Shown: in pieces, positions 1 to 64,000 of the stretch
Numbering within the stretch: position 1 is the first letter of the stretch
Layout of the letters: every line of letters starts with the position of its first letter
From: Candidatus Moraniibacteriota bacterium
GTDB lineage: Bacteria; Patescibacteriota; Minisyncoccia; Moranbacterales; UBA1568
NCBI GenBank assembly: GCA_903859375.1
Contig: CAIOMK010000059.1
Span: forward strand, 3,438 to 67,437
Length of the DNA: 64,000 nt
Reading direction: 5' to 3'
Notes under the pieces: generated by a model
What the model was told of the DNA's origin: nothing
Database searches by the model: none
The model's input: only the letters and a program-made list of their open reading frames with translations
Made by a program: the position numbers and the translations under genes

Positions 1-1361
1 ATGTGTGCCCGACTGTTGAAATACACGAGTCTCCCCCGAAACGAATACATCAGCACGTCGTCATTTTCCTCGATCTCCTTTCCTTTCCCGTCCTCGGATT
101 CGGATTCGGATTCGGTCACGACTCCCGCGTCGGAACGGTTCGGTCGCATGTCATAGTGGCCGTGAGACATCTTGTCCACGGAGACAAGCAGGGACAGCAC
201 GACGCCGAGCAGGATGCCCGTTATCGGATCCTCGATAACCGTCACGACCGCGACTATCATCGAGATGAAGAAGATGGTTTTGTCGAAACGGAAAAATCGG
301 AAGAAGTGTTCCGCCTCGACCATCTGCACGGCGACGAATACGAGGATAGCCGCGATGACCGCCATCGGGATGAATTGGAAATATCGGAGCAGGAACAATG
401 ATATGACAGCGACCAGGAGTGAGTTGATGAAAGCGGATGTCTTGTGATTCGCGCCGGTCTTGACGTTGAGTGAGGTACGCGCCAAGGCGGCGGTCGCCGG
501 CATTCCGCCGAACAATCCGGAAACGACATTCGCCAAACCGAGACCGAGCATCTCCTTTCGTTCATCATGCCTCGTTTTCGTCATGCCGTCGGCGATCTTG
601 GCCGAGAGCATCGTCTCAAGTATCGCGATGAGTGCGATCACCAACGACGCCCGCAACAACGCCGCCGAATAAAAAAAGTGCGGCATCGCGAACAGATGGA
701 AATTCATCTCACCGTATTTCATACCGAGCGTCTCGAGTGGCAGTGCGATAGCATGCGTCTGACTGAGAAAACCAAGGTATATGCCGATCGGGGCAAGGAA
801 AATCGCGCCCGGAAGCTTCGGGACGAATCGCTTGAACAGGAAAAGACCGACAAGAAACGCCAGGAAAATGGCAAAGGCAGGCCAAGAAACGTCCGGGATA
901 TGACGGAATGACTCTATCAGGTTATCGGAAAATTTCTCATGGCTCGGAAGGCCTTTCAATCCGAGTGCGAAATTGAATTGATTGAGACCGATGATGAGCG
1001 CGACGCCCAACGTGAACCCGTGGATGACGCTCGACGGGACCAGGAGGAGATATCGCTCGAGTCGGAAAAAATAGGCCGCAAGGATAGCGATGCCGGCGGT
1101 GACCGCTAACATAGGAACACTGTCGACTCCCTGTGCGAAAACAAAGGTGGCGATGATTCCGGATAAGGCGCCTGTCGGTCCGACGATATTGAAATTACTC
1201 CCACCGAACATCGCCGCGACGAGTCCTGCCCAGACGGCGGTCACGATACCGACGAGCGGAGTGACGCCGGACGCGACGGCGAGGGACACGGACAAAGGAA
1301 TCGAGATGAGGGATACGGTCAATCCCGACTTGAGATTGTTTTTGATGTTTTCGATCGGCAT
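1..1361 (-). CDS. SulP-family anion permease with C-terminal STAS domain. The 3' end runs off the window; start ATG at 1361..1359.
   Basis: Manual minus-strand translation gives MPIENIKNNLKSGLTVSLISIPLSVSLAVASGV... with about 10 TM segments, then a soluble STAS-like tail. It is absent from the ORF track because no stop lies inside the window. All plus-strand ORFs in 3..1446 are antisense fragments of it. Confidence 0.75.
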   Translation of the reverse strand, partial: MPIENIKNNLKSGLTVSLISIPLSVSLAVASGVTPLVGIVTAVWAGLVAAMFGGSNFNIVGPTGALSGIIATFVFAQGVDSVPMLAVTAGIAILAAYFFRLERYLLLVPSSVIHGFTLGVALIIGLNQFNFALGLKGLPSHEKFSDNLIESFRHIPDVSWPAFAIFLAFLVGLFLFKRFVPKLPGAIFLAPIGIYLGFLSQTHAIALPLETLGMKYGEMNFHLFAMPHFFYSAALLRASLVIALIAILETMLSAKIADGMTKTRHDERKEMLGLGLANVVSGLFGGMPATAALARTSLNVKTGANHKTSAFINSLLVAVISLFLLRYFQFIPMAVIAAILVFVAVQMVEAEHFFRFFRFDKTIFFISMIVAVVTVIEDPITGILLGVVLSLLVSVDKMSHGHYDMRPNRSDAGVVTESESESEDGKGKEIEENDDVLMYSFRGRLVYFNSRAH

Positions 1362-1916
1362 AGGGCGTGTCGCTATAAATATATTTTGCAAGAAAGGCTT
1401 AGAATGGCCGTATATGATGAAACAGGAAAAAACTTTTCAAAAATAAAAAGACCCCTGACACGGAAATCATCCGACGAGATGATCGATCCGGTCCAAGATG
1501 GTCCTTTCTTCGCTCCATCAAACGACACCACCTTTTTTTCACGCGGAAGTATGACATGTTCCAGGATACCACAAGCATGAAACGGGGTAAAGAAGCTTTA
1601 CATACGGCTCAGACGACCCGACACACGTCATAATTCCTGCCACCATGCATTCTCGGGAGAAAACTCGGGAGAAAAAATTCGACTCAATAACGATTCCCGG
1701 TTTTTCGCCAAAAACACGATGAAACAAGTCGACGTAGCTCAGTCCTCGAGAAGACTGGCAGATCCGCAATCCACAACGCAGAAAAGCATTCGTACACATA
1801 CCGTCGAAGGTTTCGATATGAAAAACCATACGAAGGGAGAACGGTGCGTCGTTCCCCTCTTTTTTCCTTTACATGACACGATTCCCGTGTTAGGCTTGAA
1901 ATGATATTTTCTCCAT

Positions 1917-2447
1917 ATGGAAGGATTGATTTCGCCATCTTCCGCCATTTTGCTCTCACTTGGTGCCGCAGTCCTCGGATTATTCGGATTCGTCGTCTCG
2001 GTAGTGCTTCTTTTGCGCTTGCAAAAGCTCAGAAAAGACCTTTCCGCAGTCTTTGCCGGCAAGACCGGCACTGACCTCGAGGAGGTCATCTTGAAGCAAC
2101 GTGAGGGACTCAAGTCGCTCGATGAGGAAATACGCAAGCTTTATGGCATAGCCGAACAGCTGTATCGGCTTGGGAACGAGAGTATTCACAAAACGGAACT
2201 TCTACGGTTCAACCCGTTCAAGGAGGTGGGTGGAAACCAAAGTTTCGCCCTCGCGCTTCTCAATGGGAAAAACACCGGCTTCGTGATCTCGTCGATCCAT
2301 ACGCGTGAAGGGACACGCGTCTACGCCAAACCGATCGAGGCCGGCGCCGAAGTCAAAGAGTACCCTCTTTCGGAAGAGGAGAAACACGTGGTCGGCACCG
2401 CCGTACGGAAACAATCCACCGCGTTCACCCGCAAAGAGACGGAATAA
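1917..2447 (+). CDS. DUF4446-like small membrane-anchored protein
   Basis: N-terminal TM helix, coiled-coil KLRKDL...EEIRKLYG segment, and a conserved FALALLNGKNTGFVISSIHTREGTRVYAKP motif typical of DUF4446. Confidence 0.55.
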   Translation: MEGLISPSSAILLSLGAAVLGLFGFVVSVVLLLRLQKLRKDLSAVFAGKTGTDLEEVILKQREGLKSLDEEIRKLYGIAEQLYRLGNESIHKTELLRFNPFKEVGGNQSFALALLNGKNTGFVISSIHTREGTRVYAKPIEAGAEVKEYPLSEEEKHVVGTAVRKQSTAFTRKETE

Positions 2448-2465
2448 CGATCTAAGAACATACTC

Positions 2466-4238
2466 ATGGAAGAGCCCATAAAAGATGAAACCCCTCCGCA
2501 AAAGGTTTCTATCACGACAACTATCACGGTCAAAGAATTCTCCGAGCGTCTGGATTTGCCGGTCGGACGTGTCATCATGGAACTCATGAAGAACGGAATC
2601 CTCGCGACCATAAACGAGGAAATCGACTACGAGACGGCGAGTGTCATCGCTTCCGATCTCGGTTTTGAGGCTGTGCCGGCCGAGGAAACGGGCTCAGGAG
2701 ACAAACCGCTCGATCTCGAGGGACTCTTGACACTCTGTGTCAAAGAAAAGGATTCCGATCGCAAGCTCCCGGCGCGGGCACCGATCGTCACCATTTTGGG
2801 ACATGTCGACCACGGCAAGACAACCCTACTCGATACGCTCCGCAAGGCGAGCGTCGCCTCCAGCGAGGCCGGTGGCATCACCCAGCATCTCGGCACCTAT
2901 CAGGTCCGCAAGCGTGGCAAACTCATCACCTTCATCGACACGCCGGGACACGAGGCGTTCTCCGCGATGCGCAAACGAGGTGTCTCGATCGCAGACATCG
3001 CCATCCTGGTCGTCGCGGCGGATGACGGCATCCAGAAACAGACCAAGGAAGTCATTTCATACCTCAAAGAACGCGGCCTCCCGGTCATTGTCGCCATCAA
3101 CAAGATTGACAAACCCGAAGCGAACATCATCCGGGTGAAGCAGGAACTCGCCGAAAACGATATCCTCATCGAGGAATACGGAGGTAAGATCCTCTCCGCA
3201 GAAATCAGCGCCAAACAGAACATCGGCATCGATTCGCTGCTCGAAAATATCATCCTCCTCACCGACGTGGAGGAATTCGTGGCCGATCCGAAGCGCGACG
3301 GACTCGCCGTCGTCCTCGAATCACACCTCGACAAACAGAAAGGCCCAGTCGCGACGGTACTCGTCCGCACCGGGACACTCAAGGTGGGACAGGATGTCAT
3401 TGCCGGGTCCGCATTCGGACGCATCCGTCGTATGGAAGACTACACCGGGAAAAGTCTGGAGACGGCGTCACCGTCCACTCCGGCCATTATTTACGGTTTT
3501 CATGATGCGCCTCAGACGAACGACGTCGTACAGGTCGCGAGCGGCAAATCTTCCGCACGGGCCCGTTCCCAGGCGGTCGTCACAGCCAAGGGATTCAAAG
3601 CGAAGTCCGAGGGTGAGGACGAGCGAAAGAAACTTTCCTATATTCTCAAGGCTGACGTGCAGGGGTCTCTCGAGGCCATCGGTCAGATTCTCGGAGCCAT
3701 CGGATCCGACGAAGTCGCATTGGAAGAGATCTCATCCGATGTCGGCGCCGTCACGGAGTCCGATGTGAAGATGGCAGCCGGATCAAGCGCAGTCATTTTC
3801 GCTTTCAACGTGGAACCGACACCGGTCGCGAAACGCCTCGCCGAAAAACACGGCGTCTCCATAGAGACCTTCAATATTATCTACAAGCTGGTCGACAAGG
3901 CGAAGGAACGGCTTGCCGATCTTCTTCCTCCCGAAACGGTCCGAACCGACCTCGGCATACTGTCGGTACTTGCCGTTTTCAAGACAGGCAAACGTGACCA
4001 GATCGTCGGCGGACGCGTAAGCGAAGGCAAGATACTCAGGAATTCACTGATTGAAATCCGTCGTGACGGCGAACTGATCGGCCAAGGCAGGCTCCTCAAT
4101 CTTCAACAGAACAAACAGAACGTCGACGAGGTCGGCCACGGCAACGAATGTGGACTCGTATTCGAAGGCGGAGAAAAAGTACAGGCGGGCGACTCGCTCA
4201 CCTGCTACAAGGAAGAGACACGCCGTCGGACGCTCTAA
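2466..4238 (+). CDS. infB: Translation initiation factor IF-2, short form lacking the long N-terminal region
   Basis: GTPase G1 [12 protein letters not shown] and DTPGHEAF motifs, followed by IF2 domains II-IV to the C-terminus. Confidence 0.95.
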
Positions 4239-4347
4239 CCGTTTTCGGACTGCAACGAAGGCAGTTTGGTTCATCGGTCATCATTGTTCCCGGTCACAGA
4301 TCACCCGTTCCCAACAGAGTATTATCTGCCGCCTGTTTTTCTTTCCT

Positions 4348-5871
4348 ATGGACTATTCCGTCATCCCCTCACCCGTTCTCTCCGTGCTCGATGAGCTGAA
4401 GAAACGGAACTATCAGGGACATATCGTCGGTGGTTGCGTGCGGGATATATTTCTCGGACGCGAACCGAAAGATTGGGATGTCACCACGAATGCCAAACCG
4501 GAAGAGGTGTTGGCGATTTTTCCTGACAGCTTCTATGAGAACGATTTCGGGACGGTAGGCGTCAAAGTCGCCCCATTTCACAAAGATGGCCGGCTGGATC
4601 GGGAACACGATGTCATCGAAATCACCACCTATCGGACGGAGTCGGCATATTCCGATCGGAGACGACCGGACCAGGTCTCTTTCGTGATGTCTCTTCCCGA
4701 AGATCTCTCACGCCGGGACTTCACGATGAATGCCATCGCCCTCGAAGTCAGGGAGTCGGATCCGTCGGCGGAAGAAATCAGTCGGGTGGTCGATATCATC
4801 GATCCGTTTCACGGCCAAGAGGATATCCGGCAGAAACTCATCCGGACGGTCGGAAATCCGGAGCAACGATTCGGCGAGGATGCGCTCCGCATGATGCGCG
4901 CGGTCAGACTCTATGCCGAACTTCGCGATGCGAATGACGAAACGCCCTCCAACTGGAAGATAGACGAACCGACCATCGAGGCCGCGCAGAAACACGCCGG
5001 ACTGCTCGCGCATGTCTCCCGTGAACGTGTACGCGACGAATTTTCACGTATCATCCTCTCGCACAGCCCGTCGGAGGGAGTGGAGCTTCTTCGGACGACC
5101 AGACTGCTCGAGGAAATTATTCCGGAGCTCGTCCAAGGGGTCGGCATCGGACAAAACCTGCATCACACCTACACCGTCTACGAGCACAATCTCAGCGCCC
5201 TCAAACATTGCCCTTCACGAAGTCTGGAAGTCCGGCTCGCATCGCTCCTGCACGATATCGGCAAGCCGAAAAGCAAACGGGGTGACGGATACCGTTCGAC
5301 GTTCTACAATCATGACCACATCGGGGCCCGCATGACCAAAGACATTCTTCATCGTCTCCGTTATCCACTTTCGGTCATAGCCAAGGCCACCCTTCTCGTG
5401 GACAATCATCTTTTTTATTACAATGTCGGCGAGGTGACCGAAGCGTCGGTACGTCGACTTATCCGAAGGGTCGGACTCGAAAACATGAAAGACCTCATGG
5501 ACGTCCGCATCGCCGACCGACTCGGTTCAGGCGTTCCGAAAGCGAAGCCCTACAAGCTCCGCCACCTCGAGTATATGATCGAAAAGGTGTCCAAGGACCC
5601 TGTCTCGGTGAAAATGCTCGCCATAAACGGCACAAGCCTCATGAGCGACCTTGGCATGGCACCGGGACCGAAGATCGGAGCCATACTCGACGTACTTCTT
5701 TCCGAGGTGATCGAAGACCCTTCCCAAAACAGCAAAGAGACGTTGCTCGCCCGCGCGCAAGTCCTTTCCCAAGAGGATCTTGCGACGCTCCGTGACAAAG
5801 CCAAGGAAGTCATCGAGGAGAAGAGGGCTGATGACGACCACGGAATCAAGAACAGACACAAGGTGGCGTAG
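4348..5871 (+). CDS. cca: CCA-adding tRNA nucleotidyltransferase with HD domain. The ORF-track start at 4150 is rejected; the true start is the ATG at 4348.
   Basis: Pol-beta nucleotidyltransferase motif GGCVRDIFLGREPKDWDV and HD motif LLHDIGK. The upstream 66 codons overlap the infB 3' end and are low complexity. Confidence 0.85.
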   Translation: MDYSVIPSPVLSVLDELKKRNYQGHIVGGCVRDIFLGREPKDWDVTTNAKPEEVLAIFPDSFYENDFGTVGVKVAPFHKDGRLDREHDVIEITTYRTESAYSDRRRPDQVSFVMSLPEDLSRRDFTMNAIALEVRESDPSAEEISRVVDIIDPFHGQEDIRQKLIRTVGNPEQRFGEDALRMMRAVRLYAELRDANDETPSNWKIDEPTIEAAQKHAGLLAHVSRERVRDEFSRIILSHSPSEGVELLRTTRLLEEIIPELVQGVGIGQNLHHTYTVYEHNLSALKHCPSRSLEVRLASLLHDIGKPKSKRGDGYRSTFYNHDHIGARMTKDILHRLRYPLSVIAKATLLVDNHLFYYNVGEVTEASVRRLIRRVGLENMKDLMDVRIADRLGSGVPKAKPYKLRHLEYMIEKVSKDPVSVKMLAINGTSLMSDLGMAPGPKIGAILDVLLSEVIEDPSQNSKETLLARAQVLSQEDLATLRDKAKEVIEEKRADDDHGIKNRHKVA

Positions 5872-5941
5872 GAATACGAGTCGAAAGTATCAAGTCCAAA
5901 GTCTATACGCCTATGACCCGTCGCGGTTAGGCTGTATAAAC

Positions 5942-5969
5942 TTTACACTTTTCGATAACCTGTTAGAAT
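5942..5969 (+). promoter_or_regulatory. Sigma70-type promoter for tRNA-Pro (TTTACA-N16-TAGAAT)
   Basis: -35 TTTACA at 5942-5947 and -10 TAGAAT at 5964-5969, about 45 nt upstream of the mature tRNA 5' end. Confidence 0.4.
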
Positions 5970-6016
5970 GGGACCTGTTATCGAAAAGGACGGTTTTACG
6001 CTCAAAAAAGGCACAT

Positions 6017-6089
6017 CGGAGTGTGGTATAGTGGTATTACGCACGATTCGGGTTCGTGTAATCCGGGTTCGATTCCCGGCACTCCGACA
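6017..6089 (+). tRNA. tRNA-Pro, anticodon CGG
   Basis: Acceptor stem CGGAGTG/CACTCCG. Anticodon stem CACGA/TCGTG with loop UUCGGGU (anticodon CGG, G37). T-arm CCGGG-TTCGATT-CCCGG. Discriminator A, no encoded CCA. Confidence 0.8.
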
Positions 6090-6249
6090 AAACAAGACTT
6101 GAAAAATGCGCAGGGTTACGGGTTTGCGAAGCATCCGGCGCATGCTGGACGATTCCCGGCACTCCGACAAAACAAGACTTGAAAAATGCGCAGGGTGACG
6201 GGTTTGCGAAGCATCCGGCGCATGCTGGACGATTCCCGGCACTCCGACA
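6071..6249 (+). repeat. Tandem direct repeat, 80-bp unit, 2.2 copies. Each copy starts with the last 19 nt of tRNA-Pro (GATTCCCGGCACTCCGACA).
   Basis: Units at 6071-6150 and 6151-6230 differ by 1 nt, with a partial third copy at 6231-6249. The first copy is the genuine tRNA 3' end. Each unit contains an internal ATGCGC...GCGCAT inverted repeat. Confidence 0.85.
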
Positions 6250-6272
6250 TATTTTGACGGTCACAAACAATT

Positions 6273-6587
6273 ATGAAAATAACCGTACACACGCTTTCAG
6301 CTGATCCCGTGACCGTATTGCGTCGCCTCGGGTATGCCTTCCAAAGGAAAGAAGGTGCCGAGATGAGTTTCATCAGACCGCTTGCGCAAGCTGGGTTTCC
6401 CCGATTCCATTGCTACGCAAAAGTGGAAGGATTCGGTCTGATCATCAGCTTTCATCTCGATCAGAAGAAAGAGACATACGGAGACACGACACGACATCAT
6501 GGAGAATATGAAGCCGAGGGCCCGCTCAAGGAAGAAGCTGACAGGCTGATCGGCCTCCTCGGTCCGAGCGCCCGCATCACAGGCTGA
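6273..6587 (+). CDS. Hypothetical 104-aa protein between the two tRNAs
   Basis: Complete ORF. No recognisable SD and no recognisable domain. Confidence 0.3.
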   Translation: MKITVHTLSADPVTVLRRLGYAFQRKEGAEMSFIRPLAQAGFPRFHCYAKVEGFGLIISFHLDQKKETYGDTTRHHGEYEAEGPLKEEADRLIGLLGPSARITG

Positions 6588-6603
6588 TGGTATCGGTTTA
6601 TCT

Positions 6604-6690
6604 GCCGAAGTGGCGAAATTGGTAGACGCACCAGGTTTAGGGCCTGGCAGGAGCAATCCTATGGGAGTTCGATTCTCCCCTTCGGCACCA
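6604..6690 (+). tRNA. tRNA-Leu, anticodon TAG, long variable arm, CCA encoded
   Basis: Acceptor GCCGAAG/CTTCGGC. Anticodon stem CCAGG/CCTGG with loop UUUAGGG. Long variable arm. T-arm GGAG-TTCGATT-CTCC. Terminal ACCA. Confidence 0.85.
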
Positions 6691-6700
6691 AAGCATGTAT

Positions 6701-6736
6701 AAAAAAACACCACGATCACTCGTGGTGTTTTTTTCT
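6701..6736. terminator. Bidirectional rho-independent terminator between tRNA-Leu and the convergent surface-protein gene
   Basis: Stem ACACCACGA/TCGTGGTGT flanked by an A-run and a T-run. Confidence 0.6.
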
Positions 6737-6751
6737 TTCTCGATAAGTCAC

Positions 6752-9550
6752 TTATTCACGCCGAACGGATTCCGATGCCGTTTCCGGTATGAGGGAGAAC
6801 AGAAATCCGACCGTAAAGAGGAGCAGTCCTCCAGAAAGGAACATACGGAATGCGAACGATACGACCGGCGGTACATACCCCGACAAGGCGGCGTAGAATT
6901 TTTTCGTTCCCGAGTCCGCCGATACCAATGGCCGCACATTCGTCACTTGAACGGATTTGCCTATGGTAATTTCAGCTGTCTGCAACGAGTTTATTCCCCA
7001 GATGTTTCTCAGGGCACTTCTTTTCTCGACCGGCTGTGTCAGCGTGGCCGACAACGCTATGTTGGTCACGTCTCCGACCGCATCCCCTTCGGGAGTGATG
7101 TAATCGATACCGATATAATCGGTTCCGTTGATGTTCCACATCGTTTCGCTCTGGGGAACATCGTTCACCACCCATTGTCGCGTCGAAATCCGTTCCGCGA
7201 AAGTCGGCACGAACCGTGCCCGCAAGTCGATCGGGTTTCCGGGATATTTCTCGAAATAGTTTTCACTGAGATCATCATGTGTCGTCCCGTTGAGATCGAC
7301 ATACTGGCCGACGACACGAGGCCAGAGAGATGACGAGTCGGCCGTTTCCAACACGATGTCCGGAGTCACGATATTGAACATGCGGGTGAGGGTGACCACG
7401 TTTCCGGTCTTGATATCAACCGCATCGAGCTTCACTTTGATGGTCGTCCCAGGCTCTCCCGTCACCGCGATGAAGACTTCCGTCCCGCCCGCACACGCGG
7501 AGTCCGACGATACAAGCGAATTGCAGGGAAGATTTTTCCCATCGACCTTCCAACTGAAATCCGACAATCCGGAGTCGGAACTCAGTTTCAATCCGATAAT
7601 CTCGTTCTTCATGACCCGGCACGAGATACGGTCAAGATTCGTCATGGCATCCTGCGCGGTCTTCGGATCTGCGACATACGTGCTACAGATCTGGCTTCCG
7701 AGAAAGACATTCGAACCCGTATCCGTATCGGCTGCGTTAGCCGTGTACGCAAGAATCTTCTTGTCAGAATTGGAAACCTTGACGACCACGTCGCTTTTCC
7801 CGGTCCGACTGCCACGTGAATTGAAATTCTCAGTAGCAGTGGAAGTGAGTCGCAGGTAGAGAGGGTCCGCCGTTGAAAACCCGCCGAGGACGTCGGCACC
7901 CATGTTGAGCGGGATCGAGATAGTTTTCAGGTCGATGCCCTTGTTGATAGGAAGGAGTCCCTTGCTCTTCAGATCGGCCGTGATATTCCTTGCACCGCTC
8001 ATGCCTATGCTATTGCTCGCTTCCACTTTCCATTCGTATGTGACTTCGGCGTCGGTTTTCCCTGAGTTCGTAATGGACGCGACGGCTGTGAGGGTATCGC
8101 CAGCCTTCTCTCCGGACCGGTCATTGGTCGGATTGTCCGGCGTGGCCGACACGTCGAGTTCTATCTTCTTCGAATTTGCCTGACCGGTATCAAGTGGGTC
8201 GATAAGGTTCGTATATATACCGTTTTTCGTTCCTTCCATGCATCTGTTAAAATCATTCCGCCCCATTCCGGTGGTAGGAAAGTTTACGGAATATCCCTTG
8301 ATCGTCGTATTGTAGCTCCCTTTATTCACGACATCACACCCGTCTCCGGAAAATGCCCACATGACCATCATCGATGAATCGGGGTGCTGCGTATTCACCA
8401 TAGATGTCCCTTCCACGATGAGACCGAGAAGATCGCCGGTCTGATACGTCCACGTGAAGGTATCGAGCCCGAGCCCGACGACATTCGCCTCGTCCTTGCT
8501 ACCGTTGTCGGCAGTATCCGCATCGGCCGGATTCGTCCCCCAGAATCTTTCTTCATCAGCAGTGAACCTCCCATCACCGGTCGTCGCGCCGGTCGCATTC
8601 GGAAAAAGATGTATACAGCTGTCTCCGCCAGGAGACGCACTTGCCGAACAAGTCATGTTGTTCTCCACCACCGGATCATACGCGTAGTTCGGTGTCGCCA
8701 ACAGGGTTATCGGGTCGATGGCATCCGGATAGATCCGACGCTGTACCGTATCCGTCAACTGAAAAGTATTCCCCGCAGCCGGGTTGACACAACGTGGCGA
8801 TTCCAAATCCGGACAAGTGACCGAACCCGAGTCACCGCAGATCGGATCCCCATTGACCTTGTACGTGCCGGTTGAGGCGATTTCCCCACCTGTGCTCATG
8901 ACTTCCTTGATACATTTTGCGGCATAGCCACCCGTACCGCATGCAAAAGACGCGGACAGGGACGATGTCGGGCCGAGTTCATAAAACACGCCGGTTGAGA
9001 CATCTTTGACATAACACCACGACTTGTCGATATTCGTCTTGTCCGATCCTCCGAAGACGTTCCGCACATCATACCCATCGTCGTCATCCGGGCCCGGCAG
9101 GAAGAGGGCCGTGTCCGCCCCATCATTCGCTATGATCTTCATAGCCTCGGTCTTCCAATCTTCCGCGCTGTCCGAGGCATCTTTCCTCTTGAGAAACCAG
9201 GTATAGAACAGTTTGTCGTTGGAATTCGAAAAGTAAAGAGGGAAGGCCTTGGCGGTAATCTTCTGACCTTCCTTCGGATCTGTCGGACTGAAGGAAAGAG
9301 TCGTCCCGGGAGCGTATTTTTTCGTATCGGAAACATTGAAACTATGACCGAAATTCTGAATGGAACTCTTGTCAATATTGAGCGCACTCAGGGTATTGTC
9401 GATCATCGTTCCCTGTATGCCCGAGCTGATACCCCCCAGAGAAATACCCAAAAGCGCGTGCGCATCCCACACAGGGATGGATTGTCCGAGAAGTATGACC
9501 GCGACAAGCAAGACGGAGAACGCTCTCTTCATGAAGGAATTTTTTTTCAT
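6752..9550 (-). CDS. Large (932 aa) secreted surface protein with N-terminal signal peptide and C-terminal TM anchor. Putative adhesin of the T4SS-like island.
   Basis: N-terminal MKKNSFMKRAFSVLLVAVILLG signal sequence. Long T/S/G/D/N-rich beta-type sequence. C-terminal hydrophobic helix GGLLLFTVGFLFSLI followed by PETASESVRRE. Confidence 0.8.
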   Translation of the reverse strand: MKKNSFMKRAFSVLLVAVILLGQSIPVWDAHALLGISLGGISSGIQGTMIDNTLSALNIDKSSIQNFGHSFNVSDTKKYAPGTTLSFSPTDPKEGQKITAKAFPLYFSNSNDKLFYTWFLKRKDASDSAEDWKTEAMKIIANDGADTALFLPGPDDDDGYDVRNVFGGSDKTNIDKSWCYVKDVSTGVFYELGPTSSLSASFACGTGGYAAKCIKEVMSTGGEIASTGTYKVNGDPICGDSGSVTCPDLESPRCVNPAAGNTFQLTDTVQRRIYPDAIDPITLLATPNYAYDPVVENNMTCSASASPGGDSCIHLFPNATGATTGDGRFTADEERFWGTNPADADTADNGSKDEANVVGLGLDTFTWTYQTGDLLGLIVEGTSMVNTQHPDSSMMVMWAFSGDGCDVVNKGSYNTTIKGYSVNFPTTGMGRNDFNRCMEGTKNGIYTNLIDPLDTGQANSKKIELDVSATPDNPTNDRSGEKAGDTLTAVASITNSGKTDAEVTYEWKVEASNSIGMSGARNITADLKSKGLLPINKGIDLKTISIPLNMGADVLGGFSTADPLYLRLTSTATENFNSRGSRTGKSDVVVKVSNSDKKILAYTANAADTDTGSNVFLGSQICSTYVADPKTAQDAMTNLDRISCRVMKNEIIGLKLSSDSGLSDFSWKVDGKNLPCNSLVSSDSACAGGTEVFIAVTGEPGTTIKVKLDAVDIKTGNVVTLTRMFNIVTPDIVLETADSSSLWPRVVGQYVDLNGTTHDDLSENYFEKYPGNPIDLRARFVPTFAERISTRQWVVNDVPQSETMWNINGTDYIGIDYITPEGDAVGDVTNIALSATLTQPVEKRSALRNIWGINSLQTAEITIGKSVQVTNVRPLVSADSGTKKFYAALSGYVPPVVSFAFRMFLSGGLLLFTVGFLFSLIPETASESVRRE

Positions 9551-9563
9551 AGCGTTTTCCGGG

Positions 9564-10229
9564 TTATCGGATGATAAGGATAAGGACGTCGGACAAAAAT
9601 AATATAAGCCATGCCGACAACCACGAATAGGGAACCGATCGGGTATAGAACGCCACGAATCCAGAACCGAGTGACGCGAGTATCAGCGGGGCATCCTGCC
9701 AGGAAAAACCGACGCCGGAAGCTATCAGGAAAAGAGCAAAGAGTGCGGATTGGAAAAATACAGCCCAGATACCGGCTTTCCGAAGCCACAAGATGAGAAC
9801 GAATCCACGAAAGAACACCTCGTACAGGAAGGCTAACGCTCCAATCAGGATAATCTCGTACAAGAGGAAAAATGGAAACGAATCATGGATGATGGCAGGC
9901 AGATAGTATGACTCCGAAACCGGATAGGTTCGAAGAAGAACGTACCACACCAGAATAATCGGGATGACGACAGCCAAAACGGCGATAATCCCGAACCGGT
10001 GTTTACTTCCCTGAAAACCGAGAACCGACAGTGGCTCATGAAGTATGAGCTTCACAAAAAGAATCGGAAGAACAACGAAAAAAACCGTGCTCAGGAGGAT
10101 GGACTGCACAGTCACATCCAATCTCGACTCGGCTGGAAAAAGCACATATACGGCGAGTGTTCCGAATACAAGAATTGCGATCTGAAAAGATCGTTTCCAT
10201 TTGGAAAGAAGAGGCAGGAAAAAATTCAT
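9564..10229 (-). CDS. CPBP (CAAX/Abi) family intramembrane protease-like protein
   Basis: Polytopic membrane protein with YEVFFRGFV resembling CPBP motif 1 (EExxxR). Confidence 0.55.
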   Translation of the reverse strand: MNFFLPLLSKWKRSFQIAILVFGTLAVYVLFPAESRLDVTVQSILLSTVFFVVLPILFVKLILHEPLSVLGFQGSKHRFGIIAVLAVVIPIILVWYVLLRTYPVSESYYLPAIIHDSFPFFLLYEIILIGALAFLYEVFFRGFVLILWLRKAGIWAVFFQSALFALFLIASGVGFSWQDAPLILASLGSGFVAFYTRSVPYSWLSAWLILFLSDVLILIIR

Positions 10230-10292
10230 ATGTTTATTTCAGTATACCAATTTTTCTTTCTTTTTTGAAGACGACCACCGATTCATGTCGCA

Positions 10293-10784
10293 TTAGGTTC
10301 CTTTCATAGGTATTTTCACGATACGAAGCAGGAACATGGCGAGTGCCTCAAAGGGGATAACCTCACCGAGAAACGGTATTCCCTGAAACGCTCCGGCGAG
10401 AAACAATATCAATTCCCGCATCGCGATAACTTTGATCCGCGCTTTGATAGGCAGTTTCCGTGTCGATGGATCGTAATAGACGATAGCGGCCTGGATAGCC
10501 GTAAAGCAGAATGAGATAAGCCATGAAACTCCGGGGATCCACCCGAATATGAAGGCAAGTACCCATCCCAGAGCGCCGACCATAACGCCGAGCAACAGTG
10601 TCGTGGTCGACATTTTCCCGGCGCCTGCTCCGGCGCCGACCGGTACCGATGTGGGTGTCGCGTTCCTTTTCGGAGCGCTTTCACTCAGAACATCGTCATC
10701 GTTTGACTCATCGTCATCGACCGTGTCTTGGATATGTGTCGGCATAGGACGCTTATCGGTATCAGGATTCCCCTTGTTCCTCAT
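10293..10784 (-). CDS. Small membrane protein with an acidic N-terminus and 3 TM segments. Possibly starts at the internal Met MSTTTLL.
   Basis: ORF overlaps the VirB4 stop by 23 nt. Hydrophobic segments GVMVGALGWVLAFIF and LISFCFTAIQAAIVYY. Confidence 0.45.
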   Translation of the reverse strand: MRNKGNPDTDKRPMPTHIQDTVDDDESNDDDVLSESAPKRNATPTSVPVGAGAGAGKMSTTTLLLGVMVGALGWVLAFIFGWIPGVSWLISFCFTAIQAAIVYYDPSTRKLPIKARIKVIAMRELILFLAGAFQGIPFLGEVIPFEALAMFLLRIVKIPMKGT

Positions 10785-13140
10785 CGAACTCCTTCTTCGC
10801 TGCTTCGATCTCGATCATCTGACGGGGATCGGTAGTGATGATCTGGTCCTCACTGTAAGAGGCGATGACCTTGATGGCGACATGCTTGGTCCCGACGAAA
10901 AAGATCCCTTCACCGACGCTCGACTCAAGCAGGAGAAATTTCTCATGATCGGTCAGATAAAACGTTTCGGCGATAAGGTCGATTGACGATGGGGACTGCT
11001 TCAGGAGCAACTGTATGGACGAGTTCGTGATGATAGGCTTGCCGTATCGGGAAGAGAGGAAGTCACCGATGTCCTGTGTGATGGTCGTCAGTCCCGCATA
11101 GTATTTGCGACACCGTTTGGCGATTCCAAACATGAATGCGGCGGCATCCTCGTTCTGCATCATGATCCAAGCCTCATCGACAACGATCATCCGTTTCTTG
11201 GTCTCCGCGCGGATCTCGTTCCAGATGAATTGCAGGATGATGTACATCGCGACCGGCCGGAGTTCGTTCTCGAGATCGCGGATGTTGAAGATGACCATCT
11301 GCTTGTTCATCGAGATGTTGGTCTGATGATTAAGGAATCCTCCGAACACACCTTCGGTATATCGTTCAAGGCGCGCCGCAAGCGATTCCCCTCCTTCGAG
11401 ATTCCGGAGGACGGCATGCAGGTCGGACATCGTCGGGAACGACGATGCGTCGAGAGCGCGCAGGTCCGAGAGCTCTGTGATGTCCCTGATAGCATAGGTC
11501 TCACGGATCGAACGGTCGAGCACGGAATCCTCTTCCGGTGAAACCGCACCGAGCATAAGGTGTAGCAAGCCTATCAGGTTCGCGATATGGCTCCGGAACA
11601 CGCCCTCGTCATCGTCCGTCGTACCGATTTTCGGCAGATCGAACGGATTCAGGTGTGACTCGGACGAAAGAGAGATACCCAAGAACGACCCGCCGACAGT
11701 ATCACACAGATGTTGGTATTCGTTCTCCGGGTCGATGATGATCACAGACGTTCCGAACATCATTGCGCGCAACACCTCGAGCTTGATCGTATAGCTTTTT
11801 CCGGCACCGGACTTGGCAAAGACGACCATGTTCGCATTCTCCATCTTGAACCGGTCGAACAAGACGAGCGAATTATTGTGACGGTTGATGCCGTAGAGCA
11901 CGCCTTCATTCGACGACAGGTCAGATGAGACGAACGGGAACGTCGTCGAAAGCGGTGACGTATTGAGATTGTTTGCGATATCAAGCGTGTCCATGCCGAG
12001 CGGACGGGTCGAAATGAATCCCTGATCCATCCGAAGAATGGCCGGTTTAGAAAACACCATCTGTGCCTCAAGAATGGCCTCTATCCCCTGCGAGATATCC
12101 GAAAGAGTCTTCTCATCCTGAGCATAGACGGTTATATAGATTCCGAATCGGAAAAATTTCTCCGTCCCCTGCTGGAGACTGTCACGAAGTTCCTCGATAT
12201 TCTCGAGTGCGGATTCAAGGACGGGATCGCGTATTTTTCCGTCCTGGGACTCGATGGACATCTGCGACTGCACCTGTGTTGCGGACCGCCTCAGGTCCTT
12301 CATGATTTCCCGTGTGTCTATCGGATGTATGGAAAACGATATGTCCATCGGCGCATCCATGTTTATGATGGGCGAGAACCAGTTCGTTCCGAGATATTTC
12401 GGGTACGCGACGATAAACAATGTTTTTGCGAGCACATCACCCACTTGCATGGATGTAGGCGACAATCTGATCGCCGACGGCGCTATCAGGTCTCTCAATG
12501 TCGCCACGCCCTGGGAGTACAGGTCCCGGTTCGTCGCATCGGCGGTCTTCGCGGGATGTGGCAGACTTGGAAGTCCGAAGTGTCCAGACGACGCCTTGCG
12601 GGCTACGGGAGACACCTCCTTTGGAACGACGAATGCCGCGTTCGAAGCCGGCTTGATCGGCAAGACGGGATCTGTCAAAAGGGCATCTTGTTCAGGCCTC
12701 CACGCTGCTCGCGGTTGGGGAGCCGGCTCTACGGGAGCGACAGGCGCAGTTACTTGAGCCTCTGTATCGATTCCCCACGCCCCATAAACAGGAGCCTTAT
12801 TGACACTCCGCTCCGGAGCATGAAAAGGAAAGGGGGGGTTGCTCTCGACTGGGTGGACTTGTCCTTCACTACCTTGGTACATTCCTTCTTGCGGTACCTC
12901 CGGGAGGAAAAAAGGGTCGACCGGACGGGTCGGCTCGGAGTCACCGACAGTCGGAATATCAGAATACGGTGAAGTATCGGTTTGTGATTGGGACGGGAGT
13001 TGCGTTGACGGTTGGACAGACGGTGCGACCGGACTGCCGGAAGAATCCGCATTCATTCGTGATTGAGGCGTCAGTTTCCACGGATTGGATGAGGAGGTGA
13101 GATTCAGCCCGTCATCTTCGAAAACGATACTTTGTTTCAT
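10762..13140 (-). CDS. VirB4/TcpF/PrgJ-family type IV secretion ATPase with a ~230-aa Pro/Ser-rich disordered N-terminal extension
   Basis: Walker A FAKSGAGKSYT, IIIDPENEY (VirB4 D-P-E-x-E-Y), and Walker B MIVVDEAW. C-terminal TQ region. Confidence 0.8.
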   Translation of the reverse strand: MKQSIVFEDDGLNLTSSSNPWKLTPQSRMNADSSGSPVAPSVQPSTQLPSQSQTDTSPYSDIPTVGDSEPTRPVDPFFLPEVPQEGMYQGSEGQVHPVESNPPFPFHAPERSVNKAPVYGAWGIDTEAQVTAPVAPVEPAPQPRAAWRPEQDALLTDPVLPIKPASNAAFVVPKEVSPVARKASSGHFGLPSLPHPAKTADATNRDLYSQGVATLRDLIAPSAIRLSPTSMQVGDVLAKTLFIVAYPKYLGTNWFSPIINMDAPMDISFSIHPIDTREIMKDLRRSATQVQSQMSIESQDGKIRDPVLESALENIEELRDSLQQGTEKFFRFGIYITVYAQDEKTLSDISQGIEAILEAQMVFSKPAILRMDQGFISTRPLGMDTLDIANNLNTSPLSTTFPFVSSDLSSNEGVLYGINRHNNSLVLFDRFKMENANMVVFAKSGAGKSYTIKLEVLRAMMFGTSVIIIDPENEYQHLCDTVGGSFLGISLSSESHLNPFDLPKIGTTDDDEGVFRSHIANLIGLLHLMLGAVSPEEDSVLDRSIRETYAIRDITELSDLRALDASSFPTMSDLHAVLRNLEGGESLAARLERYTEGVFGGFLNHQTNISMNKQMVIFNIRDLENELRPVAMYIILQFIWNEIRAETKKRMIVVDEAWIMMQNEDAAAFMFGIAKRCRKYYAGLTTITQDIGDFLSSRYGKPIITNSSIQLLLKQSPSSIDLIAETFYLTDHEKFLLLESSVGEGIFFVGTKHVAIKVIASYSEDQIITTDPRQMIEIEAAKKEFDEEQGES

Positions 13141-13144
13141 AGGG

Positions 13145-13438
13145 TCAACGTTTGGAAAGTTCGAGCTGGTCGACGTTCTTGATGATGGTCGTAGCGAAGA
13201 CTGATGGGTTATAGGTGTTATAGAGCAGCTCGATAGTTTCTTCCGTCCCGAGCATCTTCGTCAGCACGCCGGTTCCGGAGAGTGCCGACGCGACCTGATC
13301 GGCACGCTGTAACAGCTGGTTCCGATAGGTTTCAAATGTCTCACTATGAGAAACCGACCCGGAACTCGGCTGAAAAATACCGGACAGTTTCCCGAGAAGT
13401 CCGCCGGACTCCGTTTCCGACGGTGCGAACGGAACCAC
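13145..13438 (-). CDS. Hypothetical 97-aa protein immediately upstream of the VirB4-like gene
   Basis: Complete ORF in operon context. No TM and no known motif. Confidence 0.4.
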   Translation of the reverse strand: MVPFAPSETESGGLLGKLSGIFQPSSGSVSHSETFETYRNQLLQRADQVASALSGTGVLTKMLGTEETIELLYNTYNPSVFATTIIKNVDQLELSKR

Positions 13439-13453
13439 GACATAAAAGAATTT

Positions 13454-13831
13454 CTACATGATATTCGAGACATCGGTCAGATTCCGAACGAAATTCCGAT
13501 ACTCGGAAATTTGAAACCGGAGCAGTTCGTTCTCCTGATGCTTCTCCTCTTCGACAAGCTTCTCAAGATACGGCTCGACTCGGAAACGACGGGAGTGGAC
13601 GATAATCTGCAACGGAAAATCGAGCGAATTCAGGAATCCCTGATATTGACTGATGATCGCATCCTGCTCATCGCTCGATTTCAGGTCGAAGTTAATCGAG
13701 GAAACAAGCAGTATACAACGAATCGAACCGTTTTTGAGCACGATAATACCGTCGCGGACATCTTCGACGTCCACGTACTTCTGCGTACTCGACGCATCCG
13801 ATTCATGTTTTTTTGGGGTAAGAAATTCCAT
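13454..13831 (-). CDS. Hypothetical 126-aa protein. Start taken at the internal Met (13831); the upstream part of the ORF is repeat-derived.
   Basis: The ORF-track N-terminus MKVTSRKRGRERGRK lies in the tandem-repeat array. MEFLTPKK is the first Met outside the repeats. Confidence 0.4.
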   Translation of the reverse strand: MEFLTPKKHESDASSTQKYVDVEDVRDGIIVLKNGSIRCILLVSSINFDLKSSDEQDAIISQYQGFLNSLDFPLQIIVHSRRFRVEPYLEKLVEEEKHQENELLRFQISEYRNFVRNLTDVSNIM

Positions 13832-13849
13832 AGGATCGATTCGTTTTCG

Positions 13850-14465
13850 TTTTTCTCTTTCTGTTCCTTTCCGTCCCCGCTCCCGTCCCCGCTTTCGACT
13901 TGTAACTTTCAACTTGTAACTTTCGACTATTCTTCCCCGTCCCCGTCCCCGCTTTCGACTACTCTCCCCCCGTCCCCGTCCCCGCTTTCAACTTGTAACT
14001 TTCGACTATTCTTCCCCTTCCCCACTTTCGACTTGTAACTTTCGACTTATGACTACTCTCCGACTTGTGACTATTCTCCGCTTTTCGACTTTTCACTTTT
14101 CACTTTCGACTACTCTCCCCCCGTTCCCGTTCCCGTCCCCACTTTCGACTTGTAACTTGTGACTACTCTCCTCCCGTTCCCGTCCCCGCTTTCGACTATT
14201 CTTCCCCGTTCCCGCTTTCGACTTGTGACTTGTGACTTGTGACTTGTGACTGTTCTCCGACTTGTGACTACTCTCCTCCCGTTCCCGTTCCCGTCCCCAC
14301 TTTCGACTATTCTTCCCCGCCCCCGCTTTCGACTTTCGACTATTCTTCCCCGTTCCCACTTTCGACTTGTAACTTTCGACTTATGACTACTCTCCGACTT
14401 ATGACTACTCTCCGACTTATGACTACTCTCCCCCCGTTCCCGTTCCCGCTTTTCATTTCCTATCT
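13850..14465. repeat. Complex ~600-bp microsatellite-like array built from CCCGT(C/T)CCCG, CTTTCGACT, TGTAACTTTCGACT, TGTGACT and ATGACTACTCTCCGACTT (3x) motifs
   Basis: Direct reading of 13861-14460. Intergenic within the T4SS-like operon. Overlapping minus ORFs 14093..14359 and 14110..14778 are repeat artefacts. Confidence 0.8.
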
Positions 14466-14936
14466 CGTATCCATAAGCTTCGCGACCCTTCGTATGTCCT
14501 CGGCACTGACCGTTTTCAAATGAACCGGTTCGTTTCCCGATTTCGCTTTCATCGGCTGATATCCCGGCAAAGAAGATGGCCTTCTCCACATGAGCACTTT
14601 CGGATGCAACATGAAGAAGAAAGCGTGAACCACGTAACTGAGAAGAGGCTGTCCCGCAGGTCGATAAAATGCCAGCAGAACGAACAATACCACGATCGGC
14701 ACAGCGACGACGAAAGTCACCGTACCGGGAAAAATCGCCGCAACCGACAAGACAGTCGCGAACATGCCGATCATCCAAAACAGTTGCTTGACTGTCAGTG
14801 GACCGGCAACCTTGTCCTCGACATCTATGAACTGCGGTACATTGAACATCATAACATGGAATTGAATAGTGAACCTACCGTTGAAAACCGACGGAATACG
14901 CATGGATAGCCGTTCAATTCCCGCACAGGTCATCAA
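14460..14936 (-). CDS. PrgI/VirB3-like small membrane protein (2 TM) of Gram-positive-type T4SS. Start uncertain.
   Basis: Motif KVAGPLTVKQLFWMIGMF followed by two TM helices resembles the PrgI family. Positioned in the T4SS operon. Confidence 0.45.
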   Translation of the reverse strand: MMTCAGIERLSMRIPSVFNGRFTIQFHVMMFNVPQFIDVEDKVAGPLTVKQLFWMIGMFATVLSVAAIFPGTVTFVVAVPIVVLFVLLAFYRPAGQPLLSYVVHAFFFMLHPKVLMWRRPSSLPGYQPMKAKSGNEPVHLKTVSAEDIRRVAKLMDTR

Positions 14937-14955
14937 CCGGCACTCTCGGCCAAGA

Positions 14956-16719
14956 TCATCTGTTCAAAATATTGTCGACATCTTCTTCGAGGCTGGTTGA
15001 TTTAGTTTGGAAACTTACAGGGTGAATACTGAACGGATTTACTCTGACAGCCGGCGTGGTGGTAGCGGGCTTCACAGTCTCCTGAACCAGCACGGGCTGG
15101 AAGGATGGGATCGACGGCACGAGCGGGGCTGGTGTCCCTGAAACATCGGCAATGACGGTCGGCACGGTTTTCGCGACGGGAGGAACCGAAACAGCCGGCG
15201 TGGCGGGCGCGACAGATGCAGGAGTATGAGCTTCGGGCTGTTTTCGACTGACACCGAACGCACTCAATCCGGATGGAAGGGACACAACTTCGTCTTTATG
15301 GATGGAAAAATCTCCCTGACCGTGAGTTTCAAATGGAAGGGAATGGCTTGAGGAAATAGTTATACTACCACCGGCCGACTGTATCGGCGTATCTGCGATT
15401 TCATCATGCCCGGCGGAAGAAAATGTTTCATTTTTTCCGTAAACAGATGGCGCCACATCGGGAGATTCTGCCTTTTGTGCCTTCTCGACAGTACGGGAAG
15501 AGAAACTTATCGAAGCGGTATTATCGATTCCTTTCACTGCACTTCCTTCGACACGAAGACTTTCGACTGGGAGGTTCGAAGGCGGTACGGGTTTGAACGA
15601 TACAGGTTGTCGGAGCGGCGCCTGCGGAGGTACTGCCGGCGTGACCGGAGCCGGTGATTGTGGCCATGCCGGAGCGGATACCGGAGCCGGTGCCGGTGCC
15701 GGTGTCGGTGTCGGTGTCGGAGCTGGTGCGGACGATATCGGCGTTGCAACTGAAACGGGCTTCACTGAGACCGGAGCAACAAACGGCCTGGCAGCGACAG
15801 CTTTCACAGAAGCAGGATTGGACACGTTGGGTGTCGGTGCCGGAGAGGTGACCGATCTCTCATAAAATCCGGTGGCAGGAAGAGGCGCGGTTTGAAACGG
15901 AGCCGTCACCGACACTGGTCGGGCCGAAACGGCATTCGGCGAAACGGGAACAGGCTTCGCTGCGGTCGGCGCGAATGTGGGGAAAACGATTTCGTATTTT
16001 TGTGCGTCGATATCAAGCGCGAAATTCTCCTCGATCGAACGGAGGATGAGATTGACCCGCTCACGTTCTTCCGAAGAAAGACGCTTACCGTTCTCGGAAT
16101 CGAACAGGAACTTGCCACGAATCATCGGCTCATGATAGCCGACACCGAGCTCGTCACGATATACCCGCATCCAGTTCATGAGACTCGGTCGGACAGACTC
16201 GGGCTGATTCCTTACGCGGATACGCTCCTTCGTGATCTGCTGTTCCCCAAGCCTCGGATACTTCCCCAGTGCCTGCACAATCGCAAGATGTTCCAGATTT
16301 GCATCGGTAGGATCGACATCGGCTTTCGGTCGCACAGAAAGTATTTTTCGCTGAAAGTCCCCTATCATGCCTTGTACGACTCCGGCCTCACGACCTTTTT
16401 GTGAAAAGAATTGGTAAATATTGTTTCCACATTCCTGAATGGACCATTCATGAAAATAGAATTTTCTGACAGCCTGACTTATGAAGGCGATTTCCCCATC
16501 ACCAAGATGTTGATTCTGTCCGAATGTGTAAATCGCCTCCGGAAGCTCTCTCGCGGTAAGGATATCCCGAATGTCAGTAGAAAGCGAATCATATTTCGCC
16601 CATAAAATACTATCTTCTTCCAAAGTAGTCTTATATTTCCCGTCGCCTTCGGTTATCGAAGCAAACATCGGGAAATAGCACCACTTCTTTTCATATTCTT
16701 TTTTATTTGTTCCATCCAT
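14956..16719 (-). CDS. Hypothetical 587-aa protein: folded ~240-aa N-terminal domain plus ~340-aa Pro/Ala/Val/Ser-rich disordered tail
   Basis: Complete ORF with repetitive PAPTPTPTPAPAPAPVSAP-type sequence. No catalytic motif. Confidence 0.6.
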   Translation of the reverse strand: MDGTNKKEYEKKWCYFPMFASITEGDGKYKTTLEEDSILWAKYDSLSTDIRDILTARELPEAIYTFGQNQHLGDGEIAFISQAVRKFYFHEWSIQECGNNIYQFFSQKGREAGVVQGMIGDFQRKILSVRPKADVDPTDANLEHLAIVQALGKYPRLGEQQITKERIRVRNQPESVRPSLMNWMRVYRDELGVGYHEPMIRGKFLFDSENGKRLSSEERERVNLILRSIEENFALDIDAQKYEIVFPTFAPTAAKPVPVSPNAVSARPVSVTAPFQTAPLPATGFYERSVTSPAPTPNVSNPASVKAVAARPFVAPVSVKPVSVATPISSAPAPTPTPTPAPAPAPVSAPAWPQSPAPVTPAVPPQAPLRQPVSFKPVPPSNLPVESLRVEGSAVKGIDNTASISFSSRTVEKAQKAESPDVAPSVYGKNETFSSAGHDEIADTPIQSAGGSITISSSHSLPFETHGQGDFSIHKDEVVSLPSGLSAFGVSRKQPEAHTPASVAPATPAVSVPPVAKTVPTVIADVSGTPAPLVPSIPSFQPVLVQETVKPATTTPAVRVNPFSIHPVSFQTKSTSLEEDVDNILNR

Positions 16720-16771
16720 AGGAAAATATTACCAATCTATTTGACGACGACTCAGTCTAATCCCTGAATTT

Positions 16772-19129
16772 CTATGGGACCAGGCCTTCTACTTTCCACG
16801 AATTCTTCTGATTTCCATCCAAGTGTTTATACGCTTCCTGCATATCTTGAATCGTCCAGACTCCGGCAGTATATTTGTCCTCAACAAATGTCTTCAAATG
16901 TGTGTTCATGCTTCCAGGTGTCCCATCTCCATGCATATCCTTCAGTTTGCCGATATCACCAGCTGTCATCTTTGCAAAATGATCGGTATACACTTGAGCA
17001 TCAGATGTCCCAGGGGGAGCAATGGAGATTTCATGCTGAATAATCGGTTCGATTCGGCCTTCCTTTCTCAGCCTGCCGTCAAATTTCTTCTTCAGCTCCG
17101 GATTGGCGGTAAAAGCGGGATTGTTCACCAGAGACTGATACTGGGCAAGATTCATCTTCATCGCATCGCCATCGACCTTGTCGAGAAGTGTAGCAATCGA
17201 TTTGAAATCATCCCCAAGATGCCCGATGGAGGCGATCATCCCTGCCGCATCTTGCATGACCTTCTTATCGACCTTACGGACGATATCAGCTTTCCCTTCA
17301 GGGCTCGCTACGGCATTGATAGCATTATCAAGATCGGACTGGTTCCGGATAGCATCCTTTTTGACAAGCATTCTGGCGGCGGCTTCCCTTTCTGCGACCG
17401 TCGCCTTCAAGTTACTGGGGTCGATATACTCGCGAAGCTTCGCATCATCATGCTTCTTTTCCTCAAATTGCTTTTCTGCATCCGTGACATTCCGTTTGTG
17501 AATCTCTGCGGATGCCGACTGAGTTCCCTTCGCCCATCCTTTTTCTGCGACGCTCTTTGCCTGCAATTCACGATCTTTCGCTGTTTCTTCCCTCTTTCCA
17601 ATCTTTTTAAGTTGATTTGCCCCCCATTCTCCACCCACATTCTTTCCGAACAACTGCCCTGTCTTGGTAACATTCTTCACACCCGCGACCGTACCTCTTG
17701 CAGTGGTCCTTGTAAAACTATTTTTGCCACTCTGACCGACCGTCCCAACAAACAAAGCACCTTTTCCGGCTTTTTTCGCCATCGACTTTGAGAATTTCTT
17801 CGCCGCACCGGCGACGGCCGACGCACCGGCGATGCCGGACGAACCCATGACCGAAATCGACATCCAGATAAAGATGACCGGCAACATGGTCGTGACTGCG
17901 GACGCGACATTTATCCCCCCTATATTCTTGGCTATATTGTCCAACTGCGTCCTGGCCGAGGAGCTGTTGAACTCACTCATCACCTTTACCGAAACCAGGA
18001 GCATCAACGCAGAAGTCGGTCCGAAAATGATATATTTCAGAAAATTATCCCACCACTGGCCGGAAAATTTCTGAAGTCCCGGAATAGCCGTCCCCACAAA
18101 TCCTATCGGTGAAAAGATAATCAGCGCCAAGAGAACGAGAATACGGATGAACAAGAGCGCACCGAGCGCGATAAGCGAGAACCCGAAGATAAAAATGAAA
18201 ACGATCGCGATCAGCATGTCTTTGATCTGATCGACTGATCCGTGTTGCACGAATGTGGACTTGTCCGCGTCTGTCAATATGTTGTTGACGATACCCGAAG
18301 TCTTGAATGCGGTCGAGGATATCGCATCGCCGGCACTTTTCGTCTTGTCCGCGGAAAGACTGTTCAGGAAGAAATACATCGGCACATTACCCGCATCGAT
18401 AAGGAATCGAGCTATAGGGAAACTGAAGTTGGTGAGGAGCGCCATCAGAATGAGGTTCCAGAGGAGTTTTTTGTAGTTGTAGGCCTGCACTTGGAATATC
18501 GTCGCAAACGCGATGAAGAGTATCGTCAGTATGAAGAATAGGTTGAAGAAATCCCGTACCATCCGCCACAGGGTGTATACCGCACTCAGATTGAACAGGC
18601 CGGTCACGGCGATCGGGTTCAGTACGAACGAAAGGAGGACTACACCTAAGGTGATAATAAAACTGACCAGACCGAGTACGGCATGTATCAACTTTGCGAG
18701 GGCCCACAGAAACGTTTCCCCAGGCCCTGAGCCTGATTGCTCGTATTTATTCGTTAGGCCAGCTTCCTCCCTCGCGGTTTTATCGTTCGTGAACTCCCCC
18801 CACCTCGCGATCTGAGCGGGTACGTTTCCTGAGCAAAACGTTACGCACGCTGCCAAGTCAGTCGTCGTTTGCGATGATAGCTCATGGAGGCGTGTCGTAT
18901 CAGTCGAGGCATAACATTGACACGTCCCTGCCGCGGATACAGGCGTCGGTGATGCGCTGATAAAAAAGAAAATACTTGCGACGAAAAACGCCGAAAGCAG
19001 GGCAGGGGAAAGACGGAAAAAAATGTTTCTCTTTTGTTTCACACTCAGAACGTCCCCAAAGGGGCGAAAATCCGTACAAAGAATCAACCGACAGAATCCA
19101 GACATATCATCACTGAAAGAATACCACAA
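16772..19129 (-). CDS. VirB6/TcpH-like polytopic membrane protein of the T4SS-like system. Probable true start is the GTG at 19042, which would give a signal peptide.
   Basis: More than 8 TM segments in the central region and a long soluble C-terminal domain. GTG at 19042..19040 is preceded by GGGGA and yields MKQKRNIFFRLSPALLSAFFVASIFFFISASPTPVSAAG. Confidence 0.65.
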   Translation of the reverse strand: MWYSFSDDMSGFCRLILCTDFRPFGDVLSVKQKRNIFFRLSPALLSAFFVASIFFFISASPTPVSAAGTCQCYASTDTTRLHELSSQTTTDLAACVTFCSGNVPAQIARWGEFTNDKTAREEAGLTNKYEQSGSGPGETFLWALAKLIHAVLGLVSFIITLGVVLLSFVLNPIAVTGLFNLSAVYTLWRMVRDFFNLFFILTILFIAFATIFQVQAYNYKKLLWNLILMALLTNFSFPIARFLIDAGNVPMYFFLNSLSADKTKSAGDAISSTAFKTSGIVNNILTDADKSTFVQHGSVDQIKDMLIAIVFIFIFGFSLIALGALLFIRILVLLALIIFSPIGFVGTAIPGLQKFSGQWWDNFLKYIIFGPTSALMLLVSVKVMSEFNSSSARTQLDNIAKNIGGINVASAVTTMLPVIFIWMSISVMGSSGIAGASAVAGAAKKFSKSMAKKAGKGALFVGTVGQSGKNSFTRTTARGTVAGVKNVTKTGQLFGKNVGGEWGANQLKKIGKREETAKDRELQAKSVAEKGWAKGTQSASAEIHKRNVTDAEKQFEEKKHDDAKLREYIDPSNLKATVAEREAAARMLVKKDAIRNQSDLDNAINAVASPEGKADIVRKVDKKVMQDAAGMIASIGHLGDDFKSIATLLDKVDGDAMKMNLAQYQSLVNNPAFTANPELKKKFDGRLRKEGRIEPIIQHEISIAPPGTSDAQVYTDHFAKMTAGDIGKLKDMHGDGTPGSMNTHLKTFVEDKYTAGVWTIQDMQEAYKHLDGNQKNSWKVEGLVP

Positions 19130-19263
19130 AATACGATATAAAAAAACTCCAAAACATCAAACGTTTCGGAGTTCATTCATACCATAACTCTCACGGTTAC
19201 ATTTCGTATTTTTCTCTTCCGTCTCAGTCTCATATTTTACACTTTTCTCTTTGCACTTTTCGC

Positions 19264-20502
19264 TTAATAGATATATCCCTTGATCGCACGACTGGCGATA
19301 GGAAGGACGCGGCGGTTAACCTTTCCCCAACCCTTGTAGTTCATCTCCGAGATGGTGATCGAGTCCCCGGAGACGCTTTCGACGATTGCGACATGCCCGT
19401 AGTATCGGTTCTCAGTCGTCACGATGATAGCTCCGCGAGACGGAACCCTTCCGGTCCGATATCCCATCGAACGTGCGTTAAATATCCATGTTCCAGCATT
19501 CCCACTCCACGGGACATAGCGTTTCTGAGCCACATACCACGTACAATATCCGTATGGGAACCGGTGTCCGTCCCCGGCCTTGCCATCAAGCGTCCTCCCA
19601 CCGCCCGACACGTCCGTCACCTCGCCGGCGGACGTGGCCGACGCATACTGCCTCCTCGCTATGCCTATCGTATCAACCGGTCTCGGTATCTCCTTGAGCC
19701 CGCCAGGGATCATGATGGAGTCACCGACAATCAGGTCACCGTTCGCAGGCAAGCTGTTGTATGACAATATTTTCTCACGGTCAGCCTTGTACTTCCCCGC
19801 AATGGAGTCGATAGTATCTCCGGACGTGACCGTATATGACAGTCCGGCAATCGGCAGGATGAAAATCTGGTCTCCGGGTTTTATGGAATCCACGTTGTCG
19901 AGGTTGTTCGCCCAGAGGATGGTATTCACGGTGATACCTTGATTCGCCGCAATCCCCGACACTGTATCACCTTCGGCCACGGTATAGATGCTCACGCCAC
20001 CTCCTTCTTCCGGATCTTTGGCAATGGAGTTGTCCGCATGAGCGGAAAGAAGCGCGCCTCCTTGGAATGCGATATTGTCCGCCTCGGCCGTATCTTTTGA
20101 GAGATCGACTGCGGTCGTCGCGGTCGAAAGATGGACAAGTGCAAGGCCTGCTTCCGCCTGACCCTTCAACGCGAACCGGTCACGGTATGTCGTCGGTACA
20201 GGCGTTCCGGTATCACGAAAATAACCGAATATAGCGCTCATTCCCTGCTCATGGGAGACATTCGTCAATGAAACGAGTAAAGCACTGGAGACAACCAGGG
20301 AAAACGCGCCGTACGTCCGGAATGATTCCAGCAATCGTCCGCCGAAACCACCCTTCAGTGTGTCGAGGACGAGACGTTGGGCGTGATGCGCCTCCATTTC
20401 AAAAACGGAGAAGCCTTCCCCGATTCGTTCCCACAGTCGGGAAAGTCCATTCTTGATACGTGACAAAACGGAGATAGGGATGGTCCCTTTCCTCAGGAAC
20501 AA
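19264..20502 (-). CDS. Membrane-anchored peptidoglycan hydrolase with two LysM domains and a C-terminal CHAP domain (TcpG/PrgK-like)
   Basis: LysM repeats YTVAEGDTVSGIAANQGITVNTILWANNL and YTVTSGDTIDSIAGKYKADREKILSYNSL. CHAP Cys motif GYCTWYV and His motif GHVAIVE. Confidence 0.85.
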   Translation of the reverse strand: MFLRKGTIPISVLSRIKNGLSRLWERIGEGFSVFEMEAHHAQRLVLDTLKGGFGGRLLESFRTYGAFSLVVSSALLVSLTNVSHEQGMSAIFGYFRDTGTPVPTTYRDRFALKGQAEAGLALVHLSTATTAVDLSKDTAEADNIAFQGGALLSAHADNSIAKDPEEGGGVSIYTVAEGDTVSGIAANQGITVNTILWANNLDNVDSIKPGDQIFILPIAGLSYTVTSGDTIDSIAGKYKADREKILSYNSLPANGDLIVGDSIMIPGGLKEIPRPVDTIGIARRQYASATSAGEVTDVSGGGRTLDGKAGDGHRFPYGYCTWYVAQKRYVPWSGNAGTWIFNARSMGYRTGRVPSRGAIIVTTENRYYGHVAIVESVSGDSITISEMNYKGWGKVNRRVLPIASRAIKGYIY

Positions 20503-20730
20503 GCTGTAGGCAAGACGCTTTTGACCAGAAAAGCCGTCGAAACCATCGACTCATTCCTTGAATATTTATATGGGATAGTGTACTCGAACAATCCGCTCAT
20601 GTCAACGGTTTTATGGCTCAATAAACTCATTTTTTACCTGGACAAAGCCGTTTATTCAAATCGTTTCCCGCGGCTTCATAGCATCTCGGGCCGATTTGGG
20701 GTACTCTTTGGACGAAAAATGCCGTGAGGA

Positions 20731-21714
20731 GTGTATACTAAGGATATGAACGGGATCAAACCGAAACATGAATCAATCGAAACGGACCCGGTCCGTCTTT
20801 TGGCGCGGAAATTCCTCGAACACCTCGAAATCGAACTCAGCCGATCTCCACGAACCATCGACAGTTACGGCCTTTCCCTGAAGAAATTTTTCGTAACGGC
20901 TCATATACGCACACCGGAAGACATCACTCTCGAACGCATCCGTGAGTACCGTCTCCATCTCAACCGAGAGACAACGCCCACCGGCGAACCACTCCGAAAG
21001 ACGACTCAGACCTATCATGTCGTCGTATTGCGTGCATTTCTCAAATATCTCGCCAAAGAGGACATCGTCACCGTGCCTGCGGAGAAAATAGAGGTCGGCA
21101 AGACCCCGACACGTCAGGTCGATTTCCTCGAACTCGAAGAGATCGAGCGGCTTCTCTCGTCCGCATCGGGGGATTCGCTCCGCTCTCTCCGAGACCGCGC
21201 CATCCTCGAGCTCCTGTTCTCGGCCGGACTGCGGGTATCCGAACTCACCTCGCTCGATCGCGACCATGTGAATCTCAATAAGGGCGAATTCAGCATCCGA
21301 GGCAAAGGTGCCAAGCTCCGCATAGTCTTTCTTTCCGACGATGCCGGCGATGCCCTCTTCCGGTACCTCGAAAAACGACGGGATATGGACCCCGCACTCT
21401 TCGTCGCAGTCCCGATCGCAAAAAAAGGCTTCGTCAAAGAGGGGGCTCTCGGGGATATCAGACTCACACAGCGGAGCGTGCAACGGCTGGTCAAGAAATA
21501 CGCAGCCAAGGCCGGCATCGTCAAAGACGTCCATCCGCACACATTGCGCCATTCTTTTGCGACCGACCTCCTCCAAAACGGTGCTGATATCCGATCAGTC
21601 CAAGCCATGCTCGGACACGCATCCATCACGACGACCCAGATATACACCCACGTGACCAATGAACACCTCCGAGAGATCCACGAGGCCTTCCACGCGAAGA
21701 AAAAGAAGAAATAA
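20731..21714 (+). CDS. Tyrosine recombinase, XerC/XerD/phage-integrase family
   Basis: C-terminal catalytic HPHTLRHSFATDLLQNGADIRSVQAMLGHASITTTQIYTHV, and the LRDRAILELLFSAGLRVSEL box. Confidence 0.9.
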   Translation: MYTKDMNGIKPKHESIETDPVRLLARKFLEHLEIELSRSPRTIDSYGLSLKKFFVTAHIRTPEDITLERIREYRLHLNRETTPTGEPLRKTTQTYHVVVLRAFLKYLAKEDIVTVPAEKIEVGKTPTRQVDFLELEEIERLLSSASGDSLRSLRDRAILELLFSAGLRVSELTSLDRDHVNLNKGEFSIRGKGAKLRIVFLSDDAGDALFRYLEKRRDMDPALFVAVPIAKKGFVKEGALGDIRLTQRSVQRLVKKYAAKAGIVKDVHPHTLRHSFATDLLQNGADIRSVQAMLGHASITTTQIYTHVTNEHLREIHEAFHAKKKKK

Positions 21715-21740
21715 AAAAACCCGACCGATATCGGGTTTTC
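21713..21740. terminator. Bidirectional terminator between the recombinase and convergent nrtR
   Basis: A7-CCCGA-ccgata-TCGGG-T4. Confidence 0.55.
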
Positions 21741-21759
21741 AGGTTCAAACACTCTCAAA

Positions 21760-22449
21760 TTACAACACGTCGACCATTCTCGGCTTACGCTCGGTAAACG
21801 AGTAGAGGCGTGCCGGACGGCTCTGTCCGGATTTCCTGACCTTTCCTGATTCCTTTACCAGGCCGATGTCCTGTATTTTCTTGCGGAAATTCCGCTTGTC
21901 GAGCTCGTGTCCGAGGATGATTTCATAGGCCGTCTGCAGTTCGGTCAGGGTGAATTCCTTCGGCAACAGTCCGTATGCGATATTGGAATACCCGAGCTTG
22001 CTCCGGAGGCGCTCGATGCCGGCTGAGACGATCTTCGTATGATCGAATGCCGTCTTAGGAAGACGCGCCGTATCGTACCAGGCGATATCGGAATAGTATT
22101 CGATCGTTGCCGGCAGACATCGGTCGCTGTTCACAAGCGCGAAATACGCCACCGAAATGCTCCGCCCGCGGATGTCGCGATCAACCCCTCCGAACGTATA
22201 CAATTGTTCGAGATAGATATCGTCGACACCCGCTTTCTCGGACAGCACCCGTTCAGCCGCTTGGTCAAGCGACTCGTCCATACGGACCAGTCCGCCCGGA
22301 AGCGCCCATTTTCCATCATACGGACCGCTTCCGATACGAATCAAAAGCACCTTAAGAGTACCGCCGATTACCGAAAAAATAACCATATCGACCGCAAGAA
22401 GCGGCGATGCGTTCAAAGACGGTGCGATGGTCGTTTTCCGGTCGGACAT
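21760..22449 (-). CDS. nrtR: NrtR-type Nudix-related transcriptional regulator. The ORF-track start at 22713 is rejected; start at 22449.
   Basis: Nudix box GKWALPGGLVRMDESLDQAAERVLSEKAG plus C-terminal winged-helix region. The longer ORF would overlap nadR by 218 nt. Confidence 0.7.
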   Translation of the reverse strand: MSDRKTTIAPSLNASPLLAVDMVIFSVIGGTLKVLLIRIGSGPYDGKWALPGGLVRMDESLDQAAERVLSEKAGVDDIYLEQLYTFGGVDRDIRGRSISVAYFALVNSDRCLPATIEYYSDIAWYDTARLPKTAFDHTKIVSAGIERLRSKLGYSNIAYGLLPKEFTLTELQTAYEIILGHELDKRNFRKKIQDIGLVKESGKVRKSGQSRPARLYSFTERKPRMVDVL

Positions 22450-22495
22450 AAGATGAGTGTTACTTCTACAGCATACCCCGGCGGTCCGAACCGCG

Positions 22496-23506
22496 TCAAT
22501 CATATCTTCTCGTCCTGTCGGGAAACGATTCGAAGAATCCGGCGCCATTATCCGAAAGCAACTCCGAACATTCTTGAATCGCCATTTGCAACCGGACATC
22601 ATGATCGCCAGACAGGACAATGAACGGTTTTTGTTCCTTCTCAAGAACTTCACGGAATCGCGCGTGCATGGCATGCCGTATCGATTCCCCGTCACGGATT
22701 CCGTCTTGGACAAACGGGATATCCACGTCGGTCAGAAGATACAAATCGTCGCTCTTTCCTGCATTCCGCTTCGCGACGGAAACGGACCTGGCGCCGAGAT
22801 ACCGTTCATGCCAAAGATCCGTCGCCCACGAATCGGTATCGCAGAACATCAGCTTATCGGCATATCCTATCAGAGCGTCTTCCATCCGGTTCTGTTCATC
22901 GGCGATGAATTCGAATTCGCCCGTAGCCCACGGTGTTCCGGAAGAAATCTTCCCTTCGGTATAGGTCCGACCGAATTCCGGAACCCATGTCGTCTTGAAA
23001 TACTCCGCCAAAGCCTTCGACATGGTCGTGGTTCCCGTCGATTCCGCCCCGACCACAACGACGCGCCTGACGAAATATGAACGGACGATCGGATGCAGAT
23101 ATTCCCAGTTCGCATACAGGTCTCCACGTATCATCGTGGCTGAAACAGGAATATGTTCCCGCTTCAAGTCAACCAAGACGTGTTCGGCTCCGAGAAGGCG
23201 CGCATATGTCTCGCCGTATGTTTCGGAAGTGAACACCTTGTCCGGACGGTATCCGAGAAACTGCACCGTATACTTCGCCCATGCCGCGGAATCGTCATCT
23301 TGCATAATATCGGCGACGACCAACACGGTGACGGATGGATGAATCGCTTTGATCCACCGGGCTCGGGTCTCCCCCGAGATACCTTGATCGGAGCGCTCAC
23401 AGACCGCGACTGTCACCGCGTCGGACTGTCGCAGCGCCTCCTCAATAAGGAACGAGTGCCCCTTATGGAGCGGATAAAACTTTCCTACGACGAATCCCCG
23501 TGTCAT
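22496..23506 (-). CDS. nadR: NadR-like bifunctional NMN adenylyltransferase / ribosylnicotinamide kinase, with no HTH domain
   Basis: NMNAT motif GKFYPLHKGH and RNK P-loop VVGAESTGTTT. Start is at the internal Met (MTRGFVVGKF), in an ATGA overlap with pnuC. Confidence 0.8.
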   Translation of the reverse strand: MTRGFVVGKFYPLHKGHSFLIEEALRQSDAVTVAVCERSDQGISGETRARWIKAIHPSVTVLVVADIMQDDDSAAWAKYTVQFLGYRPDKVFTSETYGETYARLLGAEHVLVDLKREHIPVSATMIRGDLYANWEYLHPIVRSYFVRRVVVVGAESTGTTTMSKALAEYFKTTWVPEFGRTYTEGKISSGTPWATGEFEFIADEQNRMEDALIGYADKLMFCDTDSWATDLWHERYLGARSVSVAKRNAGKSDDLYLLTDVDIPFVQDGIRDGESIRHAMHARFREVLEKEQKPFIVLSGDHDVRLQMAIQECSELLSDNGAGFFESFPDRTRRYD

Positions 23507-24210
23507 ATGGAAGACATCTCCTTTCTTGTAGGAATGACCGGTTCGGACACCGGCGCCCCCTTCTTCCGCGTTTCCCGTTTCCACTCGACCAGCCCCAAAG
23601 TGGCGAGTACGAGGAAGACGAGATACAGCATGGACACAAATCGGACTTCCTTCGCCGCATAGAGCCATATCCCGATGACATCCACTACGATCCACAAGTA
23701 CCAGTTATCAACGATCCGGAAGATCATGAGCATCTGTGCCGCGAAACTCATCACGGTCGTCACTGCATCGAGATATGGGAACGATGCCGGCTCCTGGAAA
23801 ATTGATGGCCACCATTCGTTCACGTGACCCATGAACCATCCGAGAGCAAGCGTACCGACAACGATGAATACCGTGGTGAACACCCGTTCCTTCAGTGTAC
23901 CGAAGCGGACGAGCGCCTCGCTGGATGAGACATCGCCGCCCTTCTCCACCTTGGCCCAGACCCACCATCCATAGAAACCAGACAGGAGATAGTAGATCTG
24001 TTCCACGAAATCGGAGTACAGACGGATCTGGAAGAAAAGTGCGCCGTACAGTATGACTGCGACAATCCCGATCGGCCAGTTCAGGATATGCTTTCTCGCC
24101 ACCAGCCAGACCGCGGCGATATTGAGAACCGTCCCAAAAAATTCCAGATAGCTCATCGGATATCCGAGAACCGAGAAGAGCACGTTGTCGATGCTGAAGA
24201 ATGAAATCAT
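23503..24210 (-). CDS. pnuC: PnuC nicotinamide riboside transporter
   Basis: 7-8 TM protein with the PnuC-type Trp-rich motifs SGFYGWWVW and VDNWYLWIVVD. Confidence 0.8.
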   Translation of the reverse strand: MISFFSIDNVLFSVLGYPMSYLEFFGTVLNIAAVWLVARKHILNWPIGIVAVILYGALFFQIRLYSDFVEQIYYLLSGFYGWWVWAKVEKGGDVSSSEALVRFGTLKERVFTTVFIVVGTLALGWFMGHVNEWWPSIFQEPASFPYLDAVTTVMSFAAQMLMIFRIVDNWYLWIVVDVIGIWLYAAKEVRFVSMLYLVFLVLATLGLVEWKRETRKKGAPVSEPVIPTRKEMSSI

Positions 24211-24307
24211 ACGGGCGTTCGATTAGACTGATGAATACTGTTCGGAACGGACTCTTCACTCTGTGCATATGCCGACTCGACCCTCGGCATACTTCTCCGT
24301 CCCTTTG

Positions 24308-24328
24308 TTAGTGTATTATACACACTAA
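24308..24328. promoter_or_regulatory. Candidate NrtR operator 1 (perfect 7-N7-7 palindrome TTAGTGTATTATACACACTAA) overlapping the -10 of the minus-strand pnuC promoter (TTGACA 24342..24337, N16, TATAAT 24320..24315)
   Basis: Inverted repeat read directly from the sequence. Near-identical to site 2. Located between divergent NAD-salvage operons next to nrtR. Confidence 0.5.
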
Positions 24329-24539
24329 ATAATTCCTGTCAATGATCCGTCGGGAAAAAACGCGCCTGACGATAGTCTTTCCACGTAACGGCGACGAGTG
24401 ATCCCGCGAGCGGCTCCCGATCGGGACCAACGCGACAGCATGTCAAAAAACGGCCCACAGAGCGATATTTCCGCATGTACGGAATCGATACGCCTCCGTA
24501 CCGGTCACCGTAGCCAGACTTTTCTTGACAACGATTATA

Positions 24540-24558
24540 TAGTGTGTATAATACACTT
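24540..24558. promoter_or_regulatory. Candidate NrtR operator 2 (TAGTGTGTATAATACACTT) overlapping the -10 of the plus-strand nadM promoter (TTGACA 24525-24530, N15, TATAAT 24546-24551)
   Basis: Shares the 17-mer core AGTGTGTATAATACACT with operator 1 read on the opposite strand. Confidence 0.5.
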
Positions 24559-24766
24559 AGTAAGGACAGGAAAGGAATACGGAAAGACAGATCGGAAAAA
24601 CGGCTCACGACAACCGACGGGACCCATATCAGTTCCCGGCATCGCTGCCACAAGCCTCATCGAAGATCTTCCCCCGATGCCACAGGCATCGGCACTCCGT
24701 TCCCTACTTAGTGTACTTACTACAATATTAGTATCTTCACAACCGAAAAATCATAAGGAGAACAGC

Positions 24767-25678
24767 ATGGGACAGAAACGACTCGCCGTCATCATCGGCC
24801 GATTTCAGGTCGCAAGGCTGCATGGGGGACATCGCCACCTCATCGAAACGGCACGTGCGGAAGCCGACATGGTGCTCATCCTTCTCGGAAGCACCTCCGG
24901 ATTCCCATCGTCGCGCAATCCGCTTCCGTATCTCGTACGGAAAGCGATGATCGAAACGGAATTTCCGGACATCATCGTCGCAGAGCTTCCAGATCGCCAC
25001 ACAAACAGACTGTGGTCGGACAGTATCGATCATATCGTCACGACGACCTTTCCCGGATATGAGGCCCGCCTTTACGGGTCCCGGGACAGTTTTATCCCCT
25101 GTTATGACGGACTCCTGCCATGCGTCCTCATCCGGCCGGCGATAGCGCCGTCCGGGACGGAGCTCCGAGCGGGAATTTCCTCTTCGGACTACGGGAAAAG
25201 CGATTTCCGGGCAGGCATCATCCATGCACAGACCCTCCGTGAACCGATTTCCTATCAGGCAGTCGACATCGCGGTCATCCGGTACCCGGGAAACGAGGTC
25301 TTGCTCGGAAAAAAGAACTGCGACGGAGGAAAACTCCGCTTCATCGGAGGATTCACTGATCCTTCGGATGCATCACTCGAGACGGCCGCCCTCCGGGAAT
25401 TGAACGAGGAGGCTGGTTGCATCGATTGCCATGCGGTCGATTACCTCGGTTCGTTCCGTGTACCGGATCATCGGTATCTCGGAGCGGAAGACCAGGTCAT
25501 GACGGCATTCTTCGCCGCTTATCACCTCTCCGGGCTTCCGAAAGCCGGCGACGACATCGACGAGGTCGCCTGGATCCTGATCGGGGACATCTCATCGTGC
25601 ATCGTGCAGAATCATCTGCCTCTCGCAAAGAGACTCATCACCTTCATCAACGAAACAAAAACAGGAGTCCCCGCATGA
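24767..25678 (+). CDS. nadM: NadM-like NMN adenylyltransferase fused to a Nudix (ADP-ribose pyrophosphatase) domain. Start at ATG 24767 after AAGGAG; the ORF-track start at 24398 is rejected.
   Basis: GRFQVARLHGGH nucleotidyltransferase motif and Nudix box GGFTDPSDASLETAALRELNEEAG. Confidence 0.7.
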   Translation: MGQKRLAVIIGRFQVARLHGGHRHLIETARAEADMVLILLGSTSGFPSSRNPLPYLVRKAMIETEFPDIIVAELPDRHTNRLWSDSIDHIVTTTFPGYEARLYGSRDSFIPCYDGLLPCVLIRPAIAPSGTELRAGISSSDYGKSDFRAGIIHAQTLREPISYQAVDIAVIRYPGNEVLLGKKNCDGGKLRFIGGFTDPSDASLETAALRELNEEAGCIDCHAVDYLGSFRVPDHRYLGAEDQVMTAFFAAYHLSGLPKAGDDIDEVAWILIGDISSCIVQNHLPLAKRLITFINETKTGVPA

Positions 25679-27063
25679 ACACCGACGAAAACATCATCCT
25701 CCTGACCGACAGCTACAAACCGTCACATTGGAGACAATACCCCGACAAGACGACCGGTATCTACGGTTTTCTCGAAAGCCGTGGCGGAGTTTTTCCGGAA
25801 ATACTGTTCTTCGGTCTCCAGTATTTCCTCAAGAAATATCTCTCCGGCTCGGTCGTCAGCAAGGAGAATATCATCGAGGCGCGCGAGCTCCTCGGTGAGC
25901 ATTTCGGAAACAGCTCGATTTTCAACGAAGCGGGCTGGACCAGGATCCTCGAACATCACGGCGGCCGTCTGCCTGTTCGGATCAAGGCGGTACCCGAAGG
26001 GACCGTCGTGCCGAACTCGAACGTCCTTCTGACTATGGAGAGCACCGATCCCGGACTGGCATGGCTCCCGAACTACCTTGATCCGCTCCTGACAGAGCTC
26101 TGGTACCCCTGTACTGCGGCGACCCAAAGCCGTGCGATGAAAGATATCATCCTCGAATACCTCGAGGAAACCGGAGATACTGGACTGATTGATTTCAAAC
26201 TGCACGACTTCGGATTCCGCGGATCGACCAGTCCCGAATCAGCCGGCATCGGAGGAGCCGCACACCTGGTGAACTTCAAGGGAAGCGACAACCTCACCGC
26301 GATCCGAATGCTCCGCCGGCTCTATTCCGAACCGATGGCGGGATTTTCCATCCCGGCGGCGGAACACAGCACGATAACGTCTTGGGGAAAGCAACACGAG
26401 GTGGACGCGTTTCGCAACATGCTCGAGCAATTCCCCGAAGGTCTGGCCGCTGTCGTTTCCGACAGCTACGACATATTCCATGCCTGTCGGACACTTTGGG
26501 GCAAGGAACTCAGGGAAAAAGTCCTCGGCAGGAACGGCACGCTCGTCGTCCGTCCGGACAGCGGCGACCCTGCTACGGTCGTCGTCGAAGTATTGAACAT
26601 CCTCGGTGAGGCCTTCGGTACGGAAATGAACGCGAAAGGTTACAAGGTGCTCGACCCGCATGTCCGAGTCATCCAAGGAGACGGCATCGACCTCCACTCG
26701 CTTCCACTAATCTTGTCTCATATGAAGAGACACGGGTGGTCGGCTGACAACGTCGCCTTCGGTTCCGGAGGCGGACTGCTCCAGAAAATGAACCGCGACA
26801 CGAACCGTTTCGCATTCAAATGCTCGGCAGCCGAAATCGACGGGGCTTGGAAAGATGACATCATGAAAGACCCGGTCACCGACCCCGGCAAACGTTCCAA
26901 AGCCGGCAGGATGAAACTCATCCAAGAAAACGGCACACTCCGGACGGTATGCGAAAGCGCACCCGGAGAAGACCGACTCGTAACGGTATTCGAGAACGGC
27001 CGGTTACTCCAAGACTGGTCGCTCGCGGAAATACGCGATCGGGCAAACGACAAGAACGAATAA
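25675..27063 (+). CDS. nadV: Nicotinamide phosphoribosyltransferase (NAMPT/NadV). Start in ATGA overlap with nadM; the ORF-track start at 25417 is rejected.
   Basis: [24 protein letters not shown]-terminus and full-length NAPRTase-family similarity (GTSPESAG, DSYD). Confidence 0.85.
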   Translation: MNTDENIILLTDSYKPSHWRQYPDKTTGIYGFLESRGGVFPEILFFGLQYFLKKYLSGSVVSKENIIEARELLGEHFGNSSIFNEAGWTRILEHHGGRLPVRIKAVPEGTVVPNSNVLLTMESTDPGLAWLPNYLDPLLTELWYPCTAATQSRAMKDIILEYLEETGDTGLIDFKLHDFGFRGSTSPESAGIGGAAHLVNFKGSDNLTAIRMLRRLYSEPMAGFSIPAAEHSTITSWGKQHEVDAFRNMLEQFPEGLAAVVSDSYDIFHACRTLWGKELREKVLGRNGTLVVRPDSGDPATVVVEVLNILGEAFGTEMNAKGYKVLDPHVRVIQGDGIDLHSLPLILSHMKRHGWSADNVAFGSGGGLLQKMNRDTNRFAFKCSAAEIDGAWKDDIMKDPVTDPGKRSKAGRMKLIQENGTLRTVCESAPGEDRLVTVFENGRLLQDWSLAEIRDRANDKNE

Positions 27064-27065
27064 AA

Positions 27066-27100
27066 AAAGCGTTCCGAAAACCATCGGAGCGCTTTTTCTT
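27066..27100. terminator. Bidirectional terminator between nadV and convergent uvrD
   Basis: Imperfect hairpin GCGTTCCGA/TCGGAGCGC with T-run, flanked by an A-run. Confidence 0.5.
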
Positions 27101-27113
27101 TTTCATCCGGTAT

Positions 27114-29405
27114 TTACACTTTCTTCAAAGGAGCCGTTCCGAGCATCAGTTTCTTCACACCGACCCGGCGGAAGGCGACCGTAGCAATCGTGCCGGCAAT
27201 CGCGACGACGATACCGCTACCGAAATCCGGATGTTCGACATTGTCACCCGGTCGGAGATTCGTTTCCTTGGTCGCCGGAGGCCCTCCGGATTTTGCCTTG
27301 GAATCGGGAGATTTCGGCAAATCCAACGAGTCGGAAATTTTGCGGTTCACCCCGCCCCTGTTCGCGAACAACGCGGAACTTCCGTACCGGGGCCGCTTCG
27401 ATTTCGGCATTGCCGACAAGAGGGACGGGCGTTCATCCTCAACCACTTCTTCCAAAAGATGCACCGGTATTTCCGCGACGAAACGGGACGCCGGATTCAC
27501 GCTTGTCGAGCCGAACAACATCCGTGACTCCGCCGAAAGCAGATACAGTTTCTCTTTGGCTCTGGTGAGTCCGACATACATGAGACGTCGTTCTTCCTCA
27601 AGGTCTTCTTCTGAAAATGCGCTCCTTGAATGAGGGAAGACGCCCTCTTCGAGTCCGACGAGGAAAACGATCGGAAACTCGAGCCCCTTTGAACTGTGGA
27701 GTGTCATGAGATGCACCGAATCGGCGGATTTGTCGATCGTATCCGTATCGGACGAGAGCGCGACATCCTCAAGAAATGCCTGAAGCGCTTCCCTGAGAGG
27801 CCGACCGTCGAATTTCTTGGCGACACTGAAAAGCTCGCGGACATTCTGTTCATGGTCTTCCCCTTCGGGAGTCCCATCACGGAGAGAAAGCAAATATCCG
27901 GAGTCGGTGGCAAGCCTCTCGACGAGAGCTGAGAACATGGGATCCGGTTGCTCCCGTTCGGTTTCTTCCCTCAACTCGCCCAAAAACGAGGCGAAATTCC
28001 GAATGATGATAATTTTCTTTTCCGGTATGCCGCTTTCCGACGTCGTGAGCGAACGTGCCGCGACGAATGGGTTCTCACCACGCGATTCGGCGAAGGTGAT
28101 CCACTTGGCAAGCGTCACGGAACCGATCGTCCTCTTCGGTTCGTTGATGACGCGTTCGAGCGCGAGGGAGTCCCACGGATTGAGAAGGAGTCTCGCATAC
28201 GCGATGACATCCTTCACTTCTTTGCGCTGATAAAATTTGAGGCCACCGACGATCCGATACTGTATGGAGTAACGCAAGAATGCCTCTTCGAGTACGCGCG
28301 ATTGGGCGTTCGTGCGGTAAAGCACCGCAAAATCCCCGAAGGCGCGACCATCCTTCACCCGTGCCGCGACCGTCCGTGCGACGAATTCCGCCTCGTCGGA
28401 CTCGTCTCGGAGCGTGCGGGCGGTGATGAGCTCGCCTTCCTTCACGTCGGTCCACAGTTTCTTCTCTCGTTGACTGCGGTTCTTGGCGATGACGCTCCCC
28501 GCCGCATCGAGAATGATCTGTGTCGATCGGTAGTTGCGTTCGAGCATGATGACCTCGGCCTCCGGATAATCCTTTTCGAATTCGAGAATATTGCGGATAT
28601 CCGCCTGTCGCCACCGATAGATGGACTGATAATCGTCGCCGATGACGAACAGGTTCCGCCGCTTCATCGCAAGCAACCTGATAAGCTCGTACTGGAGCGG
28701 GTTCGTATCCTGATATTCGTCCACCATCACGTACTCAAAAAGATCCTGATACCGGGCGAGCGCTTCCTCCGATGTCCGGAACAGTTTCACGACGAGTCTC
28801 AGGAGGTCATCAAAATCAAGGCTTTGCGTCTTGAGCAACTCCGCCTGATAGCGCCGATACACTTTCGCGACGAGCTCCTCATAATATCCGGATGCGCGGA
28901 GAGCATACCCCTCGGCTTCGAGTGAATCGCCCTTCGCACGGGAGATCGCCTCGAGTACGGACCGGGGCTTCACCTGATCGGCATCGATCTCGAGCGCCTT
29001 CATCGCCGTCCGGACGATACTGATCTGATCGTCCGCATCAAGGATGTTGAATCGCGGGTCGAGGCCGAGTATGCCGATATCGTTACGAAGAATCTTGGCC
29101 GAGATGGCATGGAAGGTCCCGATATGGGGAAATCCGCGAAACGATATCGGGTCGTCACTTTCATCTGCCGCAGTCGCTAACAAGCTTTCTATACGGTCGC
29201 GCATCTCGCCGGCCGCCTTGTTCGTGAACGTGACCGCGAGAATATTTCCCGGTTGCACGTTTTTCGCGGCGATGAGATAGGCGATCCGATGTGTCAGCGT
29301 TTTTGTCTTGCCTGATCCGGCACCAGCGAGGATAAGTACCGGCCCCTCCGTCTTAAGTACGGCCTTTTTTTGCTCGGGATTAAGCCCTTTTTCCCAGAAT
29401 TGCAT
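27114..29405 (-). CDS. uvrD: UvrD/PcrA-family ATP-dependent DNA helicase
   Basis: LNPEQKKAV...LAGAGSGKTKTLTHRIAYL Walker A, and UvrD motifs II-VI. Confidence 0.9.
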   Translation of the reverse strand: MQFWEKGLNPEQKKAVLKTEGPVLILAGAGSGKTKTLTHRIAYLIAAKNVQPGNILAVTFTNKAAGEMRDRIESLLATAADESDDPISFRGFPHIGTFHAISAKILRNDIGILGLDPRFNILDADDQISIVRTAMKALEIDADQVKPRSVLEAISRAKGDSLEAEGYALRASGYYEELVAKVYRRYQAELLKTQSLDFDDLLRLVVKLFRTSEEALARYQDLFEYVMVDEYQDTNPLQYELIRLLAMKRRNLFVIGDDYQSIYRWRQADIRNILEFEKDYPEAEVIMLERNYRSTQIILDAAGSVIAKNRSQREKKLWTDVKEGELITARTLRDESDEAEFVARTVAARVKDGRAFGDFAVLYRTNAQSRVLEEAFLRYSIQYRIVGGLKFYQRKEVKDVIAYARLLLNPWDSLALERVINEPKRTIGSVTLAKWITFAESRGENPFVAARSLTTSESGIPEKKIIIIRNFASFLGELREETEREQPDPMFSALVERLATDSGYLLSLRDGTPEGEDHEQNVRELFSVAKKFDGRPLREALQAFLEDVALSSDTDTIDKSADSVHLMTLHSSKGLEFPIVFLVGLEEGVFPHSRSAFSEEDLEEERRLMYVGLTRAKEKLYLLSAESRMLFGSTSVNPASRFVAEIPVHLLEEVVEDERPSLLSAMPKSKRPRYGSSALFANRGGVNRKISDSLDLPKSPDSKAKSGGPPATKETNLRPGDNVEHPDFGSGIVVAIAGTIATVAFRRVGVKKLMLGTAPLKKV

Positions 29406-29565
29406 ACGATATACGGTTCATTTTTTCGACAGTGGTCCCGTCCAGTGTACCATGCGAGGAAGAGGAGAGAAAGCGTACGTCCGGTCCGGACACACGCCGT
29501 AGAAACGGGTTCTTATAATAAAAGAAAGGTCTCCGTTCGGAAACCTTTCTCAAAAAATATTGTCG

Positions 29566-30342
29566 TTATTTACGACATTCATAAAACGATTGTGCCAAAA
29601 CCTCGGCTTCGATCTGTCGTACGGTCCGGACGATACCGCTGAATTCACCCCGTCTCGCGAACTGCGTGGAGCAAGACCGCATCAACGCGATCGATGACAA
29701 CTCGATGACGTCGAGCCACGCTCTTTGCGCAAGATAGAAAAAAGTCGATATCGCCGCGACATTATCGTCGAATCCCGGGGAATGCGTGCTGAGATACATA
29801 CTGACGTTCGCCCAGAGCTTACCGATACATTCGGGATGTCGCATGTAGAATCTGCGGGCGTCCTCCGAATCGAGATAACTTTCCGGGAACATCATCCGAC
29901 TGGTCGTTTCGATGTCGAAACATACATATTTTTTCGCTATCGGAAAGATATACCCGTAACTCATGCGGATGGAGTAGTTCTGTAGCAGGCCGGGGAAGCC
30001 GGAGGAACAACATATCCAATCGAGATCATACAGGAATGTCCTCATTCCCATCGCATGCTCGTCCCCGATACCGTGTGGCAGGAACGGGACGATGTCGGAC
30101 GGCAGGAGCGGTTCTCCGGAAACGAACCGTTCGGCGATCGGCTGTGAGACTGTCTGTTCACCGCTCTCTTCATCGGCATCATCATCGTTGGAAAAAATAC
30201 CGAGTGAGAGCATAAGCTCCTTATCCAAGAGAGCATCAAGAGCTTCATCTTCGGGGTAAATTGACATAAGATATCTCCATTTTGGGGGATTGGCAATCCT
30301 AATAGTAAAAGGACGGGGCCCGAATATTTCGAGCACCGACAT
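29566..30342 (-). CDS. Hypothetical 258-aa acidic protein
   Basis: Complete ORF divergent from the DUF212 gene. No known motif. Confidence 0.55.
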   Translation of the reverse strand: MSVLEIFGPRPFTIRIANPPKWRYLMSIYPEDEALDALLDKELMLSLGIFSNDDDADEESGEQTVSQPIAERFVSGEPLLPSDIVPFLPHGIGDEHAMGMRTFLYDLDWICCSSGFPGLLQNYSIRMSYGYIFPIAKKYVCFDIETTSRMMFPESYLDSEDARRFYMRHPECIGKLWANVSMYLSTHSPGFDDNVAAISTFFYLAQRAWLDVIELSSIALMRSCSTQFARRGEFSGIVRTVRQIEAEVLAQSFYECRK

Positions 30343-30438
30343 TCTTCCACAAATATCGCGATTATGGCAAGAGCCGGCGGAAAGATGCTATACTGGAATC
30401 GTTCGACGGATCAGTCGTCTAAACCTAAACACAGTGAT

Positions 30439-30876
30439 ATGAACTCGCTTCAACCATATTTCGTCATCCTGGTCCCGATCGCGGTCGGCGTCATAACCCA
30501 GGCCCTCAAATTCATCATCTTTACGGTGAAGCACGGCTGGAAGCCGGAATACATGCTCACACACGGTCATATGCCGTCGGCGCACACCGCGTTCGCCATC
30601 TCACTCGCCGTCAGCGTCGGATGGTACGAGGGGGTCGGTTCCGGATCGTTCGCCGTAGCCGCAGCGCTCGCCTTCATCCTCGTGGACGACGCCGCCCGTA
30701 TCCGTATGTACCTGGGTGATCAGGGCCGCTACCTCAATATGCTCGTCGAACAGCTCGACGTCGATGGGAGCAAGTTTCCCCGTCTCAAGGAACGCGTAGG
30801 GCATCGCGTCAGTGAGGTCATCGTCGGCGGACTCATCGGCCTGTTCGCCACCCTCCTCATAGTCACGACCATATAG
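30439..30876 (+). CDS. DUF212 / divergent PAP2-like membrane protein. Start at internal ATG 30439.
   Basis: HMPSAHTAF motif (DUF212 signature) and 3-4 TM helices. Confidence 0.6.
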   Translation: MNSLQPYFVILVPIAVGVITQALKFIIFTVKHGWKPEYMLTHGHMPSAHTAFAISLAVSVGWYEGVGSGSFAVAAALAFILVDDAARIRMYLGDQGRYLNMLVEQLDVDGSKFPRLKERVGHRVSEVIVGGLIGLFATLLIVTTI

Positions 30877-30898
30877 CCATTCGTACCGAAACAAAAAA

Positions 30899-30932
30899 CG
30901 GACTCCTCACAGGGTCCGTTTTTCATCGGCAA
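30899..30932. terminator. Bidirectional terminator AAAAACGGACTCCTCACAGGGTCCGTTTTT
   Basis: Perfect hairpin flanked by A5 and T5. The same sequence family occurs at 38130-38164. Confidence 0.65.
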
Positions 30933-30989
30933 TTTTCCAAGGTATGAAAATAGCGTAAGAAAGATTTCTCTCTTACGCTCAAACTGCGA

Positions 30990-31442
30990 CTAATACCGAA
31001 ACGAATCCGGAATCGGCGGAGGAGTATTCTCCTCGACGACAAAGTCGTTAAGCTCGATAATCCTGAGCCCGACCTCCTCCCATGCCCCCTCGAACCCAAG
31101 GAACTTCGCATACCGTCCATATAGGGCCGGCTCTTTCTCTCTCCTCTCGCCAGAGAAGAACCAATCGTCGATGCAAGCGGTTCCTCCCTTACGAAAGTAG
31201 GCCGCCAGCATGAGATGGTCATGCGAGTCTGCAAAAGGATCGAGACACATATGGATCTCCATCAGATTGCCCTGATTCACCACGTTTCGACCGTCCCGAT
31301 GGAGTGTGAACGAACCGGCTCTTATGGCATTGCTCGTAAGCACCGTCTCCCACGCCTCGACCACAGTACGTTCCTGCTGATAATTGAACGCGCGCTGGGC
31401 TTCTGCCGCTTCGATGAATTCCTGTAAAGGCTTGCTAATCAT
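30990..31442 (-). CDS. Hypothetical 150-aa cytoplasmic protein (cassette gene A)
   Basis: RBS AAGGGAG 8 nt before ATG. Directly preceded by the two-hairpin repeat element. Confidence 0.6.
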   Translation of the reverse strand: MISKPLQEFIEAAEAQRAFNYQQERTVVEAWETVLTSNAIRAGSFTLHRDGRNVVNQGNLMEIHMCLDPFADSHDHLMLAAYFRKGGTACIDDWFFSGERREKEPALYGRYAKFLGFEGAWEEVGLRIIELNDFVVEENTPPPIPDSFRY

Positions 31443-31571
31443 GGCTCGTCTCCCTTGTATTTAATTGTGAAATGAACTGTTTCCATCTTCAGAAGTACGT
31501 ACGAGACATACCGCTGAAGATGGAGCCGACAAGAATTATTCACGTCGGCACTCCGTAAAGGTTTTTTCGAG
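31443..31571 (-). repeat. Copy A of the conserved intergenic module: leader CAGTTCATTTCACAATTAAATACAAGGGAG, hairpin 2 (CCATCTTCAG...CTGAAGATGG), hairpin 1 (GCCGAC...GTCGGC), then AGGTTTTTTCGAGG
   Basis: Near-identical copies at 32507-32636 and 33009-33113. Divergent copy with compensatory changes at 34731-34794. Confidence 0.85.
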
Positions 31572-31663
31572 GCCATCAAATCGTCGATCTCCTTCGGGAA
31601 GATCTCCTTCTTTTCCCTCTCGAAAGGGTTCTTGCGCCAACGGGTGAAGTATTCCCGTCCGAC

Positions 31664-32506
31664 CTACTCCCACTTGACGCGGAAGGTATTGGTCTCCTGC
31701 CAACCCTGTCCCTTGTTACCTACCTCGAAGGCAAATTCAAGGAAGTCCGGGCCGCGATCGGTGATCGCCGTGCTCAGCACCCGCATCCCCACGGAGTAAA
31801 ATTTCCCTCCGGGGTGGCGGAGACCGGTCCAGGACGATCCTGTGGAACAGAACCCTTTGCCTTTTACCCAGACAAAGAGTTTGTACTGATCCACGATAGC
31901 GTCGTAATCCCGGTCGTAATGAACGGCAAGCAGCGCGACGACGTCACTCTCCACGACGGTCTCGGAGTCCTTCGACCACCGATTTCCGAGGCTTTTCTCG
32001 ACATACGAACGGAACGCCTTGATGTCATCAACGACATCACTGAGCAATTTCATTCGCGCCTGAGTCGCCTCATAATCGCGGACGGAGAATACCGACAGGG
32101 TTTCGAGACCCTTCTCCGAGCTGAAGCGGTACGCCTTCACGTTGCCCCCGCCAGTGCGAAGACCGAACGTGACCGCAACCTCCGTCTCCTCGAGAATCGA
32201 GGGTGAACTGAGGCAAAGGTCCCAGTTGTCGATCTCGTGGCTGTACGCTCCGCGGTACTGTCGCATCGGACCCTCGTGTACCCGAGTCCACACATCACCG
32301 TCGCGTTTCTCAACGCAAAGAGCGTGCGAGTATGCCATGCCACCGCCGGACTTCGACACATTCTCACCGCCAATGACGATTCGGAACTGCTCTCCTTCCG
32401 GAACACGCGTTTCCGTATCGAGGTAGCGCTGTACGAGCGCTGGAACCATTGAAAGGTTCTCGCGCGTGGCAAGCGTAGCGGCGGTCTGTAGGCTGACTTC
32501 TTTCAT
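31664..32506 (-). CDS. Hypothetical 280-aa protein (cassette gene B). Start at internal Met MKEVSL; the ORF-track N-terminus METVHFTIQ is repeat-element sequence.
   Basis: RBS CAGGAG before ATG at 32506. Stop immediately followed by the conserved GGACGGG-N9-CCCGTTGGC hairpin (31632-31663). Confidence 0.6.
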   Translation of the reverse strand: MKEVSLQTAATLATRENLSMVPALVQRYLDTETRVPEGEQFRIVIGGENVSKSGGGMAYSHALCVEKRDGDVWTRVHEGPMRQYRGAYSHEIDNWDLCLSSPSILEETEVAVTFGLRTGGGNVKAYRFSSEKGLETLSVFSVRDYEATQARMKLLSDVVDDIKAFRSYVEKSLGNRWSKDSETVVESDVVALLAVHYDRDYDAIVDQYKLFVWVKGKGFCSTGSSWTGLRHPGGKFYSVGMRVLSTAITDRGPDFLEFAFEVGNKGQGWQETNTFRVKWE

Positions 32507-32636
32507 TTTTGTTTCTCCTGTTTGAATTGTGAAATGAACTGTTTCCATCTTCAGGAGTACGTACGAGACATACCGCTGAAGAGAGGGCCGACGGAATTAT
32601 TCACGTCGGCCACCAATCAGGTTTTTTCGAGATCCC
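32507..32636 (-). repeat. Copy B of the two-hairpin intergenic module
   Basis: See copy A. Fills the entire 130-nt spacer between the gene C stop and the gene B start. Confidence 0.85.
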
Positions 32637-33008
32637 TCAACTCGGCCCCTGGTTATTGAACGGGCCCGGAAAATTCCGCCACTCCCGCCTCGGCCAGACC
32701 ATCCAAAGGAAGATCCCTATCATTCCTATGGAGCCTTTACACCAGATCTCCAGCCAGAGAGGCGCCCCCTCTAGATAGGTCGGGTTGGCGATGACAAGAA
32801 TGCCGGCCCAGCACACGAGGCTGGTCATCGCGAACCAGAGGAACCCCATCATCCCCCAGTACCGCAAGAGGACGACGTCCTCACCATTCGCAATGCGCGC
32901 CCGGACAAGCTGGCGCGTTCTAACCGCCACTTTTCCAAACATCATCGCAGCCATAACCATCATGGTTGCTAGAACAGCAACGTCCTGACTAACTGTATTC
33001 ATATTCAT
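32637..33008 (-). CDS. Small (124 aa) membrane protein with 3 TM (cassette gene C). Start at MNMNTVSQ; the upstream in-frame MNNSCRLHLQRYV...METVHFTIQ is repeat-derived.
   Basis: RBS CAGGAG. Hydrophobic segments VAVLATMMVMAAMMF, GMMGFLWFAMTSLVCWAGILVI and IGMIGIFLWMVW. Confidence 0.5.
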   Translation of the reverse strand: MNMNTVSQDVAVLATMMVMAAMMFGKVAVRTRQLVRARIANGEDVVLLRYWGMMGFLWFAMTSLVCWAGILVIANPTYLEGAPLWLEIWCKGSIGMIGIFLWMVWPRREWRNFPGPFNNQGPS

Positions 33009-33113
33009 GTGTATATCTCCTGTTTGAATTGTGAAATGAACTGTTTCCATCTTCAGAAGTACGTCCAAGACATACCGCTGAAGATGGAGCCGACAAGAAT
33101 TATTCAAGTCGGC
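33009..33113 (-). repeat. Copy C of the two-hairpin intergenic module
   Basis: See copy A. The hairpin-2 loop differs slightly (GTCCAAG vs GTACGAG). Confidence 0.85.
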
Positions 33114-33818
33114 TCAAATTTTAACCAATAACAGGGACCGCATAGTTCACGCTACGGTCTACGATGTGCCAGGAGTCGCAACGTATAGTTGCATCTCCAG
33201 ACATATCGCCTTGCTCTGTTATCGGTGTTGGTATCCGGCCGGCATATGAAGAAATGTCGTTGACACTCCTTCATAAGATCCTTAGCCGAGATGCCCTGTG
33301 ATGGGAGAACTCAATCTCCGTATTCGTAGCGGGGCTTGCTCGGAAGACGTCTAGCGTGGACGCTCCACTGTTCGTCGAGACATGAACAAAAATTCATATC
33401 TCAAACGACCACCTCCTACCTACGAACCATCACCTCCTCTAGCAACGAGGCCTGTTCTCTTTGCTTCATTTCCCCTTTCGACTCAACAGAGAGAGAAAGG
33501 GTCTTCTGTTCCTGGCGGGTGAAGCGTCCCCGCCATGGGTATCCGTCTTTATGAGTCGCGCCATTGCGACCGACGGTTTGCCCATAGAATCCATAATGGA
33601 TTCTCCTCTGACTATCAAATTATCGCGCCATGCCGATGAGACAGGTGCAAATGAGTGAGTCCTCATCGCGGCTCAAGAGTACGCGTGTACCATGAGCATG
33701 ATAGCCTTCTGATTGCTACTGTTAACGGCGCACCAGGTTTCCCTGTTCAGAACGCGAATTTTTCAATTCACAGCCTGAATGAGGAGGAGAAGATACTGCG
33801 TTGATATATCTTCTCCGA

Positions 33819-34022
33819 TTACGGGGAGCACTGCCGTATATGTCTGTTATGCTCCTTCAACATCCGCGCCCACTCCTTCATGGACGGGGCCGTACGAAGA
33901 CGGGCTTCGAACATCCGCTCCGCATGAGACGCACGATGAGGACTCCTCTTCGGCGCCTTCTTGCCCCCGTTGGCCAAAATGGCAATCTGAAGCAATGTCG
34001 TCGGTCTTGCTATGTGTTTCAT
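33819..34022 (-). CDS. Hypothetical 67-aa basic protein
   Basis: ATG preceded by AAACAGGAGAAAA, the same leader/RBS context as cassette genes B and D. Conserved stop-adjacent hairpin module lies upstream at 34106-34135. Confidence 0.3.
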   Translation of the reverse strand: MKHIARPTTLLQIAILANGGKKAPKRSPHRASHAERMFEARLRTAPSMKEWARMLKEHNRHIRQCSP

Positions 34023-34171
34023 TTTTCTCCTGTTTATTTTTTGGAAAATTTGTGTGTTCGATCCGTTCGGTCGGATCTCCTTCTGTTTCCTCTTCCGGGG
34101 ATTCTGTTGCCAACGGGAGAAGTGGTCCCGTCCGAGTCTCGCTCATCGCCCTCCGCGGACGGAACAGGAGA

Positions 34172-34527
34172 TTACTTCTCCCGTTCTTTCTGGAGTCGCC
34201 GATAGTCAGCTACCGCCTCTTTGACGGCATCACTGAGTTTCGCGGCTTCCCCATGCCCATGGACTCCCCTGTCTCCGATATAGTCGACACGATATGGAAT
34301 TCTCCCGATATGGTCAGTTACCCTGACTTTCTGGAGGTTCATCCCAAGAGTGTCGACTCCCGCGAAATTCGCAGGATTATTCATCGGAAAGAAGTTGACT
34401 GCCTCATCGGTCCAGCGCAGGACCGAATCAACATCTACTTTCTTCTGCCACAGGACTGTGGCTCCGACGGACAAAATCGCGGTGACGATGACGGAAAGAA
34501 CGATACCTTTTGTATTTTCGATATACA
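34172..34527 (-). CDS. Hypothetical 118-aa N-terminally membrane-anchored protein (cassette gene D). Start at internal Met MYIENTKG.
   Basis: Strong RBS AACAGGAGATAAAC-ATG. TM GIVLSVIVTAILSVGATVLW. The leader shares AGTTCATTACACAAATTAAAACAGGAG with copies A-C. Confidence 0.55.
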
Positions 34528-34730
34528 TGTTTATCTCCTGTTTTAATTTGTGTAATGAACTCACTCTGTAACGGGATAGTATACCCTCTTTTGACCCTGC
34601 TGTCCATAGTATCGATACGTTTTGTAAATATTTATACAACATATTGACTTATTTTAGCCAATATTTGCTGTCGTAAAATACTTTACAAATATATGATATT
34701 CTTGGGTCATATCAGATATATTTCTCAATC

Positions 34731-34794
34731 CCATCTTCAAAGGCACGTAAAGTACCTGTCCTTGAAGATGGAGCCGATAGAATTTTCATATCGG
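34731..34794 (-). repeat. Copy E of the two-hairpin element (CCATCTTCAAAGG...CCTTGAAGATGG plus GCCGAT...ATCGGC). It is separated from gene D by a ~180-nt AT-rich insertion.
   Basis: Stem positions changed in a pairing-preserving way relative to copies A-C (CAG/CTG to CAAAGG/CCTTG; GCCGAC/GTCGGC to GCCGAT/ATCGGC). Confidence 0.75.
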
Positions 34795-34910
34795 CGTGTC
34801 TTGAGGTTTGTCCGAGCCCTCAACTCGTCGATCCGCTTCGGCCGGACCTCCTTCGTTTACTCCTTCCGGAGCTTCTGTTGCCAACGGGTGAAGTAGGCCC
34901 GTCCGGAGTA

Positions 34911-35312
34911 TCACCACGATGAGATTTCTCGAAGTTGCCCAGTATCATAGAGGACGGCTTGACCCCGAAAACGGGTCCAGCAATCGACTTCAACGGTGAC
35001 AATGCCTTCGTGATCGACCATAAACAGGCCGATTTCACAGTCGCACGTACCGTCGTCGTCATCGTCGTCCTCAACAATAATAGAGCACCAATCAAGCTCA
35101 TCCTCTCCAACCCTGCTTACGAGAAACGCGATGATTTTCATCTCATCCGGATCTCGTACGAGAAAGGCGCAAAGCCCTTCGCGGTCCTCTGAAAAAACCA
35201 GAGAACTTGCATGGAGTGTGGCGCCATCCGGCATCGTCTCTCCCATCACAAGCATCACAAGCTTAGAGAGAAATAATGCGCGTTCTTCCCCGACAAGAGC
35301 TTCCATTGCCAT
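34911..35312 (-). CDS. Hypothetical 133-aa acidic protein with a poly-Asp tract (cassette gene E)
   Basis: Strong RBS AGGAGGAAAC-ATG. Stop followed directly by the GGACGGG-N9-CCCGTTGGCAACAGAA hairpin module (34873-34908). Confidence 0.55.
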   Translation of the reverse strand: MAMEALVGEERALFLSKLVMLVMGETMPDGATLHASSLVFSEDREGLCAFLVRDPDEMKIIAFLVSRVGEDELDWCSIIVEDDDDDDGTCDCEIGLFMVDHEGIVTVEVDCWTRFRGQAVLYDTGQLREISSW

Positions 35313-35457
35313 GTTTCCTCCTATTTGAGGGTTGAAAAGAAAAATATTTCTTTGTATCCCGCTCCCCCGCCTGCCTCAACGGGGTCCCTTCGGGAAGGGG
35401 AGCTGTCGAGTCTTCGAGACTCTTGATCCGCGAATGCTGGGTGAGGGGTGGGAGACA

Positions 35458-35628
35458 TCAGGATCCGGCAAGCCGTTTCCTGAGCTCGGCTTTGGACCGT
35501 TTCCGGTCGTAGCCCTTTCCTCCACTCTTCGTAGAATGGGCTCCGCCCTTGTGCCGAAGAAGTTCGACAACCTCCATCGGGATGCGCCACTTCGACGGCT
35601 TCCTGACCTTTTTTATAGTCTTCGCCAT
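35458..35628 (-). CDS. Small (56 aa) highly basic protein MAKTIKKVRKPSKWRIPMEVVELLRHKGGAHSTKSGGKGYDRKRSKAELRKRLAGS
   Basis: AAGGAGG 7 nt upstream of ATG. Hairpins plus T-run terminator downstream. The longer ORF 35458..35748 is rejected. Confidence 0.5.
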   Translation of the reverse strand: MAKTIKKVRKPSKWRIPMEVVELLRHKGGAHSTKSGGKGYDRKRSKAELRKRLAGS

Positions 35629-36071
35629 CTCTACCTCCTTTTTTGTTCTTCGATTGTAAAAGTTCATCACCGGACATCGGCATTCCTTCGGGAACCATGT
35701 GCCAGAAGGCTTCATGGGGGGTATGAATATTTTGAATATTACCCCCATCCGCCAAGGCGCATGGCTCTACCAAGTGACCGACCAATCCTGCCATTCATAT
35801 CAATTCCGTCTGACAGGAGGCGTATAACCCAGTTATCCGAGAGAATACCTATCTTTTGAGGTGCCGGATTCATCAAGCTTTTCAACTTGACTCCACAGTA
35901 TATCGTATGATTCAAATCTTGTCAAGTGTTACTGACTAAATATGTGAGTATATAGTAAATAATGCTTTTGTGAAGCAATATTTTGTATATAATTATGTTC
36001 ATTATTGTTGTCATACAATGGACAATACTACGCCTAAAGAAGCCTTCGAACTGTATTCTGTTTATGACGCT

Positions 36072-36100
36072 TGACAGAACTGTTTTCCGGTGCTACTATA
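36072..36100 (+). promoter_or_regulatory. Consensus sigma70 promoter TTGACA-N17-TACTAT
   Basis: -35 at 36072-36077 and -10 at 36095-36100 within an AT-rich 35.9-36.1 kb region. Confidence 0.55.
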
Positions 36101-36107
36101 CGGGGTA

Positions 36108-36351
36108 ACGTAATTTCAGTTTTTTCACAATTAACCAAGGGAGGAAGTCATGGGGGACTATTGATACGCTCCAAGAAGATGAGCGGCACACAGAAGTGCG
36201 CTCATCTCCAAGAAGGGACCACATCAATTAATCTTCATGAAAGAACCCTCAATCTCCAATAACATCAAAAAAACGACCATGTCTGACTAGTAGAAAAAAT
36301 CATTCGACTGTCTCGTGAAAAACTCACGAATTGATGGTCTCAAAGAAGCGG
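36108..36351 (+). ncRNA. Candidate ~300-nt promoter-to-terminator transcript without a credible ORF (only a 4-codon MGDY and a 17-codon ORF). sRNA or leader-peptide RNA candidate.
   Basis: Begins with leader CAGTTTTTTCACAATTAACCAAGGGAGGAAGTC-ATG, which resembles the cassette-gene leaders. Internal hairpin GATGAGCGGCACACAGAAGTGCGCTCATC. Ends at a strong bidirectional terminator. Confidence 0.3.
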
Positions 36352-36415
36352 AATCGAAAAAAGGGCCCCGGAACAATATACTTTATGTATATCCGGAGGC
36401 CCTTCTTTTTATTTC
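36352..36415. terminator. Bidirectional terminator (GGGCCCCGGA...TCCGGAGGCCC with T-runs on both sides)
   Basis: A6 upstream and TTCTTTTTATTT downstream. Serves the plus-strand transcript and the convergent TrmB gene. Confidence 0.6.
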
Positions 36416-36418
36416 AAT

Positions 36419-37183
36419 CTATTCCTGATATTTTTCCGCTCCCTCCCATGCCAGATCAAGGATTGCCCGCACAGAATCCGCGATTTCCTTATCTTCAATG
36501 ATGATACCGAGTAATCGGTCGCCAAGCGAAGCTATCCGAACCTTATCATCGAGAATAGCGATGTCGCTTTTTATCGGAAACTTATCAAATGGTACTTTTC
36601 TTCGCTCGCCATCAACAGTACTCTCCAAAACACCGTTTTTATAGGTATATATCACCCTCGTCTTGATTTTTTTGTCGAGCCTTTTCGTTTTTGCCCGAGC
36701 CCGTTCCTCTTTCATGAAAACATTATCAACCGCATCAACCGAATACGCCATAGGAACGACGCTTCCGGATGCGACCTTTATCGTCTCTTCGTTCATGGCC
36801 GATATACCTTCCTTTCCCTCGAAATACTTCACGACTGGTCGACCGGACTGCTTGTTGTTTATCGATTGAAGTTGCGGGATAAGCTTTTTCAGCTCTTCCG
36901 ATTTCCGCTCCATTTCCCGCTTCTGTTCATCGAGTATTTCGACGAGCCGATCCGGATCGGTCGCGATAAAAAATTGCTTCTTTCCCTGATGGAAACTGCT
37001 GATAAGCCCTTTGGCCGTGAGTCCCTCGATGATAAAATAGGTCGTCGCGCGGTTCACGCCGGACCTGCTCGAGATTCCCTGTACTGCCGACTGCCCCAAC
37101 TCCAAAGAGGCCAGATAGACCTTCGCTTCCTTTTCATTGAGTCCGATTTCCACCAGTTCCCGTTCGAACATACCGGTTTGCAT
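36419..37183 (-). CDS. TrmB-family transcriptional regulator (254 aa)
   Basis: N-terminal HTH LNEKEAKVYLASLELGQSAVQGISSRSGVNRATTYFIIEGL, TrmB-type. Confidence 0.7.
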   Translation of the reverse strand: MQTGMFERELVEIGLNEKEAKVYLASLELGQSAVQGISSRSGVNRATTYFIIEGLTAKGLISSFHQGKKQFFIATDPDRLVEILDEQKREMERKSEELKKLIPQLQSINNKQSGRPVVKYFEGKEGISAMNEETIKVASGSVVPMAYSVDAVDNVFMKEERARAKTKRLDKKIKTRVIYTYKNGVLESTVDGERRKVPFDKFPIKSDIAILDDKVRIASLGDRLLGIIIEDKEIADSVRAILDLAWEGAEKYQE

Positions 37184-37353
37184 TATTTCGATTGTACGCC
37201 ATTATACCACGGATACAGACCGCATTTCCACGTTCCGCTGTCGAAAGGGCCGATACATCGGGAAAGAATCGACAGATGGACGCCCTGTGCAAAAACAAAT
37301 TCCAGCACCCTTTCGGCATTTTACGGATGTCGTATTTTTTGTCATGATACACC

Positions 37354-38113
37354 TATGATCGAAGAAAAGCTTCAACAACTCGGCTTACGTGAAAATGAGA
37401 CACTCGTGTACTTATGCGTTCTTGAGAATGCGGAAATCGCACCTTCGGAAGTGGCCAAGAAAACCAATCTCAGCCGGCCGACAGTCTATGCCATCGGCAA
37501 GGAGCTTGTGAAGAAAGGCTTGATACTCGAGGAAGACCGCTCCTCGGGGCTCCGATTCCTTGCCACACCACCCGAAACCATTCTCCGCGAAGTCGAAGCC
37601 TCGAAGCGTGAAGCCGAGGCACGGCTCGTCCTCGCAAAATCACTGGTGCCCGAGCTGTCCCTTCTGCCGAAATCGCAGAGCTATTCGGTTCCGAAAGTCC
37701 GCTTCATCGAGGAATCGCAGATGCTGGAGTATATATACAAGAAATCCGATGACTGGGACAAAAGCGCCCTCGGTCGGGATGCGACCTGGTGGGGCGTGCA
37801 GGACAGTTCCCTGGTCAGACAACTCAACGAATGGCTCACATGGTATTGGAAGCGCTCCGACCCGATGATCCAGACGAAAATCATAACGAATGAGAAGGAA
37901 GAAGGTCATTCGTTCGAGGGTCAGGCCAATTTCCGCCGGCAGATGAAATACTGGAACATGGGAGGCAATATCCGGACGACCCAACTGGTCTTCGGTGACT
38001 ACATCCTCATCGTGAATACGCATACCACACCGCACTCCCTCTTTGAGATTCATGACGCCGTCACCGCCGAAGGCCTTCGTCAGGTCTTTCGCGGGATCTG
38101 GGAAACGCTGTAG
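37354..38113 (+). CDS. TrmB-family transcriptional regulator (253 aa), divergent paralogue. The ORF-track start at 36866 is rejected.
   Basis: HTH LRENETLVYLCVLENAEIAPSEVAKKTNLSRPTVYAIGKEL. The upstream part of the long ORF is antisense to the other TrmB gene. Confidence 0.7.
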
Positions 38114-38129
38114 CCACCCGTGCGGGAAC

Positions 38130-38164
38130 AAAAAACGGACCCTCATGAGGGGAGTCCGTTTTTC
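38130..38164. terminator. Bidirectional terminator AAAAACGGACCCTCATGAGGGGAGTCCGTTTTT
   Basis: Hairpin CGGACCCTC/GAGGGGAGTCCG with A5/T5 flanks. Same family as 30899-30932. Confidence 0.6.
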
Positions 38165-38526
38165 GGTTGGAGAATGAACTTATAACAGTCCCATATTCCC
38201 GAACAAAGTGAGGGTGATGACCGGCATCAGGGCCAGAAGAAAAGCGAACGCCATTTCTTCCTGCTCCTGGGCCCGACTGCACCGCTCGCACGGCTGTGAC
38301 CCCGTGGCCTCACTGTGCACGTCACTCGAGGTGACCATAGAGTTTGTACTCATATGTTTGTGTTACGGTTTACTCTTTTGTAGCTCTTCAAAAAGAAAAA
38401 CGGATTCCCTGACAAGAGGGCACCCGTTTCCACTACAAACCTAGTATACACCTTTTATAGGTCCGAGTCAAATGGTGTGGTGGGAATAATCTTTCCCGCC
38501 ACACCATGATTTCATCGGAGCGCTCA

Positions 38527-39165
38527 TCATATGGACCGTTCCGACACTTTGACATTACAGAGCGGGAGAAGTTTCATCGCCACTTCTCTCCAATTCCCTT
38601 CGAAATGAACAGTGCCGTCCTTGACCATCGCGATGTTTTCATCCAGGAAGATGGCGATAGCCGAGCATTCCGATTCCCATGTGGAGCCGTTCCGAAATTG
38701 GATACCGAACGCTCCGAGTGGCAATCCGCTTATCAGCGATGAAAAGCTGACATGTTTCAGGAGATATTCGCCCCATGCGGCAGCCGTTCTCGGAAGAGCG
38801 AACAGTCCGGACAAAAACGGCGGGAGTTCCGAGCCGTCATAGACCAGTATGTTCACCGACGGATGCACGGTTCCGGAGATATATTCGAGTATGCCCTTGT
38901 ACCGGGTCTCAGCCTTGCGAAGGTCGAAGAACAGCATCCGTCCATGGGAAGAGAGTTCCTCATAGGTGAACGGTGAGACATCAAACCCTTTCTGCCTGTA
39001 AAAGTCGCGTATCACATTCGTGATGTCCTTCAGTGAGATGCGGAGATCATCGGTACAGGCAAATTGAAGGCTGAGAGTTTCCCAGTATGGAACTTCCAGA
39101 TAATGTAACTTCGAACGCAGGACCGAAGACAGCCCGTCGGCATCCAATACCATTTTTTTCGCCAT
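38527..39165 (-). CDS. Hypothetical 212-aa protein. Start at internal Met MAKKMVLD after AGGAGCTCAC.
   Basis: RBS-supported start. The upstream 44 codons of the ORF-track model lack an RBS. Confidence 0.55.
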   Translation of the reverse strand: MAKKMVLDADGLSSVLRSKLHYLEVPYWETLSLQFACTDDLRISLKDITNVIRDFYRQKGFDVSPFTYEELSSHGRMLFFDLRKAETRYKGILEYISGTVHPSVNILVYDGSELPPFLSGLFALPRTAAAWGEYLLKHVSFSSLISGLPLGAFGIQFRNGSTWESECSAIAIFLDENIAMVKDGTVHFEGNWREVAMKLLPLCNVKVSERSI

Positions 39166-39350
39166 GTGAGCTCCTGTGTATATCGATTGATGTAAAAGAT
39201 CCGTTCTTATTTTCTGCTTTATTCCTAGCACCAAAAACCGCTTCCTGTCAATCAGGACTGCCGGCTCCCGCCTGGAAAAATCATCGAAAAAAACCACCCC
39301 GGATCAATCGGGGTGGTGTGAACGGACGTCGTAGTTCCTCAAACCGGACC

Positions 39351-40562
39351 TTACTTTTTGTTCTTATTCTTACCCGGCCTCATCGAGTTAAACTTGTCTT
39401 TCAGTTTGCCTAACTGATGTATTGTCGCAGGCATTTTTTTCACCGATTCCTGTTTCGATACGGGCTTCAGCGCAGTACCCTTCTCGGGAAGTATCCGTAT
39501 CTTCGACTCGTCATCCGCTGTCAGACGGATTTTAGGCGGTACGGCGAAGCCTTCCTTCCTTGGGAACAGCAAAGGATACCAACGTCGCGCCTTCTGTTCG
39601 GTATCGTCCTGGAATCTCCTTATTTCCGCGGACAGATACCCGAACGTTTTCATATTATCCTCGTCCAACGCACTGATGGCTCTCGAGAGCATATCATAGT
39701 ATTTCATTCCCTCTTGGGAAAGATATTTTTCCAATTCCATCCTCTGACTTTCCACCCGGTCTGCATTTTCGCCTTCCGATTTCGTATTCCCGGCCTCTTC
39801 CCAGAGCCGTTCGATCACCTCCGAGCCGACGAGGTCTTCCTCTTTCGCCTCGCGGAACCCCCGCTTAAGAGACAGCCGGATTTTCAACTCCCGCATCGCA
39901 TCCCTCGCTTCAGATTCGGCGTCCAAACTCTTTTTTTCTTTTCCCTGATTCCGCAACGAGACGGAACGGTTGAAAGCCACTTCGATTTTCGCCATCATCC
40001 CGTCGAGTGATTCCTTTCGGGTCATCCCTCCGAATTCTTCTTTCCGAGACAGGAACAATCCGGTTTTCTTCATTTTCATGATATGCGAATCCAACGCTTC
40101 CTGTGCCTGCATGCGCCCCTTGCTCGCGTCATCATATTCGTTGACCGCGTCTTGCAACCGCAACAGGGCCTCGTGGTCTATCGTGTCCGCCTGAAGGTCG
40201 AACTCCCGTCTCATTTCCCGGAGAAATTCCTCTTCTTCGGTTCCTTCCAGTATGAAATTCGGTACTATGCCCTCATCCATACCGAGCTCCTTTCCGACAA
40301 GGCGCAGCGCGCCCAACTGCCTCACGGTGAAATCATCCACTGCGGTGACGAGTTCCCGATGCGTCTCAAGAAGGCCGTCCGGATCGACAGCTTCGAAATC
40401 ATCATTCACGGAACCGCTGTTCGGCTCCGACTGACTTCGCTCAGGTGATGGCGTGGCTGGGACCACCTGGTCCCGATCGTCGCCGCTGTTTGGGTATTCT
40501 TCCATATACGTCGTATCTTTGTTTTTATGATCCTTATCGTTCATGCGGTGTGCGCCGGGCAT
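39351..40562 (-). CDS. Hypothetical acidic coiled-coil protein of about 400 aa. Start uncertain: the ORF-track start at 40655 overlaps the Mur ligase gene by 58 nt.
   Basis: E/K/D-rich with predicted coiled coils. No catalytic motif. Confidence 0.5.
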   Translation of the reverse strand: MPGAHRMNDKDHKNKDTTYMEEYPNSGDDRDQVVPATPSPERSQSEPNSGSVNDDFEAVDPDGLLETHRELVTAVDDFTVRQLGALRLVGKELGMDEGIVPNFILEGTEEEEFLREMRREFDLQADTIDHEALLRLQDAVNEYDDASKGRMQAQEALDSHIMKMKKTGLFLSRKEEFGGMTRKESLDGMMAKIEVAFNRSVSLRNQGKEKKSLDAESEARDAMRELKIRLSLKRGFREAKEEDLVGSEVIERLWEEAGNTKSEGENADRVESQRMELEKYLSQEGMKYYDMLSRAISALDEDNMKTFGYLSAEIRRFQDDTEQKARRWYPLLFPRKEGFAVPPKIRLTADDESKIRILPEKGTALKPVSKQESVKKMPATIHQLGKLKDKFNSMRPGKNKNKK

Positions 40563-40597
40563 CCCGTCTTCTTCGTAAGGATAGCATGATTCCACTA

Positions 40598-41869
40598 TCA
40601 AAGCGCGGCGGATATCGAACCGAGCTCCTCGATGATGACGACGCGATCGTTCCACGCGATGCGTCGGTCGCCGACAGCCATCGTTTCTTCGGCTCCCTTT
40701 CCGGTGACGAGCAGTATGTCTCCCGAAGAAAGAAGTGCAAGCCCTTTGCGGATCGCCTCGCGGCGGTCGCGGATACGGAAAAGCGTCGTGTCTGTTTCCT
40801 TGTTCCGGATTCCCGATTCCACCTCATCGAGAATCTGTTCCGGGTCTTCGAAATATGGATCCTCATCGGTCAGGATGATGATATCCGCGCTCGAAGAGAC
40901 AATCTCACCCATGATCGGACGTTTGCCACGGTCACGATCGCCGCACGCCCCGAATACGGAAATGATTTTCGATCCGTCCTTCTTCATGGTCGAGACAAGA
41001 TCGTACAGTTTACCGAGTGAATCCGGCGTCACTGCGTAATCGACGATGATGGTCGCCCCGAGTCCGTTCGGAACGGATTCCATCCTGCCACGGATGAGCG
41101 ATACTTCCGATATCGCCCGGGCGGCCGTTTCTGCCGGCACACCGAGAAGCGATGCGGTGGCCGTCGCCGCAAGAGCATTCTCCACATTGAACGTGCCCGG
41201 CAATCGGAGAATGAAATCGGTTTCCGCAACGGAGAAGGTCGACCCTCCGAGTGTGAGCGTGATGTTTTCTGCGAGAAAATCAGCTTCGGTTTCGACGAGT
41301 GAATACGTCACTTTCCGTTTCGCTTTTTCCAGAAAAAACTCGGGCTCCCACATGTCGAGGTTCACGACGGCGGCATCCGACAAATCGAACAGGCGCCCCT
41401 TCGCCCGGCGATATTCTTCCATGGTCTTGTGATAATCGAGATGCTCGCGTGTCACGTTGGTGATCACTGCGACCGCAAAGCGCACTCCAGCGATACGCCC
41501 CTGATCAAGCGCGTGTGATGACACTTCGAGCACGACATGCGTACATCCGGCATCCGCAGCGGTACGAAGGAATGATTGGAGTTTGTATCCGCCGAGCGTC
41601 GTGAATTTCGATGCGTTTGTTTTTTCGTTTCCCGCGATGCGGAACGAAACGGTCGACGCGAGCGCGACAACGTGCCCGTTTTTCTCAAGGATCCGGGTGA
41701 GCAGATTCGCGGTTGTCGTCTTGCCGTTCGTCCCAGTGATGCCGACGATGGTCAATCCTCTCGCCGGAAACCGGAACCACACAGCGGCCGACAATGCCTC
41801 GACGACATGAGCCGCATTTTTTATCCGTTGCGGGATCACCGCTGAAAGGATGCGCTTTGGATTATCCAT
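40598..41869 (-). CDS. murE: Mur ligase family protein, most like MurE (UDP-MurNAc-L-Ala-D-Glu:meso-DAP/L-Lys ligase) but with a short N-terminal domain
   Basis: P-loop GITGTNGKTTT, central DYAVTPDSL, C-terminal TDEDPYFEDPEQI resembling the MurE DNPR region. Confidence 0.7.
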   Translation of the reverse strand: MDNPKRILSAVIPQRIKNAAHVVEALSAAVWFRFPARGLTIVGITGTNGKTTTANLLTRILEKNGHVVALASTVSFRIAGNEKTNASKFTTLGGYKLQSFLRTAADAGCTHVVLEVSSHALDQGRIAGVRFAVAVITNVTREHLDYHKTMEEYRRAKGRLFDLSDAAVVNLDMWEPEFFLEKAKRKVTYSLVETEADFLAENITLTLGGSTFSVAETDFILRLPGTFNVENALAATATASLLGVPAETAARAISEVSLIRGRMESVPNGLGATIIVDYAVTPDSLGKLYDLVSTMKKDGSKIISVFGACGDRDRGKRPIMGEIVSSSADIIILTDEDPYFEDPEQILDEVESGIRNKETDTTLFRIRDRREAIRKGLALLSSGDILLVTGKGAEETMAVGDRRIAWNDRVVIIEELGSISAAL

Positions 41870-41900
41870 AGATCCTCACTCAGAAAATTATGGGTCCGCC

Positions 41901-42908
41901 TTATCGTTTCCCGAAGGAAGACAACAGGGTCCGGATTCGTTGCAGGAAAAGGTAGGTCGCATATCGTGACGGCGATACGACGATATCGTATGCGCCAGGA
42001 AACACAGTCGATCGCGTATCCGGAGAAAATCCGAATTTGAATCTCGTTATACCGAGCCATTTTCCCTCGGATGCCTCGAACTCGGCCGTGCTCACCCCGC
42101 CGAAATCATACCAGGAACAACCCCGTCGTTTCGCTTCGCGGAGGCCTTCCCACTGGAGCAAAAACGGTGCCATATCGGCCCGGTGACGGTCATCGGATCC
42201 GCCGTGCAGATAGGTCGCCGTATCTCCGAAAAAGGTGAGCAGGTTCGCCGCGACCACCTCACCGTCCTTTTCAGCCGCAAGGATAGTCGCATCGGCACCG
42301 AGCAATGTCTCAAGCATGGCTTCGTAATACAGGACGGGATGTGGCGCGATGCCCTTACGTTCCGCGGTGCCGGTTACGAGACGGATAAACTCGTCCCGAT
42401 ATCTCTTCTCGGTCGAAGAGATGATTTTCACGCCGCGCTTTTCGGCGATACGGATATTATATCGCGTCTTCGACTTCATGCTGGCAAGAAGCTCCTCCTC
42501 CGACAAGGCGAGTGAGACCCGGAATGTCTCACGTGGCTGCATATCATGCGGCGCCTTCACAAGTTTCAAAGAAACGCTGTTCCGTATTTCGGCAAGGACC
42601 TCGTCCGTCTCCGGTTCTATCCGTATCCATCCCGCGTCTTCTTCCTTCGCCTTCGCGGACAGTGATTCCATCATCGACTTCACCAGGCCTCCCTCTTTGA
42701 CTCCCGTCTCCTGACTCCGGATTCTTCCGAGTGGTCCCTTCGGCACGTACAGATATTTCCCGACAAACGGAAGGGAGTGTACGACCCCGTTCGCACTCCA
42801 ATTGTCAGTGAAAAAACGGATGACCTGTTTCCCGGCCGCTTCCTGAAATTTCAACCACTTCTCCGATTGGAGCAACTCATTACCCCGATTGTTTTTTCTG
42901 GATTCCAT
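41901..42908 (-). CDS. FemAB-family peptidoglycan aminoacyl/peptidyl transferase. Start at internal Met MESRKNN.
   Basis: FemAB (PF02388)-like sequence throughout. The ORF-track N-terminus would overlap ruvA. Confidence 0.7.
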   Translation of the reverse strand: MESRKNNRGNELLQSEKWLKFQEAAGKQVIRFFTDNWSANGVVHSLPFVGKYLYVPKGPLGRIRSQETGVKEGGLVKSMMESLSAKAKEEDAGWIRIEPETDEVLAEIRNSVSLKLVKAPHDMQPRETFRVSLALSEEELLASMKSKTRYNIRIAEKRGVKIISSTEKRYRDEFIRLVTGTAERKGIAPHPVLYYEAMLETLLGADATILAAEKDGEVVAANLLTFFGDTATYLHGGSDDRHRADMAPFLLQWEGLREAKRRGCSWYDFGGVSTAEFEASEGKWLGITRFKFGFSPDTRSTVFPGAYDIVVSPSRYATYLFLQRIRTLLSSFGKR

Positions 42909-43035
42909 GAAATTCGATATTACACTTCCTCGTCCCCGGTTCTGATTGTATGGACGACAGACCCTATCCATCCCGGGTATCGGTCGCATGTCATCAATTG
43001 TCGGTTGTATCGACGTTACGCTTTGTGGAGTCTTC

Positions 43036-43611
43036 CTACTTTTTCTTCCCAAGTAGCCTGAGCGCCGCACGGACTTTTTCACCAACGTCCTTCACGCCGT
43101 CCGGCACGGCCTTGAGCGCATCACGCGCCTCGGAAACCTTGTAGCCGAGCGAGAGCAAAGCCTCGATCGCATCCCCGTCAGCCGTAGTGGACCGGGCACC
43201 CATGTTCACCGGTGCAGCGACCTTGTTCTGCAGTTCGACGATGACCCGCTCCGCCGTCTTCTTGCCGACACCGGAAACCTGAGTCAGCAAAGAGGGGTCT
43301 TTATTGACGATTGCGGTCCGGATCGTATCCGTATCCGCGATGGAGAGGATGCCGAGCGCCGCTTTGGGCCCGATGCCGGACACAGAGATAAGCGACTCGA
43401 ATATGGAAAGTTCATCCTCGGAGAGAAAACCGTACAAAGCGAGAATATCCTCACGCACGTGCGTGTGGATATGAAACGATACTTCCTCCGCCCCGGCCAC
43501 TTTGCCGAGCACATAGGCCGACACACTCACCTTATATCCGATACCACCGACCTCTACGATGAAGGAGCCGTTCCTGATACCGAGGTTTTTTCCGGAAAGC
43601 CAGGCTATCAT
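43036..43611 (-). CDS. ruvA: Holliday junction DNA helicase RuvA. Start at MIAWLSGK.
   Basis: N-terminal OB fold MIAWLSGKNLGIRNGSFIVEVGGIGYKV, HhH motifs SVSGIGPKAALGIL and VSGVGKKTAERVI, and a C-terminal domain. Confidence 0.85.
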   Translation of the reverse strand: MIAWLSGKNLGIRNGSFIVEVGGIGYKVSVSAYVLGKVAGAEEVSFHIHTHVREDILALYGFLSEDELSIFESLISVSGIGPKAALGILSIADTDTIRTAIVNKDPSLLTQVSGVGKKTAERVIVELQNKVAAPVNMGARSTTADGDAIEALLSLGYKVSEARDALKAVPDGVKDVGEKVRAALRLLGKKK

Positions 43612-43792
43612 ATTCATTCTCATAACAAGTGAAATCCCCTCTATGATAGCGGAATTCGCCCAAAAACGCCAAAACAGATCAACACCGCTCACCATGTCAT
43701 TCAAAGACGTCATGGCTTGCCAGAATCCCGAAGCCGTGATACAAAAGAGGAGACCTCTTTCGGGTCGTTTTTTCATCATCAAGACAACGGAT

Positions 43793-44062
43793 ATGCCTAT
43801 CAAAGAGAATGCCAAGAAGTACATGCGCGTGACCGAGCACAAGACGGCTCAGAACAAGATCGTCAAAGGTGTGTTCAAGAGCGCTATCAAGGCCACCCGT
43901 GAAGCGGTGACCAACGGCAAGATCGATTCCGCCACAGACCTCTTCAAAAGGGCTCAGAAGGCGATCGACAAAGCGGTCGCGAAGGGAACACTCAAGAAGA
44001 ACACCGCCGCCCGCAAGAAATCCCGCCTCAATGCCTTCATCAAGAAGGCCGCCGGGAAATAA
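43793..44062 (+). CDS. rpsT: 30S ribosomal protein S20. Start at MPIKENAKK; the ORF-track start at 43559 is rejected.
   Basis: Basic 89-aa helical protein whose C-terminal TLKKNTAARKKSRLNAFIKK is typical of S20. Confidence 0.75.
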   Translation: MPIKENAKKYMRVTEHKTAQNKIVKGVFKSAIKATREAVTNGKIDSATDLFKRAQKAIDKAVAKGTLKKNTAARKKSRLNAFIKKAAGK

Positions 44063-44083
44063 TAACATCCAGATTTCCACGAA

Positions 44084-44107
44084 CCCCGCCTCTTGGTGGG
44101 GTTTTTG
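44084..44107 (+). terminator. rpsT terminator CCCCGCC-TCTT-GGTGGGG-T5
   Basis: GC-rich hairpin plus T-run 20 nt after the stop. Confidence 0.65.
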
Positions 44108-44192
44108 TTATCTTGACAATGTAACTACAAAGTGTCACGATATACCCTGTCACGAAATCACAGGACGAATACCCGTCAAGCACCTTTAAAAT

Positions 44193-44504
44193 ATGGACAC
44201 ATTGAAAAACACCGTTTCTATCAAGAACCTCGACAAAGCTGTCGTCTTGGCAGCATTGTACAACGCCGCAAAACCTATCTATGAGTACATGAGAGTGAAA
44301 CCGGAAACGATGTCACCAGAGGAAGCACGGCTTTTCCTCAAGAACAAAACGGTCGTTTTTGGCGAATTTATCGGTCGTATTTTGAAAATCAAACTCGACA
44401 CCGATGTGATTCACACCGAAGGATACGATGCCGCCAACGGCGCTGGCAAGGCGAGACAGGCCATCGAACAGGCGCGTGAACAAATCTTGAATTTCGCGAC
44501 ATAA
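44193..44504 (+). CDS. Hypothetical 103-aa protein
   Basis: Complete ORF downstream of a TTGACA box (44112-44117). No motif. Confidence 0.45.
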   Translation: MDTLKNTVSIKNLDKAVVLAALYNAAKPIYEYMRVKPETMSPEEARLFLKNKTVVFGEFIGRILKIKLDTDVIHTEGYDAANGAGKARQAIEQAREQILNFAT

Positions 44505-44570
44505 CATCTTCAGCAAGACGAACGAGAAACGGTAAAAAAGACCGGGCATAATACCCGGTCTTTTTTCTTT

Positions 44571-45524
44571 TTACCATTTTTCGACGAGAAGCGTCAGCGC
44601 GAGTTCCGGATCGATCTTGCCGACTTTCATATCGGCATCGAGATCGGCGAGGAGTGTGAGTCCGGATTTGAGTCGGGTGAGAGGAAAAGTGCTCATCTTC
44701 GCAAGCAACTTGCCGGCGACGAACGGGTTCATTCCGGTCACACGGGCGATATCGTCTTGGCGCATATTGCCGCGATCATACTCCCCCCGCACTTTGAACA
44801 TTTCCCGCATCTGCCACGCGAGAAGACCGAATAATTTCTGTACACCGCCACTATCGCCACGGGATTCCCGAAGCAAGAGCTCGATAGCCCTCCCTCTATT
44901 GCCGACCACGAGCGCATCAAGCGCGACGAATACTTTCTCTTGCGGGTTCTCATGGATGAACATATCGACATCCGAGAGGGACACCTCCCCCTCTCCCTTG
45001 AACAGCGCCAATTTCACAGCCTCGGAAGAAAGTCTGGCCGAGTCGGTGCCACATGCGACAAGAATTTTAGCAATAGCATTACGGGAAAAAGTTATCCCGG
45101 GAACAACGTCACGCGCTTCGGAAACGACGAAGGCTTCGGCTTCCCTGGGCGTCAGGAAATCGAATTGCTCAGCCCTCCCCGCATGTTTCTTCAGATAGGC
45201 AAAAACGGGATCTTTTGCTTTTGGAGGTTCTGATTCTGAAAATATCATGGAGGATTCCGATCCAAGCCTTTTGATTGCGTCCTTCACGCTTTTGGCGTCG
45301 GCATCTTCGAGAGAGAGCACCTCCCTGATATCAAGCAGGCATTCCGAAGAGAACAAGTCGGCTGAACCGGCCTCAATCATTCGCTGCGCCACAGTAAGAG
45401 GATCCCCTGCCACGTCGACAGTCACCACCGTCCCCGACGGATACTTTGCGAGAAAACCTTTTCTCAATTCCGTTCGACGACGCACGAGCAGGAACCGATC
45501 TTTCCCGAAGAGGAGAACAATCAT
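44571..45524 (-). CDS. holA: DNA polymerase III delta subunit (HolA-like)
   Basis: N-terminal MIVLLFGKDRFLLVRRRTEL and the three-domain architecture typical of delta subunits. Confidence 0.7.
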   Translation of the reverse strand: MIVLLFGKDRFLLVRRRTELRKGFLAKYPSGTVVTVDVAGDPLTVAQRMIEAGSADLFSSECLLDIREVLSLEDADAKSVKDAIKRLGSESSMIFSESEPPKAKDPVFAYLKKHAGRAEQFDFLTPREAEAFVVSEARDVVPGITFSRNAIAKILVACGTDSARLSSEAVKLALFKGEGEVSLSDVDMFIHENPQEKVFVALDALVVGNRGRAIELLLRESRGDSGGVQKLFGLLAWQMREMFKVRGEYDRGNMRQDDIARVTGMNPFVAGKLLAKMSTFPLTRLKSGLTLLADLDADMKVGKIDPELALTLLVEKW

Positions 45525-45638
45525 ATGGACATATAAATCAGAAAAGAGAGTCGCCTGACTCTCTTCAGTATATCAGACTCGACTCGTCCGGAGATTCGGC
45601 TCAAATAAAGCCGTTTTTCTCATTAGAACTACGGGTTG

Positions 45639-46754
45639 TCAGCTTGCCGGCGTCCACCGCAACGTCTGTCCGGGATCGATGATATCGACCCACACCTGAC
45701 CGGGAACGAACTTGATTTCCTGACCGGAGTCATCGGTAAAGAGGAGCTTGCTGTCTATCTTGCTCTTGTCTTTCTTCCACGTTCCCTTGTACTGTTGACC
45801 GTTCATATAGAAATACGCCGCACCGGAATCCGCCTGGTCGAACCACGGGTCCCCTATCTGCACGTTCACATACTGCTCACCGACCTTGATAGGTGCGGCG
45901 TCCGCGATCATCACGACGACGTTTTTCGGTGCGATTTTCTGGCTGTTGTTGCGATCGGTATCGACGACGCCTCCCCACGTCCTGACATAAGAATTGCTTG
46001 CTTTGTCGTAATCATACTCGACATCAAACGGTTTCGCATACGCGACCCGCAGATTGCCTCCGCTCGGACGCTGATCCAAAGCCGCTTCAGACTGATGAGG
46101 ATATCCGAGAAACGTATTTTCCGTCCGGTATCCAAACGCTTTTGCTCCCTCAAGCAGGCTGGTGAATTTTGCATATCCGGTATCGACACCACGCATGTTT
46201 CCGGTCGCGTCCTTGCGGTAACAATATTGCCCGGCTGATTTTCCGGCATCATTATTGCAATTCATATCGTCTATGATGCCACTGTCGAGTACCGACTTGA
46301 ACTGTTCGATGTCGGCCCTTCCCCAATGGACATATATGGCATCGAAGCTTTTCGCGATATGGACGAAATCATGACGGGCGCTTCGAAGCGATCCGACTTC
46401 CTCCGGGATAGTACACCCATAGACACCCATAAGACGGGTGATACTGCCGTACACCGCCACCATCTCGACCACCATGTCAGCCTGGGACAGCCCGGCGAGA
46501 GGACGAGCCGACACGTCGGCCGGCTGCATGACCGCAAAGGAACGCTTGTTCCAATTCTCGCAGGGTAGACCGGAAATAGGACTCACGTTCCCATCGTTAA
46601 GAGGGGCGACCGGCGTCTGGAGCGTCGTATTGTCCATCCGAATACGACTGACGTTGTTTTTCCGAAGCATATCCCTCCCAAACGCAAAAAAGACGACGAC
46701 AAGTGCGACCGCGATCGCTATCGCCGCGACGGTAAACTTCATTCTTTTGTCCAT
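45639..46754 (-). CDS. Secreted or membrane-anchored hypothetical protein (N-terminal TM anchor, 371 aa), possibly DUF3048-like
   Basis: TM FTVAAIAIAVALVVVFFAF followed by a soluble domain. Confidence 0.55.
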   Translation of the reverse strand: MDKRMKFTVAAIAIAVALVVVFFAFGRDMLRKNNVSRIRMDNTTLQTPVAPLNDGNVSPISGLPCENWNKRSFAVMQPADVSARPLAGLSQADMVVEMVAVYGSITRLMGVYGCTIPEEVGSLRSARHDFVHIAKSFDAIYVHWGRADIEQFKSVLDSGIIDDMNCNNDAGKSAGQYCYRKDATGNMRGVDTGYAKFTSLLEGAKAFGYRTENTFLGYPHQSEAALDQRPSGGNLRVAYAKPFDVEYDYDKASNSYVRTWGGVVDTDRNNSQKIAPKNVVVMIADAAPIKVGEQYVNVQIGDPWFDQADSGAAYFYMNGQQYKGTWKKDKSKIDSKLLFTDDSGQEIKFVPGQVWVDIIDPGQTLRWTPAS

Positions 46755-46845
46755 ACGAGGTGATTACGATGATAATGAAATCAGTATACCATATGCCTGA
46801 AATAAAAAAGAAACGGGTCTGTAGGGACCCGTTTCAACGGTTTTG

Positions 46846-47190
46846 TCATCCTGCAAGCCGTATGTACTTCGCATGCGAACGTGCTGGGGAGAAGAAGAGG
46901 ACTTTCTTCCTGTGCGCAAAGGGAACCTTGTCAACGGACGCTATTTTTTTGAAAGAAACCGCGGATATATCGCGATCCTTCCAACGGCCGTTTTCAACCG
47001 ATGCAATAAATGTAATCCCGGCATGTTCATACTGATACTCGACTTTTCCGAACCCTCTGACGGTTTCACCGACCGTTCTTTGGTCCGGGATGACCGATTG
47101 GGAAAAATACTTCCGAAAAAAACGGTTGATGGCCAATGAGACCATCTCGCGTGAAAGCATTGAATCGGTTGGTGTTTCCATTGTATTCAT
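46846..47190 (-). CDS. Hypothetical 114-aa protein. Start at MNTMETPT after AAGGGAGG.
   Basis: Strong RBS 6 nt upstream of the internal ATG. Confidence 0.45.
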   Translation of the reverse strand: MNTMETPTDSMLSREMVSLAINRFFRKYFSQSVIPDQRTVGETVRGFGKVEYQYEHAGITFIASVENGRWKDRDISAVSFKKIASVDKVPFAHRKKVLFFSPARSHAKYIRLAG

Positions 47191-47299
47191 GGGGGGCCTC
47201 CCTTTGTTGTTAATGGATACTACGCTTCGAACATGGGGGGATAGTACATCGTCCATGGAAATAAATCAACTTCTTTCCGATAAGAAAACGGAGCCCTGT

Positions 47300-48808
47300 T
47301 CAGGACTCCGGTTTTATAAGGTTTCTCGATACCCGATCGAAGTGGAACCGGAAAATCCAGTGTTCCACGACCGCGGAGAACGCCGCGGGATTTCTCCTCG
47401 CCGTTTCGATAAAGCTTCTCCAATACCATGAACGCGCCTGGGAAAGTATGCCGATCCGTACGACGGAAAACACAAATGCCCGCATGCTTCCCCACGAGAA
47501 ATGATGTCTCAAAAGCGGATTCGGTCGATACTCGTCAAGAAAGGTGAGGAGTCTCCCATAATACATCTCCGGGGAATAGATCGTCGAAACGACATTTCTG
47601 TAACCGACAGCCAACTCTTCTCTGGTCATTCCCTTCGGCGTGAAGTTGACGGTCCCGTCGGTATTGTCACCGGTCGAGTTTCCGAGAAGTCTCCCTTCCG
47701 CAGACAACCGGTGATACAACCTCGTGCCTGGCAACGCCTGTAGAGGCCCGACCATCGCCGTCAGCACTCCGGTAGTCTGGATAAGATCGATCATTTTTCG
47801 CGGTGTCTCCACGGTATCCTGATCGAATCCGAGCACATACCCTCCTTGTACCTGTATCCCTCTTTGGAACAGGTGTTTCACCGACGCAGGCATATCGACC
47901 CCCGCATTCAGGTGTTTATTGGCACCTTTCAGACTCTCGATTTCCGGTGTCTCGATACCGATGAAGACGCGGAAGAATCCTGCCCGTGCCATCATCGAGA
48001 TAAGTTCATCGTCATCAGCCAGACTGATATCGACCTGGGTATAGAACTGAAAAGGATACCCGTACGTCTGTTGGAAAACGGCTATTTCCGAGAGTACGCC
48101 CTTCGCCTTTTTTTTGTGTCCGATGAAATTGTCATCCGCGAAGAAGACCGACCCACGCCAACCGGCATAATACATGACGGATAATTCCTCGATGACCCGC
48201 GTGGCCGTTTTCAACCGCATGATACGCCCGTTCAATCCCGTCACGTTGCAGAATTCGCAATCATGAGGACAGCCTTTGCCGAACTGCAGGGACACTGATG
48301 AATAGCTTCGCATCGTCCCCTGCAGGAGATCCCAGCGGGGAATCGGGCTTATCATGATATCGCAATACACCTTCGCTTCCGACGCATACACCGGTTTCGC
48401 ATGACCCTGTTTCAGATCCTCCAAAAAATATGGGAGTGACCGCTCGGCTTCCCCGAGGACAAGATGATCGACCAACCCGGAAAATCGATCCGGGTCCGAC
48501 GTAAACATCGCTCCGCCAGCTACCGTATCCCTTCGAAAGAGCCGGCATCGGGCAAGCATCTCAACCGTCGCCTTGCTTTGCGCAAGCATCGCGCTTATGA
48601 ATACCAGGTCGGCCCAAAGGATATCCTCGTCCGAAATCTCACCGATATTCTCATCCAGCAACCGCAGAGTCCACTCTTTCGGGAGCATGGCGGCGATAGT
48701 CAACAGTCCGAGTGGCGGAAAAGCCGCTTTCTTTCCAGTGAATGCAAGCGCGTGCCTAAAGCTCCAGAACGTGTCCGGGTATTTCGGGTATACCAATAAT
48801 ACCTTCAT
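47300..48808 (-). CDS. B12-binding-domain radical SAM protein (class B rSAM)
   Basis: N-terminal B12-binding fold MKVLLVYPKYPDTFWSF... and radical SAM cluster CPHDCEFCNV. Confidence 0.85.
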   Translation of the reverse strand: MKVLLVYPKYPDTFWSFRHALAFTGKKAAFPPLGLLTIAAMLPKEWTLRLLDENIGEISDEDILWADLVFISAMLAQSKATVEMLARCRLFRRDTVAGGAMFTSDPDRFSGLVDHLVLGEAERSLPYFLEDLKQGHAKPVYASEAKVYCDIMISPIPRWDLLQGTMRSYSSVSLQFGKGCPHDCEFCNVTGLNGRIMRLKTATRVIEELSVMYYAGWRGSVFFADDNFIGHKKKAKGVLSEIAVFQQTYGYPFQFYTQVDISLADDDELISMMARAGFFRVFIGIETPEIESLKGANKHLNAGVDMPASVKHLFQRGIQVQGGYVLGFDQDTVETPRKMIDLIQTTGVLTAMVGPLQALPGTRLYHRLSAEGRLLGNSTGDNTDGTVNFTPKGMTREELAVGYRNVVSTIYSPEMYYGRLLTFLDEYRPNPLLRHHFSWGSMRAFVFSVVRIGILSQARSWYWRSFIETARRNPAAFSAVVEHWIFRFHFDRVSRNLIKPES

Positions 48809-48940
48809 GTAAGCCTCCTTTTAAGTGTCGTTGTCTATAAGCTGTTAAGGTTCGAAACGCTTTTCTCCCTGCTTTTCCTTATCTTGTAAGGACATTTCAT
48901 AGTACTCGCATCACCATCCGTTCGCAAGCCGTGCGTTTTT

Positions 48941-51586
48941 CTATAATTCTCCCCAATTTTTCCCGACCGCCGTTTCGACGATAAGCGGCACACGAAGTGC
49001 ATAAGCCGACTCCATGATCCGCTTCACTTCAACCGCGAATGCTTCCGCGATATCTTCCTTCACTTCGAAAATGAGTTCATCGTGTACCTGAAGCAACATC
49101 CGAACGGCATCGCCATACTTCGGAAGCATCGATGCAACATGCAACATCGACAGTTTCATAATATCCGCCGCGAGTCCCTGTATCGGCATATTGATTGCCA
49201 TACGCTCCCCTGACTGCGCAAGATTCCGATTATCACTGTTTATTTCTGGCACGTATCGTCTCCTTCCAAGCTCCGTTTCAACCAGGCCCTTTTCGCGCGC
49301 ACTCACTTTCATCCCTTCCATATAGCCCGTCACGCCTGGAAATTTCTTGAAGTATGTCTCGATGAACTCAGCCGCCTCCGCAGGCGTGATACCGAGGCTC
49401 TGCGAGAGTCCGTACGCACTCATGCCATACATGAGTCCGAAGTTGAACACCTTTGCCTGCCGCCGCATATCACTTGTCACGTCCGTAGGCACGACCCCGT
49501 ATACGGCCGATGCCGTCGCGGTGTGCACGTCTTCCCCGTTTTCAAACGCGGACACGAGTGATTGGTCCCCGCTCACATGCGCCATCACGCGGAGTTCGAT
49601 CTGTGAATAATCGGCACCGACCAACACCCATCCCGGCTCGGCTTCAAACGCTCCTCGGATCGCGGCACTCCATTTTTCACGTGCGGGAATATTCTGCAGA
49701 TTCGGCTCAGTCGAGGAAAGCCGGCCGGTCGCCGTAACTGCCTGCTGGAAAGTCGTATGGATTCTCGATTCCGCATCGACCAGTGAAGGGAATGCATCGA
49801 GATACGTGGTCTTCAGTTTGAATAATTCCCGCTCGTCTTCCACGAGTGCCACGATCGGATATTCCTTCAACTTCGCGAGCTCCGGCGACGCGGTCGAGAT
49901 GCCTGTTTTTGTCCGCTTGATGCCTTTCGTCGGGATACCGAGTTCATCAAACAATATCTCCGAGAGTTGTTTCGGCGAGTTCACATTGAATTCCTTCCCT
50001 GCGAGGACATACATCTCCTTTTCTATGCGCGCTATTTCCAGACCGATCGTGTCGGACAGCGTTCGGAATATATCGGTATTCAGTCGGATACCCTCTTCTT
50101 CCATGCGCGCGAGCACGAATATGAGCGGCATTTCCACCTCGTCGAACAATCGGCTGAGCGTCCACGCCTTTTGTTGCTCTCCGGATATCGTCGCCAGCTT
50201 CTCTCTCAATCGTTTTTCGAGACGATATATCCCTTCCGCGACGGTTCCAAAAGATTCACCGTCACATTCCTCGAGAAGAAGGTGCGACAGTTCGATGCGT
50301 GTTCCGGCTCGAAGCAGATATCCGGCAATCAGTGTATCGAAAGAAAGTCCTTTCAGGGTGATCGTCTCGGCCCGAAGCGTGTGCCATGCGGATTTTGCGT
50401 CATGAAAAACTTTTGGCGCCGCTTCGTTCTCAAGGAAAAGTTTCAGCGACGGCTTCGTTTCATCATTCCACTCTACGGAAACAGTCCCTCCCTCATGTGC
50501 CAATTCGACGGAAACCACACCGGCAGAGCCGAAAAGAGACGCCTCTCCGGAAACGACATTCACCGCGACCGGCGTTCCTTTCGTTCCCGTGAGAAAAGTC
50601 GCCACGTCTTCAGCCGTCTTCAGTACTTTCGTCTTTTTTTTCTTTCCTTCGTTTTTTTGCATCCCTGCTTCTGTCCGGCTTGATTCTTTATTCTCTATTC
50701 TTGATTCCTCTCCACCTGGCACACGCTTCAACAGGCTATAAAATCCCATTTCCCTGAATAATTCAGAAACGATAGCCGTGTCAAAATCACGGGCGACACA
50801 GGCCTCCGGGTCGAATGTGACCGGAGCATCGGTGTCGATGGTTCCCAGCTCCTTGGAGAAAAACGCCATCTCCTTATCGGATACGAGCTTCTTCCGTACC
50901 GATTCTTTCACCGATTCGAGTGAATCATAGATTTTTTCAAGCGACCCGAATTCGCGGAGCAGGTCCGTTGCCGTCTTCACTCCGATACCGGCCACTCCGG
51001 GAATATTGTCCGAGTTGTCCCCTGCGAGTCCTTTGTAGTCCGGAATGGCCGTCGGAGGAAAACCGTATTTTTCCCGCACGGCGATCTCGTCATACAACAC
51101 GATGTCTTTCACCCCTTTGCGCAGAGCGAAAACCTTTACCAACGGGGTCACGAGTTGGAGAGCGTCATTATCCCCCGTCACGATGACCGCGGGGATGCCC
51201 CGCTCGGAAGCCTGTCTCGCCAATGTGCCGACACAATCATCCGCTTCGAATCCCTCCTGTTCATAGATCGGGATATTGAATGCACGGACCAAGTCCTTCA
51301 CCAAAGGTATCTGCGCATACAGATCGTCCGGGGCCTTCACCCGGGTAGCCTTATAGTCCGCGAACTTCTTGTGCCGGAAGGTCGGTGCGGACAGGTCGAA
51401 CGACGCGGCAATGTATTCCGGATGAAACTTTTCCAACACAGACAAAAGCGTCATCGCTACGCCGTATACCGCCCCGACTGTCTGTCCGGCTTTGTTCGTC
51501 AACGGGGGAAGGGCGTGATATGCACGATGAATGAGCGCATTCCCGTCCAGCAACACCAGTATTTTTTCGTCCGTTTTCTTCGCCAT
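48941..51586 (-). CDS. polA: DNA polymerase I
   Basis: 5'-3' exonuclease N-terminus, and polymerase motifs RRQAKVFNFGLMYG and LLQVHDELIFE. Confidence 0.95.
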   Translation of the reverse strand: MAKKTDEKILVLLDGNALIHRAYHALPPLTNKAGQTVGAVYGVAMTLLSVLEKFHPEYIAASFDLSAPTFRHKKFADYKATRVKAPDDLYAQIPLVKDLVRAFNIPIYEQEGFEADDCVGTLARQASERGIPAVIVTGDNDALQLVTPLVKVFALRKGVKDIVLYDEIAVREKYGFPPTAIPDYKGLAGDNSDNIPGVAGIGVKTATDLLREFGSLEKIYDSLESVKESVRKKLVSDKEMAFFSKELGTIDTDAPVTFDPEACVARDFDTAIVSELFREMGFYSLLKRVPGGEESRIENKESSRTEAGMQKNEGKKKKTKVLKTAEDVATFLTGTKGTPVAVNVVSGEASLFGSAGVVSVELAHEGGTVSVEWNDETKPSLKLFLENEAAPKVFHDAKSAWHTLRAETITLKGLSFDTLIAGYLLRAGTRIELSHLLLEECDGESFGTVAEGIYRLEKRLREKLATISGEQQKAWTLSRLFDEVEMPLIFVLARMEEEGIRLNTDIFRTLSDTIGLEIARIEKEMYVLAGKEFNVNSPKQLSEILFDELGIPTKGIKRTKTGISTASPELAKLKEYPIVALVEDERELFKLKTTYLDAFPSLVDAESRIHTTFQQAVTATGRLSSTEPNLQNIPAREKWSAAIRGAFEAEPGWVLVGADYSQIELRVMAHVSGDQSLVSAFENGEDVHTATASAVYGVVPTDVTSDMRRQAKVFNFGLMYGMSAYGLSQSLGITPAEAAEFIETYFKKFPGVTGYMEGMKVSAREKGLVETELGRRRYVPEINSDNRNLAQSGERMAINMPIQGLAADIMKLSMLHVASMLPKYGDAVRMLLQVHDELIFEVKEDIAEAFAVEVKRIMESAYALRVPLIVETAVGKNWGEL

Positions 51587-51693
51587 AAATATTTTCAGGG
51601 TTGATTCCTCCTCTATTAGAGCCTTTTTCCTGAAGAATGTAAACCAGACAAGAACCGAACACGGTTTTGACGACTACGGATAGTGTCGGCGAT

Positions 51694-52137
51694 TCATTCC
51701 GAATCGCATACCGATATCCCGCGTTCCGTCTCTGAAACGGTTTCAATTGAGACGGTCACGATTTTTTTCGGAAGAATACTTTCGACACGCTCCGGCCATT
51801 CAAGTAATACCAGCCCTTCTGGATCCGAAATCCACTCTTCGAAACCGAGTCTGGCGAGATCATCCGAAGCATTGATGCGATAGGCGTCGATATGATAGAT
51901 ACGGCGGATACCCTGCGGGGACGGTAAAGCGAAATCGTAACGATGCATGATGACGAACGTCGGGCTTTGAAACGGCCCGACTGCGCCGAGCGCGGTCAAA
52001 ATTCCGGATGCAAATGCCGTCTTGCCCGCACCGAGATCTCCCCGGAGAGCGACGACACTTCCCGCGGGAAGGCGTGTTACGAGCTCCGCGGCGATACTTT
52101 TTGTCTCCTCTTCCGAACGTGAAATGATTTCAGACAT
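51694..52137 (-). CDS. tsaE: tRNA threonylcarbamoyladenosine biosynthesis protein TsaE
   Basis: P-loop LRGDLGAGKTAFASGIL and TsaE length. Confidence 0.85.
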   Translation of the reverse strand: MSEIISRSEEETKSIAAELVTRLPAGSVVALRGDLGAGKTAFASGILTALGAVGPFQSPTFVIMHRYDFALPSPQGIRRIYHIDAYRINASDDLARLGFEEWISDPEGLVLLEWPERVESILPKKIVTVSIETVSETERGISVCDSE

Positions 52138-52384
52138 AATCTATCGTATAATACTTCGACTTCCATACTATCAGATGCGCGCTCTCTCTTCCACCCGCTC
52201 TTTCTACCGTACGCTTTTGACTTTCGACTTTTGACTTTCGGCTGACCAGCTTCACCGGCCTGATATTTGACACAACCCTTTTTCCTTGCTATTTTACCTC
52301 TTCACAGGCGTTTTCCGGCGCACGCAAAGAGGGGCTCCGGAGATTCTGCGAAACTCCGTTTCCGACTTTTCTGATATTCCGCCT

Positions 52385-53539
52385 ATGTCCCTCTCTCCGG
52401 TCGAGCAGTTCTCCGAACTCGTACGGAAAAGCGTCCACCCGCTCATCCTTCTTCCAGCCCACCCGTCAAAAGATACGGTCGCATCGGCACTCGCGCTCGA
52501 AAGGTTCATCGCCTTATCGGGAAAACCGGTAACCGTCGCCGGAGACGATTTCTCCTCGCACACGCACGAACTCGGATTTTTGGAAATGCCGACAAATCCG
52601 CTCGATTCTCTTTCCGGTACGCGCGAATTCGTCCTTTCTTTCAACACGGAACGCAACCCCATACTCGGCACCAGGAGTGAACAGGTCGGGAATGAATTTC
52701 TTATACATATCACCCCGGAAAAAGGAACGATCGACCCCCGTGACTTTTCATTCATTCCGGCACGGCTTCAGTATGATGTCGCCTTCGTGCTTGGTGCCGC
52801 TGACAAAGAGTCTCTCGGATCCCTGTATGCCGAAAACTCGGACATCTTCTACGAAATCCCCATCGTGAATATCGACACGTCTGCCGGGAACGAGCGGTTC
52901 GGACAGGTAAACTTGGTCGATATGACCGCGTCTTCCATCGCCGAGATTCTTTTTGAGGCGATTCTTTCCATCGATGCGACCAAGGTGGACGAAGCCGTCG
53001 CGGAAGACCTGCTCACGGGAATAATCGCGGCGACCGAGAGCTTCCAACGCAAAAATACGACTCCGAAAGCGTTACAGGCGGCCTCCCGTCTTATCGAGCT
53101 CGGCGCAGATCGGGGAAAAATCGTACTCGCCCTCTATAAAACCCAGCCATTCGGAGTCCTCAAACTATGGGGCCGATTCATGTCCGCGCTTCGCTGGAGC
53201 GAAGAGCTCCGCCTTGCCTATGCGACCCTCTCACTTGATGATTTCATACAGAGTCGGACCCGTCCGGAAGATCTTCCCGAGATTCTCGACAAAGTCCGTG
53301 CCAATTTCTCATCAGGCACGTTGTTCGCGGCGGTTTACCCCGAAACGCCGACTGTGTCCGCGGTCGTTATCCGCGCCACGGATGCCGGTATCGCCGCGTC
53401 ACTCTCGACGAAAATTCCGGGGTCGAATCTGCGCGGAGACATGCTGTCATTTGCCATCCCTCTGCCTGCCGGAGAGGATGCGGAGTCGGGCCTGATTTCC
53501 ATTATTTCTTCCGCTCTCGCCGAGAACCAGCCAATTTGA
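52385..53539 (+). CDS. DHH/DHHA1-family phosphoesterase (NrnA-like nanoRNase/pAp phosphatase). Start at internal ATG 52385.
   Basis: DHH-type N-terminal domain (LLLPAHPSKDTVASALAL, AGDDF) and C-terminal DHHA1-like region. Confidence 0.65.
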   Translation: MSLSPVEQFSELVRKSVHPLILLPAHPSKDTVASALALERFIALSGKPVTVAGDDFSSHTHELGFLEMPTNPLDSLSGTREFVLSFNTERNPILGTRSEQVGNEFLIHITPEKGTIDPRDFSFIPARLQYDVAFVLGAADKESLGSLYAENSDIFYEIPIVNIDTSAGNERFGQVNLVDMTASSIAEILFEAILSIDATKVDEAVAEDLLTGIIAATESFQRKNTTPKALQAASRLIELGADRGKIVLALYKTQPFGVLKLWGRFMSALRWSEELRLAYATLSLDDFIQSRTRPEDLPEILDKVRANFSSGTLFAAVYPETPTVSAVVIRATDAGIAASLSTKIPGSNLRGDMLSFAIPLPAGEDAESGLISIISSALAENQPI

Positions 53540-53631
53540 CTTTTAACCGCACAATTGGTACTCTTTTCTTGAAGTATGGCACGCCATACTTTTTTGTTCT
53601 TTCATAATTCAACCCCTAAACAATGTAACTC

Positions 53632-54312
53632 ATGTCACGACTCCCCAAACACCCTCACGTTCCGATATCAAAGATAGCGGATCGATTGTTCGCTCATTTA
53701 AAAAATATTGCGGATAAACGGTATCACCTCACGCATCCCAGGAAATCAAACCTCTCTTCGTCAAGGCAGAACAAGAATTCCTTCATGTACTTCGACGAGA
53801 TTCTTTTTTTTCAGATCTCCAAGGAAAGCGTGTGGATCGCAATACTCGGACAAGGTCGAAAACTGATCAACTCGGAGCCTCCCACGACGGAACCGCTCGA
53901 CCAATTTCGAATCGCGTTCATGCCGCTCCCCCTTTCTTCGCACAAACTTTGCAATCTGTTCGTGCGGGAAACAAAATCAAGGAAAAAACAAAGTAACACC
54001 GGAGACATCACCATCGAACCTTTTTCTGAAATTTCACGTCTCACACTCGCGAGCGGGACCGAGAAAAAACTTTCCGAGGCACTTGGAGTCACAGACACGG
54101 GAAAAGACATGCTCATACTCAATCTCGAAGAAAAATTTCCGATGTGTTTTTTCTCCGGAAGTCACAGTATGGACGACAAGGCTCACATGTTGAACGGTAT
54201 TTTTAAAGGAGACCCCACCTCCTTGAACGACGCCACCGTTCTCGATATGGCACACCACCTCACTGCAGAGGTTCTCAAAGTCATTCACAGTATCCCCCAG
54301 GAACAACAATGA
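53632..54312 (+). CDS. Hypothetical 226-aa protein
   Basis: Complete ORF. Weak RBS. No motif. Confidence 0.4.
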   Translation: MSRLPKHPHVPISKIADRLFAHLKNIADKRYHLTHPRKSNLSSSRQNKNSFMYFDEILFFQISKESVWIAILGQGRKLINSEPPTTEPLDQFRIAFMPLPLSSHKLCNLFVRETKSRKKQSNTGDITIEPFSEISRLTLASGTEKKLSEALGVTDTGKDMLILNLEEKFPMCFFSGSHSMDDKAHMLNGIFKGDPTSLNDATVLDMAHHLTAEVLKVIHSIPQEQQ

Positions 54313-54448
54313 CATTCTATCGACGAACTGACCCGGCAACGTGACAAACGCGCTACCGGGTTTTTATTATGGGAATCCGTACCGAAACGTTCCATTTTTC
54401 GCCCTTTTCGGTTACAATGATGGAAGAAACTCCTCTTAAGAGGATGTA

Positions 54449-57400
54449 TTGTATCCTCCAAAAAAATCTTTTCCTAAACAGAATCCTATGGTTCAGGTCG
54501 TTTCAAAATCGTCGCAGGACTGGAGAGACGTAAAAACGAAAAAAGCGGCGACCGTTCTTCACGCACTCGAAGGCGCGTCCAAAGAGCAGGAGGCCGCCCA
54601 GAAAGCCGCGTTGCTCGGTGTTCCGTATCTTGACCTCAATATCTTTCCAGCAAACCCGATCGATGTGACTATTATTCCGAAGGAAGACGCGACAAGGCTC
54701 CATATAGCCATATTCGACAAGACAAAAGGCGTCGTCCGGGTAGCGTTCGACGATCCGACAGATTCCGAGGCCACTCAGTTTATCGAAAAACTGGCCAAAG
54801 AAAACGATTGGGTAGTCGAACCGTACGTCGTCTCGATGCAGTCACTTGAGAAGGTCTGGACGATCTATGACACCGCCCCGTTTCTACAGAGTCTCGATCT
54901 GTTCCGCGTTTCCCTCTCCGGAGAAGACCTGCGCCGGTTCGAAGAAAATTTCAGTGAACTTCTCAAACTGAAAAGCTCGTCTTCCATTTCCATTTCCCAA
55001 ACCATCGAAATCATTCTTGCCGGAGCGAACAAACTCCGGGCAAGCGACATCCATATCGAGCCGGAAACCGGTTCCGTGCGTCTCCGTTATCGTATAGACG
55101 GCGTCTTGCAGGATATAGGAGAACTCTCGAAGGACATCTATCGGTTGACGCTTTCGCGGGTGAAAATGCTTGCCGGCATGAAGATAAACATCCGGGACCG
55201 GTCTCAGGACGGCCATTTCGGCATCGAGCTCGACGGAAAAAAAGTCGACCTCCGAGTGAACATCATACCAGGCAGTCACGGTGAAAGCATCAACCTTCGC
55301 ATACTCAACGCCGAAAGTATCCTCTTGGATCTGAAAACGATTGGGCTGGACGGTGAAACCTTGGAAAAGGTTCTCCGCGCCATAGGAAAACCACATGGGA
55401 TGATCCTGAACACCGGGCCGACCGGTTCCGGCAAAACGACGACCCTCTATAGTCTTCTTCACACGCTCAACAAGCCAGAAATCAAGATCATCACTATCGA
55501 GGATCCGGTCGAATATCAGCTCCAGGGTGTTGTTCAGACCGAAGTATCCAAAAATCAGACATATACGTTCGCAGCCGCACTTCGGGCCATCGTCCGGCAA
55601 GATCCGGATGTGATTCTCGTCGGCGAAATCCGAGACGACGAGACCGCAGATATCTCAGTGAATGCCGCGCTCACCGGACACCTCCTCCTCTCGACGATTC
55701 ATGCGAACAGCGCGCCGGGTGCCGTAGGACGACTCATCGAGCTCGGAGTGAAGCCGTCACTCATAGCCTCCGCAACGGATATCATCATCGGACAAAGACT
55801 GGTTCGGATCCTCTGCCCGGATTGCAAGGAATCGTATGAGCCGGCGAAAGAAACCATCAGCTCCATAGAGCGCATCCTTTCAGTCATTTCTCCGAAGGCC
55901 CATATCGAGGTGCCTCACAACGTGAAGGAGCTCTGGAAGCCGGTCGGTTGCGTCAAATGCAATCTTACGGGCTATCATGGCCGAATCGGTATTTTCGAGG
56001 CATTCACGATCACGCCTCCGATAGAGGAGCTCATCGTGAACATGGGCACAGAAAGAGAGATCATGAGAGCCGCCATCGAAGACGGCATGGTGACCATGTT
56101 GCAAGACGGCATGATCAAGGCGCTCCGTGGCACGACGACACTCGAGGAGATATGGCGTGCGACCGGACAAAAGGAGAGCATGCAGGAACTCTACGAGGAG
56201 CTCATGCCGAGTCTTCTTTCGCGGGCATCGGACATCCCCGCCTCAGCATTCATATCGGCGCGGGAGAATATCTCGTCTTTCGAAATATTCGCAAAATACA
56301 CGGCGACACTCAATGATCATGACCTGATTCGCGTAATCTTTGCCGCCGCACTCTTTCTTCGGGCTGGTGATGTCCACTTCGAACCGACAGATGAATCCAT
56401 TCTCGTCCGATTCCGTATCGACGGCATCCTTCAGACCATCCTGTCTTTCCCAAAGAACATCTATCCGTCGATTCTCGGTGAGATCAAGCTTTGGAGCGGC
56501 CTGAAGACCGGGCAACGTTCCGGCGTAACGGATGGCCGGTTCACACTCTCCGTCGAAGAACCGTTCGAGCAGGTAAAGCCGGGGAAAATAGATGTCCGTC
56601 TTTCGATAATCCTGGGCGGATTCGGGGAAACGGCCGTCATGAGAATTTTAGGCGGTTCATCAATCACGTTGTCACTCGACGCGCTCGAGTTTCGAAAAGA
56701 GAATTTGTCCCGCATCGATGCTGCGCTCCGGAAGCCGAACGGGATGATCGTGAACGTCGGTCCGACCGGTTCCGGTAAGACGACAACACTCTATAGCATG
56801 CTTTCCAAACTCAATACCCCCGAAGTGAAGATCATCACAGTCGAGGACCCGATCGAATACCAGCTTCCGGGAGTATTGCAGACACAGGTGAACGAAGCGG
56901 AAGGGTATTCTTTCGCCGAAGCGCTCCGAGCACTTCTCCGTCAGAACCCGGATATCCTTATGCTCGGAGAAATCCGCGACGAGGAGACGGCCCGCATAGC
57001 CGTCCAGGCAGCCGTCACAGGACACCTCGTCCTCTCGACGGTTCACGCGAACAGCGCTGCCGGAGCTGTATCCCGTATTATCGGCATGGGCGTTCCGACC
57101 GACGACCTCGCGAATGCGATAAACTGTTTCATTTCCCAACGTCTCGTCCGAAGACTCTGTCCGAATTGTCGCAAGGAAGAACAGCCCACCCAGGAAGAAA
57201 CAACCCTGATCGAACGCATCCTTGGAAAAGTCGACAACGCGCTCCTCACGGAAGTTCCCCCGACAGACAAGGTATTCCGCACGGTCGGATGTCCGAAATG
57301 TAACGGAGTCGGTTATTCCGGACAGATCGTCTTATCGGAGGTCTTATTGAAAGATCCTGATATCGAAGGACTTATCGCGGGGAACGCACTTTCGTCAGAA

Positions 57401-57514
57401 ATAAACGCGACAGCCGTAAAGAACGGCATGATTCCCCTTTCGGTCGACGGAATACTCGCCGTACTTGAAGGAAGGACGACCATCGATGAGGTTCGCCGCG
57501 TCACAGACGAATAA
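54449..57514 (+). CDS. Tandem-duplicated GspE/PilB-type secretion ATPase: two complete ATPase modules fused in one 1021-aa polypeptide
   Basis: Walker A GPTGSGKTTTLYS at about residue 330 and again at about 770. Asp box and His box present twice. Zn tetracysteine motifs CPDC...CVKC and CPNC...CPKC present twice. GspE_N-like N-terminus. Confidence 0.85.
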   Translation: MYPPKKSFPKQNPMVQVVSKSSQDWRDVKTKKAATVLHALEGASKEQEAAQKAALLGVPYLDLNIFPANPIDVTIIPKEDATRLHIAIFDKTKGVVRVAFDDPTDSEATQFIEKLAKENDWVVEPYVVSMQSLEKVWTIYDTAPFLQSLDLFRVSLSGEDLRRFEENFSELLKLKSSSSISISQTIEIILAGANKLRASDIHIEPETGSVRLRYRIDGVLQDIGELSKDIYRLTLSRVKMLAGMKINIRDRSQDGHFGIELDGKKVDLRVNIIPGSHGESINLRILNAESILLDLKTIGLDGETLEKVLRAIGKPHGMILNTGPTGSGKTTTLYSLLHTLNKPEIKIITIEDPVEYQLQGVVQTEVSKNQTYTFAAALRAIVRQDPDVILVGEIRDDETADISVNAALTGHLLLSTIHANSAPGAVGRLIELGVKPSLIASATDIIIGQRLVRILCPDCKESYEPAKETISSIERILSVISPKAHIEVPHNVKELWKPVGCVKCNLTGYHGRIGIFEAFTITPPIEELIVNMGTEREIMRAAIEDGMVTMLQDGMIKALRGTTTLEEIWRATGQKESMQELYEELMPSLLSRASDIPASAFISARENISSFEIFAKYTATLNDHDLIRVIFAAALFLRAGDVHFEPTDESILVRFRIDGILQTILSFPKNIYPSILGEIKLWSGLKTGQRSGVTDGRFTLSVEEPFEQVKPGKIDVRLSIILGGFGETAVMRILGGSSITLSLDALEFRKENLSRIDAALRKPNGMIVNVGPTGSGKTTTLYSMLSKLNTPEVKIITVEDPIEYQLPGVLQTQVNEAEGYSFAEALRALLRQNPDILMLGEIRDEETARIAVQAAVTGHLVLSTVHANSAAGAVSRIIGMGVPTDDLANAINCFISQRLVRRLCPNCRKEEQPTQEETTLIERILGKVDNALLTEVPPTDKVFRTVGCPKCNGVGYSGQIVLSEVLLKDPDIEGLIAGNALSSEINATAVKNGMIPLSVDGILAVLEGRTTIDEVRRVTDE

Positions 57515-57566
57515 AAAGGCCTCATCTTTGACGATGAAGCCTTATCCAAATCTTGAACATGAAGCA

Positions 57567-58073
57567 TTATCCCATATGGGATGTGGCGTGCTTATGCGTC
57601 TCGGAAAATCTTTTTGTTGTCTCGATAGCCTCTCTCATATCTCCAACATCCGCTACAACCACGACCGTTCCGGTCGCCATCATCTGCTCAATGGGTGACA
57701 AGACCCGGTGGACCACTCCCGGCGGTAGCCAGAACCCGCATCGGTCGGCGCCGGTCTCTGCACAATCCCATCTCATACAACCGACAAGCTTGATCGGATT
57801 TTCGGAGTATCTCACGGCGTACTCCGGAATCTGAAAATTCTTCTCTGCCGAGGAATACAAAGTCACCGGGTCACCGATGAAGATAGGTTTTCCGCACCAC
57901 GCACAACGGATAGCCATTTTTTCGAGACACCCGTGACAGAACGGCGTCTTATTCCCCTTGATCGGTATTTTCGTCTTCGATCTTCCGCCGAACGCCACAA
58001 CCGTTCCGTCTCTCCATGTCTTGTGACCGCAATCGGCGATGATGGGGTACAGTATTCCGCTAAAAATCGACAT
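57567..58073 (-). CDS. Hypothetical Cys-rich 168-aa protein
   Basis: CxxC pairs (CHGC, CAWCGKP, CMRWDC) suggest metal binding. Confidence 0.45.
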   Translation of the reverse strand: MSIFSGILYPIIADCGHKTWRDGTVVAFGGRSKTKIPIKGNKTPFCHGCLEKMAIRCAWCGKPIFIGDPVTLYSSAEKNFQIPEYAVRYSENPIKLVGCMRWDCAETGADRCGFWLPPGVVHRVLSPIEQMMATGTVVVVADVGDMREAIETTKRFSETHKHATSHMG

Positions 58074-58155
58074 TTTCGTCTCCTGTTTTTAAGGATTCAT
58101 GAAACCTTTCTCGTGCAAGAAATATGACAAAAATGACAAATTTCGTCAATATGTA

Positions 58156-58764
58156 TCATCTGTCGGCGCATTTTACACAACGGCATCCGTGCGGACGGAT
58201 AAGCTCATTCACATATTCCGAACCGTAATCGTAAGAGATTTCCTCGCCGACAAGAATACGGCGTCGGGCAACGATAAAGATTCTTCCTCGACGGTTCACT
58301 GCTTCGCAATTCGGTCGACATGAATGATTCACGTATCTTGCGATATTCCACCGCGGGCTCCCATCGATGTCCCAACGTGAATTCACCTGAAAAAGGTACC
58401 GGTTCATGCGATCAGTCGACTTCGTCGATGCGATCCGATTACCGACATATTCGATCACATCCTCTCCTTTTCGAAATTCACGGACAGTGAACAGGCCGAG
58501 TCCGGAGAGAGACCGACGTACGACGACATCCGATGGCGCTGTAAACGGAATGATGACAGCGCTGTCTTCATTGTTTCCCATAGCATTCGACTTACCGATA
58601 AAAACAAAGGCCCCGCGAAGCGGAGCCTTGTATCCCGACGGACAATTCAGCTGCAGGTAATCCGAGACGTCAAGGACATCTCGGGAAGGGACAGTGTCGA
58701 GGAGGAGCGCAGCCGAAACCACCCAACCCATGTCTGGACATCTCGCGCTTGCCACATCCCACAA
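58156..58764 (-). CDS. SET-domain protein (putative protein lysine methyltransferase). N-terminus uncertain; possible start at Met 58581.
   Basis: SET signatures GLGLFTVREF, NHSCRPNC, and EEISYDYG, plus post-SET-like Cys CRCVKC. Confidence 0.65.
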   Translation of the reverse strand: MWDVASARCPDMGWVVSAALLLDTVPSRDVLDVSDYLQLNCPSGYKAPLRGAFVFIGKSNAMGNNEDSAVIIPFTAPSDVVVRRSLSGLGLFTVREFRKGEDVIEYVGNRIASTKSTDRMNRYLFQVNSRWDIDGSPRWNIARYVNHSCRPNCEAVNRRGRIFIVARRRILVGEEISYDYGSEYVNELIRPHGCRCVKCADR

Positions 58765-58986
58765 TGATTGCGGGAAACGGTAAGCGCGAGGGTAAGCCCC
58801 CTGTCTTGAGGATAAAAGATAGGAATCCCCAATTTACCTGCAGGTGAAAGGTCCTTCGTGTGAGCGTCCGTTTTTCAACAGGACTTTTCATATTAGCATA
58901 GCTTTGTATTCCTGTCAAGAAGTGGTAGAATGTCCCTAGAATCACAATGGAACGGCTAAAAAAAGCCATTTTTAAAAGCAATATCC

Positions 58987-60000
58987 ATGCTTACCTCACC
59001 GGAAAAAAGCGAACCCGAAGACATCATACTGGAAACGACATTGCGTCCCGGTTCCTTTTCGGAATACGTCGGACAAGAAAAAATCAAGCGCAATCTCGGT
59101 ATTTTCATCGAGGCGGCCAAACGACGAGGTGAAAGCGTCGATCACGTTCTCCTCTACGGGCCGGCAGGACTCGGTAAAACGACACTCGCCAATATTATCG
59201 CACGCGAAATGGGAGTGAACATCCGCGTCACTTCAGGACCGGCGATAGAGCGCGTCGGGGATCTCGGGTCCATCCTGACAAATCTCGAAGAAGGCGATGT
59301 ATTGTTCATTGACGAGATCCACCGTCTCAATAAGACGATCGAAGAAGTGCTCTACCCCGCCATGGAGGACTACAAACTCGATATCATCATAGGTAAAGGC
59401 CCTTCCGCGAGAACCATCCAGCTCGACCTTCCCAGATTCACACTCGTCGGTGCGACCACCCGGCTCGGATCCATATCGAATCCGCTTCGGAACCGTTTCG
59501 GCACGACGAGCCGTCTCGAGTTCTATGAGCATGACGAGATGAAGAAAATCATCACCAGATCGGCACGGATACTCGGTGTCGAACTCGGTGACGGTGGTGC
59601 CGATGCGATCGCCGCCGCGAGCAGGCAGACACCGCGCGTCGCGAACCGCCTCTTGAAAAGAGTCAGGGACTTCGCGGAGATCAACGAGCGCACGATCATC
59701 ACGAGAGAGGTCGCACGCGAAGCGCTCACATTGTTCGAGGTGGACGAGATCGGTCTCGAGCCGACAGACAGGGCCATCCTGAGGGCTATCGCAAAGAAAT
59801 TCAACGGAGGACCAGCCGGCATCCAGGCCATAGCCGCCGTTACCGGCGAAGAAACCGAAACTATCGAGGACGTCTATGAGCCATACCTCATCCAGCTCGG
59901 CTTCCTGATCCGTACCCCGCGAGGACGGGTCGTCACGCCGGACGGGTTTATCCATATCGGGCTTCCCATTCCGGAAGACCACCAATCAAAACTCCTATGA
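58987..60000 (+). CDS. ruvB: Holliday junction DNA helicase RuvB
   Basis: AAA+ Walker [12 protein letters not shown], Walker B DEIHRL, sensor and winged-helix C-terminus. Confidence 0.95.
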
Positions 60001-60248
60001 TCGGCATCATCAATCTTCTCTATCTCGTCCTTATCATCGGTATCTCCGCTATCGGGTTGTATATCTGCTATCATATTCTCCGGTACTCCCTCTCCAAGCA
60101 GAATGCCGTCATCACTACGTTTGTCTTCGCGACACTTTTTCTTTTTTTCCTCTTCACCAACGTCATTCTTTTTTTCCGGATCGATTGGGACAGGCTATTA
60201 GGCAGCGCCGGATCGTTCACTTCGTTCCCCTCGTCATATTCCCGTTAA
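59997..60248 (+). CDS. Small (83 aa) hydrophobic protein in ATGA overlap with the ruvB stop
   Basis: Two predicted TM helices. Translational coupling context. Confidence 0.35.
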
Positions 60249-60257
60249 CACACTTCT

Positions 60258-60827
60258 ATGCTCAACCTTTCAAAAGTACGCTTTCCCGGCAAACATGATG
60301 AGGAACAGGTCCTTGCGGTGTACCACCGTCATTGGTTCGATCTTTTTATACACCTTTTTCTTTCGGTTTTTCTTTCCGTTCTCCTTCTGGGAGGCTTCCT
60401 CATCATGCCGAGCTTCTTTCCGGAGATTGCAGGCGGCCCGAATGCGGCATTCTTTTTCTTCCTGGAGAATTCCTTCCTGCTGTTTCTGTGGATCACCTTG
60501 TTTCTCATCTGGATCGACATCTATTTCGATGTCTGGATAATCACCAATGAACGCATCGTGAACATCGAACAGAAAGACCTGTTCACGAGACGCGTGAGTG
60601 AACTCCGTTTCCACACGATTCAGGATGTGACGAGCGAGGTCAGCGGTATTATACCGAGCATCCTTGATTTTGGTGACGTACTCGTCCAGACGGCAGGCGA
60701 AAATCCCCGGTTTATCTTTCATAATATTCCCAATCCGGTCGGAGTGAAGGATCTCATCATGAAACTCGCTGAAAGAAGAGGCGGATCAGCCACAAAGACG
60801 CAAAGGGCCGATGCCCGGGTTATTTGA
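60258..60827 (+). CDS. Membrane protein with 2 TM and a bacterial PH (YdbS/YdbT-like) domain
   Basis: N-terminal TM pair followed by a IITNERIVNIEQKDLFTR...ELRFHTIQDV bPH-like fold. Confidence 0.55.
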   Translation: MLNLSKVRFPGKHDEEQVLAVYHRHWFDLFIHLFLSVFLSVLLLGGFLIMPSFFPEIAGGPNAAFFFFLENSFLLFLWITLFLIWIDIYFDVWIITNERIVNIEQKDLFTRRVSELRFHTIQDVTSEVSGIIPSILDFGDVLVQTAGENPRFIFHNIPNPVGVKDLIMKLAERRGGSATKTQRADARVI

Positions 60828-60890
60828 GTTTTCTACCGATACGGGATACCATACGTAGTCGTACGTCGTAAATTATTGGTAGCTCATGTT

Positions 60891-61610
60891 ATGTCAGGAC
60901 ACTCCCATTGGGCAGGCATCCGCCACAAAAAAGCTCTTACCGACACGAAGCGGTCTTCCGTTTTCACGAAGCTCGGCAATATGGTATCCATCGCCGCCCG
61001 CCATGGTGGGGATCCGAACATGAACTTCCGGCTTCGGCTTGCCATCGATCAGGCGCGGGCTGCGAACATGCCCAAAGACCGTATTGAAAAAGCTATCAAG
61101 AAGGGCACCGGAGAGTTGAAAGATGGCACTGATTTCGAGGAACTCATTTATGAGGCGTATGGCCCCGGACAGGTAGCCCTCCTTATTGGAACCGCGACAG
61201 ACAACCGGAATCGGACTTTCGGGGAGATTCGCACACTTCTTACGAAGAATGGTGGGAAAATAGTTCCGGAAGGGTCTGTTTCTTTTCTTTTTCGAGAAGT
61301 GGGTGAGATAGAACTCTCACTCGACAAACATTCTGTCGATGAGGCTGAAATGCTCGCGATAGAATCCGGTGCGGAAGATGTCGAACCGACACCCGACTCA
61401 CTTTTTGTCTACACGAAGCCGGAAGACCTCCAGGCTGTGAAAGAATCCCTCGAAAAGGAAGGCCTCCGCGTCATCTCAGCGACACTCTCCCGACTCCCTC
61501 TTCAAAAAGCGACCCTATCGCAGGAAAATATCGAGATGTTCGAGCGTTTGCTTGAAATTCTTGAAGATCATCAGGACGTCCAGATGATATGGGACAATCT
61601 TGAAGCATGA
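60891..61610 (+). CDS. yebC: YebC/PmpR-family transcriptional regulator
   Basis: MSGHSHWAGIRHKKALTDTKRSSVFTKL N-terminus is diagnostic. Start at the internal Met. Confidence 0.9.
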   Translation: MSGHSHWAGIRHKKALTDTKRSSVFTKLGNMVSIAARHGGDPNMNFRLRLAIDQARAANMPKDRIEKAIKKGTGELKDGTDFEELIYEAYGPGQVALLIGTATDNRNRTFGEIRTLLTKNGGKIVPEGSVSFLFREVGEIELSLDKHSVDEAEMLAIESGAEDVEPTPDSLFVYTKPEDLQAVKESLEKEGLRVISATLSRLPLQKATLSQENIEMFERLLEILEDHQDVQMIWDNLEA

Positions 61611-61691
61611 GGTTTCAAGAGAAAACGGACCATTCTCTGTCCGGAAATTCAGGATTACATCTATTTACGCTTTCTTTTTAGGTTTTTCAGT

Positions 61692-62186
61692 ATGAAAATC
61701 ATCGGCATCGATCCCGGGACGGCGATCATAGGGTGGGGTATCGTCGAGGAGCGGGGTGGGAACCTCACGCCGGTCGCCTACGGACATATCACCACGGCAA
61801 AAGGTACCGATCCAGCGGACCGTCTCTGCACGCTTGCCGATGAGCTTGAAAACATACTCAAGCTTCATATTCCGGATGAAGCCTCCGTCGAGGAGCTTTT
61901 CTTTTCAACGAACGCAAAAACAGCCATTTCCGTCGCTCAGGCTCGTGGCGTTATCCTCTTGACTCTTCGCCGATTTGGTGTTACTATTGCCGGTTACACC
62001 CCGAATCAGGTCAAGCAATCGGTGACCGGCTACGGTGGCGCGGACAAGAAACAGATACAGATGATGACAAAAAACATTCTCCATCTTTCCGAGATTCCTA
62101 AACCGGACGATACGGCGGATGCGCTCGCTATCTCCATCTGTCATGCGTTCTCGCGCAAATCACGTCGAATTCTCGCCGAATCGTAA
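61692..62186 (+). CDS. ruvC: Crossover junction endodeoxyribonuclease RuvC
   Basis: MKIIGIDPGTAIIGWGIV and catalytic acidic residues of the RNase H-like fold. Confidence 0.9.
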   Translation: MKIIGIDPGTAIIGWGIVEERGGNLTPVAYGHITTAKGTDPADRLCTLADELENILKLHIPDEASVEELFFSTNAKTAISVAQARGVILLTLRRFGVTIAGYTPNQVKQSVTGYGGADKKQIQMMTKNILHLSEIPKPDDTADALAISICHAFSRKSRRILAES

Positions 62187-62256
62187 CAGCCTTCTTCTTG
62201 CGGAGTCGCGCTCATACGAGGATAATGAAAGAATGAATATCATATAATGTAATCGT

Positions 62257-62913
62257 ATGGAATACAGTCCGATCACGCAATTTATCGTTGACCAGAATGT
62301 GCCGGCGCAGACGATGGCACTTCTCTTACTGCTTCCGGTCGTCGCGACACTCGCATCTTTCTTCCGCCAAGTCGTCGGCATCAAGGCGTTCGGCATATAC
62401 ACGCCGTCGATCATCACGTTCGCACTCCTCGCCTTCAACCCGAACGGCCTCAAATACGGCATCGCCGTCTTTACGAGCGTCATCTTCATCGGCATGGTCA
62501 CACGGTATATCCTGCGCCGATTCCGTCTCCTGTATCTCCCCCGTGTCGCGATAACACTCTCGGTCATCTCTTTCGCTATGTTGGGCATCCTTATTCTCGG
62601 CGGATCCTTCAACCGGACCGGCCTTGCCGGCGTATCGATTTTCCCCCTCCTTATCATGATCACCATTACCGAGAAATTCGTGGCCGTACAGATTGAGAAA
62701 GGAACACGAGCCGCATTGATTCTCGCCATCGAAACACTCGGCATATCACTGGTCGGCTATTTCCTCATTTCATGGCCATCATTTATCTCATTCATACTCG
62801 CGTACCCATGGACCGTTCTGTTCACCATTCCGCTCAATGTCCTCCTCGGAAAATGGACCGGCCTTCGTCTTACCGAATATCTTCGATTCGCCCGCGTATT
62901 GAGCCAGAAATAG
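62257..62913 (+). CDS. Polytopic (6-7 TM) membrane protein, likely partner of the downstream ATP-grasp/retropepsin protein
   Basis: Highly hydrophobic 218 aa. Stop 2 nt before the next ATG. Confidence 0.6.
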   Translation: MEYSPITQFIVDQNVPAQTMALLLLLPVVATLASFFRQVVGIKAFGIYTPSIITFALLAFNPNGLKYGIAVFTSVIFIGMVTRYILRRFRLLYLPRVAITLSVISFAMLGILILGGSFNRTGLAGVSIFPLLIMITITEKFVAVQIEKGTRAALILAIETLGISLVGYFLISWPSFISFILAYPWTVLFTIPLNVLLGKWTGLRLTEYLRFARVLSQK

Positions 62914-62915
62914 CT

Positions 62916-64000
62916 ATGTTCGCACTGCTCAAAAACAGCCGGGAGCTTCTCGGTATGAACGAACGCAATCTCACATACGTCCGTCCGCTCAACAAACGGC
63001 GTGGTCGTGAGTTTGCCGACAATAAACTTATCGCGAAACGACTTCTCCGAAAAAACGGCCTCCCCGTTCCAGCGCTCATTACTCGTATACGGACACATGC
63101 CGAACTTGAAAATTTCAATTGGGAAACCCTTCCTGAAAGTTTCGCCCTCAAACCGAATCGTGGGTTTGGCGGTGAGGGTATCCTTATCGTATACGGACGC
63201 AAGCGCAACCGGACTGACGCATGGGTCAAGGCGAGTGGATCGATAGTGACCACAGAGGACCTCAAGGCGCACATACGCAACATCCTTGACGGCTCATTCT
63301 CTCTCACCAACACTCCCGATATCGCCTTTTTTGAGGAACGCCTCAAACTTCTCAAGCTTTTCAAACCATACGCGTATCGTGGCATTCCCGATATCCGAGT
63401 CATCGTATTCAATCGCGTTCCCGTCATGGCGATGCTGCGTCTCCCGACCAGGGATTCCGACGGCAAGGCAAATCTCCAACAGGGTGCCATCGGAACCGGT
63501 ATCGACCTCGCGACCGGAACCACCACAAGCGCGGTAGTCGGCAAATCCCACATCATAGAATACGTACCGAAAACGCGCCTTGCCCTGTCGGGTATCCGTA
63601 TTCCGTATTGGAATGAGATTCTCCGTATCGCCGTCGAATCACAGGCTGTTTCCGGTCTTGGGTTTCTTGGGGCGGACATCGCTATCGACCGCGACCGTGG
63701 TCCCGTACTTCTCGAACTCAACGCCCGTCCAGGACTCTCCATACAGATAGCGAACCTCTCCGGCCTCAAAAGCCGACTTAATCGGGTAAAAGGACTGAAG
63801 GTTAAAACGACCGAGCGGGGTATCTTATTGGGGAAGAATCTTTTCGGCGGGGAAATCGAGGAAGAAATTGAGGAATTGTCCGGAAAACGCGTCATCGGAT
63901 CGATAGAAAAGGTCAAACTTATCGGTAAAGACGGAAAAGAAATCATCGTCGATGCCAAAATCGATACCGGTGCAGATTCGACGTCGATCGATACCGAACT
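62916..64000 (+). CDS. RimK-like ATP-grasp ligase fused to a C-terminal retropepsin-like (DTGA) domain. The 3' end runs off the window and it is not in the ORF track.
   Basis: Manual translation gives MFALLKNSRELLGMNERNLTYVRPLNKRRGREFADNKLIAKRLL...FALKPNRGFGGEGILIV...LELNARPG (ATP-grasp), then GKRVIGSIEKVKLIGKDGKEIIVDAKIDTGADSTSID (aspartic-protease-like). Confidence 0.6.
   Translation, partial: MFALLKNSRELLGMNERNLTYVRPLNKRRGREFADNKLIAKRLLRKNGLPVPALITRIRTHAELENFNWETLPESFALKPNRGFGGEGILIVYGRKRNRTDAWVKASGSIVTTEDLKAHIRNILDGSFSLTNTPDIAFFEERLKLLKLFKPYAYRGIPDIRVIVFNRVPVMAMLRLPTRDSDGKANLQQGAIGTGIDLATGTTTSAVVGKSHIIEYVPKTRLALSGIRIPYWNEILRIAVESQAVSGLGFLGADIAIDRDRGPVLLELNARPGLSIQIANLSGLKSRLNRVKGLKVKTTERGILLGKNLFGGEIEEEIEELSGKRVIGSIEKVKLIGKDGKEIIVDAKIDTGADSTSIDTE

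What the first reader, a model, noticed from the sequence alone, without database searches (positions are those of the whole stretch)
21760..27063. Complete NrtR-controlled NAD salvage module with paired palindromic operators
This is a divergent pair of operons. On the minus strand: pnuC-nadR(NMNAT+RNK)-nrtR. On the plus strand: nadM/Nudix-nampt.

The 530-bp shared control region contains two copies of a near-perfect palindrome with core AGTGTGTATAATACACT. Each overlaps the -10 hexamer of a TTGACA/TATAAT promoter, one on each strand. That is the expected geometry for repression by the Nudix-related regulator NrtR encoded in the module.

A third half-site, TTAGTGTA, lies at about 24.71 kb.

The genes encode nicotinamide riboside uptake plus nicotinamide phosphoribosylation, with no de novo NAD genes in the window. 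This points to obligate vitamin scavenging.
Basis: partly seen in the sequence, partly recalled or inferred. Interest (0 to 1): 0.55.

Follow-up and report, generated by a model that had tools for sequence, protein, structure and literature searches.

The report
NrtR-repressed NAD salvage operon pair
Two back-to-back operons for scavenging vitamin B3 forms into NAD, in an uncultured Moranbacteria (CPR) genome, are most likely switched off by their own NrtR repressor through three palindromic DNA boxes; this is a real and tidy example of a well-known circuit, seen in a little-studied lineage.

Summary
The 17-mer AGTGTGTATAATACACT occurs twice in 64 kb, in inverted orientation. Each copy sits inside one of the window's only two perfect TTGACA-16-TATAAT promoters.

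Each copy is the core of a 21-bp box, WTAGTGT-N7-ACACTAW. That is the published NrtR box type (21-bp palindrome, GT-N7-AC core), and the -10 hexamer fills the 7-bp centre.

The reported "third half-site" is a full third box at 24708-24728, 38 nt upstream of the nadM start.

All five genes are as claimed: pnuC-nadR-nrtR leftward and nadM/Nudix-nadV rightward.
- The regulator has a degenerate Nudix box and an NrtR-type winged helix.
- Its model superposes on the Shewanella NrtR-DNA complex.

The same box lies next to nrtR in 43 of 80 loci from many phyla: 71 sites against about 1.7 expected.

The source is a Candidatus Moranbacteria (CPR) metagenome contig.

What is not shown:
- repression itself;
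- the effector (ADP-ribose is inferred);
- "obligate scavenging", which a 64-kb window cannot establish.

A clade-specific extra is a set of conserved leader hairpins, each followed by a pyrimidine tract and a second box. Their role is unknown.

Verdict: a new member of a known kind, of modest interest.

The parts
21760..22449 (-). nrtR: Nudix-related transcriptional regulator, 229 aa, last gene of the leftward operon
   Evidence: - Pfam NUDIX plus NrtR_WHD, E 1.6e-25.
- NCBIfam NF050029, 'ADPR responsive transcriptional repressor', E 1e-53 but below the equivalog cut-off.
- Full-length sequence matches to BtAraR 5BS6 (E 8e-47) and SoNrtR 3GZ5 (E 1.5e-36).
- Model pLDDT 89, TM 0.79-0.84 to 3GZ6 and 5BS6.
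- The Nudix box reads R67-V-L-S-E-K72 instead of REUxEE (read from the sequence).
22496..23506 (-). nadR: NMN adenylyltransferase plus ribosylnicotinamide kinase, 336 aa, without the enterobacterial N-terminal HTH
   Evidence: - CTP_transf_like at residues 6-74 and AAA_28 at 148-304.
- TIGR01526 nadR_NMN_Atrans, E 8e-60, below its cut-off.
- HKGH and GAESTGTT motifs are visible in the translation.
- The start codon overlaps the pnuC stop (ATGA).
23503..24210 (-). pnuC: nicotinamide riboside transporter, 235 aa
   Evidence: PF04973, E 1e-51. TIGR01528, 103.8 bits against a cut-off of 42.
24267..24292 (-). hairpin in the pnuC 5' leader with a GGUCG-containing loop
   Evidence: - Predicted 9-bp stem.
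- A hairpin with different stems and the same GGTCG loop is present in the pnuC leaders of L002, L090, L008 and L010.
- Function unknown.
24308..24328 (.). NrtR box 1, TTAGTGTATTATACACACTAA; its 7-bp centre holds the -10 of the pnuC promoter
   Evidence: 0 mismatches to TAGTGT-N7-ACACTA. Best matrix score in the window, 28.7.
24315..24342 (-). pnuC-nadR-nrtR promoter: TTGACA (24342-24337), 16-nt spacer, TATAAT (24320-24315). Inferred transcription start near 24308.
   Evidence: 12/12 consensus match.
24525..24552 (+). nadM-nadV promoter: TTGACA (24525-24530), 16-nt spacer, TATAAT (24547-24552). Inferred transcription start near 24559.
   Evidence: 12/12 consensus match. The promoter is conserved in L003, L005, L007, L083, L084, L086 and L090.
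24539..24559 (.). NrtR box 2, ATAGTGTGTATAATACACTTA, centred on the -10 of the nadM promoter
   Evidence: 1 mismatch. Matrix score 24.4. Part of a 59-nt, 75% inverted repeat with the box 1 module.
24609..24649 (+). leader hairpin P1, a three-part stem of 13 pairs in the nadM 5' UTR
   Evidence: RNAalifold consensus on 6 relatives, with one compensatory pair. L090, L091 and L007 keep a hairpin there with different stem sequences.
24674..24692 (+). leader hairpin P2, CCGATGCC-ACA-GGCATCGG, followed by a 15-nt pyrimidine tract and then box 3
   Evidence: - Predicted in all 9 leaders.
- UA to CG compensatory change in 3 sequences, and one G-U.
- Followed by a U-run in L007 and L090.
24708..24728 (.). 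NrtR box 3 (proximal), TTAGTGTACTTACTACAATAT, 38 nt upstream of the nadM ATG and about 150 nt downstream of the inferred transcription start
   Evidence: - 1 mismatch. Matrix score 23.8.
- A proximal box at the same place, 161-182 bp from the distal box, occurs in 8 related loci.
24767..25678 (+). nadM/Nudix: bifunctional NMN adenylyltransferase / ADP-ribose pyrophosphatase-like protein, 303 aa. It is a divergent Patescibacteria form. AAGGAG lies 6 nt before the ATG.
   Evidence: - Sequence matches to curated NadM models are weak: 43 bits against a cut-off of 397, and PDB 2QJT at E 3e-7.
- H19-G-G-H22, S-G-T-x-x-R134 and R210-E-x-x-E-E215 are invariant or nearly so in 51 homologues.
- Model pLDDT 94.6. 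The top fold hits are 2QJT, 2QJO and 2R5W over the full length, E 1e-17 to 1e-18.
25675..27063 (+). nadV: nicotinamide phosphoribosyltransferase (NAMPT), 462 aa. The start codon overlaps the nadM stop.
   Evidence: NAMPT_N, E 5e-37, and NAPRTase, E 1e-58. NF006629, 606 bits against a cut-off of 405.
27064..27097 (+). terminator-like hairpin ending the nadM-nadV operon
   Evidence: 14-pair stem followed by a T-run.
21715..21740 (-). terminator-like hairpin ending the pnuC-nadR-nrtR operon
   Evidence: 11-pair stem followed by a T-run.
22454..22474 (.). possible degenerate fourth box, with the GT-N7-AC core kept, just upstream of the nrtR ATG
   Evidence: Fourth-best matrix score in 64 kb: 8.9, with the next at 5.1. 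It overlaps a 9/12 promoter-like site. The evidence is weak and it could be chance.

Best explanation
This is an NrtR regulon of the classical kind. The NrtR dimer encoded at the end of the leftward operon binds three 21-bp boxes (WTAGTGT-N7-ACACTAW) in the 556-bp divergent control region.

Boxes 1 and 2 each enclose the -10 hexamer of a consensus promoter. A bound repressor would therefore exclude RNA polymerase from both promoters at once:
- pnuC-nadR-nrtR: nicotinamide riboside uptake, phosphorylation and adenylylation, plus autoregulation of the repressor.
- nadM/Nudix-nadV: nicotinamide to NMN to NAD.

Box 3 lies about 150 nt into the nadM leader, just before the ribosome-binding site. 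It most likely adds a second hold on that operon, by roadblock or by cooperative binding.

NrtR's Nudix-like domain is catalytically dead. When an NAD breakdown product binds it, the repressor leaves the DNA and salvage is induced. By analogy with characterised NrtRs, that product is most probably ADP-ribose. The Nudix half of NadM could then remove ADP-ribose and reset the switch.

Shown here by computation: the boxes, their position relative to the promoters, the identity and fold of the proteins, and the association of this box with nrtR across phyla. Inferred: binding, repression, the effector, and the role of box 3.
For: Boxes and promoters:
- Exact duplicated 17-mer, 0.01 expected by chance.
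- The three boxes score 24-29 against 8.9 for the next best site.
- The window's only two 12/12 promoters have the -10 in the box centre.
- The box matches the published NrtR definition, a 21-bp palindrome with a GT-N7-AC core (PMC2330246).

Association with nrtR and NAD genes:
- TAGTGT-N7-ACACTA at up to 1 mismatch occurs 71 times in 43 of 80 nrtR loci from many phyla. Shuffles give about 1.65. Of these sites, 36 lie within 200 nt upstream of nrtR.
- The exact 18-mer was scanned in metagenomes. Wherever a -35 is also present, NAD genes follow: a nicotinamidase-family (isochorismatase domain) gene, NAD kinase, nadM-nadV or nrtR.

The regulator:
- NrtR_WHD E 1.6e-25. Model TM 0.79-0.84 to the SoNrtR-DNA complex and to BtAraR.
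- Degenerate Nudix signature (read from the sequence).
- The equivalents of the SoNrtR ADP-ribose contacts Lys76 and Arg98 are K72 and R94 here. Both are at least 90% conserved in the clade, whereas BtAraR has Leu and Gly at those positions.

Context:
- Published regulons have the same content: Synechocystis nadM-nadV, Streptococcus nadR-pnuC-nrtR, Hahella nrtR<>pnuC-nadR-nadM-pncB.
- The distal-plus-proximal box layout is conserved in 8 related Moranbacteria loci.
Against: - No experiment of any kind supports binding or repression.
- The promoters are called from the E. coli sigma-70 consensus in a CPR organism whose promoters are uncharacterised.
- NrtR scores below NCBI's equivalog cut-off (182 against 400 bits). 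Its best solved relative is the arabinose-sensing AraR, not an ADP-ribose sensor.
- Only 2 of the 6 SoNrtR ADP-ribose contact residues named in PMC4666351 are conserved. One characterised family member, C. glutamicum NdnR, responds to NAD instead.
- Spacing between the distal and proximal boxes varies from 161 to 182 bp without helical phasing. DNA looping is therefore not supported, and the role of box 3 stays open.
Confidence: 0.85

Rival explanations
1. Same repressor and same boxes, but a different signal. The Nudix-like pocket would sense NAD, NMN, a phospho-ADP-ribose or another metabolite rather than ADP-ribose.
For: - Only the Lys76 and Arg98 equivalents of the SoNrtR ADP-ribose contacts are kept. 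The Arg41, Asn43, Phe15 and Tyr10 equivalents are not.
- The closest solved relative is BtAraR, whose pocket binds arabinose.
- NdnR of C. glutamicum responds to NAD (cited in PMC4666351).
Against: - The two retained residues contact the phosphate and ribose of ADP-ribose, and they are exactly the ones AraR has lost.
- ADP-ribose is the effector in both NrtRs tested biochemically, including the Synechocystis one that controls nadM-nadV.
- There are no sugar genes nearby.
Confidence: 0.2
2. A second, post-initiation checkpoint. The conserved leader hairpin, pyrimidine tract and proximal box would form an attenuation device, that is, a weak terminator or a protein- or ligand-binding RNA. Read-through would depend on NrtR occupancy of box 3 or on another factor, acting on top of promoter occlusion.
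For: - Hairpins P1 and P2 are conserved with compensatory changes.
- P2 is followed by a U-run in L007 and L090.
- The hairpin-to-box distance is constant at 14-16 nt in the 9 nadM and nicotinamidase-like leaders (read). By eye it is 13-14 nt in two pnuC leaders, L090 and L010.
- The pnuC-leader hairpins share a GGUCG loop.
Against: - The whole-leader fold is no better than shuffled sequence, z = -1.2.
- There are no conserved unpaired nucleotides such as a ligand pocket would need.
- No Rfam family matches.
- The covariance model finds the element only in this narrow clade.
- The window's own P2 lacks a U-run.
- The same hairpin-tract-box unit sits next to box 1 in an orientation where it cannot act on pnuC transcription. 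That points to module duplication rather than selection for a mechanism.
- Few independent lineages are available.
Confidence: 0.15
3. The palindrome is a generic promoter element or a chance repeat, and the Nudix protein is simply an enzyme (an ADP-ribose pyrophosphatase), as public annotation says.
For: - Public records name the homologues 'NUDIX hydrolase' or '8-oxo-dGTP diphosphatase'.
- The centre of the box is the -10 hexamer.
Against: - None of the other 15 promoter-like sites in the window has the arms.
- 0.01 copies are expected by chance.
- There is a 43-fold excess of boxes at nrtR loci across phyla.
- Box 3 has the arms but no good -10.
- Two of the three catalytic glutamates of the Nudix box are replaced, and a winged helix is present.
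Confidence: 0.02

Closest known systems
Synechocystis sp. PCC 6803 NrtR (Slr1690) controlling nadM-nadV, nadA and nadE (Rodionov et al. 2008, PMC2330246)
   Same: - A Nudix-wHTH repressor with a perturbed Nudix signature.
- A 21-bp GT-N7-AC box upstream of a nadM(Nudix)-nadV operon.
- ADP-ribose releases the protein from DNA in vitro.
   Different: - Here nrtR is co-transcribed with pnuC-nadR and sits divergent to nadM-nadV.
- No de novo or nadE targets are visible in the window.
- The NadM protein is a divergent Patescibacteria form.
- Nothing here has been tested experimentally.
Shewanella oneidensis NrtR (SO1979) on the prs-nadV operator; structures 3GZ5, 3GZ6 and 3GZ8
   Same: - Fold: TM about 0.8 and 38% identity.
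- Binds a palindrome as a dimer.
- The operon carries two boxes, and both are functional in EMSA.
- The ADP-ribose contacts Lys76 and Arg98 are conserved here.
   Different: - The target operon is different (prs-nadV).
- Four other ADP-ribose contact residues are not conserved here.
- The Shewanella boxes are in tandem, whereas here they are about 170 bp apart with a structured leader between them.
[quoted passage not shown]
   Same: nrtR is linked to and predicted to control pnuC-nadR (salvage pathway III). Hahella also combines pnuC, nadR and nadM.
   Different: - Gene order and orientation differ.
- The Streptococcus box is one of the most divergent (ATA-N-TTTA-N3-TAAAA-N2-ATA, per PMC6800001). 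Here the box is the common GT-N7-AC type.
Bacteroides thetaiotaomicron AraR (BT0354), an NrtR-family arabinose repressor; structures 5BS6, 5DD4 and 5DEQ
   Same: It is the best sequence and fold match among solved structures, with the same two-domain dimeric architecture.
   Different: - AraR senses L-arabinose and controls ara genes.
- It has Leu67 and Gly89 where this protein, like SoNrtR, has Lys and Arg.
- The genomic context here is purely NAD-related.
Other NAD regulators: enterobacterial NadR (HTH-NMNAT-RNK), NiaR and NadQ
   Same: They control NAD salvage or synthesis genes, including pnuC. NadQ also has a Nudix-like domain and a related C-terminal domain (7Q91, E 4e-19 over residues 135-220).
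   Different: - The NadR here lacks the HTH domain and so is an enzyme only.
- No NiaR is present.
- NadQ is longer (336 aa) and matches only the C-terminal part.

Membership tests
NrtR family of Nudix-related transcriptional regulators | N-terminal Nudix-fold domain | tested here: met
   PF00293, E 1.3e-11, residues 23-134. The model aligns with the Nudix domains of 3GZ8 and 5BS6.
NrtR family of Nudix-related transcriptional regulators | C-terminal NrtR-type winged helix-turn-helix DNA-binding domain | tested here: met
   PF21906 NrtR_WHD, E 1.6e-25, residues 160-218. The model shows helix-helix-helix-strand-strand at 168-218 with pLDDT above 90. Full-length TM 0.79-0.82 to the SoNrtR-DNA complex 3GZ6.
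NrtR family of Nudix-related transcriptional regulators | Perturbed Nudix signature, so a sensor rather than an enzyme. This is typical of the family but not universal. | tested here: met
   G53-x5-E59-x7-R67-V-L-S-E71-K72-A-G-V. The canonical REUxEE has lost two of its three glutamates (translation, numbering).
NrtR family of Nudix-related transcriptional regulators | Cognate operator: a 21-bp palindrome with a GT-N7-AC core upstream of NAD genes | tested here: met
   Three boxes at 24308-24328, 24539-24559 and 24708-24728. Definition from PMC2330246. The same box lies next to nrtR in 43 of 80 loci.
NrtR family of Nudix-related transcriptional regulators | Chromosomal linkage to NAD metabolism genes | tested here: met
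   In an operon with pnuC-nadR and divergent to nadM-nadV.
NrtR family of Nudix-related transcriptional regulators | Sequence-specific DNA binding that is relieved by ADP-ribose | not testable with these tools
   Indirect only. The Lys76 and Arg98 equivalents are conserved, while the Arg41, Asn43, Phe15 and Tyr10 equivalents are not.
NrtR family of Nudix-related transcriptional regulators | Scores above NCBIfam's equivalog model NF050029 | tested here: not met
   182 bits against a cut-off of 400. That model is narrow. The protein is a family member by Pfam but not an equivalog of the model's seed group.
Bifunctional NadM-Nudix (NMN adenylyltransferase / ADP-ribose pyrophosphatase) | N-terminal nucleotidyltransferase domain with HxGH and SxTxxR motifs | tested here: met
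   H19-G-G-H22, with a 2-residue insertion before it relative to Francisella NadM. S-G-T-E-L-R134. These residues are invariant or nearly invariant in 51 homologues. Rossmann-like beta-alpha pattern in the model.
Bifunctional NadM-Nudix (NMN adenylyltransferase / ADP-ribose pyrophosphatase) | C-terminal Nudix domain with an intact catalytic box | tested here: met
   R210-E-L-N-E-E215-A-G, invariant in the family. PF00293, E 8.5e-14. There is one extra residue between the upstream Gly and Asp and the Arg (read from the sequence).
Bifunctional NadM-Nudix (NMN adenylyltransferase / ADP-ribose pyrophosphatase) | Passes the curated family models | tested here: not met
   The best NCBIfam score is 43 bits against a cut-off of 397. 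Pfam misses the N-terminal domain. Fold search nevertheless ranks 2QJT, 2QJO and 2R5W first over the full length, at E 1e-17 to 1e-18 but whole-chain TM about 0.4 because the domain orientation differs. It works like NadM and is a divergent lineage of it.
NadR (non-regulatory form), PnuC and NadV/NAMPT | Diagnostic domains present | tested here: met
   - NadR: CTP_transf_like plus AAA_28; TIGR01526 E 8e-60, below its cut-off of 341 bits.
- PnuC: TIGR01528 above its cut-off.
- NadV: NF006629 at 606 bits against 405, and NAMPT_N.
Known NAD riboswitches and other Rfam families, for the leaders | Match to a covariance model | tested here: not met
   No hit at gathering threshold in the window. Only chance-level hits with E 0.3 or higher in 24150-24850.

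The most novel reading that the evidence does not exclude
In this Moranbacteria clade, NrtR control may be two-tiered. The first tier is a box that occludes a consensus promoter. The second would be a conserved unit in the leader: a hairpin, a 13-16-nt pyrimidine tract and a second box. This unit is seen in nadM, nicotinamidase-like and pnuC leaders.

That unit could be a previously undescribed attenuator in which repressor occupancy, or an RNA-binding factor or ligand recognising the GGUCG-loop hairpin, decides whether polymerase reaches the gene. It would be a composite protein/RNA checkpoint on cofactor salvage in ultra-small symbiotic bacteria.
Probability: 0.12. Interest if true: 0.55.

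Novelty: new member of a known kind. Interest (0 to 1): 0.3.

Why it matters
The circuit type has been known since 2008, so the finding changes nothing in principle. Its value is local.

- **A readable regulon in CPR bacteria.** It gives a clean transcriptional regulon in Candidatus Moranbacteria, a lineage where almost no regulation has been described. A full-text search that combined NrtR with four names for this bacterial group listed ten papers, none of which mentions NrtR.
- **Promoter signals.** These organisms appear to use E. coli-like -35 and -10 signals.
- **Annotation.** Homologues of the regulator are labelled NUDIX hydrolase or 8-oxo-dGTP diphosphatase in public records and could be renamed.
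- **Physiology.** NAD supply from nicotinamide and nicotinamide riboside looks like a regulated, presumably host-dependent function. That could guide cultivation media.

The conserved leader hairpins are the only element that might hold something new.

Tried and rejected
- **Riboswitch in the long leaders.** Rfam at gathering threshold on the whole window, and at E up to 10 on 24150-24850, found nothing relevant. The whole-leader fold is not better than shuffles, with z = -1.2 and -0.8.
- **Antiterminator pairing.** I considered pairing between the upstream GGCATCG and the 5' arm of P2. I rejected it because relatives change the P2 arm without changing the upstream copy (read).
- **Wider distribution of the leader element.** A covariance model of P1+P2, searched over 935 kb of loci, found only the training clade. 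L090 and L091 scored 27 bits and L007 scored 15 bits.
- **DNA looping between the distal and proximal boxes.** Spacings of 161-182 bp show no helical phasing.
- **Box 3 as a second promoter.** The right half resembles a -10 in some loci (TACAAT here), but no acceptable -35 exists on either strand. On the minus strand, TTGTGA-17-TAAGTA looks like a decayed copy of the pnuC promoter module.
- **N-terminal extensions.** The 412-aa NadM and 262-aa NrtR of the public gene calls are rejected. The NadM extension spans the promoter and boxes, has no family hit, and homologues start at the AAGGAG-preceded ATG.
- **Supplementary site tables of the 2008 paper.** These are not held in the library. The comparison with known boxes therefore rests on the published consensus and on my own scan of nrtR loci from the same phyla.
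- **Metagenome scan for the exact 18-mer.** It gave 47 stretches. By my rough estimate, roughly 30 chance hits are expected for a collection of about a terabase, so only hits that also have a -35 were interpreted.
- **RNAalifold on MAFFT alignments of the pnuC-leader hairpins.** The result was uninformative because the arms were misaligned.

Full report
**1. The observation**

The region 21760-27063 holds five genes in two divergent operons.

Leftward operon:
- pnuC, 23503-24210.
- nadR, 22496-23506. Its start overlaps the pnuC stop.
- nrtR, 21760-22449.
- A terminator-like hairpin follows at 21740-21715.

Rightward operon:
- nadM/Nudix, 24767-25678.
- nadV, 25675-27063. Its start overlaps the nadM stop.
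- A terminator-like hairpin follows at 27064-27097.

The 17-mer AGTGTGTATAATACACT occurs exactly twice in the 64 kb, at 24310-24326 on the minus strand and 24541-24557 on the plus strand. There are no further matches at up to three mismatches, and 0.01 matches are expected by chance.

Each copy lies in a 12/12 match to TTGACA-16-TATAAT. A scan of the whole window shows these are the only two 12/12 sites. None of the other 15 sites scoring 10/12 or better has the AGTGT...ACACT arms. The two promoter-operator modules are inverted copies of each other over 59 nt at 75% identity.

**2. What the palindrome is**

Read as 21-mers, the sites are:
- Box 1: TTAGTGTATTATACACACTAA, 24308-24328.
- Box 2: ATAGTGTGTATAATACACTTA, 24539-24559.

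That is WTAGTGT-N7-ACACTAW, with the -10 hexamer filling the non-symmetric centre. Rodionov et al. 2008 define most NrtR operators as 21-bp palindromes with a conserved GT-N7-AC core (PMC2330246), and these sites fit that definition.

Searching TAGTGT-N7-ACACTA in the window gives three sites with at most one mismatch, and all three lie in this intergenic region. It is a whole box.

I built a position matrix from boxes in other loci. It scores the three sites 28.7, 24.4 and 23.8. The next best site in the window scores 8.9, and the one after that 5.1.

**3. Is the box tied to NrtR?**

I fetched 80 genomic loci that encode relatives of the regulator. They come from Patescibacteria, Planctomycetota, Chloroflexota, Myxococcota, cyanobacterial relatives and some archaea.
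- The box at up to one mismatch occurs 71 times, in 43 of the 80 loci. Shuffled sequence gives a mean of 1.65.
- 36 of the sites lie within 200 nt upstream of the nrtR start.

A scan of public metagenome contigs for the exact 18-mer TAGTGTGTATAATACACT gave 47 stretches. An 18-mer should hit roughly 30 times by chance in a collection of that size (my rough estimate), so I interpreted only hits that also have a -35. Those hits precede:
- nrtR;
- nadM-nadV;
- the nicotinamidase-like gene described in section 6;
- an isochorismatase/nicotinamidase-family gene (PF00857, E 3e-28);
- an NAD kinase.

The palindrome is therefore not a generic promoter element. It is the common NrtR box.

**4. The proteins**

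*NrtR (229 aa)*
- It has a Nudix domain and the NrtR winged-helix domain PF21906, E 1.6e-25.
- It matches B. thetaiotaomicron AraR (E 8e-47) and S. oneidensis NrtR (E 1.5e-36) over its full length.
- An AlphaFold model from 54 homologues (pLDDT 89) superposes on both, including the SoNrtR-DNA complex 3GZ6, with TM 0.79-0.84.
- Its Nudix box reads R-V-L-S-E-K instead of R-E-U-x-E-E, so it should be catalytically inactive, like the characterised regulators.
- Six SoNrtR residues that contact ADP-ribose are listed in PMC4666351. Lys76 and Arg98 are kept here as K72 and R94, and both are at least 90% conserved in the clade. AraR has Leu and Gly at those positions. The other four are not kept.
- ADP-ribose is therefore the most likely signal, but this is inferred.

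*NadR*
- It has the NMNAT and kinase domains and lacks the enterobacterial HTH, so it is an enzyme only.

*PnuC and NadV*
- Both are unambiguous.

*NadM/Nudix*
- This is the least standard of the five. Curated models barely see it: 43 bits against a cut-off of 397, and Pfam misses the N-terminal domain.
- About 2400 homologues exist, mostly in Patescibacteria.
- In 51 of them, HxGH (here HGGH), SGTxxR and REUxEE are invariant or nearly so.
- The model (pLDDT 94.6) has the Francisella and Synechocystis NadM-Nudix enzymes as its top full-length matches, at E about 1e-17 to 1e-18.

Together the five genes convert nicotinamide riboside and nicotinamide to NAD through NMN. NadD and NadE are not needed.

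**5. Source and context**

The window is part of a 70.9-kb metagenome contig, ENA ERZ27313579 k141_28958. The nearest genomes are Candidatus Moranbacteria / Moraniibacteriota MAGs, with 67-86% NrtR identity.

The other window genes are typical of such genomes. They include IF-2, the CCA-adding enzyme, PcrA, Pol I, RuvABC, a Mur ligase, FemAB, a LysM-CHAP hydrolase, a XerC-like recombinase, type IV secretion and pilus ATPases, and many ORFs without family hits.

No other NAD gene was found among ORFs of 140 aa or more. A 64-kb window cannot show obligate scavenging, however. One relative, L088, has nadE upstream of nrtR and a cytidylyltransferase-like gene (possibly nadD) downstream of it.

**6. 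Comparative anatomy in relatives**

The side of nrtR that carries the XerC-like and LysM-CHAP genes is syntenic. The other side varies:
- pnuC-nadR-nrtR alone: L002, L082, L008, L010.
- nadV-nadM divergent from nrtR: L003, L083.
- A 271-275-aa nicotinamidase-like gene divergent from nrtR: L005, L007, L084, L086. It matches PDB 1ILW at E 4e-5.
- The same layout as the window: L090 and L091, at 72% NrtR identity.

In every nadM or nicotinamidase-like leader of this subclade, two boxes are present.
- The distal box sits over a strong promoter.
- The proximal box sits about 40 nt before the start codon in most of them.
- The two are 161-182 bp apart.

Two hairpins lie between the boxes.
- P1 is at window 24609-24649 and P2 at 24674-24692.
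- RNAalifold recovers both on the six closest sequences. There is one compensatory pair in each and one G-U in the sense orientation.
- P2 is recovered on all nine sequences.
- L090, L091 and L007 keep hairpins at the same places with different stem sequences.
- P2 is followed by a pyrimidine tract of 14-16 nt, which is a U-run in L007 and L090, and then by the proximal box.

pnuC leaders show the same logic.
- In L090, L008 and L010, box 1 in the promoter is followed by a hairpin with a conserved GGUCG loop, a pyrimidine tract and a second box 64-68 bp away.
- In the window, the hairpin is kept at 24267-24292, but the second box has decayed.

A covariance model of P1+P2 finds nothing outside this clade, and Rfam has no match. 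I regard this as a real, clade-specific structured leader of unknown role.

**7. Mechanism**

*Best supported (confidence 0.85).* NrtR binds boxes 1 and 2 and excludes RNA polymerase from both consensus promoters. This also autoregulates nrtR, the last gene of the leftward operon.

Box 3, well downstream of the inferred transcription start near 24559, gives a second hold on nadM-nadV. A bound effector, probably ADP-ribose, releases the repressor. The Nudix half of the induced NadM may then consume ADP-ribose and close the loop.

| Status | Elements |
|---|---|
| Shown by computation | Boxes, geometry, protein identities and folds, box-to-nrtR association |
| Inferred | Binding, repression, effector, role of box 3 |

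*Rivals.*
- A different effector (0.2).
- An added attenuation or roadblock tier that uses the hairpin-tract-box unit (0.15). This is weakened by the lack of a U-run in the window and by a paralogous unit beside box 1 in a non-functional orientation.
- A generic element or a mere enzyme (0.02).

**8. Comparison and novelty**

The closest described systems are:
- Synechocystis NrtR on nadM-nadV;
- Shewanella NrtR on prs-nadV, which has two boxes and a solved DNA complex;
- the Streptococcus nadR-pnuC-nrtR and Hahella nrtR<>pnuC-nadR-nadM-pncB loci.

All defining features of the NrtR family that can be tested by computation are met. The biochemical one cannot be tested here. The narrow NCBIfam equivalog model is not reached (182 against 400 bits).

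A full-text search combining NrtR with four names for this group (Patescibacteria, Candidate Phyla Radiation, Saccharibacteria, Moranbacteria) returned 724 papers holding at least two of the terms. None of the ten listed mentions NrtR. Public records label these proteins as Nudix hydrolases.

This is a new member of a known kind. I score interest at 0.3. The only possibly new element is the leader architecture.

Noticed in passing
window 24560-24707 (hairpins at 24609-24649 and 24674-24692); also L003, L005, L007, L083, L084, L086, L090, L091: The roughly 150-nt stretch between the distal and proximal NrtR boxes carries two conserved hairpins with compensatory changes. The second is followed by a 14-16-nt pyrimidine tract (a U-run in L007 and L090) and then the proximal box. 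There is no Rfam match, and a covariance model finds it only in this clade.
   Followed up: partly
window 24267-24292 (- strand RNA); L002, L090, L008 and L010 pnuC leaders: pnuC leaders share a hairpin whose stems differ but whose loop keeps GGUCG. In L090, L008 and L010 it is followed by a pyrimidine tract and a second NrtR box 64-68 bp from the first. In the window that second box (about 24233-24253) has decayed.
   Followed up: partly
window 22454-22474: The fourth-best match to the NrtR box matrix in the whole 64 kb (8.9 bits, GT-N7-AC core kept) lies 5 nt upstream of the nrtR start codon and overlaps a weak promoter-like site (TTGACG-18-TATGCT). It may be an internal autoregulated promoter, or it may be chance.
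   Followed up: partly
L005 4820-5866, L007 949-1776, L084 2788-3603, L086 954-1781, L083 372-1187: Relatives place a 271-275-aa protein under the same two-box leader. It is only faintly similar to nicotinamidases and isochorismatases (IDPQNDF motif; PDB 1ILW E 4e-5; Pfam below threshold). In several of these loci a 241-263-aa protein without family hits follows, and in L084 a PP2C-like gene as well. It is absent from the window. It is probably a divergent PncA-like member of the Moranbacteria NrtR regulon.
   Followed up: partly
window 24440-24766 and 22450-22548; record ena:ERZ27313579:k141_28958: The public gene calls over-extend two starts, giving NadM as 412 aa (running through the promoter and all leader elements) and NrtR as 262 aa. 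Homologues of NrtR are annotated as 'NUDIX hydrolase' or '8-oxo-dGTP diphosphatase'.
   Followed up: yes
L091 653-2038, compared with L090: In an otherwise near-identical locus, a 461-aa ORF without Pfam hits is inserted in the divergent control region between nadM and pnuC. It is possibly a mobile element. The central spacer of the control region is not conserved between the window and L090.
   Followed up: no
L088 1-5549: In a relative with 72% NrtR identity, nrtR sits among a glutamine-dependent NAD synthetase (nadE), a SLOG-family protein and a cytidylyltransferase-like gene (possibly nadD). No box at up to 2 mismatches was found there. At least some Moranbacteria therefore have the NaMN-to-NAD branch.
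   Followed up: no
L093 94-716; L127 6047-6982: The exact 18-mer box inside a -35/-10 promoter also precedes an isochorismatase/nicotinamidase-family gene and an NAD kinase gene on unrelated metagenome contigs. This extends the range of genes behind this promoter-embedded box.
   Followed up: partly
window 54449-57514; 58156-58764; 47300-48808; 10762-13140; 6017-6087 and 6604-6687: Other window features:
- a 1021-aa protein with two type II/IV secretion ATPase (T2SSE) modules;
- a SET-domain protein;
- a B12-binding radical SAM protein with DUF4070;
- a TraG/VirD4-like P-loop protein next to several large ORFs without family hits;
- two tRNA genes.
   Followed up: no
window 24414-24425: A perfect 12-bp palindrome, TCCCGATCGGGA, lies in the middle of the control region between the two promoters. 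It is not conserved in L090.
   Followed up: no

What the first reader, a model, noticed from the sequence alone, without database searches (positions are those of the whole stretch)
30990..35628. Cassette-like array of small unrelated ORFs sharing mosaic intergenic modules
Six to seven short genes of 56-280 aa all lie on the minus strand, and none has recognisable similarity to the others.

Their spacers are assembled from shared modules:
- A stop-adjacent hairpin (C)GGACGGG-N9-CCCGTTGGC(G/A)ACAGAA directly after the stops of genes B (31632-31663) and E (34873-34908), and 40 nt after gene D (34106-34135).
- A CTTCGG-type hairpin segment (gatctccttcgggaagatc / cgatccgcttcggccgg).
- AGGTTTTTTCGAG.
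- The two-hairpin element.
- The common leader/RBS.

This architecture of diverse ORFs in one orientation, each followed or preceded by a conserved structured site, resembles integron or other site-specific cassette arrays, or a hypervariable accessory locus. No integron-type integrase is adjacent. The nearest tyrosine recombinase is 10 kb away.

The array is interrupted by a ~1-kb stretch without confident genes (33.1-33.8 kb).
Basis: partly seen in the sequence, partly recalled or inferred. Interest (0 to 1): 0.7.

Follow-up and report, generated by a model that had tools for sequence, protein, structure and literature searches.

The report
RNA-punctuated, shuffled small-gene array
A stretch of a Moranbacteria (candidate-phyla-radiation) genome carries seven unrelated small genes separated by conserved folded RNA modules that, in sister genomes, are swapped for hammerhead ribozymes; the gene set is reshuffled between species at the module edges, so it behaves like a cassette array but works through RNA, not through an integron.

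Summary
Seven unrelated minus-strand genes (56-280 aa, no database hit) are separated by two repeat families: a stop-adjacent three-hairpin module (3 copies plus 1 degenerate) and a two-hairpin module plus common leader/RBS (4 copies). Chance expectation is 0.

Both modules are sense-strand RNA structures, supported by covariation, GNRA tetraloops and a large excess of G.U over A.C.

They occur only in a narrow Moranbacteria clade, always in arrays headed by a TrmB regulator gene, a ~190-nt structured leader and the small basic protein G56.

In sister arrays, type III hammerhead ribozymes occupy the slot that the long hairpin Hb holds here.

Gene content and order differ between related species. 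Homology breaks fall at module edges. Within the species the neighbourhood is conserved.

No integron integrase, attC core or terminator features are present.

Best reading: intercistronic RNA processing and insulation modules of a polycistronic, hypervariable accessory array. Their repetition also supplies homology for cassette shuffling.

The "gene-less" 33.1-33.8 kb stretch is a recurrent, very conserved non-coding RNA. It, the leader and both modules match no Rfam family.

Interest is moderately high. Cleavage, stabilisation and recombination are inferred, not shown.

The parts
36419..37183 (-). TrmB-family regulator gene, directly upstream of the array and on the same strand
   Evidence: Pfam TrmB, E = 4e-12. 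A TrmB gene sits in the same position in L082, L099, L219, L221 and L222.
35897..35925 (-). Sigma-70-like promoter P1 (TTGACA-17-TATACT)
   Evidence: 11 of 12 consensus matches. The block is conserved in 6 arrays.
35655..35890 (-). Structured leader RNA of about 190-230 nt, upstream of G56
   Evidence: Alignment of 6 arrays; 61 predicted pairs, 18 of them with compensatory changes. No Rfam hit.
35458..35628 (-). G56, a small basic protein and the first gene of every array
   Evidence: 11 homologue clusters, all from the Moranbacteria clade. It is the only cassette gene shared by all arrays.
35380..35455 (-). C-rich intergenic module (CUCCCACCCCUCA - hairpin - GCUCCCCU..GGGGAGC)
   Evidence: Recurs in L082, in L219 (three copies) and in L007 (two copies).
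34911..35312 (-). Cassette gene E133 (acidic, unknown function)
   Evidence: ORF. No family hit. Found only in L219, at 92%.
34822..34909 (-). Three-hairpin module m3 (H1-H2-H3), 5 nt after the E133 stop
   Evidence: Covariance-model hit, 96.9 bits. Structure and covariation.
34726..34796 (-). Two-hairpin module m2 (Ha + Hb), here without the common leader
   Evidence: nhmmer E = 1.7e-13. Included in alignment A4.
34578..34606 (-). Promoter-like site P2, upstream of D118
   Evidence: TGGACA-17-TATACT, 10 of 12 matches.
34172..34528 (-). Cassette gene D118 (N-terminal membrane helix)
   Evidence: ORF. Homologues in L003 (59%) and L099 (69%) only.
34052..34138 (-). m3 copy, 40 nt after the D118 stop
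   Evidence: Covariance-model hit, 95.2 bits.
33819..34022 (-). Cassette gene D2_67
   Evidence: ORF. Homologues in L082 (94%) and L219 (57%).
33698..33725 (-). Promoter-like site P3, inside the ultra-conserved non-coding stretch
   Evidence: TTAACA-16-TATCAT, 10 of 12 matches.
33452..33540 (-). Degenerate m3 copy: H1 carries compensatory changes, H2 is extended, H3 is lost
   Evidence: Covariance-model hit, 20.1 bits, E = 0.02. Row shown.
33124..33437 (-). 'bigR', a recurrent conserved non-coding RNA that fills a cassette slot
   Evidence: nhmmer finds 6 full and 2 partial copies in 6 arrays. About 98% identical to L082, where UvrD is only 76.5%. Folding z-score -4.07. 17 of 69 pairs compensatory.
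33019..33114 (-). m2 plus common leader/RBS, upstream of C123
   Evidence: nhmmer E = 9e-27.
32637..33008 (-). Cassette gene C123 (hydrophobic; looks like a multi-pass membrane protein by eye, no prediction run)
   Evidence: ORF. No homologue in any related array.
32517..32636 (-). A-run spacer plus m2 plus leader/RBS, upstream of B280
31664..32506 (-). Cassette gene B280 (all-beta, unknown function)
31578..31665 (-). m3 copy, 2 nt after the B280 stop
   Evidence: Covariance-model hit, 92.3 bits.
31551..31577 (-). Small hairpin plus A-run spacer (CUCGAAAAAACCU)
   Evidence: Read from the sequence.
31455..31550 (-). m2 plus common leader/RBS, upstream of A150
   Evidence: nhmmer E = 1.4e-25. 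In the fold of the whole spacer, Hb forms 18 base pairs (11 + 7) interrupted by one C/U mismatch.
30990..31442 (-). Cassette gene A150, last gene of the array
   Evidence: ORF. Homologues in L082 (46%) and L003 (55%).
30952..30979 (-). Intrinsic terminator that closes the array
   Evidence: The only minus-strand terminator-like site with a 12-bp stem plus T-run.

Best explanation
What it is. The block is a polycistronic, hypervariable accessory array of a Candidatus Moranbacteria genome. Its fixed head is a TrmB regulator gene, a promoter, a structured leader RNA and the small basic protein G56. Behind the head come interchangeable slots. Most hold one unrelated small gene; one holds a ~330-nt non-coding RNA.

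How the slots are separated. Modular RNA structures on the transcript punctuate the slots.
- m3 (H1-H2-H3) sits 1-11 nt after most stop codons; window copy D lies 40 nt downstream. H1 is invariant, and an invariant Shine-Dalgarno-like GAAGGAG follows it.
- Next come a small hairpin and an A-rich single-stranded spacer.
- Next comes Ha, followed by the long hairpin Hb (18 pairs with one mismatch).
- Last come an unstructured AU-rich leader and a strong ribosome-binding site.

Proposed mechanism (inferred).
- The spacer is cut between cistrons. In this genome a host RNase would do it: RNase III in Hb and/or RNase Y/E at the A-run. In sister arrays the hammerhead that replaces Hb would do it.
- After cutting, m3 to Ha forms a 3' protective cap for the upstream message.
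- Hb (or the ribozyme body with its 5'-OH), plus ribosomes held at SD-like sites, protects the downstream message and gives every inserted ORF the same translation start context.
- Because the same 80-220-nt modules flank every slot, ordinary homologous recombination between them can delete, duplicate, swap or import cassettes. This would explain the shuffling between species without any dedicated recombinase.
For: Shown:
- The repeats are real and non-random.
- They are RNA structures on the coding strand.
  - m3: 98% of cells paired, against 91% in shuffles and 36-57% when partners are slid. Seven pairs carry double changes. H2 loops are GNRA in 10 of 13 copies.
  - m2: 95% paired, 13 of 23 pairs compensatory, 55 compensatory cells against 16 in shuffles.
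  - G.U pairs far outnumber A.C.
  - The sense strand of the B-A spacer folds at -76.3 kcal/mol (z = -3.7). The antisense strand folds at -66.9 kcal/mol (z = -2.2).
- Every copy has the orientation of the genes and a fixed position. m3 follows a stop codon. m2 ends about 35-40 nt before a start codon.
- No copy lies elsewhere in the 64-kb window. About 75 Moranbacteria loci outside the array clade carry none, apart from one marginal hit at E = 0.17.
- Type III hammerheads lie in the sense orientation in the same intergenic slots of sister arrays:
  - L082: two by Rfam at 46.8-46.9 bits (E about 1e-7), plus one by pattern.
  - L221: two.
  - L222: four, three of them at the gathering score of 48.5 bits.
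  - In L221 and L222 the order is m3, spacer, Ha-like hairpin, hammerhead. The ribozyme therefore replaces Hb.
- Only three promoter-like sites and one terminator lie on the array strand.
- Gene content and order vary between species, and homology breaks fall at module edges.
- Some module copies within one genome are 96% identical although their genes differ.

From the literature:
- Tandem hammerheads flank individual genes of non-constant identity and cut about 2-kb polycistronic RNAs in vitro (PMC3088659).
- Unrelated ribozyme classes share such gene neighbourhoods, which suggests that the exact motif is unimportant (PMC6765202).
- A non-initiating SD sequence can stabilise mRNA against RNase J1 (PMC4113751).
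- Conserved regulatory cassettes mediate modular shuffling of ORFans in T4-type phages (PMC2839356).
Against: - No transcript data exist. Cleavage, stabilisation and the RNase involved are all inferred.
- Hb forms only 18 pairs (11 + 7 around one C/U mismatch), which is short for a classical RNase III site.
- The perfect invariance of the H1 stem and loop is more than a generic 3' cap needs. It points to a specific partner that the model does not name.
- m3 and a hammerhead coexist in one spacer in L221 and L222, so m3 is not simply the local substitute for a ribozyme.
- Recombination between modules is deduced from breakpoints, not observed.
- Within the species the array is stable.
- The function of every cassette protein is unknown, so the purpose of the array is unknown.
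Confidence: 0.58

Rival explanations
1. New functional RNA classes rather than passive processing signals. m3 has a sequence-invariant H1 with an ACUUC loop, an invariant GAAGGAG and dispensable peripheral stems. It would be a self-cleaving ribozyme, or the docking site of a specific protein or RNA (for example G56). bigR and the leader would be a catalytic or ligand-sensing RNA that controls the array.
For: - The conservation pattern is typical of a functional core. H1 and the linkers show zero changes in 13-20 copies, while the H2 and H3 stems turn over completely and H2 or H3 can be lost.
- A CUUC:GAAG loop-linker pairing is possible in every copy.
- The locus type, hammerhead-associated gene arrays, is where new self-cleaving classes have been sought (PMC6765202). 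I recall that twister-sister, pistol and hatchet were found in such loci, but I did not read that here.
- bigR is 98% conserved where proteins are about 80%.
- The leader has 18 compensatory pairs.
- None of these RNAs is in Rfam.
Against: - The invariant positions cannot be tested by covariation.
- All copies come from one narrow clade, so part of the invariance may be shared ancestry.
- I recall that most RNA motifs first found near hammerhead and twister genes (the RAGATH set) did not self-cleave.
- Nothing computational can show catalysis or ligand binding.
Confidence: 0.2
2. Selfish miniature repeats (MITE, REP or BOX-like) spread into intergenic spaces of this clade and have no role for the genes. 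The shuffling is a by-product.
For: - The elements are multi-copy, modular and restricted to one lineage.
- Modules occur in partial combinations.
- Near-identical copies exist within one genome, for example the copies upstream of A150 and C123 at 96%.
- They also appear at a second locus in a relative, L083.
Against: - All roughly 50 copies are in the sense orientation and at fixed distances from stop or start codons.
- None is outside TrmB/G56-type arrays in about 1.5 Mb of related sequence.
- No terminal inverted repeats or target duplications are seen.
- Compensatory evolution keeps the RNA folds.
- Interchange with hammerheads points to a selected RNA-level role.
Confidence: 0.12
3. An integron-like or other site-specific cassette system. 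The hairpins would be DNA recombination sites (attC-like) used by a recombinase encoded elsewhere.
For: - The ORFs are unrelated, in one orientation and mostly promoterless, each followed closely by a conserved structured site.
- Presence or absence of single gene-plus-module units differs between species.
Against: - There is no integron integrase. The nearest tyrosine recombinase is XerC/D-like and part of the conserved backbone.
- m3 is three separate hairpins, not one long imperfect palindrome, and lacks GTTRRRY/RYYYAAC cores.
- Folding signals lie on the coding strand, with GNRA loops and G.U pairs.
- The Hb slot is filled by a ribozyme in relatives.
- The arrays sit in at least 3 chromosomal contexts, with TrmB rather than an integrase at their head.
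Confidence: 0.04
4. Ordinary terminators and UTRs of independently transcribed genes. Their similarity would be left over from local duplication.
For: - Three promoter-like sites lie inside the block.
- Hairpins directly after stop codons are usual for terminators.
Against: - No module hairpin is followed by a U-tract. The scan finds one strong terminator on the array strand, at the very end, plus a weak 6-bp match at 35168-35183 inside the E133 coding sequence.
- Four of the seven gene junctions have no promoter-like site.
- The flanked genes are unrelated, so duplication of units cannot explain the shared spacers.
- The modules are kept across species around different genes.
Confidence: 0.05

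Closest known systems
Hammerhead (and twister) ribozyme-associated gene arrays in bacteria and prophages (Perreault et al. 2011, PMC3088659; review PMC6765202). I also recall the RAGATH RNA motifs found in such neighbourhoods; that point is from memory, not read here.
   Same: - Several structured RNAs in the sense orientation flank single small genes of non-constant, mostly unknown identity within one transcription unit.
- Sister arrays of this locus carry 2-4 genuine type III hammerheads in the same slots.
- Further non-ribozyme RNA motifs accompany them.
   Different: - The window itself has no hammerhead or any other Rfam ribozyme.
- Its slots are filled by undescribed motifs (m3, Ha-Hb, bigR).
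- The host is a CPR bacterium.
- The arrays have a fixed head of TrmB, leader and G56.
- No prophage genes or integrase are adjacent.
PeSL 'mobile regulatory cassettes' of T4-type phage hyperplastic regions (Arbiol et al. 2010, PMC2839356; PMC4122927)
   Same: - Short conserved regulatory motifs flank ORFans in hypervariable regions.
- Insertions, deletions and replacements between close relatives have their junctions in those motifs.
- Recombination between repeats is the proposed shuffling mechanism.
   Different: - PeSLs are a promoter plus a terminator stem-loop and act on transcription.
- Here most junctions lack a promoter-like site, the hairpins lack U-tracts, and one module is exchangeable with a ribozyme. 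The action is therefore post-transcriptional.
- The setting is a bacterial chromosome, not a phage.
RNase III processing sites between the early genes of phage T7 (textbook knowledge, not checked here)
   Same: Sequence-related long hairpins sit between cistrons of one long transcript. Cutting there leaves a hairpin at the 3' end of the upstream message.
   Different: - Cleavage of Hb is untested.
- Hb is shorter, at 18 pairs with one mismatch.
- There is extra module complexity (m3, Ha).
Integron gene-cassette arrays (attC sites plus IntI)
   Same: - Co-oriented, mostly promoterless, unrelated ORFs.
- Each is followed within a few nucleotides by a conserved folded site.
- Cassette content differs between relatives.
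   Different: - No IntI, attI or attC core sequences are present.
- The structures are selected on the RNA (coding) strand.
- No evidence exists for site-specific excision.
STAB-SD mRNA stabiliser of Bacillus thuringiensis cry3A (PMC4113751)
   Same: An invariant strong SD-like sequence (GAAGGAG) lies in an untranslated region with no start codon at initiation distance.
   Different: - Here it lies in an intercistronic module between two hairpins, about 130 nt upstream of the next start.
- Ribosome binding and any stabilising effect are untested.

Membership tests
Integron | Integron-type tyrosine integrase (IntI) adjacent to the array | tested here: not met
   There is no recombinase between 29.5 and 38 kb. 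The recombinase at 20731-21714 scores 249.5 bits against XerD. Against TIGR02249 (integron integrase) it scores 123.6 bits, below the cut-off of 265.
Integron | attC site after each ORF: one imperfect palindrome with RYYYAAC ... GTTRRRY cores | tested here: not met
   m3 is three independent hairpins. Its GTTGGCA and GGCAAC strings do not fit the cores (read from the sequence). Hb ends in TCCATC...GATGGA.
Integron | Co-oriented, mostly promoterless cassettes whose content varies between relatives | tested here: met
Hammerhead ribozyme, type III (Rfam RF00008) | Core CUGANGA ... GAAA ... UH, enclosed by three stems | tested here: not met
   In the window there is no hit at the gathering score, and none at E <= 5 within 30500-36300. 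The pattern scan found nothing. The feature is met in sister arrays L082, L221 and L222.
Any curated RNA family (Rfam 15) | Covariance-model match to m3, m2, bigR or the leader | tested here: not met
   Only two tRNAs are found in the window. In 30500-36300 there are only chance-level microRNA, snoRNA and sRNA hits.
Intrinsic terminator | G+C-rich hairpin immediately followed by a U-tract | tested here: not met
   No module is reported on the array strand. The scan reports only 30952-30979 after the last gene, plus a weak 6-bp match at 35168-35183 inside the E133 coding sequence.
MITE / REP / BOX-type dispersed repeats | Dispersal over many unrelated intergenic sites in either orientation; terminal inverted repeats or target duplications | tested here: not met
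   All copies are in the sense orientation and inside the arrays. None lies elsewhere in the window. About 75 other loci carry none, apart from one marginal hit at E = 0.17. Complete genomes were not available, so genome-wide absence is not proven.
PeSL-type regulatory cassettes | Conserved promoter plus terminator stem-loop flanking ORFans | tested here: not met
   Promoter-like sites occur at only 3 places, and the hairpins have no U-tract.
PeSL-type regulatory cassettes | Junctions of insertions, deletions and replacements between relatives lie in the repeated motif | tested here: met
   BLAST blocks against L082, L003 and L083 start at the first base of m3, between Ha and Hb, or in the leader about 20 nt before the next start codon.
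RNase III processing site | About two turns of double-stranded RNA, cleaved by RNase III | tested here: inconclusive
   Hb forms 18 pairs (11 + 7 around one C/U mismatch) and is directly abutted by the 6-8-bp Ha. Cleavage is not testable with these tools.
STAB-SD | SD-like sequence in a UTR that binds 30S subunits without initiating and blocks 5' exonuclease | not testable with these tools
   GAAG(G/A)A is invariant or nearly so, and no start codon lies 4-13 nt downstream. Binding and stabilisation need experiments.

The most novel reading that the evidence does not exclude
The TrmB-leader-G56 arrays would be a CPR-specific 'RNA-punctuated cassette platform'. In this reading, m3 and/or the ~330-nt bigR are new classes of catalytic or specifically recognised RNAs that work alongside hammerheads. 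The structured leader would be a new riboswitch-like sensor that turns the whole array on. Together they would be functionally an integron analogue that needs no integrase, because the RNA modules double as recombination homology.
Probability: 0.18. Interest if true: 0.85.

Novelty: new variant of a known kind. Interest (0 to 1): 0.66.

Why it matters
- The biological purpose of hammerheads and other ribozymes that flank small unknown genes in bacteria is still unsettled (PMC6765202).
- This clade offers a natural comparison. In homologous arrays the same slot is filled either by a hammerhead or by a plain long hairpin. This argues that what is selected is a cut or an insulated boundary between cistrons, not the ribozyme as such, and it makes that idea directly testable.
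- The locus also supplies four structured RNA families absent from Rfam: m3, Ha-Hb, bigR and the leader. Such loci are a logical place to look for new ribozyme classes (PMC6765202). I recall that twister-sister, pistol and hatchet came from such loci, but I did not check that here.
- It shows a route to cassette-like gene shuffling in reduced CPR genomes without a dedicated recombinase.
- If the modules act as context-independent expression insulators, they could be useful parts for synthetic operons.

Tried and rejected
Protein searches
- Pfam, PHROGs, PADLOC and NCBIfam scans of all cassette proteins found nothing. A PDB sequence search of B280 and of the G56 family alignment also found nothing useful.
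- The G56 model had pLDDT 63, so no fold search was run. My impression that G56 looks like an Arc/CopG ribbon-helix-helix protein has no tool support.

Collection scans
- The metagenome scan with GGACGGGNNNNCTTCNCCCGT was too unspecific.
- None of the 9 viral-contig matches is real. There is therefore no evidence for a phage origin.

Ideas about the modules that did not hold
- Coding potential. The reading frames through m3 and m2 differ between copies because of indels. The 42-codon ORF in the gap loses its stop codon in L082.
- Hb as a degenerate hammerhead. Its CUGAAGA string fits CUGANGA, but there is no stem II and no UH site, and the string is absent from the L083-type and L003a copies.
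- A kissing interaction between the H1 loop and the Ha loop, as suggested by the single-sequence fold. By my reading of the sequences it is only 3-5 bp and is not kept in other copies.
- Extending the CUUC:GAAG pairing. I saw no covariation at the flanking positions when reading the alignment.
- bigR as a group I or II intron, RNase P or tmRNA. Rfam gives no hit, and the resemblances I saw by eye were superficial.

Full report
**Source and setting**

The window is part of a 70.8-kb metagenomic contig (ENA ERZ27313579). Its UvrD helicase is 70-84% identical to proteins of MAGs labelled Candidatus Moranbacteria / Moraniibacteriota, in the Patescibacteria or CPR. The block lies between a conserved DUF212-UvrD backbone (27.1-30.9 kb) and two TrmB-family regulator genes (36.4-38.1 kb).

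**Checking the observation**

Seven minus-strand ORFs are present:
- G56, 35458-35628
- E133, 34911-35312
- D118, 34172-34528
- D2_67, 33819-34022
- C123, 32637-33008
- B280, 31664-32506
- A150, 30990-31442

The same genes were called independently on the source contig. No two of them fall in one BLASTP family. None hits Pfam, PHROGs, PADLOC or NCBIfam, and B280 hits no PDB sequence.

- The stop-adjacent hairpin motif matches at 31629-31661, 34102-34134 and 34873-34905.
- The core of the two-hairpin element matches at 31483-31520, 32545-32582 and 33047-33084.
- Each motif has 0 matches expected in dinucleotide shuffles.
- The repeat finder and a profile search add a diverged two-hairpin copy at 34726-34796 and a degenerate copy of the stop-adjacent module at 33452-33540.

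**Anatomy of a spacer, read in the transcript sense**

The complete unit is best seen between B280 and A150 (31443-31663). It contains, in order:
- **m3**, which is hairpin H1 (CGGACGGG-NNNACUUCN-CCCGUYG), linker GNCAACAGAA, hairpin H2, linker AAAYGAAGGAGAUC, and hairpin H3 (GAUCCG-NCCGAA(G)-CGGAUC).
- A small hairpin followed by an A-run (CUCGAAAAAACCU).
- **m2**, which is hairpin Ha (GCCGAC-loop-GUCGGC) directly abutted by the long hairpin Hb.
- An AU-rich leader of about 35 nt, ending in AGGAG and the start codon.

'AGGTTTTTTCGAG' is the A-run. Partial units occur:
- m3 alone after D118.
- A-run plus m2 before B280.
- m2 alone before C123.

**The modules are RNA structures on the coding strand**

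I collected 13 m3 copies and 26 m2 copies from the window and four related loci.

For m3:
- 98.1% of cells form standard pairs. Column shuffles give 91.4% (0 of 500 reach the observed value), and sliding the partners gives 36-57%.
- All four H2 pairs and three of six H3 pairs carry double (compensatory) changes.
- H2 is capped by a GNRA tetraloop in 10 of 13 copies.

For m2:
- 95.1% of cells are paired.
- 13 of 23 pairs carry compensatory changes.
- There are 55 compensatory cells, against 16 in shuffles (0 of 500).

Other strand evidence:
- G.U pairs are abundant, for example 24 of 26 copies at one Hb position. These would be A.C mismatches on the other strand. The reverse case is rare.
- The sense strand of the B-A spacer folds at -76.3 kcal/mol (z = -3.7). 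The antisense strand folds at -66.9 kcal/mol (z = -2.2).

Conservation is uneven. The H1 stem and its ACUUC loop, and GAAG(G/A)A, never or hardly ever vary, whereas H2 and H3 change their whole stem sequence. Diverged copies have lost H2 (L099 795-866, L003 3850-3919) or H3 (the copies in the gene-less stretch). Both kinds keep the H1 loop and GAAG. A 4-bp loop-linker pairing, CUUC:GAAG, is possible in all copies but cannot be tested because nothing varies.

The modules are not coding. Frames differ between copies because of indels.

**Distribution**

A covariance model of m3 and iterated profile searches find copies only in this array and in homologous arrays of a narrow clade: L003, L010, L082, L083, L099 and L219-L223. 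No copy lies elsewhere in the 64-kb window. About 75 other Moranbacteria UvrD loci carry none, apart from one marginal hit at E = 0.17. None of the viral-contig matches to the H1 pattern is real. All copies have the orientation of the genes. m3 starts 1-11 nt after a stop codon in most cases (40 nt after D118). m2 ends about 35-40 nt before a start codon.

**What the arrays look like elsewhere**

Loci found through homologues of B280 and G56 share one fixed head. The head is a TrmB gene on the same strand, then about 800 nt containing a near-consensus promoter and a conserved leader, then G56. Behind it comes a run of small genes without any family assignment.

This head occurs in at least three chromosomal contexts:
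- Mur ligase ... DUF212-UvrD, as here.
- Next to polA.
- Next to radical-SAM/SAVED and AbiEii genes.

A presence/absence table shows that only TrmB and G56 are common to the arrays:

| Gene | Where homologues were found |
|---|---|
| E133 | L219 only |
| D118 | L003, L099 |
| D2_67 | L082, L219 |
| B280 | L082, L003, L083 |
| A150 | L082, L003 |
| C123 | nowhere |

The order also differs: B lies before A here and in L003, but A lies before B in L082.

Other species with the same DUF212-UvrD backbone have none of the cassette genes at this place (L007 carries only a 51%-identical G56-like ORF). One of them, L006, has a 21-repeat CRISPR array whose repeat ends in ...TCTACTGTTGTAGAT.

At strain level the block is stable. 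24 contigs encoding the identical B280 share the same neighbours.

Homology blocks between the window and L082, L003 or L083 begin at the first base of m3, break between Ha and Hb, or end in the leader about 20 nt before the next start codon.

**Hammerheads in the same slots**

Rfam detects type III hammerhead ribozymes, all in the sense orientation, in the spacers of sister arrays:
- L082: 7813-7867 and 8374-8428 (46.8-46.9 bits, E about 1e-7), plus a third found by pattern at about 16014.
- L221: 8461-8515 and 9193-9247.
- L222: 9036-9090, 10245-10299, 11045-11099 and 11397-11451. Three of these are at the gathering score of 48.5 bits.

In L221 and L222 the spacer reads m3, small hairpin and A-run, an Ha-like hairpin (same UUGAAWAAUUYC-type loop on a fully covaried stem), then the hammerhead, then the leader. 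The ribozyme therefore stands exactly where Hb stands in the window. An A150 homologue is preceded by a hammerhead in L082 and by m2 here.

The window has no hammerhead or any other Rfam ribozyme.

Published work shows that tandem hammerheads flank single genes of varying identity, and that they cut about 2-kb polycistronic RNAs in vitro (PMC3088659). [quoted passage not shown]

**Transcription signals**

On the array strand the scan finds three good promoter-like sites and one convincing terminator:
- 35925-35897 (11 of 12 matches).
- 34606-34578.
- 33725-33698.
- Terminator at 30979-30952, after A150.

No module hairpin has a U-tract. The only other minus-strand terminator-like match is a weak 6-bp one at 35168-35183, inside the E133 coding sequence. 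The block therefore looks like two or three overlapping polycistronic units, not seven separate genes.

**Most likely mechanism**

Shown: the spacers are conserved, strand-specific RNA folds at fixed positions; they are exchangeable with a self-cleaving ribozyme; and they lie at the junctions of cassette rearrangements.

Inferred:
- The transcript is cut in each spacer. In relatives the hammerhead would cut it. Here a host enzyme would cut it, at the A-run (RNase Y/E type) and/or in Hb (RNase III type). An RNase Y gene is present in related genomes.
- m3 to Ha then caps the 3' end of the upstream message.
- Hb, or the ribozyme body with its 5'-OH, shields the downstream message. Ribosomes bound at SD-like sequences may add to this, in the manner of STAB-SD (PMC4113751).
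- The common unstructured leader and strong RBS give any inserted ORF the same start context.
- Because H1 begins within a few nucleotides of most stop codons, I expect that a terminating ribosome would reach and unfold it. This rests on my recollection of ribosome footprint size and is not a tool result. If so, the fate of the spacer may be coupled to translation of the upstream ORF.
- The repeated modules (80-220 nt, 70-96% identical within a genome) are sufficient substrates for homologous recombination. This would explain the shuffling, as proposed for the PeSL motifs of T4-type phages (PMC2839356).

**Why not an integron**

- The nearest tyrosine recombinase (20731-21714) is XerC/D-like. 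It belongs to the conserved backbone and scores far below the integron-integrase cut-off.
- The modules lack attC architecture and core sites.
- The folding signals are on the RNA strand.
- A ribozyme can take the place of one module.

The cassette-like behaviour is real; the mechanism implied by the integron analogy is not supported.

**The gene-less stretch**

The region 33.1-33.8 kb is not a gap.
- From about 33300 to 33760 it is about 98% identical to L082. In the same pair UvrD is 76.5% and B280 80.6% identical at the DNA level.
- Its short ORFs are not maintained.
- It contains a promoter-like site, the degenerate m3 copy, and a core of about 330 nt ('bigR', 33124-33437).
- The core recurs in six arrays, plus two shorter variants. 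It is typically preceded by m3 (plus Ha and a different hairpin, or a hammerhead) and followed by Ha-Hb and the leader of the next gene. It therefore occupies a slot as a gene would.
- It folds better than shuffles (z = -4.1), and 17 of 69 predicted pairs are compensatory in six sequences. The helices differed between two runs, so I do not commit to a structure.
- There is no Rfam match at E <= 5.

**The leader**

The 5' region of G56 (about 35655-35890) aligns across six arrays. The alignment shows long invariant single-stranded blocks and a multi-stem fold closed by GGYAUUCC/GGAAUGYC. Of 61 predicted pairs, 18 are compensatory. It has the size and conservation pattern of a riboswitch or protein-binding leader. 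Nothing more can be said from sequence.

**Verdict**

- Observation: confirmed.
- Interpretation: partly supported. It is a hypervariable, cassette-like accessory array, but it is not integron-like.
- Best explanation: RNA-level intercistronic processing and insulation modules that also serve as recombination homology. This is a variant of the hammerhead-associated gene arrays known from other bacteria and prophages.
- What is new: a CPR host, a fixed TrmB-leader-G56 head, and four RNA motif families absent from Rfam.
- What is missing: all functional steps (cutting, stabilisation, recombination) await experiment, and the purpose of the cassette proteins is unknown.

Noticed in passing
window 33124-33437 (wider conserved stretch 33085-33770), minus strand; also L082 6171-6504, L219 13094-13405, L222 9275-9610, L003 4034-4360, L099 652-376: A recurrent non-coding RNA of about 330 nt ('bigR') fills a cassette slot. 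It is about 98% identical between the window and L082, where housekeeping genes are 76-80% identical. It folds better than shuffles (z = -4.1) and shows some covariation. It has no Rfam match. A promoter-like site lies at 33725-33698.
   Followed up: partly
window 35655-35890, minus strand (5' region of G56); L082 4190-4425, L099 3245-3010, L219 9765-10000, L221 7470-7715, L222 8120-8365: A conserved multi-stem leader RNA downstream of a near-consensus promoter. Of 61 predicted pairs, 18 are compensatory in 6 sequences. The invariant single-stranded block GCACYUCAAAAGAUAG is present in all. It is riboswitch-like in size and pattern and absent from Rfam.
   Followed up: partly
L082 7813-7867, 8374-8428, ~16014; L221 8461-8515, 9193-9247; L222 9036-9090, 10245-10299, 11045-11099, 11397-11451: Type III hammerhead ribozymes lie in the sense orientation in the intergenic slots of sister arrays. 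Each is preceded by a hairpin a few nucleotides before the cleavage site.
   Followed up: yes
L006 5423-7325: At the same DUF212-UvrD locus, one related species has a CRISPR array of at least 21 repeats with a 62-nt period. The repeat ends in ...AAGATTTCTACTGTTGTAGAT, which I recall as Cas12a-like. The locus looks like a variable-island hot spot.
   Followed up: no
window 35380-35455, minus strand; L082 ~5496, L219 ~10258, ~11281 and ~14690, L007 ~842 and ~18481: A further recurrent intergenic module: CUCCCACCCCUCA, a variable hairpin, then GCUCCCCU-loop-GGGGAGC. Unlike m3 and m2 it also occurs in a genome that lacks them (L007).
   Followed up: no
L216 / L217 (contigs carrying a 447-aa B280 homologue), 1600-8800: A more distant CPR array also starts with a TrmB gene and has its own families of long hairpins before each small gene (CUCCCUUUCAGAG...CUGAAAGGGA). 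The m3 linker string GGCAACAGAA appears after two stop codons there. The architecture may therefore be older and wider than the sequence families.
   Followed up: no
L222 3018-4310 and 12642-13418: One G56-headed array is flanked by radical-SAM plus SAVED-domain genes and by an AbiEii gene. This is a defence-island-like neighbourhood.
   Followed up: no
L083 774-3783: In a relative, m3 and m2 also separate a PALP (pyridoxal-phosphate enzyme) gene from genes without a family hit. One of those, a 216-aa gene, is grouped with the L082 216-aa gene that follows a short-chain-dehydrogenase gene in L082's copy of this block. The modules are therefore not confined to ORFans.
   Followed up: no
window 6017-6088 and 6604-6690, plus strand: tRNA-Pro(CGG) and tRNA-Leu(TAG). 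These are ordinary and are the only Rfam hits in the window.
   Followed up: yes

What the first reader, a model, noticed from the sequence alone, without database searches (positions are those of the whole stretch)
31443..34794. Repeated two-hairpin RNA-like element with compensatory base changes upstream of cassette genes
Four copies of an ~70-nt element are present, at 31482-31548, 32545-32610, 33046-33113 and 34731-34794. Each has two adjacent stem-loops, read on the minus strand as GCCGAC-N13-GTCGGC followed by CCATCTTCAG-N20-CTGAAGATGG.

In copies A-C the element abuts a conserved leader (AACAGTTCATTTCACAATT(C/A)AA..AGGAG) and the start codon of a minus-strand gene. Copy E is separated from its gene by a ~180-nt AT-rich insertion.

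Copy E keeps both helices despite multiple substitutions: GCCGAT/ATCGGC and CATCTTCAAAGG/CCTTGAAGATG. That is covariation that preserves pairing, which argues for selection on RNA or DNA secondary structure rather than on coding sequence.

The frames in which the element is open differ between copies. The ORF-track N-termini METVHFTIQ and MNNSCRLHLQRYV are element-derived artefacts.

Candidate functions:
- A cis-regulatory 5'-UTR structure such as a riboregulator, RNase or sRNA target.
- A processing site in a polycistronic transcript.
- A recombination (cassette attachment-like) site.
Basis: seen in the sequence. Interest (0 to 1): 0.8.

Follow-up and report, generated by a model that had tools for sequence, protein, structure and literature searches.

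The report
Structured RNA spacers between cassette genes
Four copies of a two-hairpin element sit a fixed distance ahead of small unknown genes in one operon of a Moraniibacteriota (candidate phyla radiation) bacterium; related genomes carry the same element, keep its folding through compensating mutations and have the genes in shuffled order, so it is most likely an undescribed RNA module that separates and standardises genes in a variable array.

Summary
Four copies lie on the minus strand at 31480-31552, 32542-32613, 33044-33116 and 34728-34798; none is expected by chance.

A second repeated three-hairpin module (M1) follows the stop codons.

The window is a Moraniibacteriota chromosome. 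The same elements occur in at least 8 related genomes at the same locus, downstream of a TrmB-family regulator. Across 36 copies, 96.9% of cells pair and 14 of 25 pairs show compensatory changes. A sister lineage keeps the architecture with a different sequence.

- The hairpin-to-ATG distance is 34-41 nt in 31 of 31 gene-preceding copies.
- No internal promoter or terminator lies at the elements. There is one promoter-like site upstream of the array and one terminator after it.
- There is no integron integrase, no attC signature and no dispersal, and no match in Rfam, phage or plasmid collections.
- Gene order differs between genomes.

Best reading: cis-acting intercistronic RNA modules in a polycistronic mRNA. 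The likely mechanism, inferred and untested, is cleavage of the roughly 19-20 bp helix by a double-strand RNase, with the flanking hairpins protecting the new ends. The repeats probably also supply homology for cassette shuffling.

The parts
31480..31552 (-). M2 copy A. Hairpin H1 is at 31525-31549 and hairpin H2 at 31483-31523. It lies 40 nt upstream of the ATG of gene X6.
   Evidence: Covariance-model hit of 89.7 bits. Predicted fold -37.7 kcal/mol, z -6.99.
32542..32613 (-). M2 copy B. H1 is at 32586-32611 and H2 at 32545-32585. The base of H2 is weakened by two unpaired changes. It lies upstream of gene X5.
   Evidence: Covariance-model hit of 79.1 bits. Fold.
33044..33116 (-). M2 copy C. 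H1 is at 33088-33114 and H2 at 33047-33087. It lies upstream of gene X4.
   Evidence: Covariance-model hit of 96.6 bits. Predicted fold -40.3 kcal/mol.
34728..34798 (-). M2 copy E, a diverged subtype at the first junction of the array. H1 reads GCCGAT/ATCGGC and the upper stem of H2 has a different sequence. The same subtype occupies the first junction in L002, L009, L019 and L023.
   Evidence: Covariance-model hit of 67 bits. Its nearest relative is L023 10443-10513.
31443..31482 (-). Fixed-length A/U-rich leader with Shine-Dalgarno sequence, behind copy A. The equivalent leaders are 32507-32544 for copy B and 33009-33046 for copy C.
   Evidence: The distance from the end of H2 to the ATG is 34-41 nt in 31 of 31 gene-preceding copies.
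31563..31661 (-). M1 module, placed right after the stop codon of X5. It has three hairpins (P1-P3) and a conserved GAAGGAGAUC tract.
   Evidence: Repeat family D2. Alignment A5, with 96.8% of cells paired and covariation in P2 and P3.
34036..34134 (-). M1 module after gene X2. There is no M2 at this junction.
34807..34905 (-). M1 module after gene X1, directly upstream of M2 copy E.
34564..34727 (-). AT-rich insertion between copy E and its leader. It carries a promoter-like site, TGGACA-17-TATACT, at 34606-34578.
35897..35925 (-). Promoter-like site TTGACA-17-TATACT (11 of 12 matches), upstream of the small basic-protein gene and the array.
30952..30979 (-). Canonical terminator-like hairpin (12 bp stem followed by a T-rich tail), directly after the last cassette gene X6.
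30990..35312 (-). The cassette array:
- X1, 34911-35312
- X2, 34172-34528
- X3, 33819-34022
- 42-aa ORF, 33466-33594
- X4, 32637-33008
- X5, 31664-32506
- X6, 30990-31442

None of these has a Pfam or NCBIfam match.
35458..35628 (-). Conserved basic protein of about 56 aa at the head of the operon. It is present in the related loci. Function unknown.
36419..37183 (-). TrmB-family regulator that marks the conserved locus upstream of the array in all genomes examined.

Best explanation
The element (M2) is a cis-acting structured RNA module carried in the polycistronic mRNA of a variable small-gene operon of Moraniibacteriota (candidate phyla radiation).

**Structure and position.** Each M2 consists of a GC-rich hairpin H1 stacked directly against a helix H2 of about 19-20 bp. 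A fixed leader of 34-41 nt follows, holding the Shine-Dalgarno sequence and the start codon. A second three-hairpin module (M1) follows many of the stop codons.

**Proposed mechanism.**
1. The array is transcribed from the promoter-like sites at about 35925 and 34606 through to the terminator at 30979-30952.
2. H2, which is about two helical turns long in every subfamily, is cut by a double-strand-specific endoribonuclease. RNase III is the obvious candidate.
3. H1, together with M1, then caps the 3' end of the upstream cistron. The purine-rich 3' arm of H2 plus the standard leader forms a uniform, protected 5' end for the downstream cistron.
4. Each unrelated cassette gene is therefore expressed independently of its neighbours.

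**Second role.** As repeats of 70-170 nt in direct orientation, the modules also provide homology for recombination that reshuffles, adds and removes cassettes.

**What is shown and what is inferred.**
- Shown: the conserved structure, its strand, its position and spacing, the lack of promoter and terminator signals at the elements, and the shuffled gene order between genomes.
- Inferred: cleavage, end protection, insulation, and recombination through the repeats.
For: **Structure**
- RNAalifold gives two adjacent helices.
- Across 36 sense copies from 8 genomes, 96.9% of cells pair. The figure is 33-48% when partners are slid by 1-3 columns.
- 14 of 25 pairs have changes on both sides, and 0 of 500 shuffles reach the observed values.
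- Ten sequence-divergent variants all fold to the same H1|H2 architecture with an H2 of 18-22 bp. They include the C2 form CCGGTATCGA../..TCGATACCGG and the GGCAAG/CTTGCC subfamily of L024 and L027.

**Strand**
- G.U cells number 87 against 13 A.C cells. Two G.U columns are nearly invariant.
- The sense strand folds 5-7 kcal/mol better than the antisense strand.
- Every copy is in the sense orientation of the downstream gene.

**Position**
- The distance from H2 to the ATG is 34-41 nt in 31 of 31 copies, although leader sequences differ.
- M1 starts 0-40 nt after stop codons and is itself structured.

**Operon logic**
- Promoter-like sites lie only upstream of the array, in the AT-rich insertion, and after X3.
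- The only canonical terminator follows the last gene. H2 has no U-tract.

**Selection**
- The hairpins are about 80% identical between orthologous cassettes, against 78% for the coding sequences and 73% for the leaders.

**Shuffling**
- About 15 gene families recur in different orders in 8 genomes, each preceded by an M2.
- Homology breakpoints fall at the edge of H1 and within the leader.
Against: - There are no transcript data, so cleavage and end protection are untested.
- The presence of an RNase III gene in this genome was not checked.
- The alignment used for the pair counts was fitted to the model, which inflates the percentage paired.
- The G.U excess rests largely on two conserved columns. 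Without them the count is 26 against 13.
- G.T pairs are also tolerated in single-stranded DNA hairpins.
- Strong sequence conservation of H2 within the main subfamily suggests a sequence-specific partner rather than a generic double-strand RNase.
- The fixed spacing to the start codon would also fit a translational operator.
- The array is identical in 24 contigs of this species, so shuffling is slow.
- Copies within a genome are barely more alike than copies between genomes (0.767 against 0.748), so there is little sign of ongoing gene conversion.
Confidence: 0.5

Rival explanations
1. Translational or mRNA-level operator. H1/H2 is the binding site of a dedicated RNA-binding protein, for example the conserved basic protein of about 56 aa encoded at the head of every array. 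That protein would co-regulate all cassettes without any cleavage.
For: - H2 is strongly conserved in sequence and has invariant G.U pairs within the main subfamily.
- The spacing to the ribosome-binding site is fixed.
- A small, very basic protein is conserved at the start of the operon in the related loci.
Against: - The small protein has no recognisable RNA-binding domain and no homolog in Pfam, NCBIfam or the PDB.
- The hairpin ends 23-30 nt before the Shine-Dalgarno sequence, too far for simple occlusion.
- The sister subfamily has a quite different sequence.
Confidence: 0.15
2. A terminator-plus-promoter regulatory cassette, like the PeSLs of T4-type phages. H2 would terminate the upstream gene, and a weak promoter in the leader (the conserved TTnACAAY motif) would restart transcription.
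For: - The arrangement resembles PeSL-flanked ORFans in hyperplastic regions, where recombination between repeats shuffles genes (PMC2839356, PMC4122927).
- Some copies have T-rich tracts a few bases after H2.
- The leader holds a conserved A/T-rich motif.
Against: - No -35/-10 pair reaching 9 of 12 matches lies in M2 or its leader. The single exception overlaps a start codon.
- This organism's recognisable promoters read TTGACA-17-TATACT and its terminators have U-tracts. H2 has no adjacent U-tract.
- A -10 box at the leader motif would leave a 5' UTR of only about 5 nt before the Shine-Dalgarno sequence.
Confidence: 0.12
3. A DNA-level recombination site. The hairpins would form in single-stranded DNA and be used by a site-specific recombinase to insert and excise cassettes, as in an integron or an attC-like system.
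For: - The array consists of promoterless small ORFan genes, all in one orientation, with a structured repeat at each junction. Gene order differs between genomes.
- Strand asymmetry is also a property of attC sites (established knowledge).
Against: - No integrase lies next to the array in any of about 10 loci.
- The only tyrosine recombinase in the window is 9 kb away and is XerD/XerC-like: 249 bits to XerD, and 123.6 bits to the integron-integrase model against a cut-off of 265.
- There are no RYYYAAC/GTTRRRY core sites, and there are two independent helices rather than one imperfect hairpin.
- The element is tied to the start codon by a fixed distance.
- The array is invariant in 24 contigs of the species.
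Confidence: 0.07
4. A selfish or neutral intergenic repeat (REP/BIME-, MITE-, BOX- or Correia-like) that has spread within this region without any specific function.
For: It is a repeated palindromic intergenic sequence with a modular make-up (M1, linkers, M2), which is reminiscent of BOX and BIME mosaics.
Against: - It is not dispersed. All copies in 64 kb lie in one 4-kb array, and all exact matches in the genome bins are clustered at the same locus.
- It has no terminal inverted repeats or target duplications.
- Its orientation and distance to the start codon are strictly constant.
- Compensatory substitutions are maintained across genomes whose genes are only 62-93% identical.
Confidence: 0.05
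5. A double-stranded DNA operator for the neighbouring TrmB-family regulators.
For: Two TrmB-family genes flank the locus in every genome, and the arms are inverted repeats.
Against: - The spacing between the H1 arms varies from 7 to 15 nt, and the loop itself contains covarying pairs.
- The conserved G.U positions make the DNA palindrome consistently imperfect.
- Mirror-image compensatory changes are not expected for protein half-sites.
Confidence: 0.03

Closest known systems
RNase III processing sites between genes of the phage T7 and T3 early operons, and the SP82 RNase III site with its polypurine 5' stabiliser in Bacillus subtilis (from established knowledge, not re-read here)
   Same: - Repeated hairpins of about two helical turns with an internal loop.
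- They lie between cistrons of one transcript and are similar to one another.
- They leave hairpin-protected 3' ends and defined 5' ends.
- A purine-rich tract lies just 3' of the site.
   Different: - There is no sequence similarity.
- This element is a two-hairpin unit with an extra three-hairpin 3' module.
- It is chromosomal, in a candidate phyla radiation bacterium.
- Cleavage has not been shown.
PeSL (promoter-early stem-loop) cassettes of T4-type phages (PMC2839356, PMC4122927)
   Same: Conserved composite intergenic motifs flank small ORFan genes in a hypervariable region. Recombination between the motifs explains modular shuffling.
   Different: - PeSLs are defined by a strong sigma-70 promoter plus a terminator stem-loop. 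Neither signal is detectable here.
- This element is in a bacterial chromosome, not a phage.
- No mini-circles are known for it.
Integron cassette arrays with attC sites
   Same: Promoterless small genes of unknown function lie in one orientation, with a structured, strand-asymmetric repeat at each junction.
   Different: - No IntI integrase.
- No R''/R' core sites.
- Two helices instead of one bulged hairpin.
- The element is anchored to the downstream start codon rather than to the 3' end of the cassette.
Correia/NEMIS elements of Neisseria, and the REP/BIME, BOX and ERIC intergenic repeats (PMC2649163 for Correia elements; the rest from established knowledge)
   Same: Repeated intergenic palindromes that are co-transcribed with genes and can be cut by RNase III or can stabilise mRNA segments. 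They have a modular composition.
   Different: Those families are dispersed in tens to hundreds of copies, occur in both orientations, and are often bounded by terminal inverted repeats. This element is confined to one operon-like array in a fixed orientation at a fixed distance from start codons.
STAB-SD, the 5' mRNA stabiliser of Bacillus thuringiensis cryIIIA (from established knowledge)
   Same: A conserved Shine-Dalgarno-like purine tract that is not followed by a start codon. Here these are GAAGGAGAUC in M1 and the purine-rich 3' arm of H2.
   Different: The resemblance is by motif only. No stability data exist for this element.

Membership tests
Integron (attC cassette array) | An integron integrase (IntI) gene adjacent to the array | tested here: not met
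   - No Phage_integrase hit among the neighbours in the window or in loci L018-L031.
- The only tyrosine recombinase (20731-21714) scores as XerD/XerC. It reaches 123.6 bits on the IntI model, whose cut-off is 265.
Integron (attC cassette array) | attC architecture: one imperfect hairpin bounded by R'' (RYYYAAC) and R' (GTTRRRY), with extrahelical bases | tested here: not met
   - Alignments A1 and A4 and the consensus fold show two independent, nearly perfect helices.
- The flanks read ..GCCGAC and GATGGAAACAGTTCATT. GTTCATT does not fit GTTRRRY.
Integron (attC cassette array) | Promoterless, co-oriented cassettes of variable content | tested here: met
PeSL regulatory cassette | A strong sigma-70-type promoter inside the repeat | tested here: not met
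   The consensus scan finds promoter-like sites at 35925, 35974, 34606 and 33725, but none in M2 or its leader. The one exception is a 9-of-12 match that overlaps the X5 start codon.
PeSL regulatory cassette | A stem-loop that acts as a transcription terminator | tested here: inconclusive
   A stable hairpin is present, but no U-tract follows it directly. Canonical terminators elsewhere in the window do have one. Function is not testable here.
REP/BIME, MITE or Correia-type dispersed repeat | Many dispersed copies in both orientations, with terminal inverted repeats and target duplications for MITEs | tested here: not met
   - Four copies in 64 kb, all in one array and one orientation.
- Exact matches in the genome bins are clustered at the same locus.
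- The ends of the element are not inverted repeats.
Intrinsic (Rho-independent) terminator | A GC-rich hairpin immediately followed by a U-tract | tested here: not met
   None of the four copies is reported by the terminator scan. The scan does report the site at 30979-30952, after the array.
RNase III processing site | A helix of about 20 bp (two turns), often with an internal loop, in a transcribed spacer | tested here: met
   H2 is 10 + 8 bp with a 1x1 loop. Divergent variants have 18-22 bp.
RNase III processing site | Cleavage by RNase III in vivo or in vitro | not testable with these tools
   No transcript or biochemical data are available.
Any Rfam family | A score at or above the family's gathering threshold | tested here: not met
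   Only two tRNAs are found in the window at gathering thresholds. In 30800-38600 at E<=1 there are only two eukaryotic chance hits.

The most novel reading that the evidence does not exclude
Moraniibacteriota carry an integrase-free gene-cassette system. Every ORFan gene is packaged with a standard structured 5' module (H1-H2-leader) and often a 3' module (M1). These modules insulate the gene's expression at the RNA level and also serve as the joints at which cassettes are exchanged. Functionally this would be an RNA-insulated analogue of an integron. It may include non-coding 'cassettes', namely the C2 units with the alternative H2' hairpin.
Probability: 0.2. Interest if true: 0.8.

Novelty: new variant of a known kind. 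Interest (0 to 1): 0.62.

Why it matters
Candidate phyla radiation bacteria are mostly uncultured, and almost nothing is known about how they control mRNA. I found no described RNA family that matches this element.

It is a well-supported structured RNA family with clear covariation. It is tied to a hypervariable array of lineage-specific genes at a conserved chromosomal site.

If the processing-and-insulation model holds, this would be a natural counterpart of the synthetic intercistronic insulators used to make gene expression independent of context. It would also show how a reduced genome can swap accessory genes without a dedicated recombinase.

The model makes concrete, testable predictions: ends at H2 in metatranscriptomes, and in vitro cleavage by the organism's RNase III.

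Tried and rejected
- **Rfam.** Searches at gathering and at permissive thresholds found nothing relevant.
- **Other sequence collections.** An exact-pattern scan of IMG/VR and blastn against the phage and plasmid collections found no match, so there is no evidence of phage or plasmid origin.
- **Chance and unrelated pattern hits.** L001, L006, L010 and L013 are chance matches. The termite-gut loci L008, L011, L012 and L014-L016 hold a different family of long palindromes.
- **Upstream ORF.** I tested whether the ATG inside H2 starts a conserved upstream ORF. The frame and length vary and stops occur after 2-9 codons in several copies, so this was rejected.
- **Concerted evolution.** Copies within a genome are not clearly more alike than copies between genomes (0.767 against 0.748). 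Only 7 of 31 have their nearest neighbour in the same genome.
- **'Hairpins far more conserved than genes'.** This impression came from the BLAST segments. Direct comparison of orthologous cassettes gives 80% against 78%, so the claim was toned down.
- **Small basic protein as an ArfA-like factor.** No support from the PDB, Pfam or NCBIfam.
- **Function of the cassette proteins.**
  - No Pfam or NCBIfam hits.
  - The AlphaFold model of X5 (pLDDT 83, all-beta) has no convincing PDB match; TM-scores are about 0.2.
  - A distant X5 homolog in L032 lies beside a tyrosine recombinase but has no hairpin elements.
- **Generic two-hairpin descriptor scan.** Too noisy to use.

Full report

Yes. Read on the minus strand, 31000-35400 holds four copies of a unit of about 73 nt, at 31480-31552 (A), 32542-32613 (B), 33044-33116 (C) and 34728-34798 (E). 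The pattern CCATCTTCAG-N21-CTGAAGATGG with up to 3 mismatches occurs four times, against 0.00 expected in shuffles. A covariance model run without filters over the whole window finds only these four sense-strand copies, at 67-97 bits.

Each copy folds far better than shuffled controls, at -35.8 to -40.3 kcal/mol with z-scores of -4.7 to -7.2.

Two refinements are needed. The 'loop' of the second hairpin is itself paired, so H2 is 10 bp, a 1x1 internal loop, 8 bp and a loop of 3-5 nt. H1 abuts H2 with no spacer.

**2. What surrounds it**

The window is a bacterial chromosome. It encodes IF-2, the CCA-adding enzyme, PolA, PcrA/UvrD, RuvABC, a Mur ligase and FemAB.

The four copies lie between small co-oriented genes with no family assignment: X1 to X6, 30990-35312. 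A second repeat, M1 (about 100 nt), begins 0-40 nt after the stop codons of X1, X2 and X5, at 34807-34905, 34036-34134 and 31563-31661.

On the minus strand, the sigma-70-like sites that fit this organism's apparent consensus (TTGACA-17-TATACT) lie in four places:
- upstream of the array, at 35925-35897 and 35974-35947;
- in the AT-rich insertion, at 34606-34578;
- after X3, at 33725-33698.

The only canonical terminator on that strand is at 30979-30952, just after X6. None of the M2 copies or leaders carries a convincing promoter, and none is followed by a U-tract. The array therefore looks like one or two polycistronic units, with M1 and M2 as transcribed spacers.

**3. Relatives elsewhere**

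An exact 20-base pattern scan found the element in Candidatus Moraniibacteriota genome bins and in several metagenome contigs. The copies were always clustered 340-1000 bp apart. The remaining hits were chance matches or an unrelated palindrome family.

I used the adjacent TrmB-family regulator as an anchor to fetch orthologous loci. The array always lies at the same chromosomal place: downstream of the TrmB gene and a basic protein of about 56 aa, and upstream of a convergent DUF212 gene.

The element is present where the TrmB protein is at least about 68% identical to the window's (L002-L004, L009, L017, L019, L023). It is weak in L021. In more distant relatives (L024, L027) it is replaced by a unit with the same architecture but a different sequence: GGCAAG-loop-CTTGCC directly followed by a 19-20 bp pyrimidine-arm/purine-arm hairpin.

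Within this species the array is the same in 24 contigs.

**4. Structure is under selection**

On 36 sense-strand copies aligned to the model (A4):
- 96.9% of cells form standard pairs, against 33-48% when partners are slid by 1-3 columns;
- 14 of 25 pairs show changes on both sides, in 61 cells;
- no shuffle out of 500 reaches these values.

Specific examples:
- CAG/CTG changes to CGG/CCG in L002 994 and L019 8485.
- CCATC/GATGG changes to CAATC/GATTG in L017 6953.
- The outer H1 pair alternates between G-C and A-U.
- The apical part of H1 switches between GAA/UUC, ACAC/GUGU and CUGG/CCAG.
- A 'C2' variant keeps H1 but has a wholly different H2', CCGGTATCGA../..TCGATACCGG, with the same 10 + 7 bp layout and a U.G pair at the same place.

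Ten divergent variants all fold into H1|H2 with an H2 of 18-22 bp. M1 is also structured: 96.8% of cells pair, all four P2 pairs and two P3 pairs covary, and P2 varies in length.

Caveat: A4 was aligned by the model, which favours pairing. The MAFFT-only alignment A2 gives the same picture, but its rows were selected by the search pattern.

**5. Which strand, and RNA or DNA?**

All copies are in the sense orientation of the downstream gene. G.U cells outnumber A.C cells by 87 to 13, and two G.U columns are nearly invariant. One variant, L009 3578, has six G.U pairs that would all be A.C mismatches on the other strand. The sense strand folds 5-7 kcal/mol better than the antisense strand.

This favours sense-strand RNA. 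It does not strictly exclude a single-stranded DNA hairpin.

**6. Position relative to translation**

The distance from the last paired base of H2 to the ATG is 34-41 nt in 31 of 31 gene-preceding copies, and 23-30 nt to the Shine-Dalgarno sequence. The leaders themselves are only 73% identical and sometimes cannot be aligned. Window copy E is the single exception, because of its insertion.

Identical leaders occur in front of unrelated genes. GGAGATATACACATG precedes X4 here, the response-regulator-like gene in L004, and the X5 homolog in L023. Conversely, M2 subtypes usually travel with the downstream gene family.

The ATG inside H2 does not head a conserved upstream ORF.

**7. The array is modular**

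About 15 gene families recur in eight genomes in different orders and combinations, each preceded by an M2. For example, the response-regulator-like family F4 and the small membrane protein F13 are in opposite order in L004 and L017. The X5 family sits at three different positions.

Homology between the window and L002 around X5 starts exactly at the first base of H1 and ends about 20 nt into the next leader. Recombination at the repeats is therefore a reasonable inference, but it is slow.

**8. Mechanism**

My best reading has confidence of about 0.5 for the whole model, about 0.7 for 'cis-acting structured RNA in the mRNA', and about 0.4 for cleavage specifically. The model is that M2 and M1 are intercistronic RNA modules.
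- H2 keeps a length of about two helical turns in all subfamilies whatever its sequence. That is what a double-strand-specific endonuclease such as RNase III needs.
- After a cut, H1 and the M1 hairpins would protect the 3' end of the upstream cistron.
- The purine-rich 3' arm of H2 and the fixed leader would give the downstream cistron a uniform 5' end.
- The conserved GAAGGAGAUC in M1 and the purine arm of H2 recall the Shine-Dalgarno-like 5' stabilisers of Gram-positive bacteria (established knowledge).

None of these steps is demonstrated. The rival readings and the evidence for and against each are listed separately.

**9. Comparison with known systems**

In function the element most resembles the RNase III sites between T7 early genes. 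In evolutionary role it resembles the PeSL cassettes of T4-type phages (PMC2839356, PMC4122927). It is a member of neither:
- no sequence similarity to either;
- no promoter and no U-tract terminator;
- no phage context.

It is not an integron: no IntI, no attC core sites, and two helices rather than one. It is not a REP-, MITE- or Correia-type dispersed repeat. It matches no Rfam family, and two full-text searches found no description of it.

**10. Verdict**

This is a real, well-supported and apparently undescribed structured RNA family. I found it only in Moraniibacteriota-type loci, where it organises a variable cassette operon. It is a new variant of a known kind of element, namely repeated structured intercistronic spacers. 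Interest is moderate to high, about 0.6, limited mainly by the absence of any functional data.

Noticed in passing
window 33113-33466 (-); L009 3149-3222 and 4013-4086; L003 6014-6087; L004 3305-3378; L023 11794-11867: A 'C2' variant of the element has H1 plus a different long hairpin H2' (CCGGTATCGA..TCGATACCGG). It is followed by 350-500 nt that have stops in all frames but contain further covarying small hairpins, such as CCUCUCG-UUGC-UCGAGAGG. The window keeps only the non-coding stretch. This may be a non-coding 'cassette' or a small RNA.
   Followed up: partly
window 33466-33594 (-): A conserved 42-aa ORF (MDSMGKPSVAMARLIK...) with a good Shine-Dalgarno sequence is 90-92% identical at the protein level in L004 and L023. 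Its coding sequence contains an M1-P1-like stretch at 33503-33543.
   Followed up: partly
window 34564-34727 (-): An AT-rich insertion splits copy E from its leader and carries a promoter-like site, TGGACA-17-TATACT. Part of it (34566-34623) is 83% identical to L017 5582-5639, which lies outside that genome's array.
   Followed up: partly
window 38180-38353 (-): A 57-aa peptide gene with a hydrophobic C-terminal tail (..MAFAFLLALMPVITLTLFGNMGLL) is conserved beside the TrmB gene pair in the related loci. It is up to 92% identical in DNA to L009 and is bracketed by terminator-like hairpins.
   Followed up: partly
L024 6139, 10482, 10901, 12946; L027 4859, 7878: A sister subfamily has GGCAAG-loop-CTTGCC abutting a 19-20 bp hairpin, with a pyrimidine-rich 5' arm and a Shine-Dalgarno-like 3' arm (AGAGGGA). 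In two copies that 3' arm appears to be the Shine-Dalgarno sequence of the next ATG, which hints at translational masking.
   Followed up: partly
L008, L011, L012, L014, L015, L016: These metagenome contigs hold palindromes of about 110 nt that share the core CCCATCTTCAA..TTGAAGATGGG but otherwise have a different, single long-hairpin architecture. Whether they are related to the element is unknown.
   Followed up: no
L002 (DATMYW010000003.1): This contig is labelled Candidatus Fimivivens sp. but carries the Moraniibacteriota-type array, with homologs of the window's cassette genes and the flanking sequences. It is probably a mis-binned contig.
   Followed up: no
window 20731-21714 (+): A XerD/XerC-like tyrosine recombinase lies 9 kb from the array. 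It is not an integron integrase by NCBIfam scores.
   Followed up: yes
window 35458-35628 (-): A very basic 56-aa protein (..KGGAHSTKSGGKGYDRKRSK..) is conserved at the head of the arrays. It has no match in Pfam, NCBIfam or the PDB. A loose resemblance to the ArfA C-terminal motif, recalled from memory, was not supported.
   Followed up: partly
window 15678-15746 (+): A run of GGTGCC/GGTGTC hexamer repeats lies inside a large ORF region. It is probably a low-complexity coding repeat.
   Followed up: no
L032 4359-6960: A distant homolog of cassette protein X5 (39% identity) in an AT-rich genome sits divergently next to a tyrosine recombinase near dnaA/dnaN. No hairpin elements are present there.
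   Followed up: partly
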